A stretch of 64,000 nt of DNA, from the NCBI GenBank assembly GCA_934277645.1, contig CAKQUX010000003.1, positions 981-64,980 of the forward strand, given 5' to 3'. The translations under genes were made by a program, and so were the position numbers. The notes beneath the pieces were generated by a model. That model saw only the letters and a list, made by a program, of their open reading frames with translations. It made no database searches and had not been told where the DNA came from. Numbering within the stretch: the stretch's first letter is position 1; every line of letters starts with the position of its first letter. Origin of the DNA: an uncultured Clostridia bacterium. GTDB taxonomy: Bacteria > Bacillota > Clostridia > Christensenellales > CAG-917. Positions 1 to 64,000 of this stretch are shown in pieces.

Positions 1-490
1 GAAACATTAGAAATGAAAAGAATTTAATTTTGTTATATAGTGTCTAGGTAAGGGCGAAAGAATTGCATTTAAAATAGATTTAGGCAATGAATTTAGGAGA
101 AATCGTTTATCATAATTGTTAGGCAAATATTAGAAATAAAAAGAAAATCGTTTTATTAGATTAACCGATTGCTTATTGTAATTTTATTATTGTGCAAGGG
201 TTAAACGATGTTATGTCAGTTCCGAAAATGCGACAGCACTTGAAGTGCGGAAACGGTAGTTAAAGAAAGCACTGCTTAGTTGTGCTTTCCTTTAACTCAT
301 TTCTAGGTGATTGCGAATTAATCTAAATAGCGTTAAAGCAAGAGTTAGACAATTGTTTAAAATGAATTTACAGCCTATAAGGTTTGGGAAACATTATAGT
401 AAAATTATGTTTTGCTTTAAACCATATTGCAACTTGTTATTTAGCTTGAACGATAAACAGCGTTATACCAATCGCTACTTATGCGAACCT

Positions 491-597
491 ATTATTATGC
501 CAATAGATTTTTCTCTAATGCTATTTAGTTTCAACTACCTTTCTACTATCTTGTATTCCGCATCGGTGATTGTTAGTTTTAAATCGGCAACGAAATT
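491..597 (-). pseudogene. Decayed duplicate of the copA 3' end (HMA-domain C-terminal fragment plus downstream flank)
   Basis: 491-588 aligns by eye (roughly three quarters identical) with 717-814, which spans the copA stop. Minus-strand reading of 597-535 gives NFVADLKLTITDAEYKIVER*, compared with the copA C-terminus DDAALKSAITDAGYEVVEIK*. No intact ORF precedes it. Confidence 0.5.
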
Positions 598-757
598 ATA
601 ACAAATAAAGTTTGTGTAATATTGTAGCCACGCTTCATTCAAAACTAAAAATATTACGTTATTGCGATTAAGCCGCTTGATAATTGCATTATGCTAATCA
701 ATTATTATATTAAATAATTATTATGCCAATCGATTTTATGCTAACGCTATTTTATAA

Positions 758-3487
758 CTATTTAATTTCGACTACTTCGTAGCCTGCATCGGTGATTGCT
801 GACTTTAAAGCGGCGTCGTCTACAGGGTTAGAAAGATTTACGATTGCGCATTTCTTTTTCAATGAAACGTCAACCGATTTAACTCCGTCGATTGCCGCAA
901 GAGCGTTTTTTACGTGCATAGAGCAGTGTTCGCACATCATTCCGTTGATAAAGATTTGTTTCTTCATGGTTTTCATAGTTTCTCCTTCTGCAACGTCAAA
1001 GTCGTTGCAATATGATAAATTATTTATTTCGTTTGAAATTGTTTGATTGCAATTTTTGATGCTTTTGTCTGTGCCGCAAAAAGCTGTGAGTTCTTCGCTT
1101 GAAGTGTTCTTGACAGTTTCGTCCGCTTTTTTACTTGTGGCATTGTCGGAAGCGTCTAAAACGTCTTCATCTTTTATCTCTTGCTTTGTTTCTTGCGCGT
1201 GCTTCAATTCTTTTAGTTTTTCATAAACAACCTTATCGTCGAACTGAGCTTTGCGTTTTTTAGACGTATGTTTGTTTGGATTTGCGAGATTAAGTCGTAA
1301 TGCGTTAAGCACTACGCAAACGCTTGATAAGCTCATTGCCGCCGCGCCAATCATAGGATTCAAGGTCAAATTCATAGGCGGCATTGAGAAAACGCCTGCC
1401 GCAATCGGAATACAAATGCAGTTATATATAAAAGCCCAAAACAGGTTTTCTTTTACGTTCAATAGAGTTTTTCTTGAAAGAGTGATTGCTTTCGTTACGT
1501 CGGCTAAGCTAGATTTCATCAATACGACGTCTGCGCTGTCGATAGCGACGTCGGTTCCTGCGCCGATAGCTATTCCGATGTTTGCTTTTGTAAGGGCAGG
1601 CGCATCGTTTATGCCGTCGCCGACCATAATGACGTTTCCGTATTCTTTCAATGCTGCGATGGCATTGCATTTATCTTCTGGCAAAACGTCTGCAATTACT
1701 GTGTCGACGCCGCATAAATCGGCGACTGCTTGCGCGCTTGTTCTGTTGTCACCCGTCAACATAACGACTTTAAGTCCCTGGTTTTTTAATGTTGCAATCG
1801 CTTCCGCACTGTCGGGTTTAATTTCGTCCGCTATAGCAATGATGCCGATAAGTTTTTTATTCTTAGCCAAAAACAACGGGGTTTTTCCTTGTTTTGCCAA
1901 TTTTTCCGAAAGTTGTTCGTCTATTGCGATTTTGTTAGCCGTCATAAGCGAAGCGTTGCCCAATACAAAATCGCCCGAATCTATCGAACCTTCCAGCCCG
2001 TGGCCTGCAAGCGTCTTGAAATTCGTAACAGTCGATAATTTCAAACTTAACTCTTCGGCCTTTGAAATTACGGCATAAGCGATAGGGTGTTCGCTACCTT
2101 TTTCAAGACTTGCCGCAAGCGAAATTATTTCGTCTTCGGGAAACTCTTCAATTCCTATAACGTCGGTCACAATCGGCTTGCCTTTTGTTATCGTACCCGT
2201 TTTGTCAAGGGCAATTATATCGGCTTTTCCCGTTTGTTCCAATGCGGCCGCCGTCTTGAACAGAATTCCCGCTCTTGCGCTTTTTCCGCTTCCGACCATA
2301 ATTGCGACGGGAGTAGCAAGTCCCAAAGCGCAAGGACAGCTGATGACCAAAACGCTTATCGCATGAGTAAGCGACGTTGCGAGATTTTTTGTGACGGCAA
2401 TCCAAACGATAAATACCAAAGTGGCTATTGCAATGACCGTCGGAACAAATATGCCCGAAACTTTGTCTGCGATAAGGGCGATGGGAGCTTTTGAACTCGA
2501 AGCGTCTTGCACGAGTTTTATGATTTTTCCCAGCGTTGCTTCTTCGCCGACTTTTACCGCTTTGACCGTCAGAAATCCGTTAAGATTGGTCGTTCCCGAA
2601 ATTACGTTGTCGCCGACAGCTTTATATACGGGCATACTTTCGCCCGTTACCGACGCTTCGTTTACAGACGATTCGCCCGAAACTATTTCGCCGTCGCAAG
2701 GGAAGTTTTCGCCTGCTCGAATAACAAACAAATCGCCGACTTTAAGTTCGGAAATAGGAATTTCTTTTTCTTCGCCGTCAACTAAAATTCGGACGACGTT
2801 CGGTGCGAGAGCGATAAGTCCTTTGATTGCGGAGGTCGTTTTGCCTTTGCTGTACGCTTCGAGCATTTTTCCGAGAGTTATCAGCACGAGAATCATCGCC
2901 GCCGATTCAAAATACAACTTATGCGGCAAATGCATTGCGTGCGACGGATTTACTGCGGCATCGATCATAAGAGCAACGCTGTAAATGAAAGAAATGCCGC
3001 TTCCCATAGATACGAGCGTGTCCATATTAGGCGCGCCGTGGAACAGGCTTTTCGTTCCGTTTATAAAGAATTTTCCGTTGACAACCATTATGATAAGAGC
3101 GAAGGCAAGTTCGTACCAAGCTATGGCAAAAGGTTTTGACATAAAGCTTTTCGTCATAGGGAAGTCGAACATAACAGCGCCCATAGAAACGTACATAAGC
3201 GGAATTAAAAGGGCAAGTGACACGACAAACCTGATTAATAATTTGACGGTCGGGTTGAGTTTTTCCTTTTTTGAGTTGTTCGCGCTCTCCGCCTTATATC
3301 CGGCATCGCTGACTGCTTTTTCAATGGTTTTTTCGTCGGCAGGGGCATCGAATTCGACAACCATAGAGTTTGTCAGCAGATTGACGGCAACGCTTTTAAC
3401 GCCGTCGACGTGCCCCACGACTTTTTCGACCCTTGCGCTACAAGCAGAGCAAGTCATTCCGTAAACGTTGAAACGAAGTTTTTCCAT
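758..3487 (-). CDS. copA: Copper-translocating P1B-type ATPase with N-terminal and extra C-terminal heavy-metal-associated (HMA) domains
   Basis: Long ORF 758-3517. Preferred start is MEKLRF at 3487 (AAAGGA 5 nt upstream). Motifs: GMTCSACSARVEKV (HMA), SCPCALGLATP (CPC), DKTGTITKG (phosphorylation site), MLTGDN, VGDGINDAPAL, and a second HMA (NGMMCEHCSMHV) at the C-terminus. Confidence 0.92.
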   Translation of the reverse strand: MEKLRFNVYGMTCSACSARVEKVVGHVDGVKSVAVNLLTNSMVVEFDAPADEKTIEKAVSDAGYKAESANNSKKEKLNPTVKLLIRFVVSLALLIPLMYVSMGAVMFDFPMTKSFMSKPFAIAWYELAFALIIMVVNGKFFINGTKSLFHGAPNMDTLVSMGSGISFIYSVALMIDAAVNPSHAMHLPHKLYFESAAMILVLITLGKMLEAYSKGKTTSAIKGLIALAPNVVRILVDGEEKEIPISELKVGDLFVIRAGENFPCDGEIVSGESSVNEASVTGESMPVYKAVGDNVISGTTNLNGFLTVKAVKVGEEATLGKIIKLVQDASSSKAPIALIADKVSGIFVPTVIAIATLVFIVWIAVTKNLATSLTHAISVLVISCPCALGLATPVAIMVGSGKSARAGILFKTAAALEQTGKADIIALDKTGTITKGKPIVTDVIGIEEFPEDEIISLAASLEKGSEHPIAYAVISKAEELSLKLSTVTNFKTLAGHGLEGSIDSGDFVLGNASLMTANKIAIDEQLSEKLAKQGKTPLFLAKNKKLIGIIAIADEIKPDSAEAIATLKNQGLKVVMLTGDNRTSAQAVADLCGVDTVIADVLPEDKCNAIAALKEYGNVIMVGDGINDAPALTKANIGIAIGAGTDVAIDSADVVLMKSSLADVTKAITLSRKTLLNVKENLFWAFIYNCICIPIAAGVFSMPPMNLTLNPMIGAAAMSLSSVCVVLNALRLNLANPNKHTSKKRKAQFDDKVVYEKLKELKHAQETKQEIKDEDVLDASDNATSKKADETVKNTSSEELTAFCGTDKSIKNCNQTISNEINNLSYCNDFDVAEGETMKTMKKQIFINGMMCEHCSMHVKNALAAIDGVKSVDVSLKKKCAIVNLSNPVDDAALKSAITDAGYEVVEIK

Positions 3488-3608
3488 ATTATCCTTTTGT
3501 GCAAAGCTAATTTGCATTTTATAAAATTTTCACGAAGAAATAGCGTTGCGTTTGACTTAAAATCGCAACCTTCTAACGGCGTTGCAATGCGACGTGGCAA
3601 CAATATTA

Positions 3609-3923
3609 TTATTTTAGTTTTTTCATAAGTTCAATCACTTCCGCTAAAATCTCCGAATTTCCTTCTTTGATGCTTTCGACAACGCACGTTTCGAGATGAT
3701 TTTTCAAAATCATGTATCCGAGATTTTGCAGAGCGTTTTCCGCAGCAGAAAGCTGAATTAAAACATCGCCGCAATAACGATTTTCGTTTATCATATTTTT
3801 TATGCCGCCAAGTTGCCCGATAATACGATTAAGACGGTCGTTTAAGGTTTTCAATTCTTCCTCGCTTCTCGGAGTATTCTTTGTTCTCTCACAGCAATGG
3901 CAGGTTTTGTTGCAGTTTTCCAT
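3609..3923 (-). CDS. csoR: CsoR-family (DUF156) copper-sensing transcriptional repressor
   Basis: 104 aa with the CsoR/RcnR-type helical pattern LNRIIGQLGGIKNMINENRYCGDVLIQLSAAENALQNLG...LKNHLETCV. It lies directly upstream of copA on the same strand. Confidence 0.8.
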   Translation of the reverse strand: MENCNKTCHCCERTKNTPRSEEELKTLNDRLNRIIGQLGGIKNMINENRYCGDVLIQLSAAENALQNLGYMILKNHLETCVVESIKEGNSEILAEVIELMKKLK

Positions 3924-3955
3924 ATAAGTTCCTTTTGCCTAACGGGCAGTTTATT

Positions 3956-3978
3956 TATATACCCTATGGGGGTATATA
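3956..3978. promoter_or_regulatory. Putative CsoR operator: perfect 9-bp inverted repeat TATATACCC-N5-GGGTATATA
   Basis: The palindrome is read directly from the sequence, 33 nt upstream of the csoR start codon. It matches my recollection of Firmicute CsoR boxes (ATACC...GGGGGTAT type). Confidence 0.6.
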
Positions 3979-3992
3979 AATTTTATATCCGA

Positions 3993-4230
3993 AATAAGCA
4001 AATGTCAACGGATAAATGAAAAAATTAACGCTACCATAGGTTAATTTTTGCGTGGATTTTGCCAAACAAAATCGATAAAAATTGAAAATAGGCAAGTTGG
4101 CAAATGGACAAATGCTAAAATTGCCATAACAACTATCCGATAAGTTTTGCGTGGACTTTGCCAAACAAAATCGTTATATATTAAATAGGCGAGCGGTAAA
4201 TGGGTAAGTGCTAAAATCGCCATAACAACT
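3993..4230. repeat. Tandem direct repeat, unit about 99 bp, about 2.5 copies
   Basis: Copies at 4042-4134 and 4141-4230 (TTTTGCGTGGAyTTTGCCAAACAAAATCG...GCTAAAATyGCCATAACAACT), plus a partial diverged copy at 3993-4041. The track ORFs at 3964-4235 only mirror the repeat. Confidence 0.75.
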
Positions 4231-4394
4231 TGCAATACGTTTTTTAAATCACTTCGTGCCGATATATTGCCTATAAAGTTTGCATAAAAAGCATAAATAT
4301 TTTTAAAATGTTAAAAACGATATTTTGCGGTGAAGTCGAGGTTAAAAAAACTTGCTACGTATTAAATTTGCCTTATTATAATCGGTGTGTAAAA

Positions 4395-4439
4395 TTAAAA
4401 ACCATCGGTTGACGGCGGCGTGGCAAGCGGTATTTTTTT
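4395..4439 (-). pseudogene. Remnant copy of the 3' end of the adjacent glycosylase gene
   Basis: Minus-strand reading gives KKIPLATPPSTDGF*, compared with the C-terminus KKALLATPPTANKF* of the gene at 4599-5087. The DNA at 4395-4437 resembles 4599-4643. Confidence 0.45.
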
Positions 4440-4598
4440 GTCGAATTAAATCGTAATAGTGGCGGCAAAATTTCGATTGATTTAGCAGGTTGGTTTTACT
4501 AGTTAAATAAAACACTCGTTATTTTATTCTGTTTATGATTTTCATTCGTTATTCTATTTTGTTTATGTTTCCCTTATTACCATAATTGACGCACGAAA

Positions 4599-5087
4599 TT
4601 AAAATTTGTTGGCTGTCGGTGGCGTGGCGAGCAATGCCTTTTTCCATTGTTTGAAATCGAAGCGAACGTTTGCGGGACTTGTGGACGGAAGATAAAAACA
4701 AATTTTGTTTAACAGCGGATATGCTTTTTTGAACAACTTTTTTGCAGTTCCGCCGTTGATTAAAATTTTATTCACGTTTGCAACCTTAAAAATTTGCGTC
4801 ATGTCGCATACGGTCGGATTTTTAATGTTAGCGTCAAGAGAGCCTACAATTTCGCAACTTGTGACAACGTCCCAAAGCGCAATTTTGTGTCTTGTCAGAA
4901 AGCACTTTTTTTCTTCGACGGTTTCGCAAATCTTTTCGCCATAAATCTCGGCGAGAGTTTTCCAAAATCTATTCAATTTGTTGCCGTAATAAAAATTCTC
5001 TTCCCTTGATTTTACGCTGGGGAAGCTACCCAAAATCAAAATTTCGGAATCGGAATTTACAAACGGTTCAAAAGCGTGAATCATCAT
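4599..5087 (-). CDS. Uracil-DNA glycosylase superfamily protein, DNA-deoxyinosine (hypoxanthine-DNA) glycosylase-like
   Basis: 162 aa. ILILGSFPSVKS...NRFWKTL...ALWDVV.SCE..GSLD.NIK...LPSTSPAN matches the family-6-like UDG pattern as I remember it. Confidence 0.7.
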   Translation of the reverse strand: MMIHAFEPFVNSDSEILILGSFPSVKSREENFYYGNKLNRFWKTLAEIYGEKICETVEEKKCFLTRHKIALWDVVTSCEIVGSLDANIKNPTVCDMTQIFKVANVNKILINGGTAKKLFKKAYPLLNKICFYLPSTSPANVRFDFKQWKKALLATPPTANKF

Positions 5088-5546
5088 ATCTACATATTAG
5101 CACGTTTTTACGTTAGAATTCTACTGTTTATCGGTGCCAATATGCAGATATTTAATTTTGTGGATATAATCATTTGCCGATATAAATCGTTGCGGCTTTA
5201 ATAATATAGTTTCGATTTGACTTTTCATTTGCATTATGCTTTCGGACTAAAAATTAGTTATACCTACGCTGTGCCGCAAAACATACAATTTTTAAAGATC
5301 GGCTCGGTCGTCGGCGTTTGTATCTGTTGTTTGCCGACAGCTTTTGGCGTCTAACTTGTTTGTTTGCGTAGGTTTTATATTTCCGAGTTTGTGTTTAGCG
5401 TCAAAACAGAACGCCGCTTTTGCCGACTTGGTTTGTCGCTTTGCAGTTTCCATAATTAAAAGCCGATGTGTTTTATAATGTCAGACGGTGTATCTTGTTT
5501 GTCGACCGCGTTTGTATGGTTCGCCGATTTTCACTGGCTGTTTTTT

Positions 5547-6110
5547 TTATTTTAAAAACTTAGGTTGAAACTGCTCGCCGCGTATTGCCTTTTCAAGCGT
5601 AGGCAGAATATATTCTCTTGCCGCAATCATCGAATTAGGTTTTTGCGCAGGGTCGTCCTGACTTATCGGAACGAAGAAGAAGTTTTTCGTATTGAGCAGA
5701 AGCCCTAAATTTTTGGCATTTGCTCCGAGAGAGTCGTTTGACGAAAGCGCGATGACAACCGGTCTATCGTTTCTCAGTTGCGCTTTTACGGCGAGCGTGA
5801 CGGGAGTGTCGCTTATGCCGTGCGCAATTTTCGAAAGACTGTTTCCCGTGCAAGGGCAAACGAGAACTGCGTCAAGATTCGCCTTTGCGATAGGCTCTGC
5901 GCCTTGCAAAGTCGAAATGACTTTTTTGCCCGTGATGCGTTCGACCTCGCTTCGGAAGTCTTCCGCTTTAAAAAATCGTGTATCGAGGTCGTAAACGTTG
6001 TAACTGAAAATCGGCGTAACGTCATAGCCTGCGTCGACAAGCTCGCTAAGCGTAATAAGCGTGTTTTTTAATGTGCAAAAAGAGCCGCACACGCAAAATC
6101 CTATTTTCAT
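5547..6110 (-). CDS. dpaB: Dipicolinate synthase subunit B (SpoVFB)
   Basis: 187 aa flavoprotein-type sequence: MKIGFCVCGSFCT...VCPCTGNSLSKIAHGISDTPVTLAVKAQLRN. It shares an ATGA start/stop overlap with dpaA. Confidence 0.85.
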   Translation of the reverse strand: MKIGFCVCGSFCTLKNTLITLSELVDAGYDVTPIFSYNVYDLDTRFFKAEDFRSEVERITGKKVISTLQGAEPIAKANLDAVLVCPCTGNSLSKIAHGISDTPVTLAVKAQLRNDRPVVIALSSNDSLGANAKNLGLLLNTKNFFFVPISQDDPAQKPNSMIAAREYILPTLEKAIRGEQFQPKFLK

Positions 6111-6808
6111 AAACCCTCCCTAAAAATAAAATCGCAAATCAATTTACCTGCCGATTTCGGATAAAACTTTGCAGGCATAGCGGGATAATATTTTGCGTCG
6201 ATTCCCGAAGCGGAAAGCTCGGCAAGCGGAAGGACGTCTTTCCCCGCAAGGTCGATATAGATTGCGCCGTATTTATGCGATTTGAAATTTACGTCTGAAA
6301 GTTTTGGCGACGTGTTTACAATTACGTCATAACCGTTAAAGTCGATTTTGTCCATATCGACTATTTTGTCGGCAAACGCTCCTGCTTGTCTTACCGAGCT
6401 TGTCGCAATATCGAGCTTGCCGCCAAGAGCGGTAAAATATCTCGCAAACGCCGAGCCTATTCGACCGAAGCCTATAAGAAGAAGTTTTAAATCGTATGGA
6501 GCAAGGTCGGTCTTGCTTAGTAGGTCTATTGCCGCAAGGGCGGTCAGCTTTGCGTTTTCCATTGTGAATATCTCGTCGCTTAGCAGGCAATGCGTATCAT
6601 AACCCGACAACATTCGTTTTGTTTCGTCGTCCATTTTTCCGTAAACCAAAACAAAATCGTTGAACGCCAAAATTTTATTCCAAACGAAATTGCTGTCAAG
6701 TTTAAGGTTGGGCGGCGTAATTATGCACAATTTTTCGTTTTTTTTGTCCGCAAGCGAGGCGCGGACATAGTTCATCCTTTCGTCGTCTCCCAAAACCAAA
6801 TAGTTCAT
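6107..6808 (-). CDS. dpaA: Dipicolinate synthase subunit A (SpoVFA)
   Basis: IGFGRIGSAFARYFTALGGKL (GxGxxG) and C-terminal PAMPAKFYPKSAGKL parallel B. subtilis SpoVFA. I moved the start to MNYLVLG at 6808 (GAGGGG SD), because the longer track ORF would run into the divergent gene. Confidence 0.8.
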   Translation of the reverse strand: MNYLVLGDDERMNYVRASLADKKNEKLCIITPPNLKLDSNFVWNKILAFNDFVLVYGKMDDETKRMLSGYDTHCLLSDEIFTMENAKLTALAAIDLLSKTDLAPYDLKLLLIGFGRIGSAFARYFTALGGKLDIATSSVRQAGAFADKIVDMDKIDFNGYDVIVNTSPKLSDVNFKSHKYGAIYIDLAGKDVLPLAELSASGIDAKYYPAMPAKFYPKSAGKLICDFIFREGL

Positions 6809-6896
6809 AAATCCCCTCACACGGTATACTATGAGTTTTTCGTTAGGTTGTGACACTTGTAAACGTCCGTCACATAAAATGCAGTGGGAGGCAGTT

Positions 6897-7892
6897 ATGG
6901 AAAAAAGATTGTTTTTGGGAGCGAATACATATCTTGGTTTCAAAAGTTATTTTGAAGACAGACTAAAATATTGCGACAAGGTATATATATTGAAAGGCGG
7001 CCCCGGCACGGGCAAAAGCACCCTGATGCGGAAAGTAGCAAATGCGGCAAAGGAAAGGAACTTAGACTATGAAACGTGGTATTGCAGCGGCGACGTAAAA
7101 AGCCTTGACGGCGTTTATATAAAGAGTCTGAAAACCGCAATAGTGGACGGAACAAGTCCGCACGCGATAGAAGCGTCCTTGCCGATAGTCAAAGACAAGG
7201 TGATAGCGTTAGGCGATTTTATCGATGAAAAAAAACTTTTGCCGCACGGCGAGGAAATAGCCGCGCTTTGCAAGGAGAAGGCAAATCGTTACGTCAAGGC
7301 GTATAGGCGGCTTAATCATGCAAAGCTGTGCCTTGACGAAATGAACGCCGATTTTTCGCCGTACGTTTCGATGCCGAAAATGACGCAAATATGTTCGTCG
7401 CTTGCTTATCACGTCAGAAAAGCCACAAAAGTTACGAAACAACTTTCAAGGGCAATTTCGCCGCAAGGCATAGTGTCGTTCGACGACCATTTAAAGGACA
7501 AGCAAATCGTTTCCGTCAAAGCGGACAGCGAAGTTCAACGTGAAATTTTCTTTGACAAAATGGCGCAAATGCTCTGCGGTTACGACGCCTATATGTCACC
7601 GCTCGGTGTGGGCATAGAAGGAATGGTTGTCGGCAGATATGCGATAGTTTTTGATAGACCCGACCTCGAAGCGCAGGAGACAGTGGACCTTAACGTCGCA
7701 TTAAAAAGGTCTTTTTCTGTCAGCGAATATGCTCAAAGCGAATATGAAAGACAAATAGGGCTTGCAATAGACGAGCTTGCAAAAGCAAGAGAGAATCACG
7801 TAAAAGTCGAAGAATTTTACGTCGAAGCAATGGACTTCTCAAAAGTCGGCTATGTAACCGAAAAAATAATCAAAGAGATATTCGCCGATTAA
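6897..7892 (+). CDS. P-loop NTPase of unknown function
   Basis: Walker A is GGPGTGKST. Start MEKRLF at 6897 has GGGAGG 5 nt upstream. The gene is divergent from dpaA with only 88 bp between the starts. Confidence 0.6.
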   Translation: MEKRLFLGANTYLGFKSYFEDRLKYCDKVYILKGGPGTGKSTLMRKVANAAKERNLDYETWYCSGDVKSLDGVYIKSLKTAIVDGTSPHAIEASLPIVKDKVIALGDFIDEKKLLPHGEEIAALCKEKANRYVKAYRRLNHAKLCLDEMNADFSPYVSMPKMTQICSSLAYHVRKATKVTKQLSRAISPQGIVSFDDHLKDKQIVSVKADSEVQREIFFDKMAQMLCGYDAYMSPLGVGIEGMVVGRYAIVFDRPDLEAQETVDLNVALKRSFSVSEYAQSEYERQIGLAIDELAKARENHVKVEEFYVEAMDFSKVGYVTEKIIKEIFAD

Positions 7893-8107
7893 AAAATTTT
7901 AAGTTTGACAAAATTTGGTTTAAAGAAAGAAAACCAAACGGACATTTTGCCGTATAACGAAATAAAGCCTTTATATAAAAGTATATAAAAGGTTTGAAAG
8001 TTTGGGTTTAGAACTTGGCGGTTTGTGAGTTTAGTGAACTTAAAACGCAAAGCGGATTTGGCAATTTGATTTAATATCGCGTGATTTTAATGTCGCAAAA
8101 CACCTGC

Positions 8108-8146
8108 TTACGTTGCCTCGTAGGCAGGTGTTTTTTTATAACAAAC
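8108..8146 (+). terminator. Rho-independent terminator-like hairpin
   Basis: AACACCTGC...GCAGGTGTT stem followed by a T6 run. It lies about 215 nt after the 7892 stop. Confidence 0.5.
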
Positions 8147-8514
8147 ACTCAACAGCAAACACTCAACAACAAACGCTAAACCGTTTGTCAAACAAATAGT
8201 GAAGAGGTCGACTTTTTATGAAAAGTAAATTTAAAGATTTATATTTATTATATAGATATAGCAAATTTTTCAGGCTTCCGTGATAGGCTGCATCGGATTT
8301 TAGACTATTCATTATATAGGACGTAGTAAATTCAGGCTTTCTTATAGGGTATAGTAAAAATTTTTAGGCTTCTCGTTATAACTCGCAGGCAAGTTTTGGC
8401 TTCTGTACGCGACGAGTTTTCGTTTTGTCGTGACGTTTTATCGTTATTTTGTCATAATTCCACAAATTGTTAGGCGCATAACGTCGTGCTAAAAGGATAG
8501 TTTTTATTTTTTCA

Positions 8515-8543
8515 TTGACATTGACTTTTAACTGGGTTAAAAT
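8515..8543 (+). promoter_or_regulatory. Sigma-A-type promoter candidate for the giant lipoprotein gene
   Basis: TTGACA, a 17-nt spacer, then TAAAAT, about 75 nt upstream of the ATG at 8620. Confidence 0.45.
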
Positions 8544-8619
8544 AGATACTGTATAATAGCCTAATAGTATGTAGTAGTATGCCTTCTAAGGCGTATCTGC
8601 AAAATAAGGGGGAGAGTAT

Positions 8620-11600
8620 ATGAAAAAGCAAGCCCGGCTTATAGTATTCATAGCGGTCATCATGTTGGCGTGTTTGTTAGCGTTGACTTTGTCAGCTTGT
8701 GGTGAAGACAAACCCGATCAAGCGAAAAAAGCGTCGCACATTACGTTTGAAACGCCTGAAAACAGTTTGGCAAATCCTATTTCGACAGATGACTTCAAAT
8801 TTTCCGACGTTAAGTTGTACGTCGTTTACGATGACGGTTCAAAAGGAAAAGCCGTTACGTTTAACGAGTCGATGTTGTCGGCAAAGAACACCGGAAATAT
8901 CGACGATATTCCTGTCGGCGGCAAATCGAGAGTTATCTTTACCGCAAGTTATACCGTTGACGGAACGACTTTTGAGGGAACGTTCGGCATTTATCTCAGA
9001 AAACCTGACAACGTAGAGAAAGTTACCTATAAGTTCTACACGAACGGCGCGAACGTTGAAGATTTCGAACTTCGAATTCCTGTCGGAACGGTTTTCAAAA
9101 CTTACAAAGAGTTTTTGGAATATCTCGGTAAAAATCACGAACCTGTTGCAAAAACGAGATATACTCTTGCAGGTTGGCTCGATACGCAAGGACAAGACGT
9201 AGCCGGTATGGAAGCTGCTCAAATCGAAAGAAACTACGGCAGATATAATATGGAAAGAAACTTCGTAGAAATAGAAGTTAAAAAGGGCGTTAGCAACTAT
9301 TTCTATGCAACGTGGAGCAAAAACGTAGCCGAAGTAACCTTCAATTACAATTTCTCCCAATTCAGTATGGAAGGCGTGTCGTTTGCTCACGTAACTCCGA
9401 AAATTAACGTTAATGCCGACGGTACTGCAGAAGAAGACAGAAAAACGCGCGTCAGCAATTCTAACCCAATCGTAACCGAATATTACACGATGGGTTACGA
9501 CGTCGCTCAAAGACCTAATACATACAAAATCGACAGCTTGGGCAGTCTTGAAAAACTTCCTACCCCTCTTCAAGAAATCGTAGACGGTTACACGTTCGAG
9601 GGTTGGTATACCGACGCAAAACTTACGCAATCGTGGTCGTTCTCGGGCGTCGTTAAAGACAATATGACGCTTTACGCAAAGTGGGCAAGAAAGCAATATT
9701 CGATTACTCTTGACCTTGGCGGCGGTTTCTTCAACCCTGACTACGTTATCGTAGAAGACGGCAAGTTGAAAGAAAAAGACGACTACGGCTATTTCACTCT
9801 GCGTGGCGAAGTCGAAAGAACAAGCTCGCTTAAAGACGTAAACGACGCTACTGCAAAAGAAGTTCCGTCCGTTATCAGATATACGGGACTCAATTATAAG
9901 GCGAACGTTTTCGGCACTACGAACAAGAGCTACTATTTGCTTAAATCTCTTACGAATATGAACACTGCAACCGGCAGAGTTTATTATAAAGGTAAGGTCA
10001 GCGACAGCGTATACTATTACAACTTCGCAGGTTGGTATTATGACGCAAATTTCAATAAACCGTTTGACCTTAACAACAACTCGTTTACCGAAGACCTTTA
10101 TTTGTTCGCAAAGTGGGAACTTGTTTCCGACAGCAGTTTGCAAGCAAACTTCTATAAGGATTATTTGTTCAAGAACTGTCTCGAACTTAAACCTGACGGA
10201 ACTTACAAAATTACGGGTATAAACGATAAGACGGTTACGACGTTCAAAATTCCTGCTCAAATCGGCGGAATCTTCGTTACGGAAATCGGCGCTAACGCAT
10301 TCAGCAGTTGCTTGTCGCTTTTAAAAGTCGAAATCGAAGGCGGCGAAAGCTCTAAGCTCTCAAAAATCGGCGATAAGGCTTTTGCATTCTGCTCGAAGCT
10401 CAGCGAAATAAATAAAATTTGCGACGGAACTTCGTTTAATTACGATTTGTTTAACGTCGATTACAACAATGCTCAACAAAAGCAATTAGTTCATCTTCCT
10501 AACCTTGAAGATATCGGCGTTGACGTTTTCCAAGGTACCGAGTATTTGCAGAACAAGAGAAAGACAATGAACTTCCTTGAATATCAAGGTCGTTTGATTC
10601 AATACATCGGCGATACTACGGTTACTAATGTCGTTTCTTCGTTTGAGAAATTGCCTGACGACAATAACGGCGGCGCGGTTATCGACAGTAAAAACTATAC
10701 GCTTGACAAAACGAATCCGCTTTTGTACGTCTATACGGCGGCAGGCGAACCGACGCTTAAATACGTCTATTTCCCGAGCGGAATTACGACGATAAATCCG
10801 TATACGTTTAAGAACCTTACAAACCTTAAATCGATTGTCATTCCTAACACCGTTACGGAAATCGGTGACAGCTGTTTCAGCAAATGTTCTATCCTTTCCG
10901 ATTTTGTAATCGACGAGATAGAAGCGGGAAGCGGTGAATATAGCCTTGAAGAAATCGGACCGTCGGCTCTTGCGGATACGCTTTGGTTGTCTGGTCAATC
11001 GACGCTTGTCACAATCGGAAAGATTTTGTATTCGTTCCGTGGCGGAAACGACACCACGCAAGTTACTATTCCTGACGGAATCGAGATTATTGCAGACAAC
11101 TTGTTTATGTCGAACGATAACCTTCGCGTAGTTACATTCCAAAACGAAAGCAGAATCAAGAAGATAGGCAAAAACGCATTCAACGCAACCGCTTGGTATC
11201 GCACTATGGGCGAAAACAACAACGGCTTTGTCGTAGTCAACGGCATAATGATAGGTTACACTTTAAGACCTGCCGCCGTCGACGGAAAGGTTGTAGTAAC
11301 CGTTCCTAACACTATCAGAGAACTTGCAAGCTATGCATTCTCGAACACGAACACGATAACGCATATCAGTTTGCCAAGCTCGATTGAAAAAATCGACGCA
11401 TACGCTTTTGACGCTTGCACCAGACTTCAAACGATTTCGTTCGGACATTTGGTTCTCGCCGACGAGTCGGGTACATTGCCTAAGAACCCTGTATTGCTCG
11501 AAAAGAGCGGAAACCTTTCGGTAAAAGCGTTCTTCAACAAAGATAAAGATAATCTTGTAAGCGCGGACGTTAAATTGTATTTCACTCTCGACAGAGTTGG

Positions 11601-13905
11601 AACAAGCGCAAACTGCTTTGAATTGGCGGCAAATCACGACAGCCTTAAAGCATATTACGACAACAACAACGCGTTCATTCAAGAGCTTAAAATCATCAGC
11701 GAAAACGGCATAAGAGTTAAGGCAGGAACGCTTCCTACCGAATATGTCAGAAACAGCGGCTGGACGCTTTCTAACTATTGGCTCACAACGGGAGCGTTCG
11801 ACAAAAAAGCAATCATTCAGATTGAAAAGACAGACGGTCTTGTTTACGAAGAGTATTTGTCGCTTGAAAACGTTTCCGACTTTACGAACGACCTTACGCC
11901 GTCAAGCGATGAAGACATAGCAAAATACGGAATGAATATTTACAACGGCAAGCGTTCGCTTCTCATCACTTATGATGACGCAAACGGCGGTGCTGCGCAT
12001 ACTTGTCGCTTTGAATATACTATCAGACCGAAAGTTGATAAGGTTGTCATAAACGCTACGCCTGACGGCACACCAACGTTGATGAGTCTTGCTACGTACT
12101 TTGTAACAAGCAATACGTTTGTTTACAAGGGCGGCTCGGCAACGATTTCTTACGACCTTAACGGCGTATCGTCACAAATCGTAAGCCTTGAAAAACTTAT
12201 GAGCCTTGCCAAAATCGAAGGCAACAACGACGTTAAGTTTACGATTGAAAACCTTATGTTTACGAATGCGCAAACTTATTCGCTTACGTTCAAGTTTGTA
12301 TTCGGTTTGCAAACGATTGAAACTCCGTATGAGTACAACGTAAACACGCCTACAATCACCAAGATTTCCGAAAAGAACTTGATTGAGTTCGATATCGCGG
12401 CAGAAATCACCAAGGCGGCGCTTACAAACGTTTATCTCACGATGAGCAGAAACGACCCTCTCAGCGGCGGTCAGATTTATGCGACAGACGGCATAAACGT
12501 TTCGGATGGCGGCAGTTATGAAATTACGGGTCAGCTTTACTCATATAACAACATTCCGACAGATGCGGTCATAACAAAGTATATCGTATATTATACGGAA
12601 ACGGATGAAAGCGGCAAGGTGAGCTTCGTTGAAAATCTTGTCGACCCGACCGAAATCGGAAACTATTTGAGAAACCAAGACATTACGATTGCGGACGGCT
12701 CGATACTTCTTTACAGCGACGATGAGTTCACTAAGAAACTTACCAAGTTCGATACGTCGTATGACGGCGAACACGTAATATACGTCAAGTATAGTTCGTC
12801 TAACGGCGCAGTCGGCGGCAGTGCAATCAGATACAACGTTGCGCTCAGAACGTCGCAATCGCTCTTTACTTACACGGTTAAAGACGGCGTCAATCCATAC
12901 GGAGCGGACTTTGACGGCGTGATAACCGACGAAGACGGCAACGTGTGCGTGTTTAAAGGCTTAGCCACAATTACCGGCATAGGCGCAAGCCACTGGTCAA
13001 CGGTGTCTATTCCTGAATACATCACAAAGACCATCGAAACGGCGGTTACAAATAAAAACAAGGTCGATTTGCAAACAGGTATTGCTTACAAACTTGACGA
13101 AAACGGCGAAAGATTGCTTGATGAAAACAACGAACCTGTCATCGATACTGATTTCATAGTCAAAAAGGACGTTGACGGAAACGTATTCGTTGACGAAAAC
13201 GGAAACGCTATCGAACTTACTTATGAATACTACGTCGTAACCGCAATCGGCGACAGCGCATTCTACAACGCAAACACGCAAAGCGGTGACTCGATTCTTG
13301 CTAAGGTGTATTTCAGTAAATACGTCACGAGCATCGGAAAAGACGCGTTCAAGGCTTGTGAAAACCTTAACGAAATCGACTTACTCAACGATGAGGCGTC
13401 AGGCGTTGTTTCTATCGGCGAAAGCGCATTTGAAGGTTGTATTGCTCTTCAAACGGTTCCGTTCGACAGTGTAGCCGGTGGCGTACTTAAAAAATTGGGC
13501 AGATGCGCATTTAAAAAGTCGGGACTTACCAAATTCAACTTCGCAAACGTAAGCGTTGTAGAAATCGAAGAACAACTTTTCTATGAATGCGGTTCTCTTG
13601 TGGACGTAAATCTCGGAGCGGTTGAAATCATCAACAACCAAGCGTTTGTAAGCTGTGTATCTTTGGTCGAAATCGTAATTCCTGTTTCTGTAAACGAAAT
13701 CGGCAACTACGTGTTCAGCGCATGTAACGCTCTCGAAAAAATCGTACTCGAAGATACCGACCCTAACAAGCTTGCTATTGGCGGCTTCGAGCCTTTCGGT
13801 AGCGCAACGAATCTTCTCAAAATTTACGTTGACAAAGATAGCGTTGAGGCGTTCAAGACAAATTCGCAATATGCGCTCTACAAAGAGTTGATACTTGCAA
13901 AATAA
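8620..13905 (+). CDS. Giant surface lipoprotein with Listeria-Bacteroides (flg_new-type) repeats and BspA-type leucine-rich repeats
   Basis: 1761 aa. Signal peptide with lipobox LTLSAC. Recurrent YTLAGW / YTFEGWYTD / FAGWYYDANF motifs. Many IPxxVxxIGxxAFxxCxxL units. AAGGGGGAG SD. Confidence 0.85.
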   Translation: MKKQARLIVFIAVIMLACLLALTLSACGEDKPDQAKKASHITFETPENSLANPISTDDFKFSDVKLYVVYDDGSKGKAVTFNESMLSAKNTGNIDDIPVGGKSRVIFTASYTVDGTTFEGTFGIYLRKPDNVEKVTYKFYTNGANVEDFELRIPVGTVFKTYKEFLEYLGKNHEPVAKTRYTLAGWLDTQGQDVAGMEAAQIERNYGRYNMERNFVEIEVKKGVSNYFYATWSKNVAEVTFNYNFSQFSMEGVSFAHVTPKINVNADGTAEEDRKTRVSNSNPIVTEYYTMGYDVAQRPNTYKIDSLGSLEKLPTPLQEIVDGYTFEGWYTDAKLTQSWSFSGVVKDNMTLYAKWARKQYSITLDLGGGFFNPDYVIVEDGKLKEKDDYGYFTLRGEVERTSSLKDVNDATAKEVPSVIRYTGLNYKANVFGTTNKSYYLLKSLTNMNTATGRVYYKGKVSDSVYYYNFAGWYYDANFNKPFDLNNNSFTEDLYLFAKWELVSDSSLQANFYKDYLFKNCLELKPDGTYKITGINDKTVTTFKIPAQIGGIFVTEIGANAFSSCLSLLKVEIEGGESSKLSKIGDKAFAFCSKLSEINKICDGTSFNYDLFNVDYNNAQQKQLVHLPNLEDIGVDVFQGTEYLQNKRKTMNFLEYQGRLIQYIGDTTVTNVVSSFEKLPDDNNGGAVIDSKNYTLDKTNPLLYVYTAAGEPTLKYVYFPSGITTINPYTFKNLTNLKSIVIPNTVTEIGDSCFSKCSILSDFVIDEIEAGSGEYSLEEIGPSALADTLWLSGQSTLVTIGKILYSFRGGNDTTQVTIPDGIEIIADNLFMSNDNLRVVTFQNESRIKKIGKNAFNATAWYRTMGENNNGFVVVNGIMIGYTLRPAAVDGKVVVTVPNTIRELASYAFSNTNTITHISLPSSIEKIDAYAFDACTRLQTISFGHLVLADESGTLPKNPVLLEKSGNLSVKAFFNKDKDNLVSADVKLYFTLDRVGTSANCFELAANHDSLKAYYDNNNAFIQELKIISENGIRVKAGTLPTEYVRNSGWTLSNYWLTTGAFDKKAIIQIEKTDGLVYEEYLSLENVSDFTNDLTPSSDEDIAKYGMNIYNGKRSLLITYDDANGGAAHTCRFEYTIRPKVDKVVINATPDGTPTLMSLATYFVTSNTFVYKGGSATISYDLNGVSSQIVSLEKLMSLAKIEGNNDVKFTIENLMFTNAQTYSLTFKFVFGLQTIETPYEYNVNTPTITKISEKNLIEFDIAAEITKAALTNVYLTMSRNDPLSGGQIYATDGINVSDGGSYEITGQLYSYNNIPTDAVITKYIVYYTETDESGKVSFVENLVDPTEIGNYLRNQDITIADGSILLYSDDEFTKKLTKFDTSYDGEHVIYVKYSSSNGAVGGSAIRYNVALRTSQSLFTYTVKDGVNPYGADFDGVITDEDGNVCVFKGLATITGIGASHWSTVSIPEYITKTIETAVTNKNKVDLQTGIAYKLDENGERLLDENNEPVIDTDFIVKKDVDGNVFVDENGNAIELTYEYYVVTAIGDSAFYNANTQSGDSILAKVYFSKYVTSIGKDAFKACENLNEIDLLNDEASGVVSIGESAFEGCIALQTVPFDSVAGGVLKKLGRCAFKKSGLTKFNFANVSVVEIEEQLFYECGSLVDVNLGAVEIINNQAFVSCVSLVEIVIPVSVNEIGNYVFSACNALEKIVLEDTDPNKLAIGGFEPFGSATNLLKIYVDKDSVEAFKTNSQYALYKELILAK

Positions 13906-13920
13906 CAATTCTGTTTTATA

Positions 13921-13944
13921 AAAGCCGTGCTATGCACGGCTTTT
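13921..13944 (+). terminator. Rho-independent terminator
   Basis: AAAGCCGTGC-TAT-GCACGGCTTTT, 16 nt after the stop. Confidence 0.8.
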
Positions 13945-14286
13945 ATCATTATAGAAGAAACAATCGATTAAACTGATAAATTATTGTCTATCAGTTAAAT
14001 CGACAAAGCGATTGTGGACGCATGGCTTTTGGGAAATGAAAGAAAAGTTTGGTGAGTTTATAAACGATAAATTTAACAGTTGTTATCGTTTTGCGATTTC
14101 GCAGTGAAACGAGATTCCAAACTAACGATTTAATAAAGTAAAATAAAGGCGGCAATCGAAGACGAGAAAAACGAGTATAAATTGTGCAATAAATTAAACT
14201 TAAAAAATTTATTTGCTGTTTTAATTATTCTTTAAGAATGTCAGCTATAATAAAGGTATAGATAACCGAAAACAGGGGTTGGTTTT

Positions 14287-15735
14287 ATGAAAGAAAAAAA
14301 TAACGTAAAAGTCAGAAGAGTTGCTCTGATATTAGTGGTCTTAGTTTTAGTATTTACTTTCATTATGTTTACGGCTTGCGACAGTGAGAGCGGAGTCGGT
14401 TTGTCAGCTTATGAGATAGCCGTAAAAAACGGCTTTGAAGGGACCGAGGAAGAGTGGCTCGCTTCGCTTAAAGGAACTGACGGCAAGGACGGAAAAGACG
14501 GAATTAACGGCTTGAACGGAATCAACGGCGAAGACGGCGAGGACGGACAAAATGTACTTAGTTCGCTTAAAGATATATACGACCAAGCGGTCGCAAGCGG
14601 CGAATTTACGGGAACGTACCTTCAATTTTTAAGCGAGTATTTTGCTTCGCAAAATAGCGCTTCGATTGAAGCGGCGGCAAACGAAGCTATGCGTTCTGCT
14701 GTAAGCATCTATTGCAACTTCGAGTACACGTCTACGATAATGGGAATTACGTCCACTAAAAAGGGAACTTCTGCGGGTTCGGGTATTATTTATAAACTCG
14801 ACAAAGCAAACGGCGATGCAATAATCATCACGAATTATCACGTTGTGTATTATGCTACTGCGACAACTGACGACCATATAAGCGATGATATATCCGTTTT
14901 CCTTTATGGTAAAGAAATGTCAGATTACAAAATCAAGGCGAAATACGTCGGCGGCTCGCTTAATTACGACATCGCCGTGCTTAAAGTTGAAAACTCCGAC
15001 GTAATAAAAAATTCGGACGTAACAAGCGTCAATGTCGGCAGTGAGCCGCAATCGGTCGGCACAACTGCCATTGCGGTAGGAAATCCTGCTTCGGTTGGAC
15101 TTTCGGCAACTTCGGGCATTATAAGCGTTGACAGTGAAACGATATCGCTTACAGGCGCCGATGAACAAACTGTTGTTTCGCTTAGAGTTATGAGAATAGA
15201 CACCGCAGTCAACAGCGGCAACAGCGGCGGTGGATTGTTTAACGTTAAAGGCGAATTTATCGGCATCGTAAATGCGAAAATAAGCTCTTCGAGCATTGAA
15301 AACATAGGCTACGCGATTCCGTCGAGCGTCGTTACTGCGGTTGCCGACAATTTGCTCGATGCTTCCGAGCAGGGCAAAAAGCTCGTTCAAAAATGTATGC
15401 TCGGCGTGACCGTGCAAACAGTTGAGAGTAGCGCGGTTTACGACAGCTCTACAAAAACTTATAAAATCGTCGAAAAAATAAAAGTTCAAAGCGTTGTCGA
15501 CGGAGGACTAGCAAGCGTAGCCGGACTTGTTGCGGAAGACGTTTTGACCGAAATCGAAATAATCGACAAAAACGGTTCTTCAAATGCTGTGACAGTCGAC
15601 AGGCTTTTCAAAATTACCGATGCGCTCTTGACCGCAAGAGTAGGCGATACCGTAAAAATCAAATACGAACGCGGCGGAGCCAATGGCGTGGCGTCAGTCG
15701 TTTTGACGGCTGAATGCATAACAGAGATTGCATAA
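14287..15735 (+). CDS. Membrane-anchored trypsin-like (HtrA/S1C-type) serine protease with an N-terminal collagen-like tract
   Basis: N-terminal TM segment. SAYEIAVKNGFEGTEEEWLASLKG followed by GTDGKDGKDGINGLNGINGEDGEDGQ (G-x-y repeats). Protease core: GSGIIY...ITNYHVV...DIAVLKV...GNSGGGLFN. Confidence 0.8.
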   Translation: MKEKNNVKVRRVALILVVLVLVFTFIMFTACDSESGVGLSAYEIAVKNGFEGTEEEWLASLKGTDGKDGKDGINGLNGINGEDGEDGQNVLSSLKDIYDQAVASGEFTGTYLQFLSEYFASQNSASIEAAANEAMRSAVSIYCNFEYTSTIMGITSTKKGTSAGSGIIYKLDKANGDAIIITNYHVVYYATATTDDHISDDISVFLYGKEMSDYKIKAKYVGGSLNYDIAVLKVENSDVIKNSDVTSVNVGSEPQSVGTTAIAVGNPASVGLSATSGIISVDSETISLTGADEQTVVSLRVMRIDTAVNSGNSGGGLFNVKGEFIGIVNAKISSSSIENIGYAIPSSVVTAVADNLLDASEQGKKLVQKCMLGVTVQTVESSAVYDSSTKTYKIVEKIKVQSVVDGGLASVAGLVAEDVLTEIEIIDKNGSSNAVTVDRLFKITDALLTARVGDTVKIKYERGGANGVASVVLTAECITEIA

Positions 15736-15810
15736 AGCATATTTGTTTTGCTCTTGCGAAGGTAAGTCCGTATGCAACATTTTACAGATTGCATAAAGCG
15801 CATATTCATA

Positions 15811-15940
15811 GTGTAAATTAGCGTAACAACAATTAAACCTAATGTAGATTAAACGTAGGGTTGAAAATTAGACTTAACGTGAATTAGATGTAACGTAAAT
15901 TATGGTTAATGTGAATTAGACGTTATGTAAATTAAACAAA
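15811..15940. repeat. Degenerate tandem array, about 8 units of 15-19 nt (GTRAATTAGAYGTWAY-like)
   Basis: Read directly from the sequence: gtgaattagatgtaac / gtaaattatggttaat / gtgaattagacgttat / gtaaattaaacaaata, plus more diverged units upstream. Confidence 0.65.
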
Positions 15941-15966
15941 TAATATTTCCTCAAAAGCAGCAAGGC

Positions 15967-15998
15967 AAAAAAAATCATCACCGAAGTGATGATTTTTT
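15967..15998. terminator. Bidirectional rho-independent terminator
   Basis: A-run, ATCATCAC-CGAA-GTGATGAT, T-run. It sits between convergent genes ending at 15735 and 16018. Confidence 0.8.
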
Positions 15999-16017
15999 GT
16001 TGTTTGTCGATTTGCTA

Positions 16018-16425
16018 TTAGCAAGCCCAGTTGCTTACGCCTACTTCGATTGTCGAAGCGCCGTCAACAACGATGGTGTGGTTGTCAAGGTCTTCAAAAT
16101 TGATTCCCTTTTCAACTGCTGCCCAGTCAAGAGCTTTAAGAACTTTGAAAGAAACTTCGGTTCCTTTCTTAATTCCGGTTACGCTGAGCGTGAAGTTTTC
16201 GTGATTGGTGGTTTTCATTGCTTTTGCTTTTTGTGCGTTCCAATCTCCGAGTTTTGCGATGTTTCCTGCTATGTAGACGTTTTCTGCGTTAAGACCGTTA
16301 TCGTAAAGTTTTACAACTATTTTCAATGTGAAGCCCTTATCTTCGGTTGTAGCTGCAGTCTTGGTCGTTTTTGCTGCAGGAGCTTTTGCAGTTTTAGTTG
16401 CTGCCGCTTTTGTTGCTGTTGCCAT
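16018..16425 (-). CDS. Small protein with an Ala/Lys/Thr-rich N-terminal tail and a CBM20-like (starch/glycogen-binding) domain
   Basis: 135 aa. MATATKAAATKTAKAPAAKTTKTAATT is followed by VYIAGNIAKLGDWN...FKVLKALDWAAVEKG...NH, which resembles the CBM20 pattern. No signal peptide. Confidence 0.5.
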   Translation of the reverse strand: MATATKAAATKTAKAPAAKTTKTAATTEDKGFTLKIVVKLYDNGLNAENVYIAGNIAKLGDWNAQKAKAMKTTNHENFTLSVTGIKKGTEVSFKVLKALDWAAVEKGINFEDLDNHTIVVDGASTIEVGVSNWAC

Positions 16426-16678
16426 AAATAAATACCTCCCAAATATTTCTAATTTGTTTTTATGGCTAAATTATAATGCCAAACAATCAAAAAGGCAATT
16501 AAAATCAATATGAAAAATTAAAAAATTTTAACAAAAATGACTTTTTTTTACAAAAAAGATTGCGATTTTTGTTGTTTTATAGACTTTTTATCCTACTCTT
16601 TGTGAATTTTCATATCGTCATAATAAAGCTACAAATATGGCGGTTAATGAATTTTCGATTTGTTTATTGCGAAAGATC

Positions 16679-17149
16679 TTAGTTTGTTTGAGATTTTTTT
16701 TCCTTTGTTTTTTCTTTGTTTACGTTCTTATAGCTTATGTAGATATGTGTAGGCGCAAATATCACCGCAAAAATCAGCAACAGCGCGCTTGCCAGCGCGA
16801 TGCCGCTAAAAATAAAAATGAGTGACGGCAAAATAGACAGGGTCAACGCTTTTGCCAAATTGTTTTGCTTTCTGAACGCTATCCAACACGCAACGTAAGC
16901 TAAGCACAAAACGCCGTTTACTGTCAGGTATGCAATCAGTGCGTAATTAAACCAAAAATTATGATAAGTGTGCGGAATGTTGAATATCATAGTCACAAAA
17001 CACCCGTATCTTCCGACTTGTTCAAAAAAGTCAAGGATACGGTTATCGGGCGGAGCGAACAGTTCGCTTTTGTGCTTTATGGCGAAGATTATGTTCGGAA
17101 CTATTAAAACAATTAATATCGCAAGTCCGTAATAATTAAACCAATCCAT
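16679..17149 (-). CDS. Polytopic membrane protein, unknown function
   Basis: 156 aa with about 4 hydrophobic segments. No family recognised. Confidence 0.5.
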   Translation of the reverse strand: MDWFNYYGLAILIVLIVPNIIFAIKHKSELFAPPDNRILDFFEQVGRYGCFVTMIFNIPHTYHNFWFNYALIAYLTVNGVLCLAYVACWIAFRKQNNLAKALTLSILPSLIFIFSGIALASALLLIFAVIFAPTHIYISYKNVNKEKTKEKKSQTN

Positions 17150-17430
17150 TTTTAATCTCTATCTAACCTTAATTTAAAATTTTTTAATCGATTGTAATTT
17201 CATTTAAAGTAAAATGCAAAAAATAAAAATCTGTATTTAATGGGTTTCTTCTGTCTGTAATTTTTCTTAAATTATTATAACACCGCTTTAAACTTTTCTC
17301 AACTCATCTGACTAAAAAAACAAATTAAAATGGAAAATAGTTTGCCGACATTTTACGTCGAACAAATCCAGCCTATAATCAACACCGTGTTATTGCATAG
17401 CTTCGACTAAGCGGTAGCGTTTATAACAAA

Positions 17431-17460
17431 ATCACGACACGATAGCCGTGATGAAATTTT
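17431..17460. terminator. Hairpin downstream of the WYL-like gene (possible bidirectional terminator)
   Basis: ATCACG-N10-CGTGAT, flanked by TTTGTT on the minus strand and TTTTTT on the plus strand. Confidence 0.4.
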
Positions 17461-17546
17461 TTCAAAATAACATGGAAACGTGTGATAGGTTTAGTGTGAA
17501 GTATATACGATTATTGAATCTACTTGAGAGTTTAGTTTTAAAATAG

Positions 17547-18590
17547 CTATTTTCCTTTTTTATCTTTTAGTGATTTAATTGTGTCTTTTGATATAGAATA
17601 AGGGGGTAAATTTATGGCAGTTAAGTATTTTCGGGTCGCTCCTGCATAATATGTGTACATCATTTTAGCTATTTTTTCAGGCTCGACAATGATTGCATCG
17701 ACGCCAAAGCGTTTAAAATAGTGCATCGCTTGATTAACCGAACAATCAAAGAAAAAAACATTACCTTCAATCTTAATTGGGTCAGGGCGATATAAATATA
17801 TTTTTTTATAAAGATATAAACCTTTGTTTGACATTATCACTTTGATAAGTTGATCTTCATCGCGATATATTGGATATTGAACGCCGCAACGAATTTGCCT
17901 TTCAAAAATTTCTTTCACATCGTTAGGCGTTTCAGCCTTCTTTGAAAGCAATGAAACGGATTTAACGTTTGCAAGACGAAGCGTATATAGATCTTGTTCG
18001 TCGGATGACAAAACGTAATTGTACAGTTCTTCTTTTGCCGAAGCAACTGCGTATATTGAAGTGTTTTTTATTCTATCGCCTTTTGTTACGATACATGCTT
18101 GTACGCCTTTTTTGATTGCTTTTTGTAAGAGATCATAGTTTTCTTTAAATATAATAATCTCTCGTTTCGGTTGTGGCCGTGAAGTGTATGAAATAAACAA
18201 TCTTCTATAAAACGATGATAGCGACTCGTTTGCCAGTATTATATTTTCAATGAAAGATACTGCTTTTTCGGATGATTTAGTCGGCTTGAACGAAAAGGTA
18301 GAGCTGTTTTTGTCGGTTATGTTTGAATTCCGTTTGGCCATAGCTTTTACCACACCATTAAAAATAGTTTCTCTATATCTGTCGGGTAAAATAGAAACGA
18401 TTTTTGAAATCTCGTCTTGCGATGTTTCTTCGTTTGCTGTGAAACCCTCGTAAAAATTAACTATCAATGTATTTATAAATGAATTAAAGTTTGGTGTTCC
18501 ATCAGCTTTAACTATATTAAAGTTTTTGCAGTCAAGTTTTAAAGTGTTTAAAACGTTTGTGGGTAAACTGATTTTTATTTTTTCTTGCAT
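17547..18590 (-). CDS. WYL-domain-like regulator (WYL + WCX-like C-terminal module; atypical N-terminus without an obvious wHTH)
   Basis: Start MQEKIK at 18590 (AAGGGGGA SD). NYDLLQKAIKKGVQACIV...ELYNYVLSSDEQDLYTLRLANVKSV fits a WYL-like pattern. The C-terminal end, FGVDAIIVEPEKIAKMM, is typical of WYL-regulator C-termini. N-terminal KIKISLPTNVLNTLKLD may be ribbon-helix-helix-like. Confidence 0.5.
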   Translation of the reverse strand: MQEKIKISLPTNVLNTLKLDCKNFNIVKADGTPNFNSFINTLIVNFYEGFTANEETSQDEISKIVSILPDRYRETIFNGVVKAMAKRNSNITDKNSSTFSFKPTKSSEKAVSFIENIILANESLSSFYRRLFISYTSRPQPKREIIIFKENYDLLQKAIKKGVQACIVTKGDRIKNTSIYAVASAKEELYNYVLSSDEQDLYTLRLANVKSVSLLSKKAETPNDVKEIFERQIRCGVQYPIYRDEDQLIKVIMSNKGLYLYKKIYLYRPDPIKIEGNVFFFDCSVNQAMHYFKRFGVDAIIVEPEKIAKMMYTYYAGATRKYLTAINLPPYSISKDTIKSLKDKKGK

Positions 18591-18611
18591 AAAAAATTTC
18601 CCCCTTCGCAA

Positions 18612-18625
18612 TTAGTGTACACTAA
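18612..18625. promoter_or_regulatory. Perfect 14-bp palindrome TTAGTGTACACTAA in the divergent promoter region (candidate operator)
   Basis: Read directly from the sequence. It lies 22-35 nt upstream of the 18590 start. A half-site-like TTAGTG recurs near 18675. Confidence 0.4.
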
Positions 18626-18764
18626 AAGGGGGCATAAATCAAACAAAAATCGACATTTTTCAACTAGTATATTTTAGTGGGCAAAATTTTTTGAGACATT
18701 GCGGTATTTGAATGTTAAAAATCTAATTTATAATGACATTAGAAACTAAAAGCGAGGTGTATTT

Positions 18765-20294
18765 ATGAATAATTTTGATTTGATTGCCGGTTACGGCAGA
18801 GAAAAAGAAGAACTTAGAAAGATTTGTGACATTTTGAACAATCGTGATGTCTATTTAAGCAAAGGGGCGGCAATGCCAAAGGGAGTAATATTCTATGGCG
18901 ATTCTGGAAATGGAAAAACGCTCTTTGCCCATGTTTTAGCAAAAGAATGCGATATGCCTATTTACATTATTAGTTTAGGGGAAACAAGTAAGCGAAATGG
19001 CGTTATCAAACAAATAAAAACCGCCTTCGACAAGGCCAATAGAAGCAAACGATACAGCGTGGTTTTTATAGATGAGCTAGACAAAATTTTGCCGAAGCAG
19101 GGTCAATTGGTGGTCAGCGATGGAGCGAATGCAATTCTTACCGAACTATTGACACTAATCGACGGTATCGATAAGAATAATAATGTATTCTTCATAGCAA
19201 CTTGCAATGATTTCTATGACATTCCGGAAACGATGCTCAGACCGGGGCGCATAGACAAAAAGATAATGTTGCCTGACCCGGATTGTAAATCCAGAAAGGA
19301 AATTTTGGCAATGTATATCAAACAATCAAATTGTGCATTTGAAGCCTCCGAGGACGTGATTGCATCGTTTACGGCAGGAATGTCGTGCTCGGCGTTGAAG
19401 ACGCTTATCAATGAATGTATTTTGGAATCCGATGAAAACAATTTTGTTTCTGAAAAATTGGTTTTTAAAAAATTAAATGAAATCAATCACCAAGATATTG
19501 AAAGAGAAAGAAGTGCGATTGAGAAAATGATTTTTAGTTGTCACAATTTAGGCTATTTTATTGTAGCAAACAGTTTCGCACCGTCGTGTGGCGGAATTAT
19601 TGATATGGATTCACATAATCTTTGCAATGACTTTTTTAATGGAATTGTTGATGATGTTAATTATGATGATGACTACGATGATGACGACGAAGAAGACGAC
19701 GATGATGATGACTATGATGAAGAAGATGATTACGACGAAGACGATGCTGATTATGACGAAGAAGACGATGAATGCAATGAAGACGAATTGAAAGAAGAAA
19801 ACGACAATGAAGCCGAAGATGTCGACGATGATGACGAACAAGATGATTGGTCTGGTCAGTATTATAGTGAAACGGATTACAGGAATGCTATATGCGTTTT
19901 GTGCGGTGGAATGATAGCGGAAAAATATGTTTTGCAAAAAACATATGATGATACCGCTTGGGATTTAGATACGATTGACAACCTTCTTTTCCGTATGTCC
20001 GAAATGGGAATGCTTGGGATGGGTTTAATTTATAACGTAAGCAGACATAAAAATATGCCTTACAGTGCAGATCGAATTTTAGCCATAAACAATAAATTTG
20101 ATGAAATAATAAGTGAATGCTATGAAAAGGCTGAAAAAATCATATCGCAAAATGTGGACTTGATTAAACTGTTGCAATGCCATTTGATAGAAGAGGGAAT
20201 TATCAAGAAAGAAAGAGCGAAAGAATTGATAGACGAATTTAAAAATCAAAAAGCATTTGGTGGCAATGTTAAAGATGAAAAAGAAAGCCGATAG
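18765..20294 (+). CDS. Soluble FtsH-like AAA+ ATPase with a degenerate (HEXXH-less) M41-like domain and a poly-Asp/Glu insertion
   Basis: Walker A GDSGNGKT, Walker B VVFIDELD, SRH ATCNDFYDIPETMLRPGRID. The M41-like part has CHNLG in place of HEaGH, CGGMIAEKYV (compare lGGRaAEe), and MSEMGMLGMG (compare yGMS..lG). No TM segments. GAGGTG SD. Confidence 0.75.
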   Translation: MNNFDLIAGYGREKEELRKICDILNNRDVYLSKGAAMPKGVIFYGDSGNGKTLFAHVLAKECDMPIYIISLGETSKRNGVIKQIKTAFDKANRSKRYSVVFIDELDKILPKQGQLVVSDGANAILTELLTLIDGIDKNNNVFFIATCNDFYDIPETMLRPGRIDKKIMLPDPDCKSRKEILAMYIKQSNCAFEASEDVIASFTAGMSCSALKTLINECILESDENNFVSEKLVFKKLNEINHQDIERERSAIEKMIFSCHNLGYFIVANSFAPSCGGIIDMDSHNLCNDFFNGIVDDVNYDDDYDDDDEEDDDDDDYDEEDDYDEDDADYDEEDDECNEDELKEENDNEAEDVDDDDEQDDWSGQYYSETDYRNAICVLCGGMIAEKYVLQKTYDDTAWDLDTIDNLLFRMSEMGMLGMGLIYNVSRHKNMPYSADRILAINNKFDEIISECYEKAEKIISQNVDLIKLLQCHLIEEGIIKKERAKELIDEFKNQKAFGGNVKDEKESR

Positions 20295-20853
20295 ATTGCG
20301 GAAAAGAGATTTTAAGAAATGTGTATTTTCGACAGTTTGCGATTGCATGCATATATTCGGCTACTCGTTAATGCCTGCAATTATTGAAACGACCTTGGAT
20401 GGAAATAGACTTATGTCTTTTGTCGCCTGTGACAATAGTAGGCAGTGCGCAATAATATATGATTATCAAAAGTTTCAAAAGGCTTTTGGTGAGCGCGATA
20501 AAGAATACAATTTGATAAGCCTTACATATATTGTTGCGCATGAAATGAGACATTATTATCAGCATAGACAAATTTTCGCTAAGGTTCCTAAAGAAAGGCG
20601 AGAGGTGGTCGACGATTGGCGGAACGACACGGAGCTTAAAATATCTTGCGAAAAGCGCGAGTATTATGGAAACGTCAGGGAAATAGACGCCTTTGCATTT
20701 GCGTATAGGTATTGTGCAAATAGGGGGCGAGTCTTGGTGCGTGATGTCGGAGTGCCAAAACACTATCGCAAAGTTATGCAAGGTTATACAAAAAAGAGCT
20801 TTGGGATTACTCCTTCAATTTTTTCAAAGAAATTTGATAAATATTTTGATTAA
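20275..20853 (+). CDS. Putative zinc metallopeptidase (HExxH; ImmA/IrrE M78-like motif arrangement)
   Basis: IVAHEMRHYYQ, plus REIDAFAFAYRY about 40 aa downstream. The start overlaps the end of the AAA gene. ATGs at 20266 and 20275 are both possible, and the track start is 20257. Confidence 0.55.
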   Translation: MKKKADRLRKRDFKKCVFSTVCDCMHIFGYSLMPAIIETTLDGNRLMSFVACDNSRQCAIIYDYQKFQKAFGERDKEYNLISLTYIVAHEMRHYYQHRQIFAKVPKERREVVDDWRNDTELKISCEKREYYGNVREIDAFAFAYRYCANRGRVLVRDVGVPKHYRKVMQGYTKKSFGITPSIFSKKFDKYFD

Positions 20854-20948
20854 ACTTCAATCAATGTGTTGTTGAATTTGATAAATACTGTTGATAGATA
20901 TTGCGTATGCATATAATAATTATTGTCGCATTGACATCCAAACAGGGA

Positions 20949-20973
20949 AAGGCAGCCTTTATAGCTGCCTTTT
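20949..20973 (+). terminator. Rho-independent terminator
   Basis: AAGGCAGC-CTTTATA-GCTGCCTTTT, about 95 nt after the 20853 stop. Confidence 0.7.
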
Positions 20974-21319
20974 AATATAGCATATAGTAAGCTTATATCG
21001 CCGCAGTCGGGACTTTTTGAAGTAGAAAATAATGAGAGCGGGGTGGGCATGTTTCTTGCGCGGCAAAGCATTTGATGGGGTTAATAGCTGTATTGTTTGG
21101 GCTTTTTGTTGTGCGACAAATTTATGTCAAAGCACTATTAGAGCTGTAAAAGCAGGTGTAATTGCTTGCGAATAAATCATTATTGCGCTATTGCATCGCT
21201 CTGATTAAATTCTATCACCCGTCACACAACCACACTGCAACAGCCGTGGCTATTTAATATGCGATGCGGCAACATAGTCGGCATAATTGTTGATAAGGAA
21301 ATAGGTCTGTCTTTTTAGC

Positions 21320-22015
21320 TTATGTCGTAACTGTTAGTTTGATTTTTTTTTGCTTGTTTTGTGATTTAATTGTAGCGTGCTTCGGGGCATAATCTTTCAT
21401 TTCGGGGATAGCTCCGCCTGCGACCGCCCATAAGTATAAACTTGCGACGCTGGCATACGGCGAAAATTTTCGACGGTATTTTTCAAACAACTTTTTGTCA
21501 ATTTTTCGGTGGTGATATACCATACGAAGCCCACGCAGTATCGCCAAATCACCGTAACTAAAAATGTCGGGGCGTTCAAGGCAAAACAATAAAATCATTT
21601 CGGCGGTCCATACGCCGATACCTTTTAAAGCCGCAAGCTCTTTTATAGCTTGTTCGTCCGTCATTTTTTCGACGGATTCCAAATCGAATTCACCGCTTTC
21701 GACTTTGCTTGCAAAATCTTTTATGTATTCGGCTTTCCGAAACGTCATTCCAAACGATTGCAAATCTTCGATGCTCGCATTTGCAATGGCATGAGAATCG
21801 ACTTTGCCGAATGCCGACTGCATTCTTTGCCAAATGGTTGCTTGCGCCTTTGTAGATATCTGTTGACCGATAATACTATGCACAACGGAAGAAAACAGGT
21901 CGGTGTCTACTTCGCGATAAATTTTGCCGATAGCGTCGATGCATTCGGCAAGACGGGCATCGCGTGATTTCAGATATTCGATTTCCGTTTCGCCGTATTT
22001 GAAATAATTTGCCAT
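21320..22015 (-). CDS. HhH-GPD superfamily DNA glycosylase (DNA-3-methyladenine glycosylase II-like)
   Basis: 231 aa. LAALKGIGVWTAEMILLFCLERPDIFSYGDLAILRGL is a helix-hairpin-helix plus catalytic-Asp region, typical of AlkA-like enzymes. Confidence 0.75.
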   Translation of the reverse strand: MANYFKYGETEIEYLKSRDARLAECIDAIGKIYREVDTDLFSSVVHSIIGQQISTKAQATIWQRMQSAFGKVDSHAIANASIEDLQSFGMTFRKAEYIKDFASKVESGEFDLESVEKMTDEQAIKELAALKGIGVWTAEMILLFCLERPDIFSYGDLAILRGLRMVYHHRKIDKKLFEKYRRKFSPYASVASLYLWAVAGGAIPEMKDYAPKHATIKSQNKQKKIKLTVTT

Positions 22016-22210
22016 ATACCTATTCTCCTGTCGCTATTTTTATAAAACAATTTTTTGACATGCACAATCTATTGGCATATTTATTATATCACAATCTGCT
22101 GTCGAAGTTAATATATCACAATGAACAGAGTAGTGCTATTTATTTATATTATGAACCGGTTGTAAGAGCGAAACAGAAAATTTCATAAGAAATTTATGCA
22201 CATAATGCCT

Positions 22211-22247
22211 AAAAAGAAAAAGCAATCCTACGAATTCGCAGAATTGC
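22211..22247 (-). terminator. Rho-independent terminator of the four-gene cassette
   Basis: Minus-strand GCAATTCTGCG-AAT-TCGTAGGATTGC followed by TTTTTCTTTTT. Confidence 0.65.
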
Positions 22248-22285
22248 TTCACCTATCGGAGCATTAGTAATGTAAAACGAATTAT

Positions 22286-22672
22286 TTAACTACTGTAATC
22301 ATAAGGTATTTTGTTCTTCTTTTCACCTTTCAAGTTGATAATAAAACCGTTTTCAACTTTACACCACCAATCTTTATATTTTTCCGGCAAACTATCTCTT
22401 ATCATTTCGTCTGTAGTGTTGTTATCTTTTACCAATTCCAAATCTTCGATTTTAATTCCGCAACAAATATCATCTTCCAATTTGAATATATTCTCTTGAT
22501 TTTGCATAAAGACTTTATCATAAACTCTTTGGTCTTGAAAACATACATAGAAGCTTTCCCATCTAATATCAGCATCAATTATTGTTCCAATCATTCCTTT
22601 GGTGACGCCTTCTTCTTCTTTATAATTATCATTAATTACCCTAACGTCATCTAATAGCTTCATTTTTGCCAA
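22286..22672 (-). CDS. Small DUF4926-like protein (putative immunity/antitoxin partner), copy 2 with a C-terminal extension
   Basis: 128 aa. It shares Y-EEGV-KGM-G-I-D...VCF...EDL-V-K with the 74-aa protein at 23316-23540. Its start lies 13 nt inside the upstream gene. Confidence 0.55.
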   Translation of the reverse strand: MAKMKLLDDVRVINDNYKEEEGVTKGMIGTIIDADIRWESFYVCFQDQRVYDKVFMQNQENIFKLEDDICCGIKIEDLELVKDNNTTDEMIRDSLPEKYKDWWCKVENGFIINLKGEKKNKIPYDYSS

Positions 22673-23238
22673 CCGCCTATTGGTGTATTCATTTTCAATT
22701 TTCCATTTGGGAAAACCATATAGTTCGATTTTAGTTTATATGTTTTTCCAAGTTTTTCATTTGCGCCCGAGATATCAATCATTAAATTTATTTTGCAACC
22801 ATATTTTGTGATATTCTCTATATAATATTTACCATAAAAATATGCTTGCTTTGTTTTGTCAAATAAAACATCAATAAAAGTATTATAATCACTTTCATGG
22901 TATCCCATAGCATTAACCCAATCACTTTTACTTTTAAACAAATAGGGTATTTTTCCGTTTGGCACAATCAGCTCAATTTCTTCAAAATTTGTAGGCGCAA
23001 TAGGAATTTCTTTGCAATGACACCTAAAGTGATATAGCTTAGGTAAAAGTCCTTTTAATATGCTATCTGACAAGTTAATACCTGTTATATCAGATTTTTC
23101 CGGTTTTTTATTTTTCTCGTTTTTAAACCAGCATTTGTTTACTGCAACACATTTGATGCAATGATTTGCGGTTGTGCCTTCTATAATTCCTGTGGCATAT
23201 TCATAATCTAAACATTCGACTGAAAAGAAAATACGCAC
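22660..23238 (-). CDS. MuF-type Cys/His-knuckle protein with a conserved C-terminal ~100-aa domain, copy 2 (GTG start, N-terminally shorter)
   Basis: 192 aa. CIKCVAVNKCWF...LYHFRCHCK, with C-terminal NYMVFPNGKLKMNTPIGG. Paralogous to 23527-24096. Confidence 0.5.
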   Translation of the reverse strand: MRIFFSVECLDYEYATGIIEGTTANHCIKCVAVNKCWFKNEKNKKPEKSDITGINLSDSILKGLLPKLYHFRCHCKEIPIAPTNFEEIELIVPNGKIPYLFKSKSDWVNAMGYHESDYNTFIDVLFDKTKQAYFYGKYYIENITKYGCKINLMIDISGANEKLGKTYKLKSNYMVFPNGKLKMNTPIGGWQK

Positions 23239-23315
23239 TCTAACTTTTCATTAGGGTGCGTACAGTTCGCTTGTGGCGGAGCGTTTGCTTCACTTATTGA
23301 ACTCTTGATAGAGTT

Positions 23316-23540
23316 TTAATCACTCTCTTTAATTACTTTTAAATCTTCTTCTTTTACCGGAATTGTTGCAATATTTGGCAAGTCTAATTCTTGGTCAAAA
23401 CACACCAACCATTGACCATTAATATTTCTTGGGTCGCAAATCCATCCATCCATCCCTTTATGAACGCCTTCTTTTACATATTTTTCTTTTTCAACTATTA
23501 ATTCTACTCTATCATATTCCTTCATATTATTTATCTCCAT
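23316..23540 (-). CDS. Small DUF4926-like protein (putative immunity/antitoxin partner), copy 1
   Basis: 74 aa: EYDRVELIVEKEKYVKEGVHKGMDGWICD...WLVCFDQ...VKEEDLKVIK. Its start lies 14 nt inside the upstream gene. Confidence 0.55.
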   Translation of the reverse strand: MEINNMKEYDRVELIVEKEKYVKEGVHKGMDGWICDPRNINGQWLVCFDQELDLPNIATIPVKEEDLKVIKESD

Positions 23541-24096
23541 ACGGTGTTGTCAATATTATTTTTCCGTTAGGATATACCATCCAACCCGATTGAAAGGTTA
23601 CGTATCCTTCTTTATCTTTTCTTTTTAACTTAATTTCTATATTTATTCGTTGTCCATAATCATCTAGTCTATCCAACGCATAGTCTCCAACTGAATAAGA
23701 TAGCTTTGCTTGATTAATAAATTCTTTCTGTAAATATTGTGAGTTCATTATATCATACCCCCAAAGCGCAAACAATTGTTTTTTACTATTCCCCTTTGCA
23801 AAAATATATTTCGTGAATTTTTCAATGGGAGACTCAGCCCTTGCTGTTATTGATGGAATATCAATGGTATAACAATGGCAGTTGGGGTGTAGTGGTTTAG
23901 GTGGACATTTTTCTTTTACAAAACAACATCCGTTTAAGTTTAAACACATCGCACAGTGTTTGGAAAAACTTCCTGTCAGTGCGTTTGCGCTTTTTTCAAA
24001 ATTATTTTCGGCTGGTTTCGTTCCCTCGTGCACCCATGTCACCCAGTTAGTAGAAAATAATTTGCTTGTGTATTCGTTTGCTTTTTGTAAATTCAT
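23527..24096 (-). CDS. MuF-type Cys/His-knuckle protein with a conserved C-terminal ~100-aa domain, copy 1
   Basis: Start MNLQKANEY at 24096 (AAAGGAGA SD); the track ORF extends to 24126. CAMCLNLNGCCF...PLHPNCHCY resembles the C-terminal motif of SPP1 gp7/Mu F domains. C-terminal KFTKYIFAKG...LFALWGY...YGQRINIEI...GWMVYPNGKIILTTPYG. Confidence 0.55.
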   Translation of the reverse strand: MNLQKANEYTSKLFSTNWVTWVHEGTKPAENNFEKSANALTGSFSKHCAMCLNLNGCCFVKEKCPPKPLHPNCHCYTIDIPSITARAESPIEKFTKYIFAKGNSKKQLFALWGYDIMNSQYLQKEFINQAKLSYSVGDYALDRLDDYGQRINIEIKLKRKDKEGYVTFQSGWMVYPNGKIILTTPYGDK

Positions 24097-24454
24097 ATTA
24101 TCTCCTTTGTGAGAAGATAATATCATGGAAATTTTTGATAATAATTATTATATGACAGTAAATTTGCAAAAAATTTATAAAAAACCTAACTTGAACGGTG
24201 TTCAAATTAGGTTACGATTATGTGCGTTTGATACGCAAAAATATTCCCTTGTTTTGGAGTTGCACCAAAATTACTACTCGTCAAGAGTGGTTCAACCACA
24301 CAATACGTGTGGTTCCGTTCCGCTACGTTTCTTTTGCAATCGCTCAAAACGCTGGTTTAGCAGACTTCTTTGAAGTCCGTTCTTTTTTTTAATGGCCGTA
24401 AACGCCGAGCCATAATTACATTATATATCAATTTGCGTATTAGTCAAGCAAAAT

Positions 24455-24492
24455 AAAAAAGCAAACATCTCCGAGTGTTCGGATTTGTTTGC
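24455..24492 (-). terminator. Terminator hairpin immediately downstream of tRNA-Ser
   Basis: GCAAACA..TCCGA-GTGT-TCGGA..TGTTTGC stem, followed by T6 on the minus strand. Confidence 0.65.
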
Positions 24493-24495
24493 TCT

Positions 24496-24584
24496 TGGCG
24501 GAAGAGATGGGATTCGAACCCATGAACCCATGCGGGTTACTGCATTTCGAGTGCAGCTCGTTATGACCACTTCGATACTCTTCC
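24496..24584 (-). tRNA. tRNA-Ser (anticodon CGA), class II with a long variable arm and encoded CCA
   Basis: Minus strand reads GGAAGAG...CTGCA-CT-CGA-AA-TGCAG...ATGGG-TTCGAAT-CCCAT-CTCTTCC-G-CCA, 89 nt. Acceptor, anticodon and T arms all pair. Confidence 0.9.
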
Positions 24585-25214
24585 GTGCCAAATTATACTA
24601 ACACAAATTTAAGTATTTAGCAAGCATTATAAAATGAAAATTAGAATCAAAGCAAAAATTTTATTTGGCGAGTTGAACGGATTTAAACAAAGTCAAAATG
24701 ATTTGAATTTGATTTAATCGTACGCTAAATTGGAAGGATATAGAAATTTGAGATTGTACTAAAAAACAATGGATAAAAGCGCAATGGTTTATTTTTGGAA
24801 AGGATTTAAAATTAGGATGCCGATAAGAAACAAATTGGGCATAGCTGAATTTGAATGGTTAAATCAAAAATATATGAATTTGAAGATTGCACATTAAATA
24901 AAAATTTAAATAGTTGTTTCGTGGATTTGACACTAAGCATTTTTTACGGCAAAAGTGTGTCGGCTCAATTTGATTTAGTGACAGAATAAGAAGTTTGTAT
25001 AATTGAAGTTTTAATATAAAACGAACAGCGATTTTAACGAACGATGAAACGATTGAATTAAGAGATAAAAAGGATGTAATGATGAAGGTGAACGGGGTGA
25101 AAGTTTTCAAGTGATTGGATTTTGCGCCCAGCATATTCAAAAATTTTTAAATCAGCGATTTTTGCAATGTGTGGGTTAATTATGTGGATAGAAAATTCGA
25201 CAATTTCACGTTGC

Positions 25215-25392
25215 CGATTTTTTTAATTCACAAGTTGTTTTATAGTTATCATAGTTTAATGATTTTTAAAATCGTTGACATATAAAGGGTGCGTCTATTC
25301 TGCGGCTAAAAAAATTAACAGTTTTAAATCGTCGATTTTCAAATTTTCAAGTTGGTTTTATAGCTAACATAATTTAATAATTTTTCAAAAGC
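25215..25392. repeat. Two copies of a ~60-bp direct repeat (period 118 bp) in an ORF-free AT-rich region
   Basis: 25215-25274 (CGATTTTTTTAATTCACAAGTTGTTTTATAGTTATCATAGTTTAATGATTTTTAAAATCG) versus 25333-25392 (CGATTTTCAAATTTTCAAGTTGGTTTTATAGCTAACATAATTTAATAATTTTTCAAAAGC). Confidence 0.6.
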
Positions 25393-25745
25393 TATTGTTT
25401 ATCGCCACGCGGCATATTATAATGAATTTGTAGGTTTATTTGTGGCATTTAGCCGTTATTAAGCTGTGCGGCGAAAATGCGTTTGCAGTAAATGCTATAA
25501 ATGGCTAAGTTGTTATTTTAGGTTAAAGCATTGTGATTTAGTAAATTTGCAAGTTTAATATAGGGAATCGGGCGTCTGCTAAATTAAACCTATATTGTTT
25601 AGAAAAACGAATATTTTTTAGCAAACCGATGATATTGTTCGCACAGAAGATAGGCCGCGATAATAAAATTTCGTTTTGAAATAATCGGCTATAAAACATA
25701 GATATTGAACGATTTGTTATAGTCGTAGGAAGATAAGGAGAGTAT

Positions 25746-26045
25746 ATGGCAACCGATAAGAGTTTCAGAGATTACGTAGTAGGGCAACTAATTCCACTCG
25801 ATATAGTCACAAGACCGATGATGGGCGAATATTTAATGTATCTTGACGGAATACACTTTGGCGGAATTTACGACAACCGCGTGCTATTGAAAAAGACCAC
25901 GGCATGTGAGGAATTTGCCTTGTCGGACGCCATTCCGTATGACGGCGCAAAGCCTATGTTTGACGTGTCGGAATATATCGATGACGCAGATAAGTTTAAA
26001 GAGTTTGCCACGCTCACTGCAAAGAGTTTGCCAAAGAAAAAATAG
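25746..26045 (+). CDS. TfoX N-terminal-domain family protein
   Basis: 99 aa. FRDYVVGQL...VTRPMMGEYLMYLDGIHFGGIYDNRVLLK resembles the TfoX_N pattern. AAGGAG SD. Confidence 0.55.
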   Translation: MATDKSFRDYVVGQLIPLDIVTRPMMGEYLMYLDGIHFGGIYDNRVLLKKTTACEEFALSDAIPYDGAKPMFDVSEYIDDADKFKEFATLTAKSLPKKK

Positions 26046-26138
26046 CCGTGTTAAGGAAACGTTTAAACTTAGGCTTGTGGCTTGTAAAGAATATTTGTTT
26101 GAAAGTCGATTTGTGAAAGGCGATTTATAATTTTAACT

Positions 26139-26210
26139 AACAGAAAAGTCTTTAAATAGCGATTGCGGAAAACAGAAAAGTCTTTAAATAGCGATTGCGG
26201 AAAACAGAAA
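26139..26210. repeat. Perfect 32-bp tandem repeat, 2.25 copies
   Basis: AACAGAAAAGTCTTTAAATAGCGATTGCGGAA appears twice, followed by AACAGAAA. Confidence 0.85.
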
Positions 26211-26444
26211 TTGTGGTTTAAACTAATGATTTCGGAATTAAAGGGTTAGCCTAAAACGGCTTTTGGATAACCGAAAAGCGCTTTTTTTAAAGTGTCGGAA
26301 TATTCAAGGCAGTGTTATTAAGTAAGTGTTATTAAATAATAGAATTTGGCGAATGCTCGCATAATTAAATTTGAAGATGGTTGACGATAAAAACAAAAGG
26401 TATAAAACACAGACTTTAAGTTATTAAAGCCAAAAGGGGTAGAT

Positions 26445-27095
26445 ATGGAAATTAACGTAGTAGGAATTGCAAAAAAGAGTTTTGTTCCCGATGTTGTAGA
26501 AATAGGGTTTCGTTTTAAGCATACAGGGAAGACATACGAAGCCGTTGTAAGCGGTGGCGTAAGTTCAGTGGAAAAGTTTGCGGAATTTTTAGGCAAGTTC
26601 GGTTTCAAAAAGGACGAATTGAAAACGACGAATTTTTCCGTCCGTGAAAATCAAGTTTATGACAATAAAACCAACAAATATAAAAAAGACGGGTTTAGCT
26701 TCGAGCAAGGCATAAACCTTAAATTCGATTACGACATTGCGAGATTTGCAAAAATCATCGACGAAATTTCTACGCTCGACGCTCCGCCTGAATATAGTGT
26801 AGGTTTCAAACTCGGCGACGAAACGGCGGCAAAAAGAGCCTTATACGAAAAAGCCGTTGCCGATGCAAAAGAGCAGGCGCAAATGATAGCCAAAGCGAGC
26901 GGACTTGCTCTAAAAGAATGTAAAAGAGTGAGCGCAAATCCTTTTGGTGAAATAGGGGCGTCGGCGACGAATTTTGGAAGCGGCGCAAGTATGCTTAGGT
27001 ACGCTTCCTACCTTTCGGACGATATCGAGAATACGTTTGTGCCGTCCGATATAACGGTTGAATGTGAGCTTGGCGTTGTTTGGCAAGCTGAATAA
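26445..27095 (+). CDS. SIMPL/DUF541-family protein
   Basis: 216 aa. The N-terminal pattern (INVVGIAKKSFVPDVVEIGFRF) and the overall layout resemble SIMPL-domain proteins. No signal peptide is evident. Confidence 0.55.
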   Translation: MEINVVGIAKKSFVPDVVEIGFRFKHTGKTYEAVVSGGVSSVEKFAEFLGKFGFKKDELKTTNFSVRENQVYDNKTNKYKKDGFSFEQGINLKFDYDIARFAKIIDEISTLDAPPEYSVGFKLGDETAAKRALYEKAVADAKEQAQMIAKASGLALKECKRVSANPFGEIGASATNFGSGASMLRYASYLSDDIENTFVPSDITVECELGVVWQAE

Positions 27096-27116
27096 AACGC
27101 AAAAACCTATGAGAAA

Positions 27117-27237
27117 AAAGGTATATATAAATTAAGGTCAAGCAAAACCGCGTGAAAAAGGATTATACATAATTAAGGTCAAGCAAAAACACGTGAAAAT
27201 AGGTTTATAAACCGAATAGGGTTCAAGCAAAAAACAG
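27117..27237. repeat. Three imperfect tandem copies of a ~41-bp unit (...AATTAAGGTCAAGCAAAAMCRCGTGAAAA...)
   Basis: Read directly from the sequence; the third copy is more diverged (GGGTTCAAGCAAAAAACAG). Confidence 0.6.
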
Positions 27238-27263
27238 TTTAGCGGATAAAACAATTAAAAATA

Positions 27264-27306
27264 TAAAAAAATACGATTTTAAACAAACTTTAAAATCGTA
27301 TTTTTT
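27264..27306. terminator. Bidirectional rho-independent terminator
   Basis: A-run, ATACGATTTTAA-N8-TTAAAATCGTAT, T-run, between convergent genes. Confidence 0.75.
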
Positions 27307-27344
27307 GTTTAACGCAAATTTAAATGTAAAACTAACAATTAAAA

Positions 27345-28535
27345 CTAAATTTCAAAATGGTCTTTCAAAAGGAGTTCGGCTTTTGAAAGCGAGGCGGCGT
27401 CGATGCAACAAGAGATTTTTGTTTCGCTTGTCGTGATAGCGTAAATCTTTGTGCCGTTTTCCATAAGGAGATTCAACACTTCGACTGCAACGCCGCTCTT
27501 GTGTTCCATTCCTGCGCCTTCGATTGTAAGTTTACTGCAATTCTCGGTGGTCGAGAATTTGATTTCTTGAAGTTTCAAAAGGTCGTAGCAAAGTTTGCTG
27601 TCGCAATTTGAAAGGGTGAACGAAACCGAAACTTTTCCGTTAGTTCCGATAGATTGGCTAATCATATCGAGATTGATTTCGTTTTGAGCGATGAGGTTTA
27701 AAAGTTCGAGAAACTCGGTCTGCTCGATTTCCGAAAGGGAAACAAGACTTACACCGTCTTCGCCGCTGACAGTCGTAACGGCGTAATAGTCGCCGATAAT
27801 GCTGTTCATATCGTAAAGGCCGACTTTCTTTTCGCTCATATAGGCAGCGGCTCTGAGAGCGCCGCTGACGAAAACTTCTTTGCTTTCCGACTCGTGAGAA
27901 ATGGTAAGTTCTTCGCCGTTTCCGAAAAAGTGTACGTCGTGTTTGCCGACAACCGTGCCGCCGCGTACTGCGTGAATGCCGATTTCGTTAGGCTCGCGAC
28001 GTTTTGCTTTGTCGTGTCTGCCGTATACCGCATTAAGTTCGCGCACGCTGTTCAGTGCCTGATAAATGCTAAGGGCAGTGCCGCTAGGCGAGTCGAGTTT
28101 TTTGTTGTGGTGTGTTTCTACGATTTCGATATCGAAGTTGTCGCCCAAAAATTTGGTGGCTTCCTTTGCAAGATTGCAAAGAAGGTTTACGCCGAGCGAC
28201 ATATTGCTTGCTTTAAAGATTGCGATTTTTTTTGACGCCGCTTTAATTTCGGCAAGTTGCGCTTCGCTGTGACCCGTGGTCGCAAGAATTACGCTTGCGC
28301 GTTTTGCGATTGCGAAACTTAAAATGTCTTCGAGCGACGATGCGTTTGAAAAGTCTATGATAACGTCGCAGTTTCCGTTTGCGTCGGCAAAACTTTTAAA
28401 TACAGGGAAAGGCAAATCGTTTCCGCCGAATTTATCGACGCCGAATTCAATTTCAAAGTCGTTATTTCCAACAAGAGTTTTGTATATTGTGCGGCCGATT
28501 CTTCCGCCTGCGCCGCATATAGCAAGTTTAATCAT
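27345..28535 (-). CDS. dapB: 4-hydroxy-tetrahydrodipicolinate reductase fused to a C-terminal aspartokinase-like tandem ACT region
   Basis: 396 aa. The DapB part is MIKLAICGAGGRIGR...ETHHNKKLDSPSGTAL...HAVRGGTVVGKHDVHF (about 250 aa). The extra ~145 aa (NLDMISQS...LTIEGAGMEHKSGVAVEVLNLLMENGTKIYAITTSETKISCCI) resemble aspartokinase regulatory ACT domains. Confidence 0.8.
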   Translation of the reverse strand: MIKLAICGAGGRIGRTIYKTLVGNNDFEIEFGVDKFGGNDLPFPVFKSFADANGNCDVIIDFSNASSLEDILSFAIAKRASVILATTGHSEAQLAEIKAASKKIAIFKASNMSLGVNLLCNLAKEATKFLGDNFDIEIVETHHNKKLDSPSGTALSIYQALNSVRELNAVYGRHDKAKRREPNEIGIHAVRGGTVVGKHDVHFFGNGEELTISHESESKEVFVSGALRAAAYMSEKKVGLYDMNSIIGDYYAVTTVSGEDGVSLVSLSEIEQTEFLELLNLIAQNEINLDMISQSIGTNGKVSVSFTLSNCDSKLCYDLLKLQEIKFSTTENCSKLTIEGAGMEHKSGVAVEVLNLLMENGTKIYAITTSETKISCCIDAASLSKAELLLKDHFEI

Positions 28536-28547
28536 TTTGTTTCCTTT

Positions 28548-29423
28548 TTATTTCATCAAATCGTCGTATGCTTTTTTCAAAACCGCCGCGTTTTCGTCGA
28601 GCATTTCGGTGAGCGGAAGTCTGATATATCTGTCGCAAATGCCGAGCATTTCCGCCATTTTCTTAACAGGAATAGGGTTGACTTCCATAAAGAGTGCTTT
28701 AACGAAAGGAAGCATATCGAGTTGCATTTTGCTTGCCGTTTTAAAGTCGCCTTTTAGTGCTAAAGTGCACATATCGCTGACGTATTTAGGGATAACGTTT
28801 GAAGCGACGGAGATAACGCCTTTGCCGCCCATTGCGATAAGCGGAACGGTAAGTCCGTCGTCACCTGAATAGACGTCTGCGCCGCCAAAAGTCAAGCGGA
28901 TGGCTTCTTCGATTTGTTCCATATTTCCGCTGGCTTCCTTGATTGCGACAACGTTTTTGTTTTCTTCGGCAATTTTGGCGAACGTTTTAGGAAGAAGGTT
29001 TACGCCTGTTCTTCCCGGGACGTTGTAGCAGATGATATCAAGACCTGTATGCTTTGCGATTTCGCCGTAGTGAGCGACAAGCCCGTTTTGAGTCGCCTTG
29101 TTGTAGTACGGTGTTACGACAAGCAAAGCGTCCGCGCCGAGTTTTTCGGCATTGACGGAGTTTTCGATTGCCTGTGCGGTTGAATTTGAACCCGAACCGA
29201 CAATGACGGGAACGCGACCGTTTACGGTTTTGACTGCAAGTTTTATGACTTCGTCTTTTTCCTTAGCCGACATAGTGGCAGGTTCGCCCGTCGTACCAAG
29301 TACTACAAGAGCGTCGGTGCCGTTTTCGATTTGAAAATTTAAAAGTTTTTCGTATGCGTCAAAGTCAACGCCGTTTTCGGTGAACGGGGTGATAAGAGCA
29401 GTTGCGCTTCCCTTAAATATCAT
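28548..29423 (-). CDS. dapA: 4-hydroxy-tetrahydrodipicolinate synthase
   Basis: 291 aa. GSATALITPF...LVVLGTTGE...VGSGSNST...TPYYNK is the typical DapA pattern. Confidence 0.9.
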   Translation of the reverse strand: MIFKGSATALITPFTENGVDFDAYEKLLNFQIENGTDALVVLGTTGEPATMSAKEKDEVIKLAVKTVNGRVPVIVGSGSNSTAQAIENSVNAEKLGADALLVVTPYYNKATQNGLVAHYGEIAKHTGLDIICYNVPGRTGVNLLPKTFAKIAEENKNVVAIKEASGNMEQIEEAIRLTFGGADVYSGDDGLTVPLIAMGGKGVISVASNVIPKYVSDMCTLALKGDFKTASKMQLDMLPFVKALFMEVNPIPVKKMAEMLGICDRYIRLPLTEMLDENAAVLKKAYDDLMK

Positions 29424-29456
29424 AATTGCCTCCGATTTGATGAACTGATGTTAGTG

Positions 29457-30461
29457 TTATTTTGCGGCCTTAGCCATAAGAAGTTCGACGATTTGAACTG
29501 CGTTCGTTGCCGCGCCTTTTCTGATGTTGTCTGCGACAACCCAAAGGTTTACGCCCGATTCGACAGAGTCGTCTTTTCTGATTCTGCCGACGTATACTTC
29601 GTCGTGGTTTTCTGCGTCGAGCGGAGTAGGGTAAACGCCGTTTTTGACGTCGTCCATCAAAATGATGCCTTTAGCGTTTTTAAGCGTTTCCATAACGTCT
29701 TCACGAGTGCAAGGCTTTTCGAATTCGAGGTTAATCGATTCGCTGTGTCCGTAGAAAACAGGAACACGAACGGTGGTTGCCGTAATTTTAAGCGAGTCGT
29801 CGTGAAGAATTTTTTTGGTTTCGACAATCATCTTCCATTCTTCTTTGGTGTAGCCGTCTTCCATAAACACGTCGATGTGAGGAAGCATATTGTATGCGAT
29901 AGGCTTAGGGAACTTGGTTGGCGGATTGCCGACGATTCCGTTTTTAAGGTCGTTGTAACCTGCGACGCCTGCGCCAGAAACGGCTTGGTAGGTGCTGTAA
30001 ACTATTCTCTTGATTTTGTATTTATCGTGAAGAGGCTTTAAAGCAACCATAGCTTGAATGGTCGAGCAGTTAGGGTTTGCGATGATGCCTTTATTCCAGT
30101 CGACGTCTTCAGGGTTGACTTCAGGGACGACTAGCGGAACTTCGGGATACATTCTCCATTGGCTCGAATTGTCTACGACGGTTGCGCCGATTTCGACGAA
30201 TACTGGGGCAAAATTCTTTGACGTTTCGCCGCCTGCCGAGAAAAGCGCAAAATCGATTTTGCCTTTCAATGCTTTGACGTTATCTTCCGTGAGTTCGATA
30301 ACGGTGTGCTTTTTACCCATAAACTCTATTTCTCTTCCTGCGCTTTTCTTCGACGCAAAAAGGTAATAATTTTCGACAGGAAGTTTACGTTCTGAAAGAA
30401 CTTCCAAAAATTTCGAGCCTACCATTCCGGTAGCTCCGACTACTGCTACGTTGAATTTCAT
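29457..30461 (-). CDS. asd: Aspartate-semialdehyde dehydrogenase
   Basis: Start MKFNVAVVGATGMVG at 30461 (AGGAGG SD). The NPNCSTI active-site region is present. Confidence 0.9.
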   Translation of the reverse strand: MKFNVAVVGATGMVGSKFLEVLSERKLPVENYYLFASKKSAGREIEFMGKKHTVIELTEDNVKALKGKIDFALFSAGGETSKNFAPVFVEIGATVVDNSSQWRMYPEVPLVVPEVNPEDVDWNKGIIANPNCSTIQAMVALKPLHDKYKIKRIVYSTYQAVSGAGVAGYNDLKNGIVGNPPTKFPKPIAYNMLPHIDVFMEDGYTKEEWKMIVETKKILHDDSLKITATTVRVPVFYGHSESINLEFEKPCTREDVMETLKNAKGIILMDDVKNGVYPTPLDAENHDEVYVGRIRKDDSVESGVNLWVVADNIRKGAATNAVQIVELLMAKAAK

Positions 30462-30703
30462 TTGAATCCTCCTAAATATATATATGAATTTACTACTAAT
30501 AAAAGATTTTGTCAATTTTATTAAAAAGTTTAATTCTTAATTTTGATAATTTAATAGAAAAGATTATTGTATATATATTAACAATATGAAAAAATAACCG
30601 AAACGGCAGTTAATTTTGCTTTTATACAAAAAGTTTAATTTATTCGTTTGATATTTACGCCGACTTATAGTAGAATGTAAACACTAATAGCGTAGGAGTT
30701 AAA

Positions 30704-31834
30704 ATGGCAAAGACTCAATATAAAATGAAGGCTGACAAACCGAAAAGAGAGCCAAAATTGTTATGTAAAAACCTTTTCACGATAGGAAACGAGCTTAGAG
30801 AAGCTCCTGTTCCCGAAACGATGATCAACGAAGAAGGAAAGACTGTTCCGTTTGTTCCTAAATATCGTGAAAGCATAAAGGGCGGTTATAAGGCCTACAA
30901 AGACAATACGAAAGTCTTGCTCAAAGCAAGTTTATATTTCCTTATATTTTTTGCGGCAATGTTCGTGCTTGTGGCGTACGGCTACGGTGCGATTATGAAT
31001 CACTTTACGATTGGCGGAGCAAACTTTATGGGCAACGTCGGCATAGGCTATCCGGGTGAGATTTCAGATATGGGCGCAATATACGCAAGTCAGACAATGG
31101 CTTACGATTACGTCTTCTATTTCTCTTTGCCGTGTATCTTGCTTATTTCGATAGGTATGGCAGGTTTGTTCAACGTTGCGAAAAAAATTATTTGGAACGA
31201 ACCTATAAAACACGTTGCAAAACCGTTCTTTACGGGCATAGCTAAGCATTGGTGGAAATATATGATTTTCGTTATGCTCGGCACGGCAATCGGTCTTGCG
31301 ATGGGCATTTCGCTTACAAACCTTCTTAGCAAAATTCAACTCGGAACGGCGATGGCAGGCGACTATTGCGGTTGCGTGTTTGCATTCGTTATCGGCGCGC
31401 CGCTTTTGGTGTTCCCGATGGTTGCAATCACCATTATTCCGTCGTATAAGCTCAGCTTCGGCAGTCTCATTAAAGATTCGTTCGTCATTGCGATTAACCG
31501 CTTTGTGCCATACGCATTGACGGGAATTCTTTGCGCACTTCCTTTGGGCTTGCTTTTCATCAACAATATTTTTGCTATTATCCTTTGCGCTTTGCTCGTT
31601 GCTTTCGGCTTTACGCTTTGGGCAATGCTTTGGACGGGACTCGGACACGGCAGTTATTTGAAGTGCATATATCTCTACGAATACGAATCGACAAAAAAAG
31701 TTAATCCGTATGAAAAGAAAAACGGCAAGGCGGCGGTTACCGTTGAAGGAAAAACCGACTCTTCCGATAAAAAGCAAAACAAAAAACCGCAAGCATACGT
31801 TAATCCGAAAAAGAAAAAGAAAACGAATGGCTAA
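30704..31834 (+). CDS. Polytopic membrane protein with a Lys-rich C-terminal tail, unknown function
   Basis: 376 aa with about 6 hydrophobic segments. AGGAG SD. Confidence 0.6.
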   Translation: MAKTQYKMKADKPKREPKLLCKNLFTIGNELREAPVPETMINEEGKTVPFVPKYRESIKGGYKAYKDNTKVLLKASLYFLIFFAAMFVLVAYGYGAIMNHFTIGGANFMGNVGIGYPGEISDMGAIYASQTMAYDYVFYFSLPCILLISIGMAGLFNVAKKIIWNEPIKHVAKPFFTGIAKHWWKYMIFVMLGTAIGLAMGISLTNLLSKIQLGTAMAGDYCGCVFAFVIGAPLLVFPMVAITIIPSYKLSFGSLIKDSFVIAINRFVPYALTGILCALPLGLLFINNIFAIILCALLVAFGFTLWAMLWTGLGHGSYLKCIYLYEYESTKKVNPYEKKNGKAAVTVEGKTDSSDKKQNKKPQAYVNPKKKKKTNG

Positions 31835-33500
31835 AATTTATGATTTCAATCTGAACGAAGAAGAGTGCTTGGACTTTGCGTACGACGCAGTAGAAAACGG
31901 CGACGTAAAGAAAAGCCTTATGTACGTTCATAAAGCGTTGGAGATTAACCCCGACAACACAGAGGCGAATTTTTATCTCGCCTCTATTTATTCTGACCTG
32001 AACGCTTTTGATTTCTCAAACGACGTGGTTTTCAAAATTTTGCCGAAAATCAAAAACGCTGAAGAGAAAGAAAGATTTTACATTTTGCTCGGCGCAAATG
32101 CGTCGGCAGTCGGCGATTATGAATCGGCAACGCATTTTGCTTCGCAGATAGACGTGACTTCCGAAATTTTCGAGGATATAGAAGACGTATTCGACGTTGA
32201 AGAGATTCAGCCGAAAAGCGAGTTTTACGTCGCATATCCGAGAGGAGAAGAGTATTATCAAAGAAGACTTGACGAAGCGCAATCGCTTGTCAAAAACAAA
32301 AACATAAACGAAGCTCTTGCCGTGCTTGACGAATTTACGGACGGCGTTCCGCTTAAAGACAGCGCAGACCATTTAAGGCTTATTTGCTATATGGTGCGCG
32401 ACGATTTCGACGCGGTCATCGAATATGCCGAAAGAGCAATCAAAAAGGGCGGCAAAAAACTTGCGATAAAGTGTCTTTTGATAACGGCTTTGCTTTTTGA
32501 AAACAAAGAAAAGGAAGCAAAAGAAAAGACGAAAGAACTTATCGCAAATGACGAATACGAAAGTTTAGAAGACTTGGGCGTGCTGTTGCCGCTTCTCGTC
32601 AATCTCGGGATGGATGAAGAAATCAACGTCTATTGCAAAAAGTTTTTGAAGAAGATCAACTATCATCCGCAAACGATTATGTGGCTTGCGCAAAGCTATT
32701 TCAATCTCGGAAAGGTCGAAGAGGCTAAGGCGGTTATGCGTGAAGTTTACGCAATCTATCGTGACTATTTGCCGTCCGACTATTATATGAACCTTTTTGA
32801 AAGTGGCGAAAAAAGAGTGGAATATTCGGTTGGCTTGCCGATAAAGGAAGTGCTTAATCGCCAAAAGAGAGTGAAAGATTTTTTGTCGATGAAAACCGAG
32901 GACGCTCAAAAGGCATACCTTTACGACAAAAAAACGAACGAACTTTTGAAGTGGGTGTTCAACGGCGGAAACGGCGGACTTACGGTCGCAGTCATTTTGA
33001 AGATGGCTGAATTTTACGACGACAGTATGAACAGATATTTCGATATGGTTTTACATTCGGACAAACTTACGTTTCCCGAACTTGTCGAGATAATAAGAAT
33101 TTATCTTTTGCACACCGCTAAGCTCGATTTTTCGGCATTTGTTTCAAACGAACTTAAAATCGTCACAATGGAGTTCAATCCACTCATAAAGTATATGCCT
33201 ATGAATTTCGTCAATGCCGTAGCAAACGTCATAGCAGATATTGTTATGTCGATTGACAGTCCGCTTCCTGCGATAGAGCTTATAAAGAACGAACTTGACG
33301 AGTATCTTAAAGAAGAAGGCGGCGAGATTTATTTTGCAAATATGCAGATTAGTAAAATGGCAAAAATCAAATCGATAAAGACTTTGGCAGGCGTGCTTAT
33401 TTATAAAACGGAAGCGTTCGGAACAGCCGAACAAATTCTTGACAGATATTCGATTACTAAATCGACCTTCTTAAAATATGTAAAAGCGATTTTCGGATAA
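31827..33500 (+). CDS. TPR-like repeat protein, unknown function
   Basis: Start MAKIYDF at 31827, overlapping the upstream stop by 8 nt (ATGGCTAA). The sequence is helical-repeat-like (ALEINPDNTEANFYLASIY...). The track's longer start reads the Lys-rich tail region in another frame. Confidence 0.6.
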   Translation: MAKIYDFNLNEEECLDFAYDAVENGDVKKSLMYVHKALEINPDNTEANFYLASIYSDLNAFDFSNDVVFKILPKIKNAEEKERFYILLGANASAVGDYESATHFASQIDVTSEIFEDIEDVFDVEEIQPKSEFYVAYPRGEEYYQRRLDEAQSLVKNKNINEALAVLDEFTDGVPLKDSADHLRLICYMVRDDFDAVIEYAERAIKKGGKKLAIKCLLITALLFENKEKEAKEKTKELIANDEYESLEDLGVLLPLLVNLGMDEEINVYCKKFLKKINYHPQTIMWLAQSYFNLGKVEEAKAVMREVYAIYRDYLPSDYYMNLFESGEKRVEYSVGLPIKEVLNRQKRVKDFLSMKTEDAQKAYLYDKKTNELLKWVFNGGNGGLTVAVILKMAEFYDDSMNRYFDMVLHSDKLTFPELVEIIRIYLLHTAKLDFSAFVSNELKIVTMEFNPLIKYMPMNFVNAVANVIADIVMSIDSPLPAIELIKNELDEYLKEEGGEIYFANMQISKMAKIKSIKTLAGVLIYKTEAFGTAEQILDRYSITKSTFLKYVKAIFG

Positions 33501-33614
33501 ACTCGATATAGTATAGCTTTAACGAAAGAGTGGCGATAAATCGTAACCTACTGTTAAGGAAAGATAATAAAACAAAAATCAATTCATTCGGCAAAAACGC
33601 CGATAGGAGTATTT

Positions 33615-34262
33615 ATGGAAAATGATAACGAATTGACGGAACTTTCGGTTGACGAAAAAAAGAAACTTGTCGATATAGTAGCCGATGAAAAAGCCGAGTA
33701 CGGCGATAAACTTGCGGCGTATGAATATTTGCTTGACAACGGCGCAGAAGTGGTCGATTATATGATTTCAAAAATGCCGTCGCTTCTCAACACGGAAAGC
33801 GGTCAGATGCTCGTCGAGATTTTGGCTGAGTATAAGGGCAGAAAGGACGTGTATCTTTGGCTTGTGACTTATTTTTATCGCGGCGAAGATATTCCGCTTT
33901 TTGCAAGATTGCTCGGCGCGTACGGCAATGAAGACGCAATCGAAATTCTTACGTCTTATGCTCGCGACTACGACGTAGACTACAACGAGTTTATGGAAAT
34001 AAGAAACGCAGTCGAAGAACTCGGCGGCGAGTTTAACGTCAGAAAAGATTTTTCGGACGATCCGCTTTTCGGCTATTTAAAAGGAGTTGTCGAAACGGAC
34101 ATTTTTAATCGTCCTAACGACGATGAAAGCGGTGATGATGATAGCGGTGATGAAGACAAGTCGGACGGCGGCTGTTCGTGCGGCTGTCACCATTCGCACA
34201 CCGAAACTCACGAGCATAGTCATAATTGCAGTTGTTGCAACCATCACCACGACGAAGAATAA
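33615..34262 (+). CDS. Acidic protein with a C-terminal Cys/His-rich tail, unknown function
   Basis: 215 aa, ending GGCSCGCHHSHTETHEHSHNCSCCNHHHDEE. AGGAG SD. Confidence 0.6.
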   Translation: MENDNELTELSVDEKKKLVDIVADEKAEYGDKLAAYEYLLDNGAEVVDYMISKMPSLLNTESGQMLVEILAEYKGRKDVYLWLVTYFYRGEDIPLFARLLGAYGNEDAIEILTSYARDYDVDYNEFMEIRNAVEELGGEFNVRKDFSDDPLFGYLKGVVETDIFNRPNDDESGDDDSGDEDKSDGGCSCGCHHSHTETHEHSHNCSCCNHHHDEE

Positions 34263-34280
34263 TGACTTTCGACTATTAAA

Positions 34281-34315
34281 AACGCTGTTTAAGGAAAACT
34301 AAACGGCGTTTTTTT
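34281..34315 (+). terminator. Rho-independent terminator
   Basis: AACGCTGTTTA-N8-TAAACGGCGTT followed by a T-run. Confidence 0.65.
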
Positions 34316-34373
34316 GTCGGCGTTTTTGCGTTGAAATAGTAACGATATTTCAAATAATGCCTATATAAACGCT

Positions 34374-35348
34374 TTAACGATTTTCGCACAGCCGTTTTAA
34401 AGTGTTTTTATGCCGCCGCCTACAATGCCGTCTATGGTTGGGTTTAAAGCGCAAAGCTTTTATCAGCGTCATAACAAGTTGTATAAGTCCGAACAGACTT
34501 ACTAAAGGATAGCCGTACGTTATGAGACGCTCGAAGCCGACGAGTGAAAGGGGATAACACAAAACGAGACAGGCGAAAAACGAAATCGTCTTTGACTTTG
34601 TAAACGGCGCAAGGTCGTCAATGATAAGTTTTGCAGAAGACACCATAGTGGTAAAAATGGCAAACAGCACGAGAGCGATTGCAACCGCTTTAAAGCCGAG
34701 ATTTATAGCAACGTCTAAAAGCGGCATTTCTCCGCCCTTGCCGATAACGACCGCACCGAGACAAAAGAGCATTGCGCTCATAATAACCGCGCTTGCGATA
34801 CCCGAAGCCGCGATTTCTTTGTTTGTCATTTCTTTTCCGAGGTCAGCCATAAGATTTCCTGCAATCAGCAGATTTAACGCCGCATAAGATATAGGTTTAA
34901 ACGGCAAAAACGAACCGACAAGATTCAATTCGCCGTTTTTGAAAAACAGCAGGAATATGCCGACAACTATGGCAGGGACGATTATGGCGTTTATCGCTTT
35001 GACTTGTTTCATTCCCAAAACTGCGACTATAATCGACAGAGCGGTAAGCAACAAACCGCCGAAAGGAAACAGCGGACGGATTACGTTTTCTGCGCCTGCG
35101 CACATAGCGGACATTGTTATGACAGAACAAAAAAAAGTGACGACCTTAAACCATTTTGGGTAAAACAAAAAGTTCTTCTTTCCCGACAACATAAAGAGCG
35201 AGCAAAAAAAGCCTAAAAACAAGCCCGATATAATCGTCGTTAAAGGACTCAATCCGTTGAAATAAACGGCTACTTCTTTGCCCGACGCAAAACCTGCGCC
35301 GACAACCGTTCCTATAAATAAGGCAACCGCCTTAAAGACTTTTTTCAT
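34374..35348 (-). CDS. YkvI-like membrane protein
   Basis: Start MKKVFKAV at 35348. GTVVGAGFASGKEV and about 10 hydrophobic segments resemble the YkvI family as I recall it. Confidence 0.5.
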   Translation of the reverse strand: MKKVFKAVALFIGTVVGAGFASGKEVAVYFNGLSPLTTIISGLFLGFFCSLFMLSGKKNFLFYPKWFKVVTFFCSVITMSAMCAGAENVIRPLFPFGGLLLTALSIIVAVLGMKQVKAINAIIVPAIVVGIFLLFFKNGELNLVGSFLPFKPISYAALNLLIAGNLMADLGKEMTNKEIAASGIASAVIMSAMLFCLGAVVIGKGGEMPLLDVAINLGFKAVAIALVLFAIFTTMVSSAKLIIDDLAPFTKSKTISFFACLVLCYPLSLVGFERLITYGYPLVSLFGLIQLVMTLIKALRFKPNHRRHCRRRHKNTLKRLCENR

Positions 35349-35608
35349 AAAACAAAATATGCTAAAAAAGTTTGATAAATGACACAAACGATTTTGCGGC
35401 GATAATTTAACCTTAAATGAGCTTTAATTGCCGAGAAAACCGAAAATCAAATCACAAAATAAAAGGCGTGGGAACATAACGGAATGCAAAAGGGGAAATA
35501 TAATAGAAAGAAAAAAGATTAAAGTCATAGCAAAGCGTTATGGCGATTTGCAGAAGGCGTTTAAAAAAAAGTATTTATTTTTTACAAATTGAATGATATA
35601 CTTTAAAC

Positions 35609-37528
35609 ATGAGAAAAATAGGATTTGTTTTGATAGTTACGCTAATTTTAATTCTTTCGCTCACTCTTGTCGCTTGCGACAAAAACGGCGGTAAAGAAAA
35701 ATCGCTCTGCGAAAAGTTTCAGGCGGAAAAGATAGAGCTTAATGTTGCGGTTATGTCTGACACGCATTATCTTTCGCCGAGCTTGGTCGGCGATTATGCC
35801 TACGAGAGTTTCGGTGAGAAAATGAGCGACGCAAAAACTTATGAAATTGCGGTCGCAATAATACGTTCGGCTCTTGATAAAGTTTCGGCTGAAGGCTACA
35901 ATGCGCTTATCATAACGGGGGATTTGTGCGACAATCACGCCGTGCAAAATCACGCCGAAATGTCGGCATTACTTAAAACCTATGCGGACGAAAAAGGGCT
36001 TAAAATATTCGTAGTGCCTGGTAATCACGACGTTGCGCCCGAGGGGTACTATGGTTATAAGTACACGTCAAGCGGAAAAGAAAAAGTTGAAAGTTTGCAA
36101 GATACCGCAAAAGGAATAGTCCAGAGTTTCAAAGACTATTATTACGATTTCGGTTACAACGTCGCAATCGCAACGCACGGACTTTCATACGTCGCTAAGC
36201 TCGGCGACGGATACAGACTGCTTGCGATAGATAATTGCAGTGAAGACTTATCGGACGAAACGTTAGCGTTTGTCGACGAACAGCTTGCGGCGGCAGAGAA
36301 AGCAGGAGATAAAGTCGTTGCGGCACAACATAAACCGATTAACAATATGTTCGGGTCGATAACCGATATTTTGGGTAAGAGCCACAGCGCAATTACCGCA
36401 AATGCGGAGAAACTTACGAATACGCTTGCTGGCAGAGTCGAAATACTATTCTCGGGACATAATCACGCAAACGATGCGGTTGATTTGAAAAGCGAGAGCG
36501 GCAAAACGCTTGTCGAAGCGATGACGGGCTCTATAAGCCAAAGTGCAAACTGCTATAAGAATTATAAATTCACAAAGAATTACGTTAAAAGTCAAACGCT
36601 AAGGCTTGAAAAACTTAACGCCGATTATTTGCCGAATTATCTTTCGGCGGCGGACAAAGCGTCGGTGATAAACGATTTCAACGGCTATGCGACAAAGCGT
36701 GTCGGCGATTTTGCAAGACACAAAGTGGACGAACTTAACCTTGTTCAAACGATAGGAAAAGTGATTTTCGGAGCAGAAGAAGTTCCGGCGGCGGCAAATG
36801 AATGTATAAAAGAAATAGTAGCGTTTTTAAATAAGCCGCTTTACGGCAACGACAGCATCGAATCGTTCTTTAAAAAGTATGAGGCAGAATTCCCTGAAAG
36901 CAAATATGCCACTGTGTATGAAGCGGCGGCAAAAGTCGGCGAAAACATTTTCTACGGCGGTGAAAACCAAAAAGACGGTGTAGAGCTTAAAGTCGTCGAA
37001 TTGGCGTTTGTAGGCATAGTCGCAAAAATTTATGCGAGTGAGCTTTTCGACAATTTAGATTCGATAGGCGGCAATATAAAAGACAGAGCGGAAAAATGCG
37101 ACGATGTCGTGAAGACGCTTTTGAAAAGCGGCAGAATCGACCTTTACAAAAGCGGACTTATAAATGCGGTTTTGAAATTCAAAAAGATAAATTCGCTCCT
37201 TAGCGAAAACACCGTTTTGCGCGCGACTGTAGCAATTCCGAAATCGCTCAAATATACGTCAGTATCTCAGCTTTCAAAAACAATCGAAGCGTTGATTTCG
37301 ACGGCGAAAGGCTTGGCAATGCTTGGCAATATCGATTTGTCCGATTGCTTTGAGACGGCAGTCGATGACGGCGGCAATAGAATTTACAGCGGAGTTTTGA
37401 ACGTCAGAACTCTTTTGCATGACAAAGTGTTTCTCGGAATAGCAAAATCGTTTGTCGTCGACAGCGACGTTCCCGACCGCGATTTCGTTTTAAGTCCGTC
37501 TAACGGAAAGTGGGAAAAGGCGAAATAA
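35609..37528 (+). CDS. Lipoprotein with a calcineurin-like metallophosphoesterase domain
   Basis: Lipobox LTLVAC. Metallophosphoesterase motifs VMSDTHY, TGDLCDN, GNHD, GHNH. Confidence 0.75.
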   Translation: MRKIGFVLIVTLILILSLTLVACDKNGGKEKSLCEKFQAEKIELNVAVMSDTHYLSPSLVGDYAYESFGEKMSDAKTYEIAVAIIRSALDKVSAEGYNALIITGDLCDNHAVQNHAEMSALLKTYADEKGLKIFVVPGNHDVAPEGYYGYKYTSSGKEKVESLQDTAKGIVQSFKDYYYDFGYNVAIATHGLSYVAKLGDGYRLLAIDNCSEDLSDETLAFVDEQLAAAEKAGDKVVAAQHKPINNMFGSITDILGKSHSAITANAEKLTNTLAGRVEILFSGHNHANDAVDLKSESGKTLVEAMTGSISQSANCYKNYKFTKNYVKSQTLRLEKLNADYLPNYLSAADKASVINDFNGYATKRVGDFARHKVDELNLVQTIGKVIFGAEEVPAAANECIKEIVAFLNKPLYGNDSIESFFKKYEAEFPESKYATVYEAAAKVGENIFYGGENQKDGVELKVVELAFVGIVAKIYASELFDNLDSIGGNIKDRAEKCDDVVKTLLKSGRIDLYKSGLINAVLKFKKINSLLSENTVLRATVAIPKSLKYTSVSQLSKTIEALISTAKGLAMLGNIDLSDCFETAVDDGGNRIYSGVLNVRTLLHDKVFLGIAKSFVVDSDVPDRDFVLSPSNGKWEKAK

Positions 37529-37760
37529 AAAACAATATAGTCTATAAACGATTTAAGGAAAAACAATTTGATGACGGATTAGAGAAGTAAATCGGCAAAC
37601 GAAATTTTGACGAAGCTAAATCTGACGGAATCGAATTAAAGTTTAAACCGTTAAAACGTTGCAAGGCAAATTCAAATCTTATTTTTAAATATTAGCGTTA
37701 TACGATGCGTTGCGGCAAATTCAAGTGCCAATCGAACAGACGGCGCAGACGACAAAAATG

Positions 37761-37791
37761 AAAAATCGACGGCTATCGTCGATTTTTTTTT
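37761..37791 (+). terminator. Rho-independent terminator-like hairpin upstream of guaB
   Basis: ATCGACG-GCTAT-CGTCGAT followed by T9. It lies about 235 nt after the 37528 stop and 86 nt before the guaB start. Confidence 0.55.
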
Positions 37792-37867
37792 GCAAATTTT
37801 CAAAACGCTTTTTATTTATTTGACATTATTTTTTGAAAATAATAAAATATTTAAAATTACACAATAG

Positions 37868-39331
<1,464 letters not shown>

Positions 39332-39437
39332 AGTTTTGCCCTGCTATGGCTTTCCTATTATGGAACCGTAGCAGGGTAGCTTAATTTTTAGTTTTTGTTT
39401 TTTTAAAAAGGCAAAGAATATATAAGGCAAAACATTT

Positions 39438-40232
39438 ATGATAGACACACACGTTCACGTTTTTCCAGACAAGATTGCCGAAGGCGCAATAGCAAAACTT
39501 GCGGCGGCGGCGAAAAAAGTTCCGTCCACAAACGGTTCTTTGTCGGACACCGTTCAAAAAATGAAAGACTGGGGTGTGAACGAGTTTTGGCTTATGTCGA
39601 TTGCGACAAACGAAAGACAAATGACAAACGTCAACGATTTTGCGCTCGGTTGCAAGTCGGACGTTTGCTATCCATTCGCTTCGGTGTATCCGTTGTCGGA
39701 CAAAGCGTTAGACGAACTTGAAAGGGTTTACGATTTAGGTTTCAGGGGTATTAAACTTCATCCTGAATATCAACAATTTGAAGTGTCGGATAAAAGGGTA
39801 TATCCCGTTTACGATTTTATAAAGTCGCATGGTATGATGCTTTGTTTTCATGCAGGCAAAGATTGCGCCTATCTAAGCACCTATTATGCCTCGCCGAGAA
39901 GCATTGCCAAAGTCGCAGACGATTTTAAGGGAATTAAAATCATTGCCGCGCATTTGGGCGGTTGGAACGTTTGGCAAGAAGTGCTTGAATACGAAGCGGG
40001 CAAGGATATATATTTCGATACCGCATATTTAAAAGGAATGATATCGGATGGCGAAGTCAAGAAAATACTCAGTCGTCATTCAAAAGAGAGAATATTGTTA
40101 GGCTCGGATTGCCCTTGGTCGAGTCCTATAAAGGAAAGGGAATATTTTGAAAAATTTCTATCGTCTAACGAGATAGAACTAATTTGCGATAAAAACGCTA
40201 CCGAGCTTAAATCGGAAGCGGAAAGAGGATAA
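39438..40232 (+). CDS. Amidohydrolase-family (TIM-barrel metal-dependent hydrolase) protein
   Basis: 264 aa. MIDTHVHVFP start motif, plus later AHLGG and GSDCPW. Confidence 0.6.
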   Translation: MIDTHVHVFPDKIAEGAIAKLAAAAKKVPSTNGSLSDTVQKMKDWGVNEFWLMSIATNERQMTNVNDFALGCKSDVCYPFASVYPLSDKALDELERVYDLGFRGIKLHPEYQQFEVSDKRVYPVYDFIKSHGMMLCFHAGKDCAYLSTYYASPRSIAKVADDFKGIKIIAAHLGGWNVWQEVLEYEAGKDIYFDTAYLKGMISDGEVKKILSRHSKERILLGSDCPWSSPIKEREYFEKFLSSNEIELICDKNATELKSEAERG

Positions 40233-40236
40233 AATT

Positions 40237-42069
40237 TTGGTCAGAGAAGATTTAAGAAACATTGCTATCATTGCTCACGTCGACCACGGCAAGACTACGC
40301 TTGTAGACGGAATGTTGAAGCAATCGGGAACATTCAGAGAAAATCAACAAGTCGAAACGAGAGTTATGGACAACAACGACTTAGAGCGTGAGCGTGGCAT
40401 AACCATTTTGGCGAAGAATACCGCAATTCATTATAAAGGTAAAAAGATAAACATTATCGATACCCCGGGACACGCCGATTTCGGTGGCGAAGTCGAGAGA
40501 GTTTTGAAAATGGTTTCGGGCGTTCTCCTTTTGGTCGACGCCGCCGAAGGCCCTATGCCGCAAACGAGATTTGTTTTGACAAAGGCAATAGAACTCGGAC
40601 TTAAAATCATAATCGTTATAAACAAGATAGACAGACCCGACGCAAGACTTTCCGAGGTAGGGGACGAAGTGCTTGAATTGCTTTTGGAACTCAACGCAAA
40701 CGACGAGCAGCTTTTTAGCCCTATCATATACTGTTCGGGCAGAAACGCAACCGCAACGCTCGATTACAACGTCGAAGGCAAAAATCTCGTACCGCTTTTC
40801 GACACTATATTGGATTATATTGAACCGCCGTCAGGCGATGAAACGGGACCGTTGCAACTTCTTTGCTCGTCTATCGACTACAACGAATACGTAGGAAGAA
40901 TCGGCATAGGCAAAATCGAAAGGGGACAAATCAAAGTCGGGCAAGAAGTTGCCATTTGCGATTATCACAATTCCGACGTTAATTATAAAGGCAGAGTGGT
41001 TTCGCTCTATCAAATAGAGGGTTTAAAGCGTGAACCTGTCGAAACGGCAAAAGTCGGCGACATAGTGTGTTTCTCGGGCATAGAGAATATAAAAATAGGA
41101 AACACGCTTTGCGCAACGTCGAATCCCGAACCTATTCCTTTTGTAAAGATTAGCGAACCGACGATTGAAATGACTTTCTCGGTCAACGATTCTCCTTTTG
41201 CAGGTCGTGAAGGAAAGTTTGTAACTTCCAGAAACTTGCGTGAAAGACTTTATCGCGAACTGTTAAAAGATATGTCGCTTAGAGTTGTCGATACCGACAG
41301 CACGGACAGCTTTAAGGTTTGCGGTCGTGGGGAAATGCACCTTTCAATTTTGATTGAAACCATGCGCCGTGAAGGTTACGAGTTTATGGTCGGACCGCCA
41401 AAAGTTTTGCTTAAAACTATCGACGGCGTGACTTGCGAACCTATGGAGCATTTGTACGTTGACGTGCCGCAGATTTCAATGGGTGCGATTATGGAGAACA
41501 TGGGCGTCAGAAAGGGCGAACTTGTCACAATGGACGCCGTCGGCAACCGTATGCGTCTTGAATTCGTCGTTCCTGCAAGAAGTTTGTTCGGATTTAAAAA
41601 CGAAATGCTTACGGCAACGAGAGGCGAGGGCATTATGAATACGTCGTTTGAAGGATATGCTCCGTTTAAAGGTGCAATCCCGAGAAGATTTACAGGTTCG
41701 CTCGTAGCGTTTGAGACGGGCGAAGCGGCAACGTACGGACTTTTCAATGCTCAGGAACGCGGCGTGCTTTTTATCGAGCCGCAAACTCCAGTTTACGAAG
41801 GTATGGTCGTCGGCTACTCGCCTAAAAACGAAGACCTCAGAGTCAACGTTTGCAAAAAGAAGCACGTCACAAATATGCGTGCGGCAGGCAGTGACGAAGC
41901 CCTAAGACTTAATCCTATCAAAAAAATGAGCCTTGAAGAAGCAATCGAATTTATTGCGGACGACGAACTTTTGGAAGTAACGCCGAAGAACATCAGAATA
42001 AGAAAAACTATTCTTGACGGAAGTCAAAGAATGAAACTTTTGATGAACGCAAGAAACGGCGAAAACTGA
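40237..42069 (+). CDS. typA: Translational GTPase TypA/BipA
   Basis: 610 aa. IAIIAHVDHGKTTLVD, DTPGHADFGGEVER, NKIDR. TTG start with GAAAGAGGA upstream. Confidence 0.93.
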   Translation: MVREDLRNIAIIAHVDHGKTTLVDGMLKQSGTFRENQQVETRVMDNNDLERERGITILAKNTAIHYKGKKINIIDTPGHADFGGEVERVLKMVSGVLLLVDAAEGPMPQTRFVLTKAIELGLKIIIVINKIDRPDARLSEVGDEVLELLLELNANDEQLFSPIIYCSGRNATATLDYNVEGKNLVPLFDTILDYIEPPSGDETGPLQLLCSSIDYNEYVGRIGIGKIERGQIKVGQEVAICDYHNSDVNYKGRVVSLYQIEGLKREPVETAKVGDIVCFSGIENIKIGNTLCATSNPEPIPFVKISEPTIEMTFSVNDSPFAGREGKFVTSRNLRERLYRELLKDMSLRVVDTDSTDSFKVCGRGEMHLSILIETMRREGYEFMVGPPKVLLKTIDGVTCEPMEHLYVDVPQISMGAIMENMGVRKGELVTMDAVGNRMRLEFVVPARSLFGFKNEMLTATRGEGIMNTSFEGYAPFKGAIPRRFTGSLVAFETGEAATYGLFNAQERGVLFIEPQTPVYEGMVVGYSPKNEDLRVNVCKKKHVTNMRAAGSDEALRLNPIKKMSLEEAIEFIADDELLEVTPKNIRIRKTILDGSQRMKLLMNARNGEN

Positions 42070-42137
42070 GGCAAAAACTAAGATGTTTAGCCGCTTGGCA
42101 CAAATCTCGATAGCCTTGTTTTAATGAAATAGCATTT

Positions 42138-42167
42138 AAAGACGGAAATAAGTTTCCGTCTTTTTTT
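42138..42167 (+). terminator. Rho-independent terminator
   Basis: AAAGACGGAAA-TAAG-TTTCCGTCTTTTTTT. Confidence 0.8.
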
Positions 42168-42576
42168 GTTGTAAGAATCATAGAACGAGAGTTATTTAGA
42201 ACATGAATTTATAAATCGTTTTGCTTAAACTTCGGATTTTAAAATAATGTTTTAAATATATATTGTTTATTTTATTTAATGGAAACAAAATAAAAAAAGT
42301 AAAATTGAGTTTGATATTTTTGAATAACAAGTGTATTTAAAGAACAAACATATTCAAAAGACAAATGTATTCAAAATATAAATGTAGTAAAAAACAAACA
42401 TAAAAAACGTAAGTTAAATTTAGTTTGATATTCTTTGTAAAAACAGATTTAAAACAAACGTAAGATAAAACTTACGATAATAAGCGATAAATTTAACTTC
42501 GGTTAAGGCGAAAAACACTTTAAAAATAAAAAAGTCCGATATTTAAATAAAAAATTAAAATAAGTGCGTTATTTGT

Positions 42577-42605
42577 TTGACATAACTGCGGATAAATAGT
42601 ATTAT
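42577..42605 (+). promoter_or_regulatory. Consensus-like sigma-A promoter of adhE
   Basis: TTGACA, a 17-nt spacer, then TATTAT, about 175 nt upstream of the adhE ATG. Confidence 0.6.
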
Positions 42606-42625
42606 ATCGATAAGAACTTATCGAT
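42606..42625. promoter_or_regulatory. Perfect inverted repeat ATCGATAAG-AA-CTTATCGAT abutting the -10 box (candidate operator)
   Basis: Read directly from the sequence. The CGATAAGAAC word recurs at 42693-42702. Confidence 0.4.
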
Positions 42626-42778
42626 AATTTTTTAACGGATATCGCATAGCGTTAAAATTAACGTTTAAATCGACTTATCTTTAAAACTTTGACGATAAGA
42701 ACGAAACCGTATTGCATTTTAAACTTAAACGGGTTAAAATGTAATTGTTACTTTGAAAAACTTTTTAAGGAGAAATAT

Positions 42779-45379
42779 ATGACTAAAGATTTCATAGTAA
42801 ATGATGAAGAAAGCCTTGAGAAATTGCTCAAATCGGTAAGGGAAGCGCAAAAGCAATTCGCAACCTACACGCAAGAGCAAGTCGATAAGATTTTCTTTGA
42901 AGCAGCAATGGCGGCAAACAAGATGAGAATTCCTCTTGCGAAAATGGCAGTCGCAGAAACAGGTATGGGTATAGTCGAAGATAAGGTTATCAAAAACCAC
43001 TATGCTTCCGAATATATCTACAACGCATATCGCAACACCAAAACTTGCGGCGTTATCGAAAAAGATTCCGCATTCGGCATTATGAAAATAGCCGAACCTA
43101 TTGGTGTTTTGGCAGCAGTCGTTCCTACGACGAACCCGACGTCAACTGCAATCTTTAAATCACTTATCGCTTTAAAGACAAGAAACGGAATTATTTTCAG
43201 CCCGCACCCAAGAGCAAAGAAATGCACGATCGAAGCTGCCAGAATCGTTCTCGAAGCAGCTGTCAAAGCAGGCGCTCCTGAGGGCATTATCGGCTGGATC
43301 GACGAGCCTACGGTTGCTCTTTCGGCACTTATCATGAAAGAAGCAGACTGCACGCTTGCAACCGGCGGACCGGGCATGGTCAGATCGGCATACAGCAGCG
43401 GCAAACCTGCAGTAGGCGTTGGCGCAGGTAACACTCCTGCAATCGTTGACAGCACTGCAAACATCGAACTTGCGGCATCTTCGATTCTTCATTCGAAGAC
43501 GTTCGACAACGGTATGATTTGCGCATCCGAACAATCGGTTATCGTTCTTAGCGACGTATACGACAAGTTCAAGAAAGAACTTCAAGCTCGCGGAGCATAC
43601 TTCCTTAATGACGAACAAAAAGATATGGTCAGACACACCATTTTGATTAACGGTGCGTTGAACGCAAAAATAGTCGGACAATCGGCTTGCAAAATCGCAA
43701 ACCTTTCGGGCTTCGATGCTCCTGAGGGAAGCAAGATTTTGGTCGGCGAAGTCGAAAGCGTCGATTTGTCGGAAGAATTCGCTCACGAAAAACTCAGCCC
43801 TGTTCTTGCTATGTACAAAGCAAAAGACTTTGACGACGCAGTCGCAAAGGCAGGACAACTTATTGCAGACGGCGGCTACGGACATACTTCGTCTATCTAT
43901 ATCAACACTCTCACCGAAGGCGAAAAACTTGCAAAGTGGGAAAGAAATATGAAGACCTGCCGTTGCCTTATCAATACTCCTTCTTCGCAAGGCGGTATCG
44001 GTGACCTTTACAACTTCAAACTTAAACCTTCTCTTACGCTCGGTTGCGGAAGCTGGGGCGGAAACAGCGTCAGCGAAAACGTCGGCGTCAAGCACTTAAT
44101 CAATATTAAAACGGTTGCAGAAAGGAGAGAGAATATGTTGTGGTTCAGAGCACCATCTAAGGTTTATTTAAAGAAAGGCTGCTTGCCTGTTGCTCTTGAC
44201 GAATTGAAGACCGTTATGGGCAAGAAAAAAGCATTTATCGTAACAGACAGTTTCTTGTATAACAACGGATATACAAAGCCAATCACCGAAAAACTCGATG
44301 AAATGGGCATTCAACACACGACGTTCTTCAACGTTGCTCCGGACCCGACGCTTGCATGCGCAAAGGAAGGCGCGGAACAAATGAAGGCTTTCCAACCTGA
44401 CTGCATTATCGCGCTCGGCGGTGGTTCTGCTATGGACGCAGGCAAGATCATGTGGGTTCTTTATGAACATCCTGAAGTCAACTTCATGGACCTTGCAATG
44501 CGCTTTATGGATATCAGAAAGAGAGTTTACACCTTCCCTAAGATGGGCGAAAAGGCATTCTTTATCGCAATTCCTACATCGGCAGGTACAGGTTCCGAAG
44601 TTACGCCGTTCGCAGTTATCACCGATGAAAAGTCGGGAGTCAAGTATCCTCTTGCAGACTACGAACTTATGCCGAACATGGCAATCGTCGACGCAGACGT
44701 TATGATGAACGCACCTAAGGGCTTGACCGCCGCATCGGGTATCGACGCCGTAACGCACGCTCTTGAAGCTATCGCGTCTATGATGGCAACCGACTATACC
44801 GACGCTCTTGCTCTTAAAGCTCTTAAAGTTATTTTCGAGTTCTTGCCAAAAGCATACGACAACGGTCCTAACGACGCGGAAGCTCGTGAAAAAATGGGTA
44901 ACGCCGCTACTATGGCAGGTATGGCTTTCGCTAACGCATTCCTCGGTGTTTGCCACTCCATGGCTCACAAACTCGGCGCATTCTATCACATTCCTCACGG
45001 CGTAGCAAACGCTCTTATGATTGACGAAGTATTGCGCTTCAATGCTGCCGAAGTCCCTGTAAAGATGGGTACCTTCCCACAATACGACCATCCGAAGACT
45101 TTGAGAAGATATGCAGAAGTTGCAGAGTATCTCGGAATTAAGGGTAAAAACGATGAAGAAAAACTTAACAACCTTATCAAAGCTATCGACGAACTCAAAG
45201 AGAGAGTCGGCATAAAGAAGACAATCAAAGATTACGGCATCGACGAAAAAGAATTCTTGGAACGTCTTGACGAAATGACCGAACAAGCATTCGACGACCA
45301 ATGCACGGGCGCAAACCCGAGATATCCGCTTATGTCGGAAATTAAGCAAATGTATCTTAATGCCTACTATGGCAAATAA
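42779..45379 (+). CDS. adhE: Bifunctional acetaldehyde-CoA/alcohol dehydrogenase
   Basis: Start MTKDFIV at 42779 (AAGGAG SD). An N-terminal ALDH domain is followed by a C-terminal iron-ADH domain (GGGSAMDAGK, histidine-rich metal site). Confidence 0.95.
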   Translation: MTKDFIVNDEESLEKLLKSVREAQKQFATYTQEQVDKIFFEAAMAANKMRIPLAKMAVAETGMGIVEDKVIKNHYASEYIYNAYRNTKTCGVIEKDSAFGIMKIAEPIGVLAAVVPTTNPTSTAIFKSLIALKTRNGIIFSPHPRAKKCTIEAARIVLEAAVKAGAPEGIIGWIDEPTVALSALIMKEADCTLATGGPGMVRSAYSSGKPAVGVGAGNTPAIVDSTANIELAASSILHSKTFDNGMICASEQSVIVLSDVYDKFKKELQARGAYFLNDEQKDMVRHTILINGALNAKIVGQSACKIANLSGFDAPEGSKILVGEVESVDLSEEFAHEKLSPVLAMYKAKDFDDAVAKAGQLIADGGYGHTSSIYINTLTEGEKLAKWERNMKTCRCLINTPSSQGGIGDLYNFKLKPSLTLGCGSWGGNSVSENVGVKHLINIKTVAERRENMLWFRAPSKVYLKKGCLPVALDELKTVMGKKKAFIVTDSFLYNNGYTKPITEKLDEMGIQHTTFFNVAPDPTLACAKEGAEQMKAFQPDCIIALGGGSAMDAGKIMWVLYEHPEVNFMDLAMRFMDIRKRVYTFPKMGEKAFFIAIPTSAGTGSEVTPFAVITDEKSGVKYPLADYELMPNMAIVDADVMMNAPKGLTAASGIDAVTHALEAIASMMATDYTDALALKALKVIFEFLPKAYDNGPNDAEAREKMGNAATMAGMAFANAFLGVCHSMAHKLGAFYHIPHGVANALMIDEVLRFNAAEVPVKMGTFPQYDHPKTLRRYAEVAEYLGIKGKNDEEKLNNLIKAIDELKERVGIKKTIKDYGIDEKEFLERLDEMTEQAFDDQCTGANPRYPLMSEIKQMYLNAYYGK

Positions 45380-45389
45380 GGAGGGAATT

Positions 45390-46130
45390 ATGGAAAAGTT
45401 AGCCGAAAGAAAACACAAGGTTATTTACCGTGACGGCGACAGAGTAGTTAAAGTATTCGATTCGGAATTTAAAAAGTCGGATATCTTCAACGAAGTTTTG
45501 AATCAATCGAGAGTTGAAGAAACCGGTCTTGATATTCCTGCAATCGAAGAAGTCAAAAAGATTGACGGAAAATGGGCTATCGAAATGACCTACATTCCGG
45601 GCAAGACGCTTCAACAGCTTATGGCGGAAAACCCTAAAAAGGAAGACGAATATCTTGAAATGTTCGTTGACCTTCAAATGAAGATGCACACCTTTAAGGT
45701 TCCTCTTCTCAACAAGCTCAAGGACAAGATGGACAGAAAGATTTCCGAAAGCGACCTTGACGCAACCATAAGATACGAACTTCACACAAGACTTAACGGT
45801 ATGCCTAAACACAACAAACTTTGCCACGGCGACTTTAACCCGTCAAACGTCATCGTCACTCCGGAAGGAAAGACGTACGTCATCGACTGGTCACACGCAA
45901 CGCAAGGAAACGCATCGGCAGACGTTGCAAGAACTTATCTTCTTTTCAAACTCGAAGGTAAAGACGAACTTGCCGAAAAGTATCTAAAACTTTTCTGCAA
46001 AAAGAGTGACACTGCGGTTCAATACGTTAAAAACTGGTTGCCTATCGTTGCCGCATCTCAATCGGTCAAAGGCAAACCTGAAGAACGTGAATTCCTGCTC
46101 AAATGGGTGGACGTAGTTCAATTTGAATAA
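45390..46130 (+). CDS. Aminoglycoside-phosphotransferase/choline-kinase-like kinase-fold protein
   Basis: Start MEKLAER at 45390 (AAGGAGG SD). Motifs HGDFNPSNVIV and IDWSHA. Confidence 0.6.
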   Translation: MEKLAERKHKVIYRDGDRVVKVFDSEFKKSDIFNEVLNQSRVEETGLDIPAIEEVKKIDGKWAIEMTYIPGKTLQQLMAENPKKEDEYLEMFVDLQMKMHTFKVPLLNKLKDKMDRKISESDLDATIRYELHTRLNGMPKHNKLCHGDFNPSNVIVTPEGKTYVIDWSHATQGNASADVARTYLLFKLEGKDELAEKYLKLFCKKSDTAVQYVKNWLPIVAASQSVKGKPEEREFLLKWVDVVQFE

Positions 46131-46146
46131 TTAAAACTATTCATTA

Positions 46147-46181
46147 AAAGCGGAGTTGCGTTTGTAATTCCGCTTTTTTTT
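46147..46181 (+). terminator. Rho-independent terminator
   Basis: AAAAGCGGAGTT-N8-AATTCCGC followed by T8. Confidence 0.7.
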
Positions 46182-46191
46182 GGAGGAAGAT

Positions 46192-46437
46192 ATGAAACTC
46201 AGTATTTGTGTCGGCAGTAGCTGTCACCTTAAAGGCTCGTATGAAGTCATTGAAAAATTAAAGCAAATCGTAAAGACGTACGGCGTTGAAGACAAACTCG
46301 AACTTTGCGCAAGTTTTTGCCTTGGACATTGCAGCGACGGCGTTTCGGCAAAGCTCGACGAAGAGCTTATAACGGGGCTCAATCCTAATAACGTCGAAGA
46401 TATCTTTTTGGAACAAATAATGCCAAAAATAAAATAA
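46192..46437 (+). CDS. Thioredoxin-like [2Fe-2S] ferredoxin (HfsA-like)
   Basis: 81 aa. C-x4-C (CVGSSC) and C-x3-C (CLGHC) spacing as in the NuoE-type fold. GGAGGA SD. Confidence 0.6.
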   Translation: MKLSICVGSSCHLKGSYEVIEKLKQIVKTYGVEDKLELCASFCLGHCSDGVSAKLDEELITGLNPNNVEDIFLEQIMPKIK

Positions 46438-46461
46438 TGTGTAGTTTAAAGGAGATGCTTA

Positions 46462-48147
46462 ATGAGCTATCTTGATTTTAAACCGGCAAGTTGTAAAAAC
46501 TGCTATAAATGTTTGCGTGAATGTCCCGTAAAGGCTATCAGAATCACCAATCATCAAGCGAAAATCATTGACGAAAGATGTATTCTTTGCGGAACGTGTA
46601 CGGGCGTATGTCCGCAAAACGCAAAAATAGTTCACAGCGAATCGGAAGTCGTTGAAAATCTTTTGAAAAGCGGAGACAAAATTGTGGCGTCGGTTGCGCC
46701 GTCATTTGTTTCGAGTTTCGGAGTAAACGACTTTTCGGTCATGCAAATCGCGCTCGGAAAACTCGGCTTTGCTTATTCCGAAGAGACGGCAGTCGGCGCG
46801 AATCTTGTTGTGGAAGAATATAAAAAGCTTCTTAAAGAGGGCAAGTATAAAAACTTTATAACTTCCGCATGTCCGTCTGTGAACAGACTGATTCAGGAAT
46901 ATTATCCAAACGCTTTGCCGTATCTTGCAAACGTGGATTCACCTATGCTTGCACACGCAAAATTGCTTAAAAAACAATTTCCGACGGCAAAAATAGTCTT
47001 TATAGGACCTTGTATCGCAAAGAAAAAGGAAGCGGCGGAATCGGGCATAATCGACGCCGTGTTGACGTATGAAGACCTTAAAGGCTTGTTTGAAAAGAAT
47101 AAAATAAATTTGACGCAGACTGCAAAACTGTCTGTTTCGAAACAGGGAGTCGGCGAAAACAAAGCAAAGTTTTTCCCGATAAGTCGCGGCATTATCAAAT
47201 CGTTTGACGAACTTCCGTTAGGGTATGAATACGTTGCAATCGACGGCGTACAAAAGTGTATGGACATTCTTGAAAGCGTCGATACGTTGAGCGGAATGTT
47301 TTTGGAACTTAACGCTTGCGAATATGCGTGCGTGAAAGGTCCTTGCAGTCTTACCAGCGCGGAAGGCGCGATTAAAGCCAACGCCGACATAAGAAAGTAC
47401 GCGACAAAGGGCGGTGACAAATGGCTTACGGTGGACGGAAAGGGAATAGACATAAGTCAATTCTATCCGAGAATCAAACCGCTCGGAAGCGCGTTTACCG
47501 AAAAGGATATAAAAGCGGTGCTGGCGCAAACAGGCAAATTTAAAAAGGAAGACGAACTTAACTGCGGCGCTTGCGGATATCGTACTTGCCGCGAAAAGGC
47601 GTGGGCGGTTTTAAACGGCTTTGCCGAGTCCGATATGTGCGTCCCTTATATGCGCGACCGTGCCGAAACAATGTCGTACGAAATCATTCAAAACAGTCCT
47701 AACGGCATTATCGTCGTTGACTTCGACCTTAAAATCATCGAAGTATCGAAAAAGGCGAGAGAGTTGTTCGGTATTTCGGGCGACGTAAAGGGAAGAGATT
47801 TGGTAGATTTTATAAATCCGACCGAATACTTGCTTGCGTCGACGGGCAAGAAGTTCTTTACGCACGAACGCTTGACAATAGGCGAAAAAATCGTAGAACT
47901 CAGCGTTATCGTTTTGTCGGAACAAAAAGTTATGTTCGGAATGTATACGGACATCACCGAACAAACTAATGCGGACAAAAAACTCGAAAAGATGCGTCTC
48001 GACACCATTGCAACGACCGACGAGGTTATTCAGAAACAAATGAGAGTAGCGCAAGAAATCGCTTCGCTTTTGGGCGAAACTACGGCGGAGTCGAAAGTGG
48101 CTTTGTTGAAGCTTAAAGCGGCTTTGCTCGAAACACACGAGGACTAA
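46462..48147 (+). CDS. Sensory [FeFe]-hydrogenase-like protein with a C-terminal PAS domain (HydS/HfsB-like)
   Basis: Two 4Fe-4S motifs. H-domain motifs are TSACPS (the proton-transfer Cys is replaced by Ala), GPCIAKKKE, and NACEYACVKGPC. An extra CGACGYRTC...C cluster is present. PAS-like NSPNGIIVVDFDLKIIEVSKKARELFG. Confidence 0.8.
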   Translation: MSYLDFKPASCKNCYKCLRECPVKAIRITNHQAKIIDERCILCGTCTGVCPQNAKIVHSESEVVENLLKSGDKIVASVAPSFVSSFGVNDFSVMQIALGKLGFAYSEETAVGANLVVEEYKKLLKEGKYKNFITSACPSVNRLIQEYYPNALPYLANVDSPMLAHAKLLKKQFPTAKIVFIGPCIAKKKEAAESGIIDAVLTYEDLKGLFEKNKINLTQTAKLSVSKQGVGENKAKFFPISRGIIKSFDELPLGYEYVAIDGVQKCMDILESVDTLSGMFLELNACEYACVKGPCSLTSAEGAIKANADIRKYATKGGDKWLTVDGKGIDISQFYPRIKPLGSAFTEKDIKAVLAQTGKFKKEDELNCGACGYRTCREKAWAVLNGFAESDMCVPYMRDRAETMSYEIIQNSPNGIIVVDFDLKIIEVSKKARELFGISGDVKGRDLVDFINPTEYLLASTGKKFFTHERLTIGEKIVELSVIVLSEQKVMFGMYTDITEQTNADKKLEKMRLDTIATTDEVIQKQMRVAQEIASLLGETTAESKVALLKLKAALLETHED

Positions 48148-49308
48148 ATGGGACTTATCATTGAAAGCGGTTATACGTCGATAAACAAAGCGGGCGAAGA
48201 GCTTTGCGGCGACAACGTTGCCATAACCAAAAACGGCAAATATACAACGCTTGTTTTGGCGGACGGTTTAGGCAGCGGCGTTAAGGCAAACATTTTGTCC
48301 ATTTTGACGTCGAAAATTCTTTGCACGATGATGGCGAACGAAATTTCGATGGAAGACTGTATCGAAACGATAATCAGCACTCTTCCCGTTTGTAAGGTAA
48401 GAGGCGTTGCTTATTCGACGTTCAGCGCAATCCATATCGACGACGACGGCAAAGGATATATGTTTGAATTTGACAATCCCGAAGCGATTTATTATCACGA
48501 CGGAAAGTGCCAAAGTTTTGACAGACAAATGCTCGAAATTTGCGGCAAGAAAGTTTACAAGACAGAGCTTAATCTTGTCGACGGCGATTACATAATCACT
48601 ATGAGCGACGGCGTACCTCATTCGGGCGTCGGAATGCTTTTGAATTTCGGCTGGCAAAGAAAAGAGATTATGGACTATCTCGACAGAGAGATAAAACCTA
48701 ATATGTCGGCTAAATGTGTTGCATGTATGCTTACGTCTGCCTGTAATGACTTGTATCTTGCAAAACCGGGAGACGACACTACGGTTGCTGCAATTAAATT
48801 CCGTGACGAAGTTATCGTCGATATGATGGTAGGACCGCCTGTAGATAAGTCGAGCGACGATTTTTATCTTCAAAGGTTTATGGCGGGTGACGGAAAGAAA
48901 GTCGTTTGCGGAGGCACAAGTTCGCAAATCGTGGCGAGATATTTGCACGAAGATATCCAAACGACGCTTGATTTCCCTGACCCCGAAGTTCCGCCTATCG
49001 CATATATAAAGGGCATCGACGTTACGACGGAAGGCGTACTTACGATAAGAAAACTTCTTAAATTGTCGGAAGACTATATGTCAAGCAGCAATCTTAATCC
49101 TAAGCATTATGAGGCAAAGGACGGCGCTTCGCTTCTTGCCGATATGCTTTTTGTAAAGGCAACGCACGTCAATTTTTACGTCGGACAAAGCGTAAACGTC
49201 GCTCATCAAGGATTGCCTATCGACACTACGATGAAGCTCAAATTGATTGAGAAACTCGCAAAAAATCTTCAAACGATGGGAAAGACCGTCGAACTGAATT
49301 ATGACTGA
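48148..49308 (+). CDS. PP2C/SpoIIE-family serine phosphatase (HfsC-like)
   Basis: 386 aa. CGDNVA...LADGLGSGVKANILS...MSDGVPHSG. The start abuts the upstream stop. Confidence 0.7.
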   Translation: MGLIIESGYTSINKAGEELCGDNVAITKNGKYTTLVLADGLGSGVKANILSILTSKILCTMMANEISMEDCIETIISTLPVCKVRGVAYSTFSAIHIDDDGKGYMFEFDNPEAIYYHDGKCQSFDRQMLEICGKKVYKTELNLVDGDYIITMSDGVPHSGVGMLLNFGWQRKEIMDYLDREIKPNMSAKCVACMLTSACNDLYLAKPGDDTTVAAIKFRDEVIVDMMVGPPVDKSSDDFYLQRFMAGDGKKVVCGGTSSQIVARYLHEDIQTTLDFPDPEVPPIAYIKGIDVTTEGVLTIRKLLKLSEDYMSSSNLNPKHYEAKDGASLLADMLFVKATHVNFYVGQSVNVAHQGLPIDTTMKLKLIEKLAKNLQTMGKTVELNYD

Positions 49309-49315
49309 GGTTGGT

Positions 49316-50758
49316 ATGAGAATATTTGACACAAACGTTCAATTACTTAAATACAAGACTTTAAAAGCCGTCATCAAACATATATACGACGGCGATTTGG
49401 AAAGCGTTTATCTTGACGTTCCGAAAGAGATTATCCCGGGACCTAATGCGACTATGCGTTGTTGTATCTATAAGGAAAGGGCGATAGTCGGCGAAAGAGT
49501 AAAACTTGCGCTCGGCGGCGACAAAGACAATCCGAATATCGTTGAAGTTATAGATATAGCTTGTGACGAATGTCCCGTTGACGGAATTATGGTTACGCCT
49601 GCGTGCAGGGGTTGCTTAACTCACCAGTGTAAAGAGAATTGCCCTAAAGACGCTATAACGATTGTTGACAAGCACGCCGTCATAGACCAAAGCAAATGTA
49701 TAGAGTGTGGCAAGTGCGTGAAGTCTTGTCCGTACGGCGCAATAATAGCGCAACATCGTCCGTGCGTCGTAAGCTGCAAGGCGAAGGCTTTGAAAGTTAA
49801 TGCCGACACCAAAAAGGCGGAAATAAGCAGTGAAAAGTGCATAGGTTGCGGCGCGTGCGTTTATGCGTGTCCGTTCGGCGCAATAGTCGACAAATCGCTC
49901 ATCGTCGATTGTATAAAGATTTTACGCGGCTCAGACGATAATCAAAAATATAAGGTGTATGCCGTTATAGCTCCGAGTATCGTCAGTCAGTTTAAATACG
50001 CAAAAGTCGAACAAGTCATTACCGGCATAAAGAAACTCGGTTTCCATCAAGTTGTCGAGGCGGCTTTGGGAGCTGACGTTGATTTGGATCTCGAAGCTGA
50101 CGAATGTATCAAAAAGGGAATTTTATTGAGCTCGTGCTGTCCTGCTTTTGTAATGTACGTTGAAAAGAATTTCCCTGAACTCAAAGAATATATTTCCGAA
50201 AACGTTTCGCCGATGGTTGTCACCGCAAAAATGATAAAGGCAAGCGACCCTACGGCAAAGGTCATATTTATCGGTCCGTGTTCGGCAAAGAAGCTCGAAT
50301 ATAAACTGCCTAAAACGGGCGGCGCGATAGATTGCGTTATGTCATTTGAAGAATTACAGGCATTTTTGGACGCAAGAGATATTGACGTTTCCGGTCTCGA
50401 AAGTTCTCCGCTTGACAATGCGTCGTATTTCGGAAGAATATTTGCAAAGAGCGGCGGCGTTACGCAAGGTATCAAAAACGAAGCCGCAAAAAAAGGTAAG
50501 GAAATTACCGCTTGCACAATGAACGGCATTGACGAGTGCAGAATAGGGCTTACAAGGCTAAAATTCAAAAGAGCGACCGAAAACTTTTTTGAGGGCATGG
50601 CGTGTGACGGCGGCTGTATAAACGGCGCATTGTGCCTGACGCACGGCTCGAAAAATGTAGAGGACGTAGACCGCTACGGAAACGAAGCGAAAGAAAAGAC
50701 TGTCGACAACTCCGTCAACCTTTATAAAATGGCTTTCAATAAGGAAGATAAAGAGTAA
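49316..50758 (+). CDS. [FeFe] hydrogenase, catalytic type (HfsD-like)
   Basis: Several 4Fe-4S ferredoxin motifs. H-cluster motifs SSCCPAFV, GPCSAKKLE, EGMACDGGCINGA. Start at 49316 (GAGG SD), or at 49301 overlapping the upstream stop. Confidence 0.85.
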   Translation: MRIFDTNVQLLKYKTLKAVIKHIYDGDLESVYLDVPKEIIPGPNATMRCCIYKERAIVGERVKLALGGDKDNPNIVEVIDIACDECPVDGIMVTPACRGCLTHQCKENCPKDAITIVDKHAVIDQSKCIECGKCVKSCPYGAIIAQHRPCVVSCKAKALKVNADTKKAEISSEKCIGCGACVYACPFGAIVDKSLIVDCIKILRGSDDNQKYKVYAVIAPSIVSQFKYAKVEQVITGIKKLGFHQVVEAALGADVDLDLEADECIKKGILLSSCCPAFVMYVEKNFPELKEYISENVSPMVVTAKMIKASDPTAKVIFIGPCSAKKLEYKLPKTGGAIDCVMSFEELQAFLDARDIDVSGLESSPLDNASYFGRIFAKSGGVTQGIKNEAAKKGKEITACTMNGIDECRIGLTRLKFKRATENFFEGMACDGGCINGALCLTHGSKNVEDVDRYGNEAKEKTVDNSVNLYKMAFNKEDKE

Positions 50759-50863
50759 ACGAAAATCTGACGCCCTTAAACAAGCGGCATTGACGATTGG
50801 TTATAATGGAAACGTCAGAAAGAATAAAAAATAGCTTTAAATGCCAATAAAACGATAAAGCAT

Positions 50864-50894
50864 AAAAAAACACGGCTTATAAGCCGTGTTTTTG
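50864..50894 (+). terminator. Rho-independent terminator
   Basis: AAAAAAACACGGCTTATAAGCCGTGTTTTTG. Confidence 0.8.
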
Positions 50895-51135
50895 TTTTTA
50901 ATAATATTAAAATTAGTGTTTTTAATACTAAAAAATACTGTAAATAATATTGCGAATTAAATAATCGGATACTATAATCAGAAACTATTGATTAAATATA
51001 AGTATTTTATAAACAGTTTAATTATAGTTTCGATTATTTATCGGCGTTGATTATTTATCTGTATCGATTATTCGATTGCTTGCCGATTTAAATTTAAAAT
51101 CGGTTTTCATTGCCTGCAAAATTTAACAAGAAATT

Positions 51136-52518
51136 TTAATATTCAAATTCCTTTTCAAAATAGGCTTTAAGGTCGTCGATTTTGATTCTGACTTGCGCCA
51201 TAGTGTCGCGTTCGCGAACGGTGACGGTGTCGTCCTCTAAGGTATCGAAGTCAACGGTTACGCAGAACGGCGTGCCGATTTCGTCTTGGCGACGATAACG
51301 CTTTCCGATTGAGCCTGTTGTGTCGAAGTCAACCGAGTAGTGCTTAGAAAGCATTTTGAACAACTCTTCCGCCTTTTCGTTAAGTTGTTTTTGAAGCGGA
51401 AGAACGGCGATTTTGATAGGAGCAAGAGCAGGGTGGAAATGAAGCACGACTCTGGTGTCGCCGTCGATTTCTTCTTCCTCGTATGCGTTGCACATAAAGG
51501 CAAGGAAAGCTCTGTCTGCGCCGAGCGAAGGCTCGATGACGTACGGAACGTATTTTTCATTCGTCACAGGGTCTATATAGCTAAGGTCTTTGCCCGATTC
51601 CTTGATATGTTGATTAAGGTCGTAGTCTGTTCTGTCCGCAACGCCCCAAAGTTCGCCCCAACCGAACGGGAACAAAAACTCAAAGTCGGTCGTCGCTTTG
51701 CTGTAAAAGCAAAGTTCTTCTTTGTCGTGGTCACGAAGTTTAAGGTTCTCGTCTTTCATTCCGAGTTCCAAAAGCCAGTTATGGCAGAAATTCTTCCAAT
51801 AGTTAAACCATTCGAGGTCGGTGCCGGGTTTGCAGAAGAATTCGAGTTCCATTTGTTCAAATTCGCGAATTCTGAAAATAAAGTTGCCCGGGGTAATTTC
51901 GTTTCTGAAAGATTTACCGATTTGTCCTATGCCGAACGGAACTTTTTTTCTCGTCGTGCGTTGAACGTTTTTGAAGTTCACAAAAATGCCCTGCGCAGTT
52001 TCAGGACGAAGATATACGGTCGACGTGCTGTCTTCGGTTACGCCGATAAAGGTTTTAAACATAAGGTTGAATTTTCTTATCGGAGTAAATTCGCTTTTGC
52101 CGCAAATAGGACAAGCGATTTTGTTGTCGGCAATGTATTTTTCCATTTGTTCGTTCGTCCACGAAGCAATGTTTTCTTCAATGCCTTTCTTTTTCATATA
52201 TTCTTCGATCAAAGTATCGGCTCTGTGACGGGCTTTGCAACCTTTGCAGTCCAAAAGCGGGTCGCTGAAACCGCCGATGTGACCCGAAGCTCTCCAAGTG
52301 CTCGGATTCATCAAAATTGCGCTGTCGAGTCCGACGTTATATTCCGATTCGGTGATGAATTTTTTGAACCATGCTTGCTTGATATTGTTTTTAAGCAAGA
52401 CGCCAAGAGGACCGTAGTCCCAAGAATTTGACAAACCGCCGTAGATTTCGCTGCCCGGATAAATGAAGCCGCGGTTTTTAGCCAAAGCGACAAGTTTGTC
52501 CATTGTAAGTTTTGCCAT
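51136..52518 (-). CDS. glyQS: Glycine--tRNA ligase (homodimeric class II type)
   Basis: 460 aa. [49 protein letters not shown]. Confidence 0.95.
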
Positions 52519-52713
52519 ATCGCATACTCCTGAAATTTAAATATCAATAACTGACTATATAATAAATATATAAATTGTCGTTCGTCAAAATAATATTATA
52601 TACTTTTGCCTATGTCAAGTATTCCGACATTTTTAAAAAATTATCACACAATTTTTGCCCCTTGCGTAAATTGAAGTATGGGGATACCCAATTAAGAAAA
52701 GGAGGTGCAAAAA

Positions 52714-52902
52714 ATGAACGGATGCTTTGGTCAAAACGGTTGCGGTTGTAGTTGCTGTGACCTTATTTTGTTGCTCTTACTCTTATCGTGTTGCGGATGC
52801 GGCTGTGGCTGCGGTTGCAACGGGGGCGGTGGCTGCGATATTTGCAGTTGTTTGCCATTACTTATCATCTTATGCTGCTGCGGCGGATGCGGATGTAAGT
52901 AA
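52714..52902 (+). CDS. 62-aa Cys/Gly-rich peptide with two Leu/Ile stretches (YjcZ-like tiny sporulation protein?)
   Basis: GGAGG lies 8 nt upstream of the ATG. MNGCFGQNGCGCSCCDLILLLLLLSCCGCGCGCGCNGGGGCDICSCLPLLIILCCCGGCGCK has 19 Cys and 15 Gly by my count. It is followed by two hairpins. Confidence 0.55.
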   Translation: MNGCFGQNGCGCSCCDLILLLLLLSCCGCGCGCGCNGGGGCDICSCLPLLIILCCCGGCGCK

Positions 52903-52915
52903 CACTCTTTTCAAC

Positions 52916-52959
52916 GGGAGAGTTTCTCTCCCTGAGCGGGCGGTGGCTTTGCCACCGCC
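52916..52959 (+). terminator. Two consecutive hairpins after the Cys-rich ORF
   Basis: GGGAGAG-TTT-CTCTCCC (52916-52932) and GGCGGTGGC-TTT-GCCACCGCC (52939-52959), followed by TTATTCTTT. Confidence 0.55.
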
Positions 52960-53307
52960 TTATTCTTTCGGAAAACAAGTCGAAATCGGAACGAAAGTCG
53001 GAGATAAAAATAGATTGTTTAAAAACAGCCGAATTAAAAAAGGTTTAATTAAAACGCCTTGATTTAAAAAACGATTTTAAAAAAAATTGATGTGAAATTT
53101 TTAATTTTTAGAAGATTGTTTAAAGCGGTTGATTTCAAAAAATTTTGATTTAATAATTTGCTTTAAAAACTTCCGAGTTAAAGATGCTTTGATATAAACT
53201 CTTTAATGATAGGTTCCTTATTTAAATTTCCTTTTTTAAAACTCGTTGTTGCCTTAAAGCATAGGTCAATTTTTACAAACATAGCATATAAAGTGAAAAC
53301 TTTTAAA

Positions 53308-53754
53308 ATGCTCAGTGCGGCAACGGCGTCGCTGTTTTTAATGCTATTGTTTGCTTATGCTAATGCAATGGTGATAAGTCTTGACGGCGGATTTTATTGC
53401 GGACTAAATTTGCCTGCGTTTAAGCCGACTAATTTGCTTATGGAAATTTTAGAGCCGATAAATTACGGCGTGCAAATATGGGTGGTGGCAACGCTCGTTT
53501 CCAAACGCAATTTCAAAGCGGAATTTTGGTTTCTCGTGCTTACAAACGTTTTAAGTTTGTTTGTACTTGTATTTATGTTTGCCTTAAAGAAGATATTTGC
53601 GGCGACTATACTTTTGGGTGTTACGCTTACACTTGAAATAATAACGCTAATAAAACTTGCCGTACACAAAAACGCTTGGATTCCGTATTTATTTACGGTT
53701 GCGCTTAACAGTTATCTTTTTATCGTTATGATATGGATTGCGATGAACAACTGA
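53308..53754 (+). CDS. Polytopic membrane protein (weak TspO/MBR-like resemblance)
   Basis: About 5 hydrophobic segments. YCGLNLPAFKPTN...LEPINYG vaguely resembles the TspO pattern. The start is uncertain; the track ORF begins at 53206. Confidence 0.35.
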   Translation: MLSAATASLFLMLLFAYANAMVISLDGGFYCGLNLPAFKPTNLLMEILEPINYGVQIWVVATLVSKRNFKAEFWFLVLTNVLSLFVLVFMFALKKIFAATILLGVTLTLEIITLIKLAVHKNAWIPYLFTVALNSYLFIVMIWIAMNN

Positions 53755-54022
53755 TTTGAGTTGACAAAAAGTATCGATATACGAATACGGCTACAATAAA
53801 GGTAGATAATAACTATAATTGTAAAACTATGTTCAAAACAATGAAAACAAAAAAGCGATACGCAAAATAGCTAAAACTAAAAAGTAAAATGCTTAAAATT
53901 ATGTAAATTTAAAAATAATAAACTTAAAAATTATGCAAAATGCAAAAAACAATCTTTTACACTCAATAACTTGTAATATTTTCCTTATTTTGTTATAATT
54001 AAAAAAAATAATAGAGGGTACT

Positions 54023-54796
54023 ATGCTTCTTGTTATGGACATAGGCAACACCAATCTCAAAATCGGCGTTTACGACGGCGACGAGTTGCTTGCCACTTGG
54101 AGAATCTCAACCGAATATACGCGTACCGCCGATGAATACGGAATGGTGCTTTACGACCTTTTGGCGACCAAAAACGTAAGTTTTAAGGACGTGAGCGGAA
54201 TTATCATTTCGTCCGTTGCGCCGAGCCTTAACTATACGATAGAGCATATGTGTTTCTATTACACGGGTATAAAACCTATCGTCGTTGACAGTGAAACGGC
54301 AACGGGGCTTAAACTCGGCTACGACAATCCGTCCGAACTCGGCTCCGACCGCATTGTAGACGCCACGGCAGGCTATCATCTTTACGGCGGACCTGTTATT
54401 GTTATCGATTTCGGAAGCGCAACGACGTTTAACGCCGTTACTGCGGACGGCGAATATTTGGGCGGCGCGATTGCTCCGGGAATTAAAACCGCAACCGAAT
54501 CACTCGTTATGACGGCGGCAAAACTCCCGAGAATCGAACTCACCAAACCCGAAAGCGTCATAGGCGCAAATACAAAAAGCTGTATGCAGTCGGGTATTGT
54601 TTACGGCTATACGGGACTTGTCGATTATATCGTAAAAAAGATGAAAGAAGACAGTCGTTTAAGCTCTGCAAAAGTAATAGCCACGGGCGGTTTATCCGAA
54701 CTTATCGATAACAGCGAAATGATTATCAACAAAATCGACAGAGCCTTGGCAATCAAAGGACTTAAAATCATTTACGATTTGAACAAAATCAACTAA
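54023..54796 (+). CDS. coaX: Type III pantothenate kinase
   Basis: 257 aa. MLLVMDIGNTNLKIGVY, GSDRIVDA, VIDFGSATTF, ATGGL. Confidence 0.92.
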   Translation: MLLVMDIGNTNLKIGVYDGDELLATWRISTEYTRTADEYGMVLYDLLATKNVSFKDVSGIIISSVAPSLNYTIEHMCFYYTGIKPIVVDSETATGLKLGYDNPSELGSDRIVDATAGYHLYGGPVIVIDFGSATTFNAVTADGEYLGGAIAPGIKTATESLVMTAAKLPRIELTKPESVIGANTKSCMQSGIVYGYTGLVDYIVKKMKEDSRLSSAKVIATGGLSELIDNSEMIINKIDRALAIKGLKIIYDLNKIN

Positions 54797-54981
54797 ATAC
54801 GAAATAAGCTAAATAACAGAACAAGCTAACGAAAAACAAAACAACAAAATAAACTAAAAAAGTTAAATATTAGTAAGAAAAAAATTGTTTTGCAGGCAAT
54901 CGTTGAAAATCACAGGAAGCGAAAAAGAATAACGCAAATTAAAGTTTAAAACGCCGTTGCGTTTTAAAATTAGGAGTATAT

Positions 54982-56262
54982 ATGAAAAAAGTTGGCGTAG
55001 CATTACTTGGACTCGGAACCGTCGGCGGCGGAACGTATGAGATTTTGACAAAAAACCGCGAATACTTCCGTGAAACGTTGGGACTTGACGTAGAAGTCAA
55101 AGCCGTTTTGGAAAAGAACGTCGAAAGAGCTAAATCGCTCGGCGTAGACGAAAAAATCGTGTCTTGCGACATTAAGAGCGTTACGGAAAATCCCGAAATC
55201 GATATAGTGGCGGAATTTTTCGGTGGAATAGAACCTGCAAGAACGTTCCTTCTCGCTTCGTTAAAAGCAGGCAAGAGCATAGTCACGGCAAACAAAGAGC
55301 TTTTCTCAAAACATTGGTTCGAGCTTGAAGCCGCCGCAAAAGAAACGGGCGCAGGACTTTATTTCGAAGCAAGCTGCGTCGGCGGCGTACCTATCATCAG
55401 AACTATAGAAGAAGGTATGCAAGCAAATCGCATCGAAGAAATTAAAGGCATAATCAACGGCACGACAAACTACATTTTGACCGCTATGAGCGATGAAGGC
55501 AGCGAGTACGACGTTGCGCTTAAAAGAGCGCAAGAACTCGGTTACGCCGAATTTGACCCGACTGCGGACGTTGAAGGCTTTGACGCCACCTACAAAATTT
55601 CGATTTTGTCGACGCTTGCCTATCATAAACGCGTACCTATCGAAAAAGTTTCGAGAGAGGGTATTTCAAAGGTCGATGCCGCCGACATTAAAATCGGCAA
55701 GGAACTCGGATATACGATGAAGCTTCTTGCTTTGTCTAAGAATAAAAACGGAAAAATCGAAGCGAGAGTAGCTCCCGTTTTCGTTCCGACAACGCATCCG
55801 CTTGCGTCGGTCAAGGGTTCGTTTAACGCCGTTTATTTGCACGGCGACTCGGTAGACGATATTATGCTTTACGGACGCGGCGCAGGAGCTTTGCCTACGG
55901 GAAGCGCAATCGTAAGCGACATTCTTTATTGCGCAAAGCAAACCGAGCATAAGCGTTATCCGTTTGCGGAAAACGTTGCGTCTAATGACAGTGATTTCAC
56001 AAGCGATTACGTCGCTAAGTTCTATATCCGTTTATCGGCTGAGGACGTTGAGGGCGTACTTGCAAAAATCACGAGCGTTCTTAAAAACAAAAACATCAAT
56101 ATCGAAGCCGTTCTTCAAAAGAAACCTGTTTCTAAGGACAATGCGCAAATCGTTTTTGTCACCGACAACGTAAAAGAAAGCAGCATCAAAAAAGCCATTG
56201 AAGAAATCAAAAATCTCGGAGCGGTCAAGCAAGTCGAATCGCTTTATCGAGTAGAGGAGTAA
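54982..56262 (+). CDS. hom: Homoserine dehydrogenase with a C-terminal ACT domain
   Basis: 426 aa. VALLGLGTVGGG, TANKEL, GIINGTTNYIL. AGGAG SD. Confidence 0.92.
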   Translation: MKKVGVALLGLGTVGGGTYEILTKNREYFRETLGLDVEVKAVLEKNVERAKSLGVDEKIVSCDIKSVTENPEIDIVAEFFGGIEPARTFLLASLKAGKSIVTANKELFSKHWFELEAAAKETGAGLYFEASCVGGVPIIRTIEEGMQANRIEEIKGIINGTTNYILTAMSDEGSEYDVALKRAQELGYAEFDPTADVEGFDATYKISILSTLAYHKRVPIEKVSREGISKVDAADIKIGKELGYTMKLLALSKNKNGKIEARVAPVFVPTTHPLASVKGSFNAVYLHGDSVDDIMLYGRGAGALPTGSAIVSDILYCAKQTEHKRYPFAENVASNDSDFTSDYVAKFYIRLSAEDVEGVLAKITSVLKNKNINIEAVLQKKPVSKDNAQIVFVTDNVKESSIKKAIEEIKNLGAVKQVESLYRVEE

Positions 56263-56264
56263 TT

Positions 56265-57779
56265 TTGGATATCGAAAGGTCTTCGGGAGTATTATGCAAT
56301 ATTTCATCGTTGCCTAGCAAATTCGGCATAGGCAATTTTTCCCGTGACGCCGAAAGTTTTGCTACCACTATTTACGATATGGGCTTCCGTTGGTGGCAGA
56401 TGCTTCCGCTTACGGCAATAGGTGCAGGCAATTCTCCGTATTCCGGACTTAGCACTTATGCAGGAAACTATTTGTATATAAATCCGTACGAACTTATGGA
56501 CTTAGGTCTTTTAACTCGTGACGAGGCTAATAATGCAAAATACAACGGTTCGCCTTACAGAGTCGATTACAATTTCGCGAAATGGAACGTCAAAAACTTT
56601 TTGCAAATCGCCTTTAACAGATTGGACGACGAGTTTAAAAAGAAAATCGAGGCGTTCAAAAAACAAGAAGGCGAGTGGCTTGAAAACTATGCCGTATTCC
56701 AAGCGATTGCCGAACAGTTCGGCACAAAGTGGTGGGAATGGGAAAAAGGTCTTCGCGACCACGACCAAAAAGCTATCGAAGCCTTTAAAAGAGCCAATAA
56801 AGAAAGATATGAATATTTTGTTTTCGAGCAGTACGAATTCTACCGCGAATGGTACGCTTTAAAAGCAAAAATAAACGAAATCGGAATTAAAATCATAGGC
56901 GACTTGCCTTTTTACGTCGCTCGCAACAGCGTTGACGTTTGGGCAAATCCTAAACAGTTTGACCTTGACGGTGCATATCGTCCTAAAACGGTGGCAGGAG
57001 TTCCGCCTGACGCTTTTTCGGCGGACGGACAACTTTGGGGCAATCCGTGTTACAATTTCGACGAAATGAAAAAGGATAATTACGGCTGGTGGCGCAAGCG
57101 TGTTTCGCATTGCTTTAAAATGTACGACGGTTTAAGACTTGACCATTTCAGAGCGTTTTACAATTATTTCGCAATCCCGTTCGGCGAAGAGACGGCTAAA
57201 AACGGAAAATTTGTCGACGGTCCTAAAATGGAACTTATAAACCATTTTAAAAAGGACAACAAGAATGCGTTTATAATAGCGGAAGACCTTGGACTTTTAT
57301 CCGACGACGTTGTCGAGTTCATAAAAAAGACGGGACTTCCGGGAATGAAAATCTTCCAATTTGCGTTTGACGGAACGCCGTCTGCATACTTGCCGCACAA
57401 CTACGACATAAATTGCGTGGCATACACGGGAACGCATGACAACAATACGACGCTCGGCTGGCTTTATGACACGAACGAAGGCGCAAGAAATTTCGCATTG
57501 AAGTATTGCGGTTTTTCGGGCGCAGGTTGGGGCGCAGGCGGTCCTAATTGCGGTTCGACAAAGGCGATTATAAAGACGATTATCGCATCGAGCGCTCGTC
57601 TTGCCGTCATTCCGCTTCAAGACCTTTTGGGCTACGGCGGCGATACAAGAATGAACGTCCCCGGCGTTGCCGAAGGAAACTGGGAATTTCGTGTTGCTTA
57701 CGATGCGCTTATGAGTCTTGACAGAACTTATTTTGCCGATATAAACGATACTTACGGAAGAACTTGCGGAAAGATATGA
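56265..57779 (+). CDS. malQ: 4-alpha-glucanotransferase (amylomaltase, GH77)
   Basis: 504 aa. SSGVLCNISSLPSKFGIGNF, IIGDLPFYV, LRLDHFRAF, YTGTHDNNT. TTG start with GAGGAG 5 nt upstream, 2 nt after the hom stop. Confidence 0.9.
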   Translation: MDIERSSGVLCNISSLPSKFGIGNFSRDAESFATTIYDMGFRWWQMLPLTAIGAGNSPYSGLSTYAGNYLYINPYELMDLGLLTRDEANNAKYNGSPYRVDYNFAKWNVKNFLQIAFNRLDDEFKKKIEAFKKQEGEWLENYAVFQAIAEQFGTKWWEWEKGLRDHDQKAIEAFKRANKERYEYFVFEQYEFYREWYALKAKINEIGIKIIGDLPFYVARNSVDVWANPKQFDLDGAYRPKTVAGVPPDAFSADGQLWGNPCYNFDEMKKDNYGWWRKRVSHCFKMYDGLRLDHFRAFYNYFAIPFGEETAKNGKFVDGPKMELINHFKKDNKNAFIIAEDLGLLSDDVVEFIKKTGLPGMKIFQFAFDGTPSAYLPHNYDINCVAYTGTHDNNTTLGWLYDTNEGARNFALKYCGFSGAGWGAGGPNCGSTKAIIKTIIASSARLAVIPLQDLLGYGGDTRMNVPGVAEGNWEFRVAYDALMSLDRTYFADINDTYGRTCGKI

Positions 57780-58222
57780 TAATCTTTTATAAGTTCGGAA
57801 AAGTCGATTCGGACGAATTTATTTTCGCCGCTTACGAAAAATATTGCGGTCTTAAAAATATCGATAGAAAAGAAAATAAAATCGTGCGTGACAAAAAACC
57901 GCATTTTGCGCTTGACACCGTAAAGTTCAATTTGTCGCATTGTCAAAATCTTACGGTAGTCGCTATGTCGGATTGCGAAGTAGGAATCGACGTTGAAAAA
58001 AGAAAGTCGCTTGACCAAAAACTTTGCGAGTATCTGGGAGTAGAAGATATAGACGGCTTTGTAAGGTTAGAAGCGTGTGTAAAATACGACGGGCAAGGAC
58101 TTAAAGGCATAAGAAGCGTAAACGAAAAAGAATACGCCGTAAAGAATATAAATTTTTTTCACGATTACGCGCTTGCCGTGTGCGGCGATGAAGATGCGGA
58201 GTTTGTGGAGTTAAAGGAGTAA
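57776..58222 (+). CDS. Short 4'-phosphopantetheinyl transferase-like protein
   Basis: 148 aa. KPHF...FNLSHCQNLTVVAMSDCEVGIDVEK and a later EACVKYDGQGL resemble the Sfp-type core. ATGA overlap with malQ. Confidence 0.5.
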   Translation: MIIFYKFGKVDSDEFIFAAYEKYCGLKNIDRKENKIVRDKKPHFALDTVKFNLSHCQNLTVVAMSDCEVGIDVEKRKSLDQKLCEYLGVEDIDGFVRLEACVKYDGQGLKGIRSVNEKEYAVKNINFFHDYALAVCGDEDAEFVELKE

Positions 58223-58224
58223 TT

Positions 58225-58467
58225 ATGACTAAAAACGAAATTTTGGAAAAACTTAAAGATATGGTTTGCGAACAACTCCGTTTGGAGCGTGATGCGGTTC
58301 AACTCGAAACGGAAATTATCAAAGGACTCGGAGCAGACTCCCTTGACCTTGTTGAGCTTTTGATGAACGTCGAAGCCGAATGGAACATCATTGTGGACGA
58401 TTCCGAAGTAGGCGATTTAAGACTCGTGTCGGACGTCGTCGATATGATTGAAAGAAAAACGAAATAA
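58225..58467 (+). CDS. Acyl carrier protein (orphan)
   Basis: 80 aa. LGADSLDLVELLMNVE contains the DSL phosphopantetheine attachment site. Confidence 0.8.
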   Translation: MTKNEILEKLKDMVCEQLRLERDAVQLETEIIKGLGADSLDLVELLMNVEAEWNIIVDDSEVGDLRLVSDVVDMIERKTK

Positions 58468-58470
58468 TTA

Positions 58471-58536
58471 AAAGCCAAACTCGATAATTGAAGTAAACTA
58501 TGCTAAGTTCGCTTCATAGCCGAGTTTGGCTTTTTT
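58471..58536 (+). terminator. Long-stem rho-independent terminator
   Basis: AAAGCCAAACTCG...CGAGTTTGGCTTT followed by a T-run. Confidence 0.7.
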
Positions 58537-58789
58537 GTTTAATTCTTTAATAACAGGTTTCTTTAATAATAGTTTTTTTTAATAAATGATTTACTTATAA
58601 CTTATAATAGATTTTTATATTTAATAATATATCTACTTATAGGCAATAACATATTTTTAATATTATATTTCTTTTGTTAAATCACTTCTACTAAATTTCT
58701 TTTATTTTTATTTAGTTTTGCCTTAGCATTTGGCGTAGGCAAAGCCTGGTTTTTTGCTTGTCTATGTGATTTTGTTAAATTATATGATT

Positions 58790-60331
58790 TTAGCTAAGGA
58801 AGTTTAATTTATACTCAAAACTGTCACAAAGCGCGGTGAGTGACGCTTCGAGAATGTCGGTCGAAACACCAACGGTAGTCCACGCCTGAGCGCCGTCCGT
58901 CGATGTGATTAAAACTCTGACGGTTGCGCCCGTCGCGCGTTTGCTGTCGATGACACGAACCTTATAGTCGATGAGAGTCACGTCTTTAAGTTTAGGGAAC
59001 TGTGTTTTAAGCGCAAAACGAAGCGCAGAGTCAAGGGCGTTGACGGGACCGTTTCCGTCCTTTTGAACAGTTATCGTTTTATCGTTAGCTTTTATCGTTA
59101 CGGCGGCGTTTGAAAGCCCCGTGTCGCCGCTGTCTTGTTTGCGGCTTGTAAAAATGTAATCCAAGACCTCGAACGACGGCGTAAATTCGCCTGCCAATTT
59201 CTTTGCGAGAAGTTTGAAACTTCCGTCTGCGCCTTCAAACTGATAGCCTTCGAGTTCAAGATTTTTAAGTGTGCTTAAAAGCTCTTTTGCCGTGATTTTG
59301 CTTTCGTCGAAAGTCGGGAAAAGAGTTTTTAATTTTTCGATTATGAGAGCTTTTCCCGAGAACTCGCTCAAAAGCACGTCCGACGTGTTGCCGACTTCTT
59401 TCGGATTGACGTGTTCAAACGGTAAGCCTTTTGCCGCCGCATCGGCGTGCGTACCTGCCTTGTGTGTAAATGCGCTTTTGCCTATGTACGGCATAGAATT
59501 TTCAAGAGTTATGTTCGATATTTCGGCGATTTTTCGTCCGATAATCGTCGTGTCTTTAAGATTTACGTTTATGTCATAGTCGGTTTTTAGTTTAAGGTCG
59601 CAAATGACTGTCGAAAGGTTTGTGTTTCCGCTTCTTTCGCCAAAGCCCAAAAACGTGCCTTGAACGTGAGTGGCGCCGTTTTCGACGGAGGCTATACTGC
59701 TTGCGACCGCCATTCCGACATCGTTGTGCGCGTGAATTCCGATTCTGACGGTCGGGAAGAGTTCACAAATTTCTTTTGTGATTTTTCCTATAACCGACGG
59801 GAAAGTCCCGCCGTTGGAGTCGCAAAGAACGAGAGTGTCTGCGCCTGCCGTTTTGGCGGCGTTAAGAGCCGCTACGGCGTAGTCTTTATCTTGCAAATAA
59901 CTGTCGAAGAAATGTTCGGCGTCGAATATAACTCTTTTGCCGTTGTCAACAAACAGCTTTACGCTGTCGAAAATGATTTTTAAATTGTTGTCGGCAGACG
60001 TTCTTAAAACTTTTTCCGCTCCCGATTTTGAAGTTTTTCCGAAAAGGCAAACGACTTTGTTTGAAAGCGAGAGAGTTTGTTTTAAACCTTCGTCATCGCT
60101 TGCGACATCGCCGACTTTTGCGGTCGATGAAAAAGCCACTAGTTTATCCGATTTTTCGGCAGCAAAAAACGCAGTATCTTTCGGGTTCGCCGACGGGTAG
60201 CCGCCTTCTATTAGGTCGATACCATAGTTTGAAAGAAGACTGAATATTTCCGTTTTGTCTTGCGTGGAATATGAAATTCCGAGTCCGCCTGCGCCGTCTC
60301 TTAAAGTTGTGTCGTACAGTTCGATTTTCAT
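58790..60331 (-). CDS. cimA: Citramalate synthase (LeuA-family, CimA-type)
   Basis: 513 aa. MKIELYDTTLRDGAGG...IEGGYPSANPKD and a C-terminal LeuA-type regulatory domain. The pattern resembles the CimA subgroup as I recall it. Confidence 0.7.
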   Translation of the reverse strand: MKIELYDTTLRDGAGGLGISYSTQDKTEIFSLLSNYGIDLIEGGYPSANPKDTAFFAAEKSDKLVAFSSTAKVGDVASDDEGLKQTLSLSNKVVCLFGKTSKSGAEKVLRTSADNNLKIIFDSVKLFVDNGKRVIFDAEHFFDSYLQDKDYAVAALNAAKTAGADTLVLCDSNGGTFPSVIGKITKEICELFPTVRIGIHAHNDVGMAVASSIASVENGATHVQGTFLGFGERSGNTNLSTVICDLKLKTDYDINVNLKDTTIIGRKIAEISNITLENSMPYIGKSAFTHKAGTHADAAAKGLPFEHVNPKEVGNTSDVLLSEFSGKALIIEKLKTLFPTFDESKITAKELLSTLKNLELEGYQFEGADGSFKLLAKKLAGEFTPSFEVLDYIFTSRKQDSGDTGLSNAAVTIKANDKTITVQKDGNGPVNALDSALRFALKTQFPKLKDVTLIDYKVRVIDSKRATGATVRVLITSTDGAQAWTTVGVSTDILEASLTALCDSFEYKLNFLS

Positions 60332-61818
60332 AAATCACCGTCCGAAATAAGTTTGTTGACCGCGTTTAAGTACGCAATGATAGACGCTTCCAAAACGTCG
60401 GTCGATAAGCCTTTGCCCGTCATAATTTTGCCGCCGAGTTCGAGCTTTACGGTGGCTTCACCGAGTGCGTCTTTACCTTCGGTTACCGAATGAATGGAAT
60501 AGTCGTTAAGAATGAAATTCTGTCCCGTCAGCGAGTTTATCGCTTTAAACGCCGCATCGACAGGTCCGTCGCCGCTCATTTTTTCGACGTGCTGACGGTT
60601 GCCGCTTGACAAGGTGATTTCGGCAGTCGCTTGATTTTTGTACGACGTAATTTCGTAGTCGGTGAGCGAGTAGGTACGCTTTATCGCGTGGCGCGAAATA
60701 TTGATTAAAAGCGCGTCGATGTCGCGGCGAGTGACAATCTTTTTACGCTCGGCAAGGTCTTTGAATTTTTCAAAATAGAAAGACGCTTCTTCGGGCGTCA
60801 AGGTATAGCCCATTTCGCCGATAAGTTCCAAAAATGCGTGTTTGCCGCTATGCTTTCCGAGAAGCAACTTGTTTTGCGGAATTCCGATGTCGTCGGGATT
60901 CATAAGCTCGTACGTTGCTCGGTTTTCAAGCACGCCGTGTTGGTGAATACCTGCTTCGTGCGCAAAAGCGTTTGAGCCGACAATGGTTTTAAAAGGCGGC
61001 AACTTTACGCCGACTATGCTCGATACGAGTTTTGCCGCGCCGTAAATTTGCTTTGTGTCGATGTTAAGTTCGTATTCGGGATAGCGGGTTTTGAGTGCCA
61101 TAACAACTTCTTCGAGCGAAGCGTTTCCCGCTCTTTCGCCAAGACCTATAACGGCGCAGTCGAAATCTTCCGCGCCTGCTTCTATCGCCGAAAGAGTGTT
61201 TGCGGTTGCAAGTCCTAAATCGTTGTGGCAGTGAACGCCCAATCTGACGTCAACGTTCGATTTTAAATATTTGACAAGTTCAGCCATTTCTCTTGGAGTG
61301 GAGTAACCGACCGTATCTGCGATATTTATACAATCCGCCCCTGCTTTTACGGCAGTTTGAACGGCTTTGAGCAAAAATTCTCTTGGTGTTCTGGTTGCGT
61401 CTTCAAACGCATATTTAACCAAAGCGGCTTTGTTTTTGGCGTACTTTGCGTGATATGCAATAGACTCCAAAACTTCGTCTTCAGTCATTTTGAGTTTGTA
61501 TTTAAGGTGAATAGGACTCGTCGCTATAAAGACGTGCAAAATAGGATTGACCGCCGATTGAAGGGCAAGCACTGCCGAATCTATGTCTTGGGCGTTGCTT
61601 CTCGCAAGAGCCATAACGGATGAATTTTTGACGTTTTCGGCAATTTCTTTCACGCTTAAAAAGTCGGCTTTCGAACAGGCGGGAAAACCTGCTTCGATTG
61701 CGTCGACATTCATTGCTTCGAGTCGCAAAGCAACGTCTAATTTCTCCTTAGGGTGCATGGTGAAGCCGGGAGCTTGTTCACCGTCGCGGAGAGTCGTGTC
61801 AAAAACTTTAATTTTCAT
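60328..61818 (-). CDS. leuA: 2-isopropylmalate synthase
   Basis: Start MKIKVFDTTLRDGEQ at 61818 (AGAGGA SD). HCHNDLGLATANTL. 4-nt overlap with cimA. Confidence 0.88.
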   Translation of the reverse strand: MKIKVFDTTLRDGEQAPGFTMHPKEKLDVALRLEAMNVDAIEAGFPACSKADFLSVKEIAENVKNSSVMALARSNAQDIDSAVLALQSAVNPILHVFIATSPIHLKYKLKMTEDEVLESIAYHAKYAKNKAALVKYAFEDATRTPREFLLKAVQTAVKAGADCINIADTVGYSTPREMAELVKYLKSNVDVRLGVHCHNDLGLATANTLSAIEAGAEDFDCAVIGLGERAGNASLEEVVMALKTRYPEYELNIDTKQIYGAAKLVSSIVGVKLPPFKTIVGSNAFAHEAGIHQHGVLENRATYELMNPDDIGIPQNKLLLGKHSGKHAFLELIGEMGYTLTPEEASFYFEKFKDLAERKKIVTRRDIDALLINISRHAIKRTYSLTDYEITSYKNQATAEITLSSGNRQHVEKMSGDGPVDAAFKAINSLTGQNFILNDYSIHSVTEGKDALGEATVKLELGGKIMTGKGLSTDVLEASIIAYLNAVNKLISDGDL

Positions 61819-62314
61819 TTTTTCCTCTTTCAAGGGCGGCTCCGCCCGTTCTTGCCATTTCTATAATTCCGTAAGGAACGAGAACGCCTATAAAAGCGTC
61901 GATTTTCGACGTGTTGCCCGTAAGCTCGAACATCATAGTGCTTGGCGTGGTGTCGAGAGCTTTGGCTTTAAAAATGGCGCAAAGGTCGCATAGTTCGCTT
62001 CTTTCTTTCGCACCTGCGTTTACCTTTATCAAAAGCAATTCTCTAAGAGCAACGTCGCCGCTGTTGAGGTCTAAAACCTTAACGACGTCTATTTGTTTTT
62101 TAAGTTGCTCCACAATTTGATTTGCGGTCCAATCGGTTGCGTCCACCGTGACGGTCATACGAGAGTAGTTTTCGTTTTCGGTTGCGCAAACGGTAAGTCC
62201 GTCAATGTTGTAGCCTCTGCGAGAGAACAAGCCTGCGATTCTCGAGAGTACGCCCGGTTGGTTTTTTGTGAGAATGGAAATGATATGTCTTTCGGTTTTT
62301 GTGCTTTTGACCAT
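61808..62314 (-). CDS. ilvN: Acetolactate synthase small (regulatory) subunit
   Basis: 168 aa. HIISILTKNQPGVLSRIAGLFSRRGYNI is an ACT domain. Confidence 0.9.
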   Translation of the reverse strand: MVKSTKTERHIISILTKNQPGVLSRIAGLFSRRGYNIDGLTVCATENENYSRMTVTVDATDWTANQIVEQLKKQIDVVKVLDLNSGDVALRELLLIKVNAGAKERSELCDLCAIFKAKALDTTPSTMMFELTGNTSKIDAFIGVLVPYGIIEMARTGGAALERGKNEN

Positions 62315-62315
62315 T

Positions 62316-63848
62316 TTAAAACTCCTTATCTGAAATGCGGCAATCGACTATTGTCGGGGTGGTGAAGCTAAGCGCCTTTTTGACGACGCTTTCTACGTCG
62401 TCGTTTAGATTGAGCTCCAAGCCGTTTCCGCCGTATGCAACGGCAAGTTTTGCGAAATCGAGTTTTGGCTCGTCACATTCGACGTAACGCTTGCCGTAAC
62501 GTTTGTTTTGAATCTTTTTGATAAGCCCGAGAGCAGAGTTGTTCATACAGAACACGGTCAAATAGACGTTCAGTTTGACGGCGGTTTCAAACTCTGCGAT
62601 ATTCATTCTAAGCGAACCGTCACCCGTTATCAAAACTACTTTTTTGCCCGTTCCGAGCGCCGCGCCTATTGCGCCGCCCATTCCGAAGCCCATGACGCCG
62701 AGTCCGCCGCTAGTTATGAACGTGCGAGGATTTTTAAATTTATAATCGGTTGCCGTCCAAGTCTGGTGAAGTCCTACGTCGGTTACGACGACTGCGTCGC
62801 AAAGCTCCGAAATTTTGCGTATGATTTCTCTGCCTCTCGAACTACGAGAAACTTCCGCTTGTTCGAGTTCTGTTTGTTCCTTTTGCTTTATTAGAGGCAT
62901 CAGCGCGTCTAACGCCGTTTTCAGGTCGCAAACGAGATAGTTGTCGCAAATTACGTTTTTATCGATTTCTGCGCCGTCAACGTCGATTTGAATTATCGTT
63001 TTGTTTTTAATGTTTGTAAATGCGGTGGAGCGGCTGTTGAATCTTGCTCCGAGAGCGATTATCAAATCGGATGACGAAAGGACGGTTTTAAGTTTTTTGT
63101 TGTCATCCGTTACGACTCCGAGATAACCCTTATAGTCGAAAGGAACGACGCCGAGCGCCATATAGCTGACGCCAATCTGAGCGTTTATACGTCTTGCAAA
63201 TTCCTTGACTTCGGCAGAATAGTTTTGCGTGCCACCGCCAAGGTAAATGAAAGGTTTTTTTGCGTTGTTTATAATGTCGGCGATTTTTTCGATGCCTTTA
63301 AGGCTGTAATCGGGCGTTTCGACTTCTTGACTGTATGCGTTTGTAAATTCGGCTTCGCCTGTCAGAACGTCGAAAGGAACGTCGATTAAAACAGGACCTT
63401 TTCTTCCGCTTGTAGCAATTTTAAATGCTTCGAAAACCGTCTTTTCGATGTCGGCGGTCGATTTTACGATATAGCTGTATTTAACGACGGGCATAGTCAT
63501 TCCGAAAACGTCCACTTCTTGAAAGCAGTCGTGTCCGAGATTTTTGAGTTCTACGTTGCCCGTAATCGCGATAAGCGGAACGCTGTCCATAAACGCGTCC
63601 GCAATCGGCGTAACGAGATTGGTCGCCCCGGGACCTGAAGTTGCCATAACGACTCCGACTTTGCCTGTGGCTCTCGCCATTCCGTCGGCGGCAAATCCTG
63701 CGCCTTGTTCGTGCGCCGTCAAAACGTGTTTTATCGGATATTTGTCGAGCGCATCGTAAATAGGCAGAATAGTAGACCCCGGATACCCGAAAATAGTATC
63801 CACTTTGAGTTTTGTTAAACTTTTAAGCAAAATTTCTGCGCCGTTCAT
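62316..63848 (-). CDS. ilvB: Acetolactate synthase large subunit (ThDP-dependent)
   Basis: 510 aa. MNGAEILLKSL...IFGYPG, GPGATNLVT, GGLGVMGFGMGGAIGA, ITGDGS. Confidence 0.9.
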   Translation of the reverse strand: MNGAEILLKSLTKLKVDTIFGYPGSTILPIYDALDKYPIKHVLTAHEQGAGFAADGMARATGKVGVVMATSGPGATNLVTPIADAFMDSVPLIAITGNVELKNLGHDCFQEVDVFGMTMPVVKYSYIVKSTADIEKTVFEAFKIATSGRKGPVLIDVPFDVLTGEAEFTNAYSQEVETPDYSLKGIEKIADIINNAKKPFIYLGGGTQNYSAEVKEFARRINAQIGVSYMALGVVPFDYKGYLGVVTDDNKKLKTVLSSSDLIIALGARFNSRSTAFTNIKNKTIIQIDVDGAEIDKNVICDNYLVCDLKTALDALMPLIKQKEQTELEQAEVSRSSRGREIIRKISELCDAVVVTDVGLHQTWTATDYKFKNPRTFITSGGLGVMGFGMGGAIGAALGTGKKVVLITGDGSLRMNIAEFETAVKLNVYLTVFCMNNSALGLIKKIQNKRYGKRYVECDEPKLDFAKLAVAYGGNGLELNLNDDVESVVKKALSFTTPTIVDCRISDKEF

Positions 63849-64000
63849 TTTGATGCCTAAGCAAAAGAAAACAAAAATAAATTTAAATTTTCTTTTGTAA
63901 TGATATTATCCCATAATGATTTATTTAATATTATAATTTATAAATATATTATAGTCAACAAAGAAAGATAAATTAAACGGATTGGCATAGCAACGAAAAA

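Follow-up and report, generated by a model that had tools for sequence, protein, structure and literature searches.

A divergent gene pair of a WYL regulator and a soluble, protease-dead FtsH-like ATPase in gut Clostridia, with an optional zincin-like third gene

Results

In the window, the whole stretch of 64,000 nucleotides that we analysed, a gene for a WYL protein (A) is separated by a 174-bp spacer from a divergently transcribed gene for a soluble AAA+ protein derived from FtsH (B), and B is followed by a gene for a small zincin-like protein (C). What is conserved is the divergent A-B pair, along with the intergenic region and the two GGGG(G/T)CA boxes in it. This pairing, as a cassette of gut Clostridia with a soluble dead FtsH, appears to be undescribed: we found no account of the A-B(-C) combination in the literature, and PADLOC and PHROG returned no matching system for any component of the cassette, in agreement with the earlier claim that no named defence system matches it. 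The open reading frames and their translations bear out the three genes of the original prediction and place every motif that it quoted (GDSGNGKT, VVFIDELD, ATCNDFYDIPETMLRPGRID, CHNLG, CGGMIAEKYVL, TAWDLDTIDNLLFRMSEMGMLGMG, HEMRH and EIDAFAFA) where it had put them. A three-gene system had been proposed, and A, B and C do recur together (26 loci), but the unit that is conserved is A-B only: about 45 of the 50 species loci have the divergent pair, against about 20% with C. The pair is carried by at least 50 species representatives from a single gut Clostridia assemblage (Coproplasma, Scatosoma, Gallimonas and others). It also turns up in distant lineages, in which the identity of A falls to 31-32%.

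Gene A (17547..18590, minus strand) encodes a 347-aa WYL1-type protein, predicted to be a sensor and transcription regulator; the open reading frame spans 17547-18611 on the minus strand, and family alignment places the true start at the ATG at 18590. Its homologues (about 290, at roughly 50% identity) have no hit in Pfam, and the family profile matches WYL1 (PDB 6oaw, E = 2.2e-11); a PADLOC WYL model matches A (2.3e-5). Foldseek searches with the AlphaFold (AF2) model of A (pLDDT 86.9, pTM 0.79) rank 6oaw first (E = 5e-14, TM 0.67, about 376 columns), followed by PafBC, DriD, CapW and BrxR (E = 7e-8 to 8e-4). The layout consists of two ribbon-helix-helix (RHH) motifs, a WYL beta-barrel and a C-terminal (WCX-like) domain, so that both the assignment to the WYL family and the guess of an RHH N-terminus proved correct. 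RspWYL1, the 6oaw protein and an accessory of type VI-D CRISPR-Cas13d, shares this layout, with its two RHH motifs ahead of an Sm-like WYL barrel and with a domain for dimerisation at the C-terminus, and both proteins come from gut Clostridia; their identity, however, is only 17-18%, and A diverges from an AAA+ gene and does not adjoin Cas13d or a CRISPR array. The WYL and C-terminal folds of PafBC, DriD, CapW and BrxR match those of A, whereas their N-terminus is a winged HTH in place of RHH. Like A, WYL-WCX factors are encoded divergently from their cargo, with one regulator type serving alternative cargos, although the cargo of A lies outside the known defence systems and DNA-damage regulons. 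WYL1 is a high-affinity ssRNA binder that is not known to be a transcription factor and whose RHH reportedly disfavours dsDNA (PMC6547453); A might therefore act on RNA instead of on the boxes. The divergent AAA+ neighbour and the conserved boxes of the spacer suggest instead a transcription-factor role. DriD, CapW and PafBC, the next structural neighbours, were solved with ssDNA or RNA polymerase, according to their entry titles. A terminator-like hairpin (17431..17452, minus strand; an 8-bp stem and then a T-run) was found 3' of A in a terminator scan.

We aligned 32 intergenic regions; the alignment contains columns that are at least 90% conserved across genera, and the boxes are conserved likewise. 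The inferred promoter of A, PA (18614..18642, minus strand), is recognised from this conservation and comprises a -35 element TTGATT (18637-18642), a 17-nt spacer and a -10 element TACACT (18614-18619). It is a comparative call, because the promoter scan of the window did not contain this site; neither PA nor the promoter of B (PB) was called in that simple scan. Box 1 (AAAAGGGGGCATAAATCAA; 18624-18642, minus strand) covers the -35 hexamer of PA and most of its spacer. The second GGGG(G/T)CA copy, Box 2 (TTTTAGTGGGCAAAATTTTTT; 18672..18692, plus strand), stands about 50 nt 5' of the -10 element of PB (TATAAT; 18729..18734, plus strand), which has no consensus -35 at 17 nt. Between Box 2 and this -10 lies a conserved ATTGCGGT element (18698..18705, plus strand), replaced by CTGCCAATTGA in some lineages, that could be an activator or sigma-factor contact, and the ribosome-binding site of B is GCGAGGTG (18752-18759, plus strand). 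The box motif is nearly restricted to A-B intergenic regions (71 of 77 hits in 625 kb), and the same box precedes the unrelated cargo c3-c4 in the five loci (L020, L026, L028, L030 and L034) where A and the promoter module stand upstream of it.

Gene B (18765..20294, plus strand) encodes a 509-aa protein that is acidic (pI 4.3), in contrast to the basic A (pI 9.4) and C (pI 9.5). It matches Pfam AAA (1.3e-25) and, over residues 366-487 (19860..20225, plus strand), positions 56-190 of Peptidase_M41 (PF01434; 3.3e-9, 37.3 bits against a cut-off of 29.9). NCBIfam FtsH_fam aligns residues 3-268 to profile positions 160-432 of 598 (1.9e-48); B thus begins where the cytosolic AAA module of FtsH begins (position 160) and has no membrane anchor. 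Walker A (GDSGNGKT, residues 45-52; 18897..18920, plus strand) and Walker B (VVFIDELD, residues 99-106, with D103/E104; 19059..19082, plus strand) are invariant, as are sensor-1 N148 and R159/R162; the family comprises 247 clusters (430-530 aa). The zinc site is CHNLG in place of HEAGH (residues 259-263; 19539..19553, plus strand) and falls in the same columns as AYHEAGH in L005 and L048, whose paralogues are intact here. Throughout the family the site reads AC[RH]N[IL]G, and HExxH is missing from it in all 43 members. The earlier description of B as a soluble AAA+ protein that resembles FtsH and whose protease site is dead is thus upheld, but the label of unfoldase is doubtful: HMMER alignments to p97 and VAT place pore loop 1 at residues ~71-79 (GETSKRNGV; 18975..19001, plus strand), where K-R-N-G occupies the position of M-W-F-G in p97 D2 with no aromatic residue, and across the family the aromatic-hydrophobic pair is absent or variable, with no conserved residue in the consensus. 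The M41-like domain also contains an acidic D/E/Y-rich insert (residues ~296-358; 19650..19838, plus strand), with 50 D/E in residues 286-365; an insert of 13-86 residues was present in all 30 family members measured, and the distant homologues P0108 and P0099 have one too. The best PADLOC matches of B are IetA models (8e-19), and NCBIfam IteA scores 53 against a cut-off of 510.

B shares with FtsH (M41) the order of a classical-clade AAA module and then an M41 domain, and the missing HExxH zinc site with the plant FtsHi pseudo-proteases (PMC8197885). It differs from both in the absence of transmembrane and periplasmic parts and of the pore-1 aromatic, and in its acidic insert; unlike FtsHi, it is bacterial, cassette-encoded and placed under a predicted WYL regulator.

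Gene C (20275..20853, plus strand) encodes a 192-aa HExxH zincin-like protein. Its open reading frame opens at 20257, and the homologues support the ATG at 20275, with GGTGG 10 nt upstream and an overlap of 20 nt with the end of B. The HEMRH (H89; 20539-20553, plus strand) and EIDAFAFA motifs are present as described, the latter including E136-x-D138 (20680-20688, plus strand), but the distance of about 40 aa between them is not: E136 lies 47 residues past H89. The 13 homologues all keep H89, E90, H93, E136, D138 and A139. They belong to a small family, for which 1.84 billion representatives yield 54 clusters at 50% identity. C is a predicted metallopeptidase on the basis of the invariant HExxH...E and of sub-threshold Pfam hits. 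Weak matches of 11 of the 13 homologues to DUF6782, and of distant relatives to DUF6782 or SprT-like families, place it weakly near these minimal zincins (clan Peptidase_MA), with which it shares HExxH, a downstream acidic ligand helix and small size; all scores, however, are below the Pfam cut-offs, and C forms its own small family strictly tied to B. The model of C, a poor one (pLDDT 57.5), gave no fold match. B is directly upstream in all 26 C-bearing loci (17 of 17 metagenome and 9 of 9 other), with overlaps of 4-20 nt. A hairpin 3' of C (AAAGGCAGC...GCTGCCTTTT; 20948..20973, plus strand), read from the sequence, is a probable terminator, which the strict terminator scan did not report.

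Other genes occupy the third position elsewhere. In L005 and L048 it is taken by a protease-intact FtsH paralogue, B', which keeps HEAGH and appears ATPase-dead (Walker B IDDID, arginine fingers gone), a degeneracy complementary, at the level of sequence, to that of B; such pairs recall complexes of mixed active and inactive FtsH subunits. Further variants include an Smr-domain gene that overlaps the stop of B (L015), an HTH-plus-nuclease-like protein and other genes.

Discussion

We favour the view that this is an inducible cassette regulated by A, in which B would be an ATP-driven platform and C would supply a peptidase in trans, responding to nucleic-acid damage or an invader; we give it a probability of about 0.45, short of even odds. 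A dimer of A would bind the two boxes of the divergent promoter region, repressing its own gene at Box 1 (over its own -35 and most of the spacer) and controlling the cargo gene at Box 2, 5' of a -10-only promoter. Binding of single-stranded nucleic acid (ssDNA or damaged RNA) by the WYL domain would switch this control. B, which keeps all residues for ATP hydrolysis but should not cut, the zinc site being gone, and has no aromatic pore-1 loop, may act as a platform or remodeller in hexameric form and not as a protease that threads its substrates processively. Assembly would be the task of its M41-like ring, and the acidic D/E/Y insert may offer a surface for docking or mimicry. The lineage of the window would have gained C, a basic small zincin translationally coupled to B, which may dock on B and provide the missing peptidase site, and the same logic may hold where B precedes B'. 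An ATPase-peptidase pair is the most likely reading of B-C. Most cassettes have no peptidase partner adjoining B, so proteolysis cannot be its general output. The IetAS defence system, reportedly described by Gao et al. 2020, combines an AAA+ ATPase with a separate protease, and B-C resembles it in that the ATPase adjoins a separately encoded protease; B has no S8 subtilisin partner, C is zincin-like, and IetA has no M41 domain.

Defence was among the roles that the original prediction named. An anti-phage system of the abortive-infection type, with A as a BrxR/CapW-like gatekeeper, B as NTPase core and C, B', Smr, the REase-like c8 protein and c3-like proteins as interchangeable effectors, is possible but on balance unlikely. 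BrxR and CapW are among the structural neighbours of A, and WYL regulators gate BREX and CBASS (PMC9122588). The variation of the third gene (peptidase, Smr nuclease, HTH-plus-nuclease-like protein) is effector-like, although most loci have no such gene, and six related species share 85-91% nucleotide identity over the 2.55-kb cassette alone, their flanks being unrelated. The IetA matches of B, the low G+C of the region (0.32-0.38 over 17-21 kb, against ~0.40-0.47 in most of the window) and the neighbours of some loci (Cas9 in L005, GmrSD in L078) point the same way. However, the 143 flanking proteins (115 Pfam families) belong mostly to metabolism and transport and do not form a consistent defence island, PADLOC has no system for any component, the cassette was not found among IMG/VR viral contigs, it is fixed in the species of the window (10 of 10 contigs), and A (~50-67% identity across genera) shows unusual conservation for a defence gene. 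The variants with RtcB, tRNA-Lys and Smr point rather to RNA repair. We nevertheless consider a response to RNA damage or translation stress unlikely. In this reading the WYL domain of A would detect RNA that is broken or single-stranded, A would induce B, B would help to clear or remodel damaged RNA-protein complexes (ribosomes, tRNA complexes), and RtcB, tRNA-Lys, Smr or a peptidase would be lineage-specific helpers. A homologue of A in L073-L075 (hhalign E = 4.5e-30) is divergent from an operon of RtcB and then a B homologue, with the RtcB stop overlapping the B start by 17 nt; tRNA-Lys(UUU) lies between the promoter of B and B in L012 and L032, and the Smr gene of L015 and the ssRNA binding of WYL1 (PMC6547453) fit as well. 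A precedent is the Rtc operon, whose induction depends on a ligand-binding regulator, a sensor of tRNA fragments (PMC7790460). As in RtcR-RtcBA, a ligand-sensing regulator would here be encoded ahead of a stress operon or divergently from it, but RtcR is a CARF sigma-54 activator and A an RHH-WYL protein, RtcA is absent, and RtcB is missing from the window and most loci. RtcB between promoter and B is confined to one lineage, tRNA-Lys to two related loci and Smr to one locus, all three being absent from the window, and the solved WYL factors closest to A after WYL1 bind ssDNA. We know of no role that ties an FtsH-like ATPase to RNA repair.

Vertical inheritance as a lineage-specific housekeeping or proteostasis module, with B a regulatory FtsH paralogue (for example modulating or co-assembling with the membrane FtsH) and A devoted to its regulation, seems quite unlikely to us. 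The breadth of the pair within one assemblage, congruent distance matrices (pairwise A-to-A against B-to-B identities, r = 0.85), dapB-dapA within a few kb of the cassette in the window and in L002-L004 (53-67% identity), fixation within the species, absence from viral contigs and ordinary neighbours would all suit it; against it are the differing flanks even of species with ~90% identical cassettes, the unrelated c3-c4 cargo, disruption of A in L005 and L049 and truncation of B in L071, and the low G+C. A strict ImmA/IrrE-type switch, with C an M78 peptidase that cleaves A on a signal as in CapP-CapH or ImmA-ImmR, is highly improbable. HExxH with the downstream E-x-[DE]-A-x-x-F-A of C is reminiscent of the M78 pattern, and C shares a cassette with a regulator; the original assignment of C to this family is not supported, however, as no homologue matches Pfam M78 (PF06114) even at E up to 10 and the distant relatives group with DUF6782 or SprT-like families. 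Because ~80% of A-B cassettes have no C, the regulation of A cannot depend on it; C follows B and not A (L071 has C and a B remnant without A), and A belongs with the WYL proteins and not with the Xre/CI-type repressors.

The reading as an inducible cassette regulated by A leaves its role broad: phage defence and RNA or DNA repair would all be compatible with a response to nucleic-acid damage or an invading element. With a WYL regulator under its own divergent promoter, the A-B cassette would, on this proposal, be a self-contained and inducible unit of these gut Clostridia.

Organization of the locus

The three open reading frames of the original prediction are all present in the window, and every motif string quoted for them is found in the translations. 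Gene A, which encodes a WYL1-type regulator of 347 aa, lies on the minus strand (ORF 17547-18611), and alignment with 31 homologues places its start at the ATG at 18590. Across a spacer of 174 bp, gene B (18765-20294, plus strand, 509 aa) encodes a soluble AAA+ protein related to FtsH. The homologues of gene C, a small zincin-like gene on the plus strand (ORF from 20257, 192 aa), align from the ATG at 20275, so that the start of C overlaps the stop codon of B by 20 nt; a GGTGG is found 10 nt upstream of this start. We refer to the divergent A-B pair with its spacer as the cassette, and to C as an optional gene after B.

The G+C content is 0.32-0.38 over the locus versus about 0.40-0.47 in most of the window, which is chromosomal, with dapB, IMP dehydrogenase, bipA and adhE nearby. 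In an Rfam scan of the region a tRNA is the sole structured RNA, and tRNA-Ser(CGA) is located at 24496-24584. As a check for an island boundary, we looked for direct repeats of at least 11 nt from the tRNA-Ser sequence and found none between 10 and 34 kb. We noticed no integrase in the inspected ORFs around the cassette. A stretch of low G+C (0.30-0.34) on the minus strand between the cassette and this tRNA (22286-24126) carries a pair of paralogous genes (about 190-200 aa; one matches DUF6883), each with a small ORF of 74-128 aa behind it. These genes resemble toxin-immunity pairs, and an att-like repeat was not found.

The WYL1-type protein A

Pfam gives no match to A, HTH domains included, and the protein matches a PADLOC WYL model at 2.3e-5. 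About 290 homologues exist at identities of roughly 50% or more, and the A-family profile matches a single sequence in the PDB, WYL1 (6oaw, 2.2e-11). The AlphaFold model of A (pLDDT 86.9, pTM 0.79) consists of a beta-alpha-alpha unit occurring twice, a five-strand beta-barrel and an alpha/beta C-terminal domain, and the top Foldseek match of this model is again 6oaw, over about 376 columns (E 5e-14, TM 0.67). The next matches, PafBC, DriD, CapW and BrxR, cover the WYL and C-terminal parts [Foldseek E 7e-8 to 8e-4 for A against 9fnd, 9cu3, 7tzv, 8tp8, 9c5g and 7qfz]. WYL1 combines a pair of RHH motifs with an Sm-like WYL domain and a C-terminal domain that mediates dimerisation, and it binds ssRNA with high affinity (PMC6547453). 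As modelled, A has this same architecture of tandem RHH motifs, WYL beta-barrel and C-terminal dimerisation domain, which supports the earlier guess of a ribbon-helix-helix N-terminus.

PafBC, DriD, CapW and BrxR share with A the WYL ligand domain followed by a WCX-like C-terminal domain, but they begin with a winged helix-turn-helix where the model of A has RHH motifs. WYL1 is linked to Cas13d in type VI-D CRISPR systems, whereas A shows no such linkage in the window or in the homologous loci inspected, among which the Cas9 of L005 is the only CRISPR neighbour of A. In this locus (L005:4844-13443), on a contig of a MAG with the label Muribaculaceae, the A gene is broken into two ORFs and is probably a pseudogene, and B is followed by an FtsH paralogue and then directly by a type II CRISPR-Cas system (Cas9, Cas1, Cas2). 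In another locus (L050:7001-10731) A appears split into an N-terminal part of 213 aa and a C-terminal part of 127 aa around an 854-aa gene of neighbour cluster c7, which also adjoins A in L053 and L020. A second regulator of the canonical WYL type is found in L002 (L002:8091-9065; also L003 and L004), where a 324-aa protein with Pfam WYL and WCX domains is encoded convergently to C, followed by a gene for DUF1351, which we take to be a phage-associated family, and then by dapB-dapA.

B is a soluble AAA+ protein with a degenerate protease domain

The classical AAA module of B is matched by Pfam AAA (1.3e-25), and residues 366-487 match Peptidase_M41 (PF01434; 3.3e-9, 37.3 bits versus a curated cut-off of 29.9), a match that is precomputed for most members of the family. 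Since residues 3-268 correspond to positions 160-432 of the 598 in the NCBIfam FtsH_fam profile, B starts at the cytosolic part of FtsH, with the AAA module, and the N-terminal transmembrane anchor and periplasmic domain are absent. Our search of 5.8 billion proteins places 247 clusters in the B family, mostly of 430-530 aa and from Clostridia MAGs, with few source names ('AAA family ATPase', 'ATP-binding protein', 'cell division protease FtsH').

Among 25 B sequences the residues of the ATPase are invariant: G45-T52 (Walker A), D103/E104 (Walker B), N148 (sensor-1) and R159/R162 (arginine fingers). Where FtsH has HExxH, B of the window has CHNLG, and the family form AC[RH]N[IL]G aligns column for column with the AYHEAGH of intact paralogues; none of 43 family members has HExxH at the zinc-site position. 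The pore-1 loop (aromatic-hydrophobic-Gly), which serves substrate translocation in FtsH, is likewise missing from B: K-R-N-G of the window protein aligns with M-W-F-G of p97 D2, the B-family profile accommodates the p97 and VAT aromatic pair in insert states, and the family consensus varies over this segment. All 30 members measured carry a D/E/Y-rich insert of 13-86 residues inside the M41-like domain, and this insert is also seen in distant homologues. The original prediction had described a membrane-less, protease-dead FtsH relative, and the pore-1 loss and the acidic insert are features additional to those it noted. Invariant ATPase residues, together with the lost zinc site, the lost pore-1 loop and the D/E/Y-rich insert, make B look like an ATPase under selection that probably neither cuts nor threads its substrates in the canonical way.

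A soluble FtsH-like protein with an intact HEIGH (P0118, 477 aa; L077:5001-6434) is encoded in phage-like surroundings with a DNA ligase, a topoisomerase, many small ORFs and a GIY-YIG gene, so that soluble FtsH derivatives also exist in active-site-bearing form and in mobile contexts.

C is a small zincin-like protein

At normal thresholds C belongs to no Pfam, NCBIfam, PADLOC or PHROG family. Its own family is small, with 6 clusters in a word-indexed search and 54 in an exhaustive HMMER search of 1.84 billion representatives, and H89, E90, H93, E136, D138 and A139 are invariant in 13 homologues. When scanned singly, 11 of these 13 weakly match DUF6782, a putative metallopeptidase family (best E 0.0042), and more distant relatives match DUF6782, SprT-like, BSP or phage-metallopeptidase models. 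In the test against DUF6782 and SprT-like proteins the relatives of C score 26.5 bits versus a cut-off of 27, below the Pfam gathering score, and C is a neighbour of these zincins and not a member.

The ImmA/IrrE (M78) label that had been attached to C is unsupported, because PF06114 matches 0 of the 13 homologues at E up to 10 and 0 of 10 distant relatives, and because the RHH-WYL protein A is the only adjacent regulator, with no Xre/CI-type HTH repressor beside C. The HExxH and the downstream Glu ligand are present, and this motif is common to many zincin families and not specific to M78. The structure model of C was of low quality and matched no known fold. In its occurrence C goes with B, not with A, and the most fitting description is that of a small zincin-like protein forming a family by itself. 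A YgjP-like zincin near the RtcB-containing locus, considered as a relative of C, proved unrelated (hhalign probability 0.5%).

Conserved boxes in the A-B spacer

Between A and B, the intergenic sequence shows striking conservation from genus to genus. Box 1 (18624-18642, AAAAGGGGGCATAAATCAA) lies within the putative promoter of A on the minus strand (TTGATT, 17 nt, TACACT; TACAAT in most loci), and Box 2 (18672-18692) repeats the GGGG(G/T)CA core and is followed by a conserved ATTGCGGT at 18698-18705 and by a TATAAT at 18729-18734 without a consensus -35. A simple promoter scan of the window calls neither the A nor the B promoter. A strict version of the box motif has 77 matches over 625 kb of locus sequence, of which 71 are inside spacers. 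The same two boxes precede the alternative c3-c4 cargo, and the spacers of the RtcB lineage contain related repeats, GGGTACA. From this pattern we infer that the boxes are operators of A, which would repress its own promoter and control that of the cargo.

Distribution and conservation of the pair

Scanning GTDB with the profile, at one genome for each species, yields 50 loci, all in gut Clostridia MAGs (Coproplasma, Scatosoma, Gallimonas, Limadaptatus, Ornithoclostridium, and MAGs labelled 'Christensenellaceae'), and a divergent B adjoins A in about 45 of them. The A-to-A and B-to-B identities are correlated (r = 0.85). The pairing is kept in distant lineages, represented by L073-L075 and by L078, in which an A-like protein (hhalign E 4e-38, 32% identity) accompanies the B-like protein P0108. 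The flanking genes are not conserved, and a census of 143 flanking proteins distributes them over 115 Pfam families, mostly of transport and metabolism, with transposases or methyltransferases only occasional. Among six species whose cassette DNA is 85-91% identical, homology ends essentially at the two stop codons, although two pairs share about 150-200 nt further on the B side; L011 and L032 share an additional segment of about 400 nt. No relative of A is found in IMG/VR when it is scanned for a phage origin with the A profile.

The same cassette arrangement is present in 10 of 10 contigs found for the window's species, which share a neighbouring HhH-GPD protein, and dapB-dapA is found a few kb from the cassette in the window and in a species at 53-67% identity. 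The gene for this HhH-GPD DNA glycosylase (21320-22015, minus strand) lies 467 nt downstream of C and convergent to it; it is linked to the cassette in all ten contigs and not in other species.

Third genes and alternative cargos

Of the first 55 loci, 9 have C after B (7 cassettes at species level), as do 17 of 17 metagenome loci that were found by searching with C. As C comes after B in all loci found with it, C is never seen without B directly upstream, and the overlap or gap between the two is mostly 4-20 nt. One locus (L071:4228-5579), with C behind a B reduced to its C-terminal third (258-aa ORF) and no A gene upstream, looks like a decayed cassette.

Other genes occupy the position after B elsewhere, and many loci have no co-directional gene there. 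In L005 and L048 it is taken by a soluble FtsH paralogue of 407-408 aa (B') with an intact HEAGH but with IDDID in Walker B and without the arginine fingers. B' is the mirror image of B, and this complementary degeneracy suggests that the two may form a mixed ATPase/protease assembly. An Smr-domain gene overlaps the stop of B in L015, four loci have a 512-572-aa protein with a sigma-70 region-4 HTH, and in L049 and L053 the protein encoded there resembles cluster c3 in a C-terminal motif.

In five loci (L020, L026, L028, L030 and L034) A faces the unrelated genes c3 and c4 instead of B. These encode uncharacterised proteins of about 157 and 331 aa (for example L028:5113-6821), the latter with an acidic, D/E/Y-rich C-terminal tail, and neither has a Pfam, PADLOC or PHROG match. 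PADLOC also gives no system for C, the L049/L053 proteins or Smr, and PHROGs no family for A, C, the c8 cluster or the L049/L053 proteins.

Insertions between the promoter and B also occur. A tRNA-Lys(UUU) is found there in two related rabbit-gut MAGs (L012, 2947-3023; L032, 5404-5480), and RtcB in L073-L075, where the RtcB stop overlaps the B start by 17 nt. The latter loci (L073:2663-6299; also L074 and L075) belong to a very AT-rich organism (22% G+C) in which an A-homologue of 322 aa is divergent from RtcB (RNA ligase, 408 aa) and then a B-homologue of 432 aa, with two GGGTACA repeats in the spacer. The neighbours of this operon are RNA-related: NYN/OST-HTH, a 2-thiouracil desulfurase-like gene and a SpoU methylase.

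Proposed mechanism and role

Among known proteins, A is closest to WYL1, B to FtsH and the plant FtsHi pseudo-proteases, and C to DUF6782 and SprT-like zincins; the overall logic is nearest to WYL-gated cassettes (BrxR, CapW, DriD, PafBC), IetAS and RtcR-RtcBA. None of these fits the whole cassette as family membership. B scores 53.2 against a cut-off of 510 for the IetA-type ATPase (NCBIfam IteA), and the cassette contains no IetS S8 protease. The MoxR-vWA-FtsH ternary conflict systems (PMC7159879) were rejected as well, since genes for MoxR and vWA are missing here and the architecture of the FtsH-type component is different. In the literature searched for WYL with FtsH, for soluble or inactive FtsH homologues and for RtcB with WYL, the pair of an RHH-WYL protein and a soluble dead FtsH is undescribed. 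We rate the cassette as a WYL-regulated accessory cassette with undescribed cargo and a proposed function.

The proposed mechanism builds on the observed domain identities, degeneracies, linkage patterns and conserved boxes. A would act as a dimeric sensor-regulator that binds the boxes and, by analogy with its structural relatives, might be switched by single-stranded nucleic acid. B would form a hexameric platform driven by ATP, with its M41-like ring used for assembly, and in the window C would dock on B and supply a peptidase site in trans. The charge pattern (pI 4.3 for B, 9.4 for A and 9.5 for C), the translational coupling and the complementary B/B' pairs are consistent with a B-C complex.

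Three roles are favoured by different parts of these data. Cassette-like mobility and the variable third genes favour a conflict system, while the high conservation of the pair and its ordinary neighbour genes favour a lineage-specific stress module. A response to RNA damage, like that of the Rtc operon controlled by RtcR (PMC7790460), is favoured by RtcB, tRNA-Lys and Smr together with the RNA binding of WYL1. The boldest reading of these data, to which we give a probability of only about 0.2, is that A-B is an unrecognised stress pathway of gut Firmicutes, in which A would sense damaged ssRNA or ssDNA and induce B, and B would be an ATP-driven platform that recruits interchangeable hydrolases and repair enzymes to damaged RNA- or DNA-protein complexes. 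According to this stress-pathway reading, B would represent a new class of soluble AAA+ pseudo-protease, exapted from FtsH with loss of the cutting site and the threading loop, and its recruits would be the zincin, the active FtsH paralogue, Smr and RtcB. Such a pathway, if real, would give WYL1-type proteins a function outside CRISPR and would add a first bacterial parallel to the plant FtsHi pseudo-proteases.

WYL-regulated cassettes are a recognised means of gating costly responses, as in BREX, CBASS and DNA-damage regulons. The RHH-type WYL1 architecture is rare and, to our knowledge, has so far been seen only as a Cas13d helper; here it is paired with a cargo that is listed in no catalogue, in a cassette that is common in poorly studied human and animal gut Clostridia. 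Should A act as a transcription factor or as a sensor of RNA damage, this would be a role for the WYL1 type beyond CRISPR. B is a natural experiment on AAA+ proteins, with an invariant ATPase from which the protease site and the pore-1 aromatic are gone and with partners that, in some genomes, may restore a protease in trans, and it makes a tractable bacterial system for the study of pseudo-protease FtsH subunits and of how split ATPase-peptidase pairs evolve.

Follow-up and report, generated by a model that had tools for sequence, protein, structure and literature searches.

Gene content of the block downstream of tRNA-Ser

The block described here lies within the window, the whole 64,000-nucleotide stretch of DNA that was analysed, and consists of four co-oriented open reading frames (ORFs) on the minus strand. 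They form two homologous pairs, L1/S1 and L2/S2, each with a large gene followed by a small one (Table 1). This organization had been put forward in the original prediction, and the ORFs, BLASTP and hhalign agreed with it. The adjoining tRNA-Ser that it named was recovered by both ARAGORN and Rfam, and L1 sits 400 nt downstream of it. The window neighbours of the block are housekeeping genes. The G+C content of the block is 32.2%, compared with 41.1% for the window, and the 60 nt starting at 22321 contain 17 G+C, as had been counted when the block was called AT-rich.

The small genes had been described as starting 13-14 nt inside the large ones, but this overlap is an artefact of taking the longest ORF. 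Because the family alignments have an invariant M-K-E start, the start codons of S1 and S2 were placed at 23525 and 22663, respectively, and gene calls in relatives agree with both positions. The S1 ATG lies one nt past the L1 stop codon (TAAtATG), and the S2 ATG overlaps the L2 stop codon by 4 nt (ATGA); the proposed translational coupling of the large and small genes is supported. Upstream of L1, a GGAG (24105..24102) precedes the ATG at 24096 and lies downstream of the probable extended -10 element TGATATTAT, as read from the sequence, and the same TGATATTAT-GGAG-ATG arrangement was found in L002 and L014. A terminator closes the block, as expected, but it is not the single one claimed: two further terminator-like hairpins were found at 24213..24183 and 23262..23232, the latter formed by the TACGCAC...GTGCGTA arms. 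An Rfam search of 21.8-25.8 kb returned nothing besides the tRNA, and the hairpin-rich stretch at 24175..24447 accordingly had no Rfam match.

Table 1. Coordinates of the features in and around the block (positions in the window).
Feature	Coordinates	Strand	Remarks
tRNA-Ser(CGA)	24584..24496	minus	co-oriented with the block; ARAGORN; Rfam tRNA, 56.6 bits
1,286-bp segment (leader, L1, S1 and 3' flank)	23208..24493	minus	blastn against L003 and L005
44-nt terminator-like element directly after the tRNA	24450..24493	minus	97.7% matches in L008 and L010
Promoter-like site TTGACT-16-TATAAT	24447..24420	minus	
Hairpin-rich ~230 nt after the promoter-like site	within 24175..24447	minus	MFE z = -3.8
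Terminator hairpin ending the hairpin-rich stretch	24213..24183	minus	
Probable extended -10 element TGATATTAT for L1-S1	24117..24125	minus	inferred, read from the sequence
L1	24096..23527	minus	189 aa counted from the ATG after the ribosome-binding site; longest ORF from 24126
L1 N-domain, residues 1-88	23833..24096	minus	homologous to the C-terminal half of the Phage_Mu_F domain
L1 Cys/His cluster, H47-C75	23872..23958	minus	
L1 C-domain, residues 92-189	23530..23823	minus	DUF6883, predicted BECR-type RNase toxin domain
S1	23525..23316	minus	69 aa; ATG 23525; longest-ORF start 23540
Conserved cassette 3' flank	23273..23315	minus	blastn matches right after the S genes of L007-L012 and L017
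Remnant resembling a tRNA-Ser 3' end, ACGCTCCGCCA	23284..23274	minus	compared with the direct repeat CGCTCTCCGCCA in L002
Hairpin TACGCAC...GTGCGTA followed by a T-run	23223..23262	minus	read from the sequence; loop of 17 nt, unflagged by the terminator scan
Truncated L2 (ΔL2) ORF	23238 (GTG)..22660	minus	knuckle and toxin domain intact; orphan toxin gene
S2	22663..22286	minus	125 aa; ATG 22663; longest-ORF start 22672
Intrinsic terminator closing the block	22250..22219	minus	

Domain architecture and pairing of the large and small proteins

Judged from their sequences, L1 and L2 are homologous far beyond chance, and so are S1 and S2. L1 and L2 share 24% identity (BLASTP, E 9e-14), and the profiles of their families were aligned by hhalign over 174 columns with a probability of 99.7% (E 2.8e-27). 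S1 matched S2 at E 4e-4 in BLASTP, and the S1-family HMM retrieved S2 from among all window ORFs at E 6.5e-6.

L1 is a two-part protein, in which residues 2-80 resemble the C-terminal core of MuF/SPP1-gp7 and residues 92-180 resemble DUF6883. The Cys/His knuckle motifs first noticed in the large proteins are conserved across both L families, with H47, C48, C51, C57, H70, C73, H74 and C75 invariant or nearly so, and several searches bore out their assignment to the MuF type. PHROG head-morphogenesis and minor-head families were matched by 13, 11, 4 and 2 of 62 family members. In tblastn, residues 2-80 of L1 aligned (E 3e-3) with the C-terminal end of a head-morphogenesis protein from a Bacillus phage, itself a Pfam Phage_Mu_F protein (62.6 bits), and a local hmmsearch gave 25 bits. 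When MuF proteins were used as queries in a reverse phmmer search, only L1 was found among the window ORFs (6e-7). The matches fell below the Pfam Phage_Mu_F threshold, with four of the 37 L1-family members matching, all at E≥0.09, and the MuF portion retained in L1 comprises only about 60-80 residues.

The C-domain had been attributed to DUF6883 with low confidence, and this guess was supported. L1 scored 27.7-27.9 bits against Pfam DUF6883 (PF21814) over residues 92-180, barely passing the gathering cut-off of 27, and 36 of the 37 L1-family members matched the model (E≤1). Neither L2 nor any of the 54 L2-family members matched it, and L2 is tied to DUF6883 solely via the L1 family, through the profile alignment given above. 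NCBIfam had no match for the block proteins. In a 2026 preprint, DUF6883 was reclassified as a predicted RNase, 'BECR-Tox3', and was associated with a downstream DUF4926 and an N-terminal Phage_Mu_F (bioRxiv 10.64898/2026.08.28.747851); MuF-BECR (MuF-PBECR) fusions are also on record (Iyer et al. 2017, PMC5512222). In the AF2 model of L1 (pLDDT 92.3), the C-domain is composed of three helices followed by four strands. A profile search collected 595 family representatives, including proteins with Rhs-core or CdiA-like N-termini that bear the DUF6883 domain at their end; in all five of these that were checked, the next gene encoded a Pfam DUF4926 protein.

S1 is an SH3-like barrel and a remote homologue of DUF4926. 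The small proteins had been called DUF4926-like, which holds by profile-profile comparison but not as membership of the Pfam family: DUF4926 (PF16277) was matched by neither S1 nor S2 (E≤1), by none of the 31 S1-family members and by none of eight distant S proteins. An alignment of 102 S domains was compared with four Pfam-annotated DUF4926 proteins, all immunity proteins encoded downstream of DUF6883 toxins, and hhalign returned a probability of 95.3% (E 2.1e-8; 61 of 66 columns), while the narrower alignment A3 gave 77% (E 2e-5). In S2, an N-domain resembling S1 is followed by a C-terminal tail of ~45 aa that is nearly invariant. No DNA-binding domain was found in S.

L is directly followed by S at 79 of the 82 related loci, and at least two S domains are present at 28 loci. 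In relatives, arrays of 2-5 diverged immunity genes lie behind one toxin, and toxin stubs and toxin pseudogenes adjoin intact immunity genes. Co-variation was assessed by comparing same-S-type with different-S-type pairs among close L1 relatives; at 16 loci, with phylogeny uncorrected, the toxin domain (columns 97-168) varied with S type and the MuF domain did not. A plain correlation of S identity with L-segment identity was discarded, being confounded by shared descent, and in it the N-domain correlated best. The co-variation, the immunity arrays and the Rhs/CdiA tips with their DUF4926 genes support the toxin-immunity reading advanced at the outset. S1, the presumed cognate immunity protein, most likely binds and blocks the toxin domain.

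Given that a catalytically dead BECR domain has been proposed for phage Mu gp30, and that the MuF-C domain of Mu is considered inactive (Iyer et al., PMC5512222), L could also be an RNA-binding or head-assembly accessory protein with a dead BECR domain, and S its chaperone or partner. Consistent with this, the C-domain has no conserved histidine, its conserved residues being Lys, Tyr, Arg/Lys and Thr, and the searches uncovered no structural connection with active RNases. With the whole L1 model as query, Foldseek had no hit below E 0.1 in PDB or BFVD, although a two-domain query may cost sensitivity, and sequence profiles (A1, A3 and A7) yielded noise only against PDB sequences, with no match to a BECR RNase. 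However, Rhs- and CdiA-type toxins carry the same domain as their variable C-terminal tip, each together with an immunity gene of its own, and the C-domain of L co-varies with S; furthermore, the repeated inactivation of L with retention of S is a signature of selection against a harmful gene. We consider a non-toxin role quite unlikely.

Replacement of the L2 promoter and first codons by L1/S1 behind the tRNA

Two sister strains, L003 and L005, are 97.4-97.8% identical to the window on both flanks and carry only a full-length L2 and S2 at the site; since they have this pair alone, L2/S2 is taken as the original occupant. In a third sister assembly (L004), the L2-side flank and the tRNA match and the genes upstream of the tRNA differ. 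Blastn against L003 and L005 revealed that the sister strains hold 241 bp, comprising the tRNA terminator, the L2 promoter, the ribosome-binding site and the first 73 nt of L2, where the window has the 1,286-bp segment. The identity between the window and the sister strains ends at 24494, and the tRNA 3' end forms the left junction of the insert. The same four-gene block was found in two independent metagenome contigs (L096 and L097). The block was formed by accretion and displacement, its two cassettes having been acquired at different times, and L1/S1 is a replacement insert.

The original prediction had instead proposed a tandem duplication, i.e., local duplication of one cassette and subsequent divergence of the copies, and the pairs are indeed adjacent, co-oriented and homologous over their full length. 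This proposal is already contradicted by the presence of L2/S2 alone in sister strains of ~97.5% identity. The low identity of L1 and L2, which belong to long-separated subfamilies that each spread over many genera, also argues against it, as does the 82% DNA identity of L1/S1 to a cassette beside a different tRNA-Ser in another species (L002). We give it hardly any credence.

The remnant of L2 in the window, ΔL2, is devoid of the promoter, the ribosome-binding site and the first 22-24 codons, and homology to the 206-aa L2 family begins near 23225. It had been noted that this copy has a GTG start and lacks about 40 N-terminal residues; it is N-terminally short, but the loss amounts to 22-24 residues relative to its own family of ~206 aa. 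The GTG 'start' lies inside the 3' arm of the 23223..23262 hairpin and has no Shine-Dalgarno sequence. ΔL2 differs from the sister strain by 9 nonsynonymous and 2 synonymous substitutions; pN/pS was ~2 for ΔL2, 0.25 for S2 and 0.24-0.39 for neighbouring genes, a contrast in selection that is only suggestive with 11 substitutions (Fisher p 0.04-0.10). The truncation and the substitutions favour the earlier suggestion that this copy is decaying.

Considering that one copy is clearly truncated, that MuF is represented by its C-terminal core only and that toxin pseudogenes are common in relatives, the genes might be inert leftovers of a prophage that has decayed, the end portion of a MuF-toxin gene with no function today. 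Nevertheless, the ~190-aa architecture, including the N-domain and the invariant residues, holds in at least 400 clusters (E≤1e-10) and 80 species-level genomes, and both S2 and the majority of S genes remain intact and under constraint. In addition, the phage copy of L095, which stands in the canonical MuF slot, is equally short (218 aa), indicating that the short form is native and not a fragment. Debris is thus a very unlikely explanation. A scar left by a phage that integrated at the tRNA and then decayed was rated unlikely here because the insert is a clean 1.29-kb replacement without other phage DNA.

About half of the 82 related loci lie just downstream of a co-oriented tRNA. The junction of ...CCGCCA with AGAGCAAACAAATCCGAAC recurs in other genomes behind remnants resembling tRNA 3' ends, and in L096 it follows a non-tRNA remnant. 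The 44-nt terminator-like element is matched by two copies in L008 and also in L010. In relatives, L-S cassettes have the terminator hairpin of 24213..24183 conserved as their 5' end, and the hairpin-rich stretch that precedes it was found only in the window and L096. As part of a reading that we think improbable (see below), recombination with the tRNA 3' end as its anchor may let cassettes build up behind tRNA genes; bounded by tRNA 3'-end copies, they would loosely recall the cassettes of integrons, and most loci have no nearby integrase. A general link to integrases was rejected, only 3 of 85 loci having an ORF that resembles the L001 integrase.

Proposed function and comparison with known systems

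The ±8 kb around the block contain no portal, terminase or capsid gene, and no relative of the tested portal/terminase/capsid phage set was found anywhere in the window. Secretion-system genes were not found nearby either, T5SS, T6SS and T7SS components and PT-domains being absent. In the viral contig L095, an L2-type gene (218 aa) directly follows the portal gene; behind it come three genes of the S2 type, then a scaffold-like gene and the gene for the major head protein. The L046 cassette lies near a packaging module. Most of the ~100 related loci, where checkable, have no adjacent phage genes, and a scan of IMG/VR with L1-family patterns found no relatives. The family is widespread in gut Clostridia (Christensenellaceae, Oscillospiraceae, Acutalibacteraceae and Ruminococcaceae).

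We interpret the block, with a probability of about 60%, as a polymorphic toxin-immunity locus composed of two cassettes acquired at different times. It is of a known kind, a MuF-BECR toxin with DUF4926-type immunity, in a miniaturised and mostly prophage-independent form. In phages, the MuF domain binds the portal, and its cargo is carried into the capsid. The N-domain of L1 (~85 aa) corresponds to the conserved Cys/His core of MuF (SPP1 gp7), a minor head protein of phages, and the C-domain (~100 aa) is a DUF6883/BECR-Tox3 domain, a predicted colicin-like RNase. S1 is translated by coupling, one nt past the L1 stop codon, and most likely blocks the toxin domain. L2/S2, of a diverged subfamily, was the first occupant after tRNA-Ser. 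The incoming L1/S1 took the place of the L2 promoter, its ribosome-binding site and the initial 22-24 codons, leaving a ΔL2 remnant that is probably silent and drifting. That S2 was kept presumably reflects the full L2 toxin which sister strains go on making. RNase activity, direct binding as the means of immunity and action between cells are predicted, as is delivery in phage capsids, for which the toxin might be packaged in trans into the particles of a resident phage. MuF has been treated as a capsid-targeting domain (PMC6316719, PMC11699363), and since no portal, terminase or capsid gene lies near the block, such delivery would need a phage encoded elsewhere.

Alternatively, the pairs could be intracellular toxin-antitoxin or abortive-infection modules, in which S holds L, the MuF-like domain is a decoy or sensor for the portal or head, and infection releases the RNase so that the cell is killed or arrested. 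A two-gene, translationally coupled operon without a secretion signal would suit such modules, most loci lie outside prophages, and a phage-protein-like domain is plausible as a sensor. The L001 and L002 cassettes are located in variable islands beside defence-type genes (TIR, Fic, restriction enzyme, DUF2357 and integrase). However, none of the four proteins matched any model of PADLOC-DB 2.0 (E≤1), S has no DNA-binding domain for autoregulation, and exported Rhs and CdiA proteins bear the same toxin domain. Immunity arrays of 2-5 genes and immunity genes beside dead toxins are, moreover, a hallmark of external toxins rather than of self-contained toxin-antitoxin pairs. We regard intracellular modules as rather unlikely.

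The polymorphic toxin-immunity reading also admits a more tentative extension, which we think improbable as it stands: the ~190-aa 'mini-MuF' toxins would be chromosomal genes riding in capsids made by others, linked with tRNA-3'-end recombination, and the retained MuF core would be just the portal-docking part. If true, a bacterium without a matching prophage module could load an RNase toxin into the particles of a resident or infecting phage, and neighbours, or the next host of that phage, would receive the toxin by injection.

Like MuF polymorphic toxins (Jamet et al. 2017, PMC5576092; Apk2 and Bxa, PMC11699363), the L proteins combine an N-terminal MuF-type part with a variable C-terminal toxin domain, at least one small immunity gene lies immediately downstream, and the phage head slot after the portal gene is shared by the relative L095. 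In the MuF toxins described so far, the MuF domain is complete, several hundred residues long, and recognised by the profiles PF04233, PF06152, MuF3 or MuF4; their genes are reported only from (pro)phages, where they come right after the portal gene (Jamet et al. 2017, PMC5576092; PMC11699363). In contrast, the cassettes described here have a MuF core of ~60-80 residues, below the Pfam threshold, and are 1-kb units behind tRNA genes, without adjacent phage genes in the window and at most loci. The family keeps just the conserved MuF core and lives mostly outside prophages, whereas MuF toxins have been described as strictly prophage-encoded. If this core is the portal-docking part, it would provide an ~85-aa minimal system for loading cargo into capsids, including the loading of bacterial toxins in trans.

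In agreement with the BECR-Tox3 preprint (10.64898/2026.08.28.747851), L1 reaches the DUF6883 gathering score and the trio of DUF6883, DUF4926 and Phage_Mu_F recurs here; the predicted layout of helices and then four strands in L1 would fit the colicin-like BECR description. Differing from that account, L2 and its whole subfamily escape the DUF6883 model, the S proteins escape the DUF4926 model and are linked to it profile-to-profile only, and S2-type proteins carry the extra conserved tail of ~45 aa. Because the L2 and S subfamilies are invisible to current Pfam models, such loci are under-annotated.

The orphan modules of CDI (cdiA-CT/cdiI) and Rhs systems likewise consist of a 5'-truncated toxin and an intact immunity gene downstream of an active pair. 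Extra immunity genes in arrays are also common to both, as are a conserved N-part and a toxin part whose variation follows that of the immunity protein, and Rhs and CdiA proteins share the DUF6883 domain with L1. However, the full toxin here has ~190 aa rather than thousands, the MuF core is the sole delivery candidate, no T5SS, T6SS or T7SS component or PT-domain is present, and the left exchange anchor is a tRNA 3' end, where CDI and Rhs loci have the conserved body of their giant toxin gene. With type II toxin-antitoxin systems that have BECR-fold RNases (RelE/ParE-like), the cassettes share the small coupled two-gene operon and, by prediction, an RNase of the wider BECR superfamily with a small neutralising protein. 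They differ in that the toxin gene comes first and the partner is an SH3-like barrel without a DNA-binding domain, and the immunity arrays and the phage and Rhs/CdiA ties suggest external attack rather than addiction. Together with its sister strains, the window offers a natural before-and-after comparison for toxin displacement, in which predictions of who kills whom are testable; the locus would be a known kind of warfare locus in an unusually clear before-and-after state.

Gene layout and replacement at the tRNA-Ser site

All four minus-strand open reading frames of the original prediction are present, and its composition figures, terminator and tRNA were confirmed. The frames form two pairs, each with a large putative toxin gene (L1, L2) and a small putative immunity gene (S1, S2). 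L1 and L2 are homologous over their full length (BLASTP E 9e-14; hhalign comparison of profiles, 99.7%, E 2.8e-27, 174 columns), and S1 and S2 share kinship through their N-terminal ~50 residues. The ATG of L1 is preceded by GGAG, and its MNLQ... opening is common to near homologues. Since the Met-Lys-Glu start is invariant in the small-protein family alignment and the gene calls of relatives place the small gene 1 nt beyond the large gene, S1 starts at TAAtATG and not 13-14 nt inside L1, as had been claimed. S2 overlaps its large gene by ATGA, an arrangement shared with the sister strain.

The pairs had been read as a tandem duplication. The sister strains carry L2 and S2 only, and L1/S1 is a 1,286-bp replacement of 241 bp. 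Those 241 bp contain the terminator of the tRNA, the start signals of L2 (promoter and ribosome-binding site) and the opening 73 nt of that gene. Within the window, homology to the L2 family picks up again near 23225. The closest L2 homologue (P0241, 206 aa, 96% identity) is found at the same site in two of three sister assemblies, L003 and L005, where the pair lies between SIMPL, TfoX and tRNA-Ser on one side and an HhH-GPD glycosylase and AAA/M41 on the other. The third, L004, agrees with them from the tRNA through the pair into the genes beyond, and the genes upstream of the tRNA differ. There it carries PFK, dnaX, ybaB and recR, not TfoX, SIMPL and dapB; either the region was rearranged, with its breakpoint at the tRNA, or the assembly is mis-joined. 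The same four-gene block occurs in two independent metagenome contigs (L096, L097) and is therefore not an assembly artefact. The L1/S1 DNA is 82% identical to a cassette beside tRNA-Ser(TGA) in another species (L002).

The suspicion that the second copy is decaying was borne out. L2 in the window is a 5'-truncated remnant, and the GTG once taken for its start lies within a hairpin arm, with a T-run after it and without a Shine-Dalgarno sequence. Compared with the sister strain, the remnant shows 9 nonsynonymous and 2 synonymous differences (pN/pS ~2), and pN/pS is 0.25 for S2 and 0.24-0.39 for the adjoining housekeeping genes; the counts behind this contrast are small (p 0.04-0.10).

Just upstream of L1, a ~230-nt hairpin-rich stretch (MFE z = -3.8) lies behind a near-consensus promoter (TTGACT-16-TATAAT) and ends in a strong terminator. 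An Rfam search of this stretch gave no match, and among the fetched loci its part at 24216-24449 was matched in L096 only; the stretch may act as a regulatory leader or give rise to a small RNA. Elsewhere in the window, an AAA+/FtsH-like (Peptidase_M41) protein of 509 aa carries a ~70-residue insert made nearly all of Asp and Glu, and two low-GC patches hold no L- or S-type genes.

Coordinates of the features in the window and in related loci
Sequence	Position (strand)	Feature
Window	24096 (-)	L1 start
Window	23525 (-)	S1 start
Window	22663 (-)	S2 start
Window	24493..23208	1,286-bp replacement
Window	27500..24494 and 23207..20000	Flanks, 97.4-97.8% identity to L003, L005
Window	from 23207, and tRNA only	Match to L004
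L004 (GCA_965348095.1)	1-7740	Differing genes upstream of tRNA-Ser, compared with window 24585-27500
Window	24175-24447 (-)	Promoter, hairpin-rich stretch, terminator
Window	24216-24449	Part matched in L096
Window	18765-20294 (+)	AAA+/FtsH-like protein
Window	42001-43000	Low-GC patch, 0.286 (window mean 0.41)
Window	53001-54000	Low-GC patch, 0.296
Window	22286-22420	S2-type tail
L095	7167-8264	S2-type tails
L093	5612-6409	S2-type tail
Window	24450-24496	tRNA-Ser 3' end and terminator-like element
L002	5610-5900	tRNA-end copies
L011	3108-3715	tRNA-end copies
L014	4452-4870	tRNA-end copies
L001	6839-7155	Toxin 3'/immunity 5' junction repeats
L010	4105-5326	Toxin 3'/immunity 5' junction repeats
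L095	4656-10477	Phage region with portal, L2-type gene and scaffold-like gene
L046	6022-11956	L1-type pair, terminase-like gene, portal

Domains of the large and small proteins

The guess that the C-terminal domain of L1 is of DUF6883 type held up: residues 92-180 just pass the Pfam threshold (27.7 vs 27 bits), and 36 of 37 L1-family members match at E<=1. The same model matched neither L2 nor its 54 relatives, the tie of which to DUF6883 runs via L1 only. AlphaFold models of L1 and S1 reached pLDDT values of 92.3 and 94.0. The L1 C-domain is modelled as three helices and then four strands, a predicted arrangement that fits the layout termed 'colicin-like BECR' in a preprint that renames DUF6883 as BECR-Tox3 (10.64898/2026.08.28.747851). 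The S1 model is an SH3/KOW-like barrel (TM 0.6-0.7).

The signature of the MuF-type knuckle proposed for the L1 N-domain was also recovered. PHROG 'head morphogenesis' and 'minor head protein' families were matched by 13, 11, 4 and 2 of 62 members. A head-morphogenesis protein from a Bacillus phage aligned by tblastn with L1 residues 2-80 over its last ~85 residues (E 3e-3). This protein belongs securely to Phage_Mu_F (62.6 bits over residues 150-251 of 257), and the L1-family HMM scored 25 bits against it, with C-x2-C...PLHPxC(R/H)C aligned. In the reverse search, MuF proteins as queries against all window ORFs picked L1 alone. The L1 N-domain does not attain the threshold of the Pfam Phage_Mu_F model, and it comprises no more of MuF than the conserved C-terminal core.

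Pairing of toxin and immunity genes

A profile search of 1.84 billion representatives yielded 595 relatives, some of them long proteins that have an N-terminus of Rhs-core (DPxGL) or CdiA-like type and this domain at the C-terminal end. On the contigs of five such proteins, the adjoining next gene encodes a Pfam DUF4926 protein of 58-86 aa in every case (5/5). The label 'DUF4926-like' given to the small proteins stands, at a distance: the Pfam DUF4926 model never matched S proteins, but 102 S domains aligned end to end with genuine DUF4926 proteins from these contigs in a profile comparison (hhalign 95.3%, E 2.1e-8), and the S proteins are thus, to judge from profiles, remote relatives of that family.

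Of 82 non-redundant loci, 79 have S as the gene immediately after L. At least two S domains are present in 28 of the 82, fused double-S ORFs in 12 and partial L genes in 11. In many L2-type loci the S2-type gene is intact and the neighbouring toxin gene has a nonsense mutation or frameshift or is reduced to a stub. The S proteins of 16 close L1 relatives sort into four discrete types; L columns 97-168, in the toxin domain, differ 0.17-0.27 more often between unlike than like S types, and the MuF domain shows no such excess. Collectively, the Rhs/CdiA use, the DUF4926 kinship, the near-universal pairing and the toxin/S covariation are typical hallmarks of polymorphic toxins that come with their own immunity proteins, and they support the toxin-immunity reading of the original prediction. 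We give a probability of about 0.6 to the reading that L1 would be a small toxin of the RNase type and S1 its neutraliser, and that S2 would be kept as immunity against the L2 toxin still made by sister strains. The immunity arrays and the use of the domain in Rhs/CdiA-like proteins suggest that the toxin acts between cells. The main rival, that the pair acts inside the cell in a toxin-antitoxin or abortive infection role, seems to us unlikely.

The C-terminal tail of S2-type proteins is near-invariant (DWWCKVENG[FY]I[IT]NLKGE[KR]KNKIPYDY), even among three paralogues of one phage, and the SH3-like domain ahead of it is much more variable. This pattern suggests that the tail may have a constant function apart from toxin recognition.

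tRNA linkage, phage links and known systems

In 27 of the 57 related loci with sufficient upstream sequence, L lies 100-610 nt behind the end of a tRNA or tmRNA of the same orientation, where ~1% would be expected by chance, assuming ~50 tRNA genes in a ~2.5 Mb genome. The linked tRNAs are four Ser isoacceptors, Glu, Met, Val, Ile, Leu, Arg, Gly and Gln. The terminal 12-20 nt of the tRNA recur as exact copies in 12 of the 31 tRNA-linked loci; each of these has one to three additional copies downstream of the tRNA, 120-200 nt apart and for the most part between it and L. Each repeat unit also has an inverted T-arm copy and a conserved hairpin AAAGGTAGnCACCTACCTTT. The repeats might be scars left at att sites by successive insertions, or small RNAs that mimic tRNA ends. 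The window insert begins exactly at the tRNA 3' end; the junction '...CCGCCA/AGAGCAAAC...' recurs in L096, L008 and L010 behind remnants that resemble tRNA ends, and a degenerate tRNA-Ser end, ACGCTCCGCCA, follows S1. Integrase-like genes are rare (3/85 loci), and the candidate routes of insertion are a site-specific event in trans and a homologous exchange anchored on the tRNA end and the L2 body. In L001 and L010, short repeats of the toxin 3'/immunity 5' junction between successive immunity genes are footprints of repeated cassette displacement.

The window neighbourhood consists of housekeeping genes, in line with the earlier remark that no other phage genes are nearby, and phage-linked loci are a minority of the relatives. 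In a viral contig (L095, IMGVR_UViG_3300031555_010284), the portal is followed by an L2-type gene (218 aa), three S2-type genes, a scaffold-like gene and the major head protein, and the L2-type gene occupies the canonical MuF slot. In a metagenome-assembled locus (L046), an L1-type pair sits 1 kb ahead of a terminase-like gene and of a portal akin to that of L095. These are two related phages whose portals are near-identical, and the toxin module is placed differently: ahead of the terminase in L046, where portal and scaffold have nothing between them.

The gp7 protein of SPP1 attaches to the portal and is taken into the procapsid (PMC6316719), and MuF has been seen as a capsid-targeting domain (PMC11699363). 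By analogy, the MuF core may point to delivery of the toxin in phage capsids, which for a chromosomal cassette would mean loading in trans, a speculative step.

The core reading is already known, because MuF-BECR fusions (PMC5512222) and MuF toxins with immunity genes (PMC5576092) were both described in 2017, and the 2026 preprint (10.64898/2026.08.28.747851) connected DUF6883 with DUF4926 and Phage_Mu_F. Absent from these three sources are the miniature form, with the MuF core only and a toxin of ~190 aa, the conserved S2-type tail, the strong tRNA linkage with tRNA 3'-end repeats, the clean displacement event and the location of the cassettes mostly outside prophages. In this last respect the L cassettes differ from the MuF toxins, for which the rule is 'exclusively prophage'.
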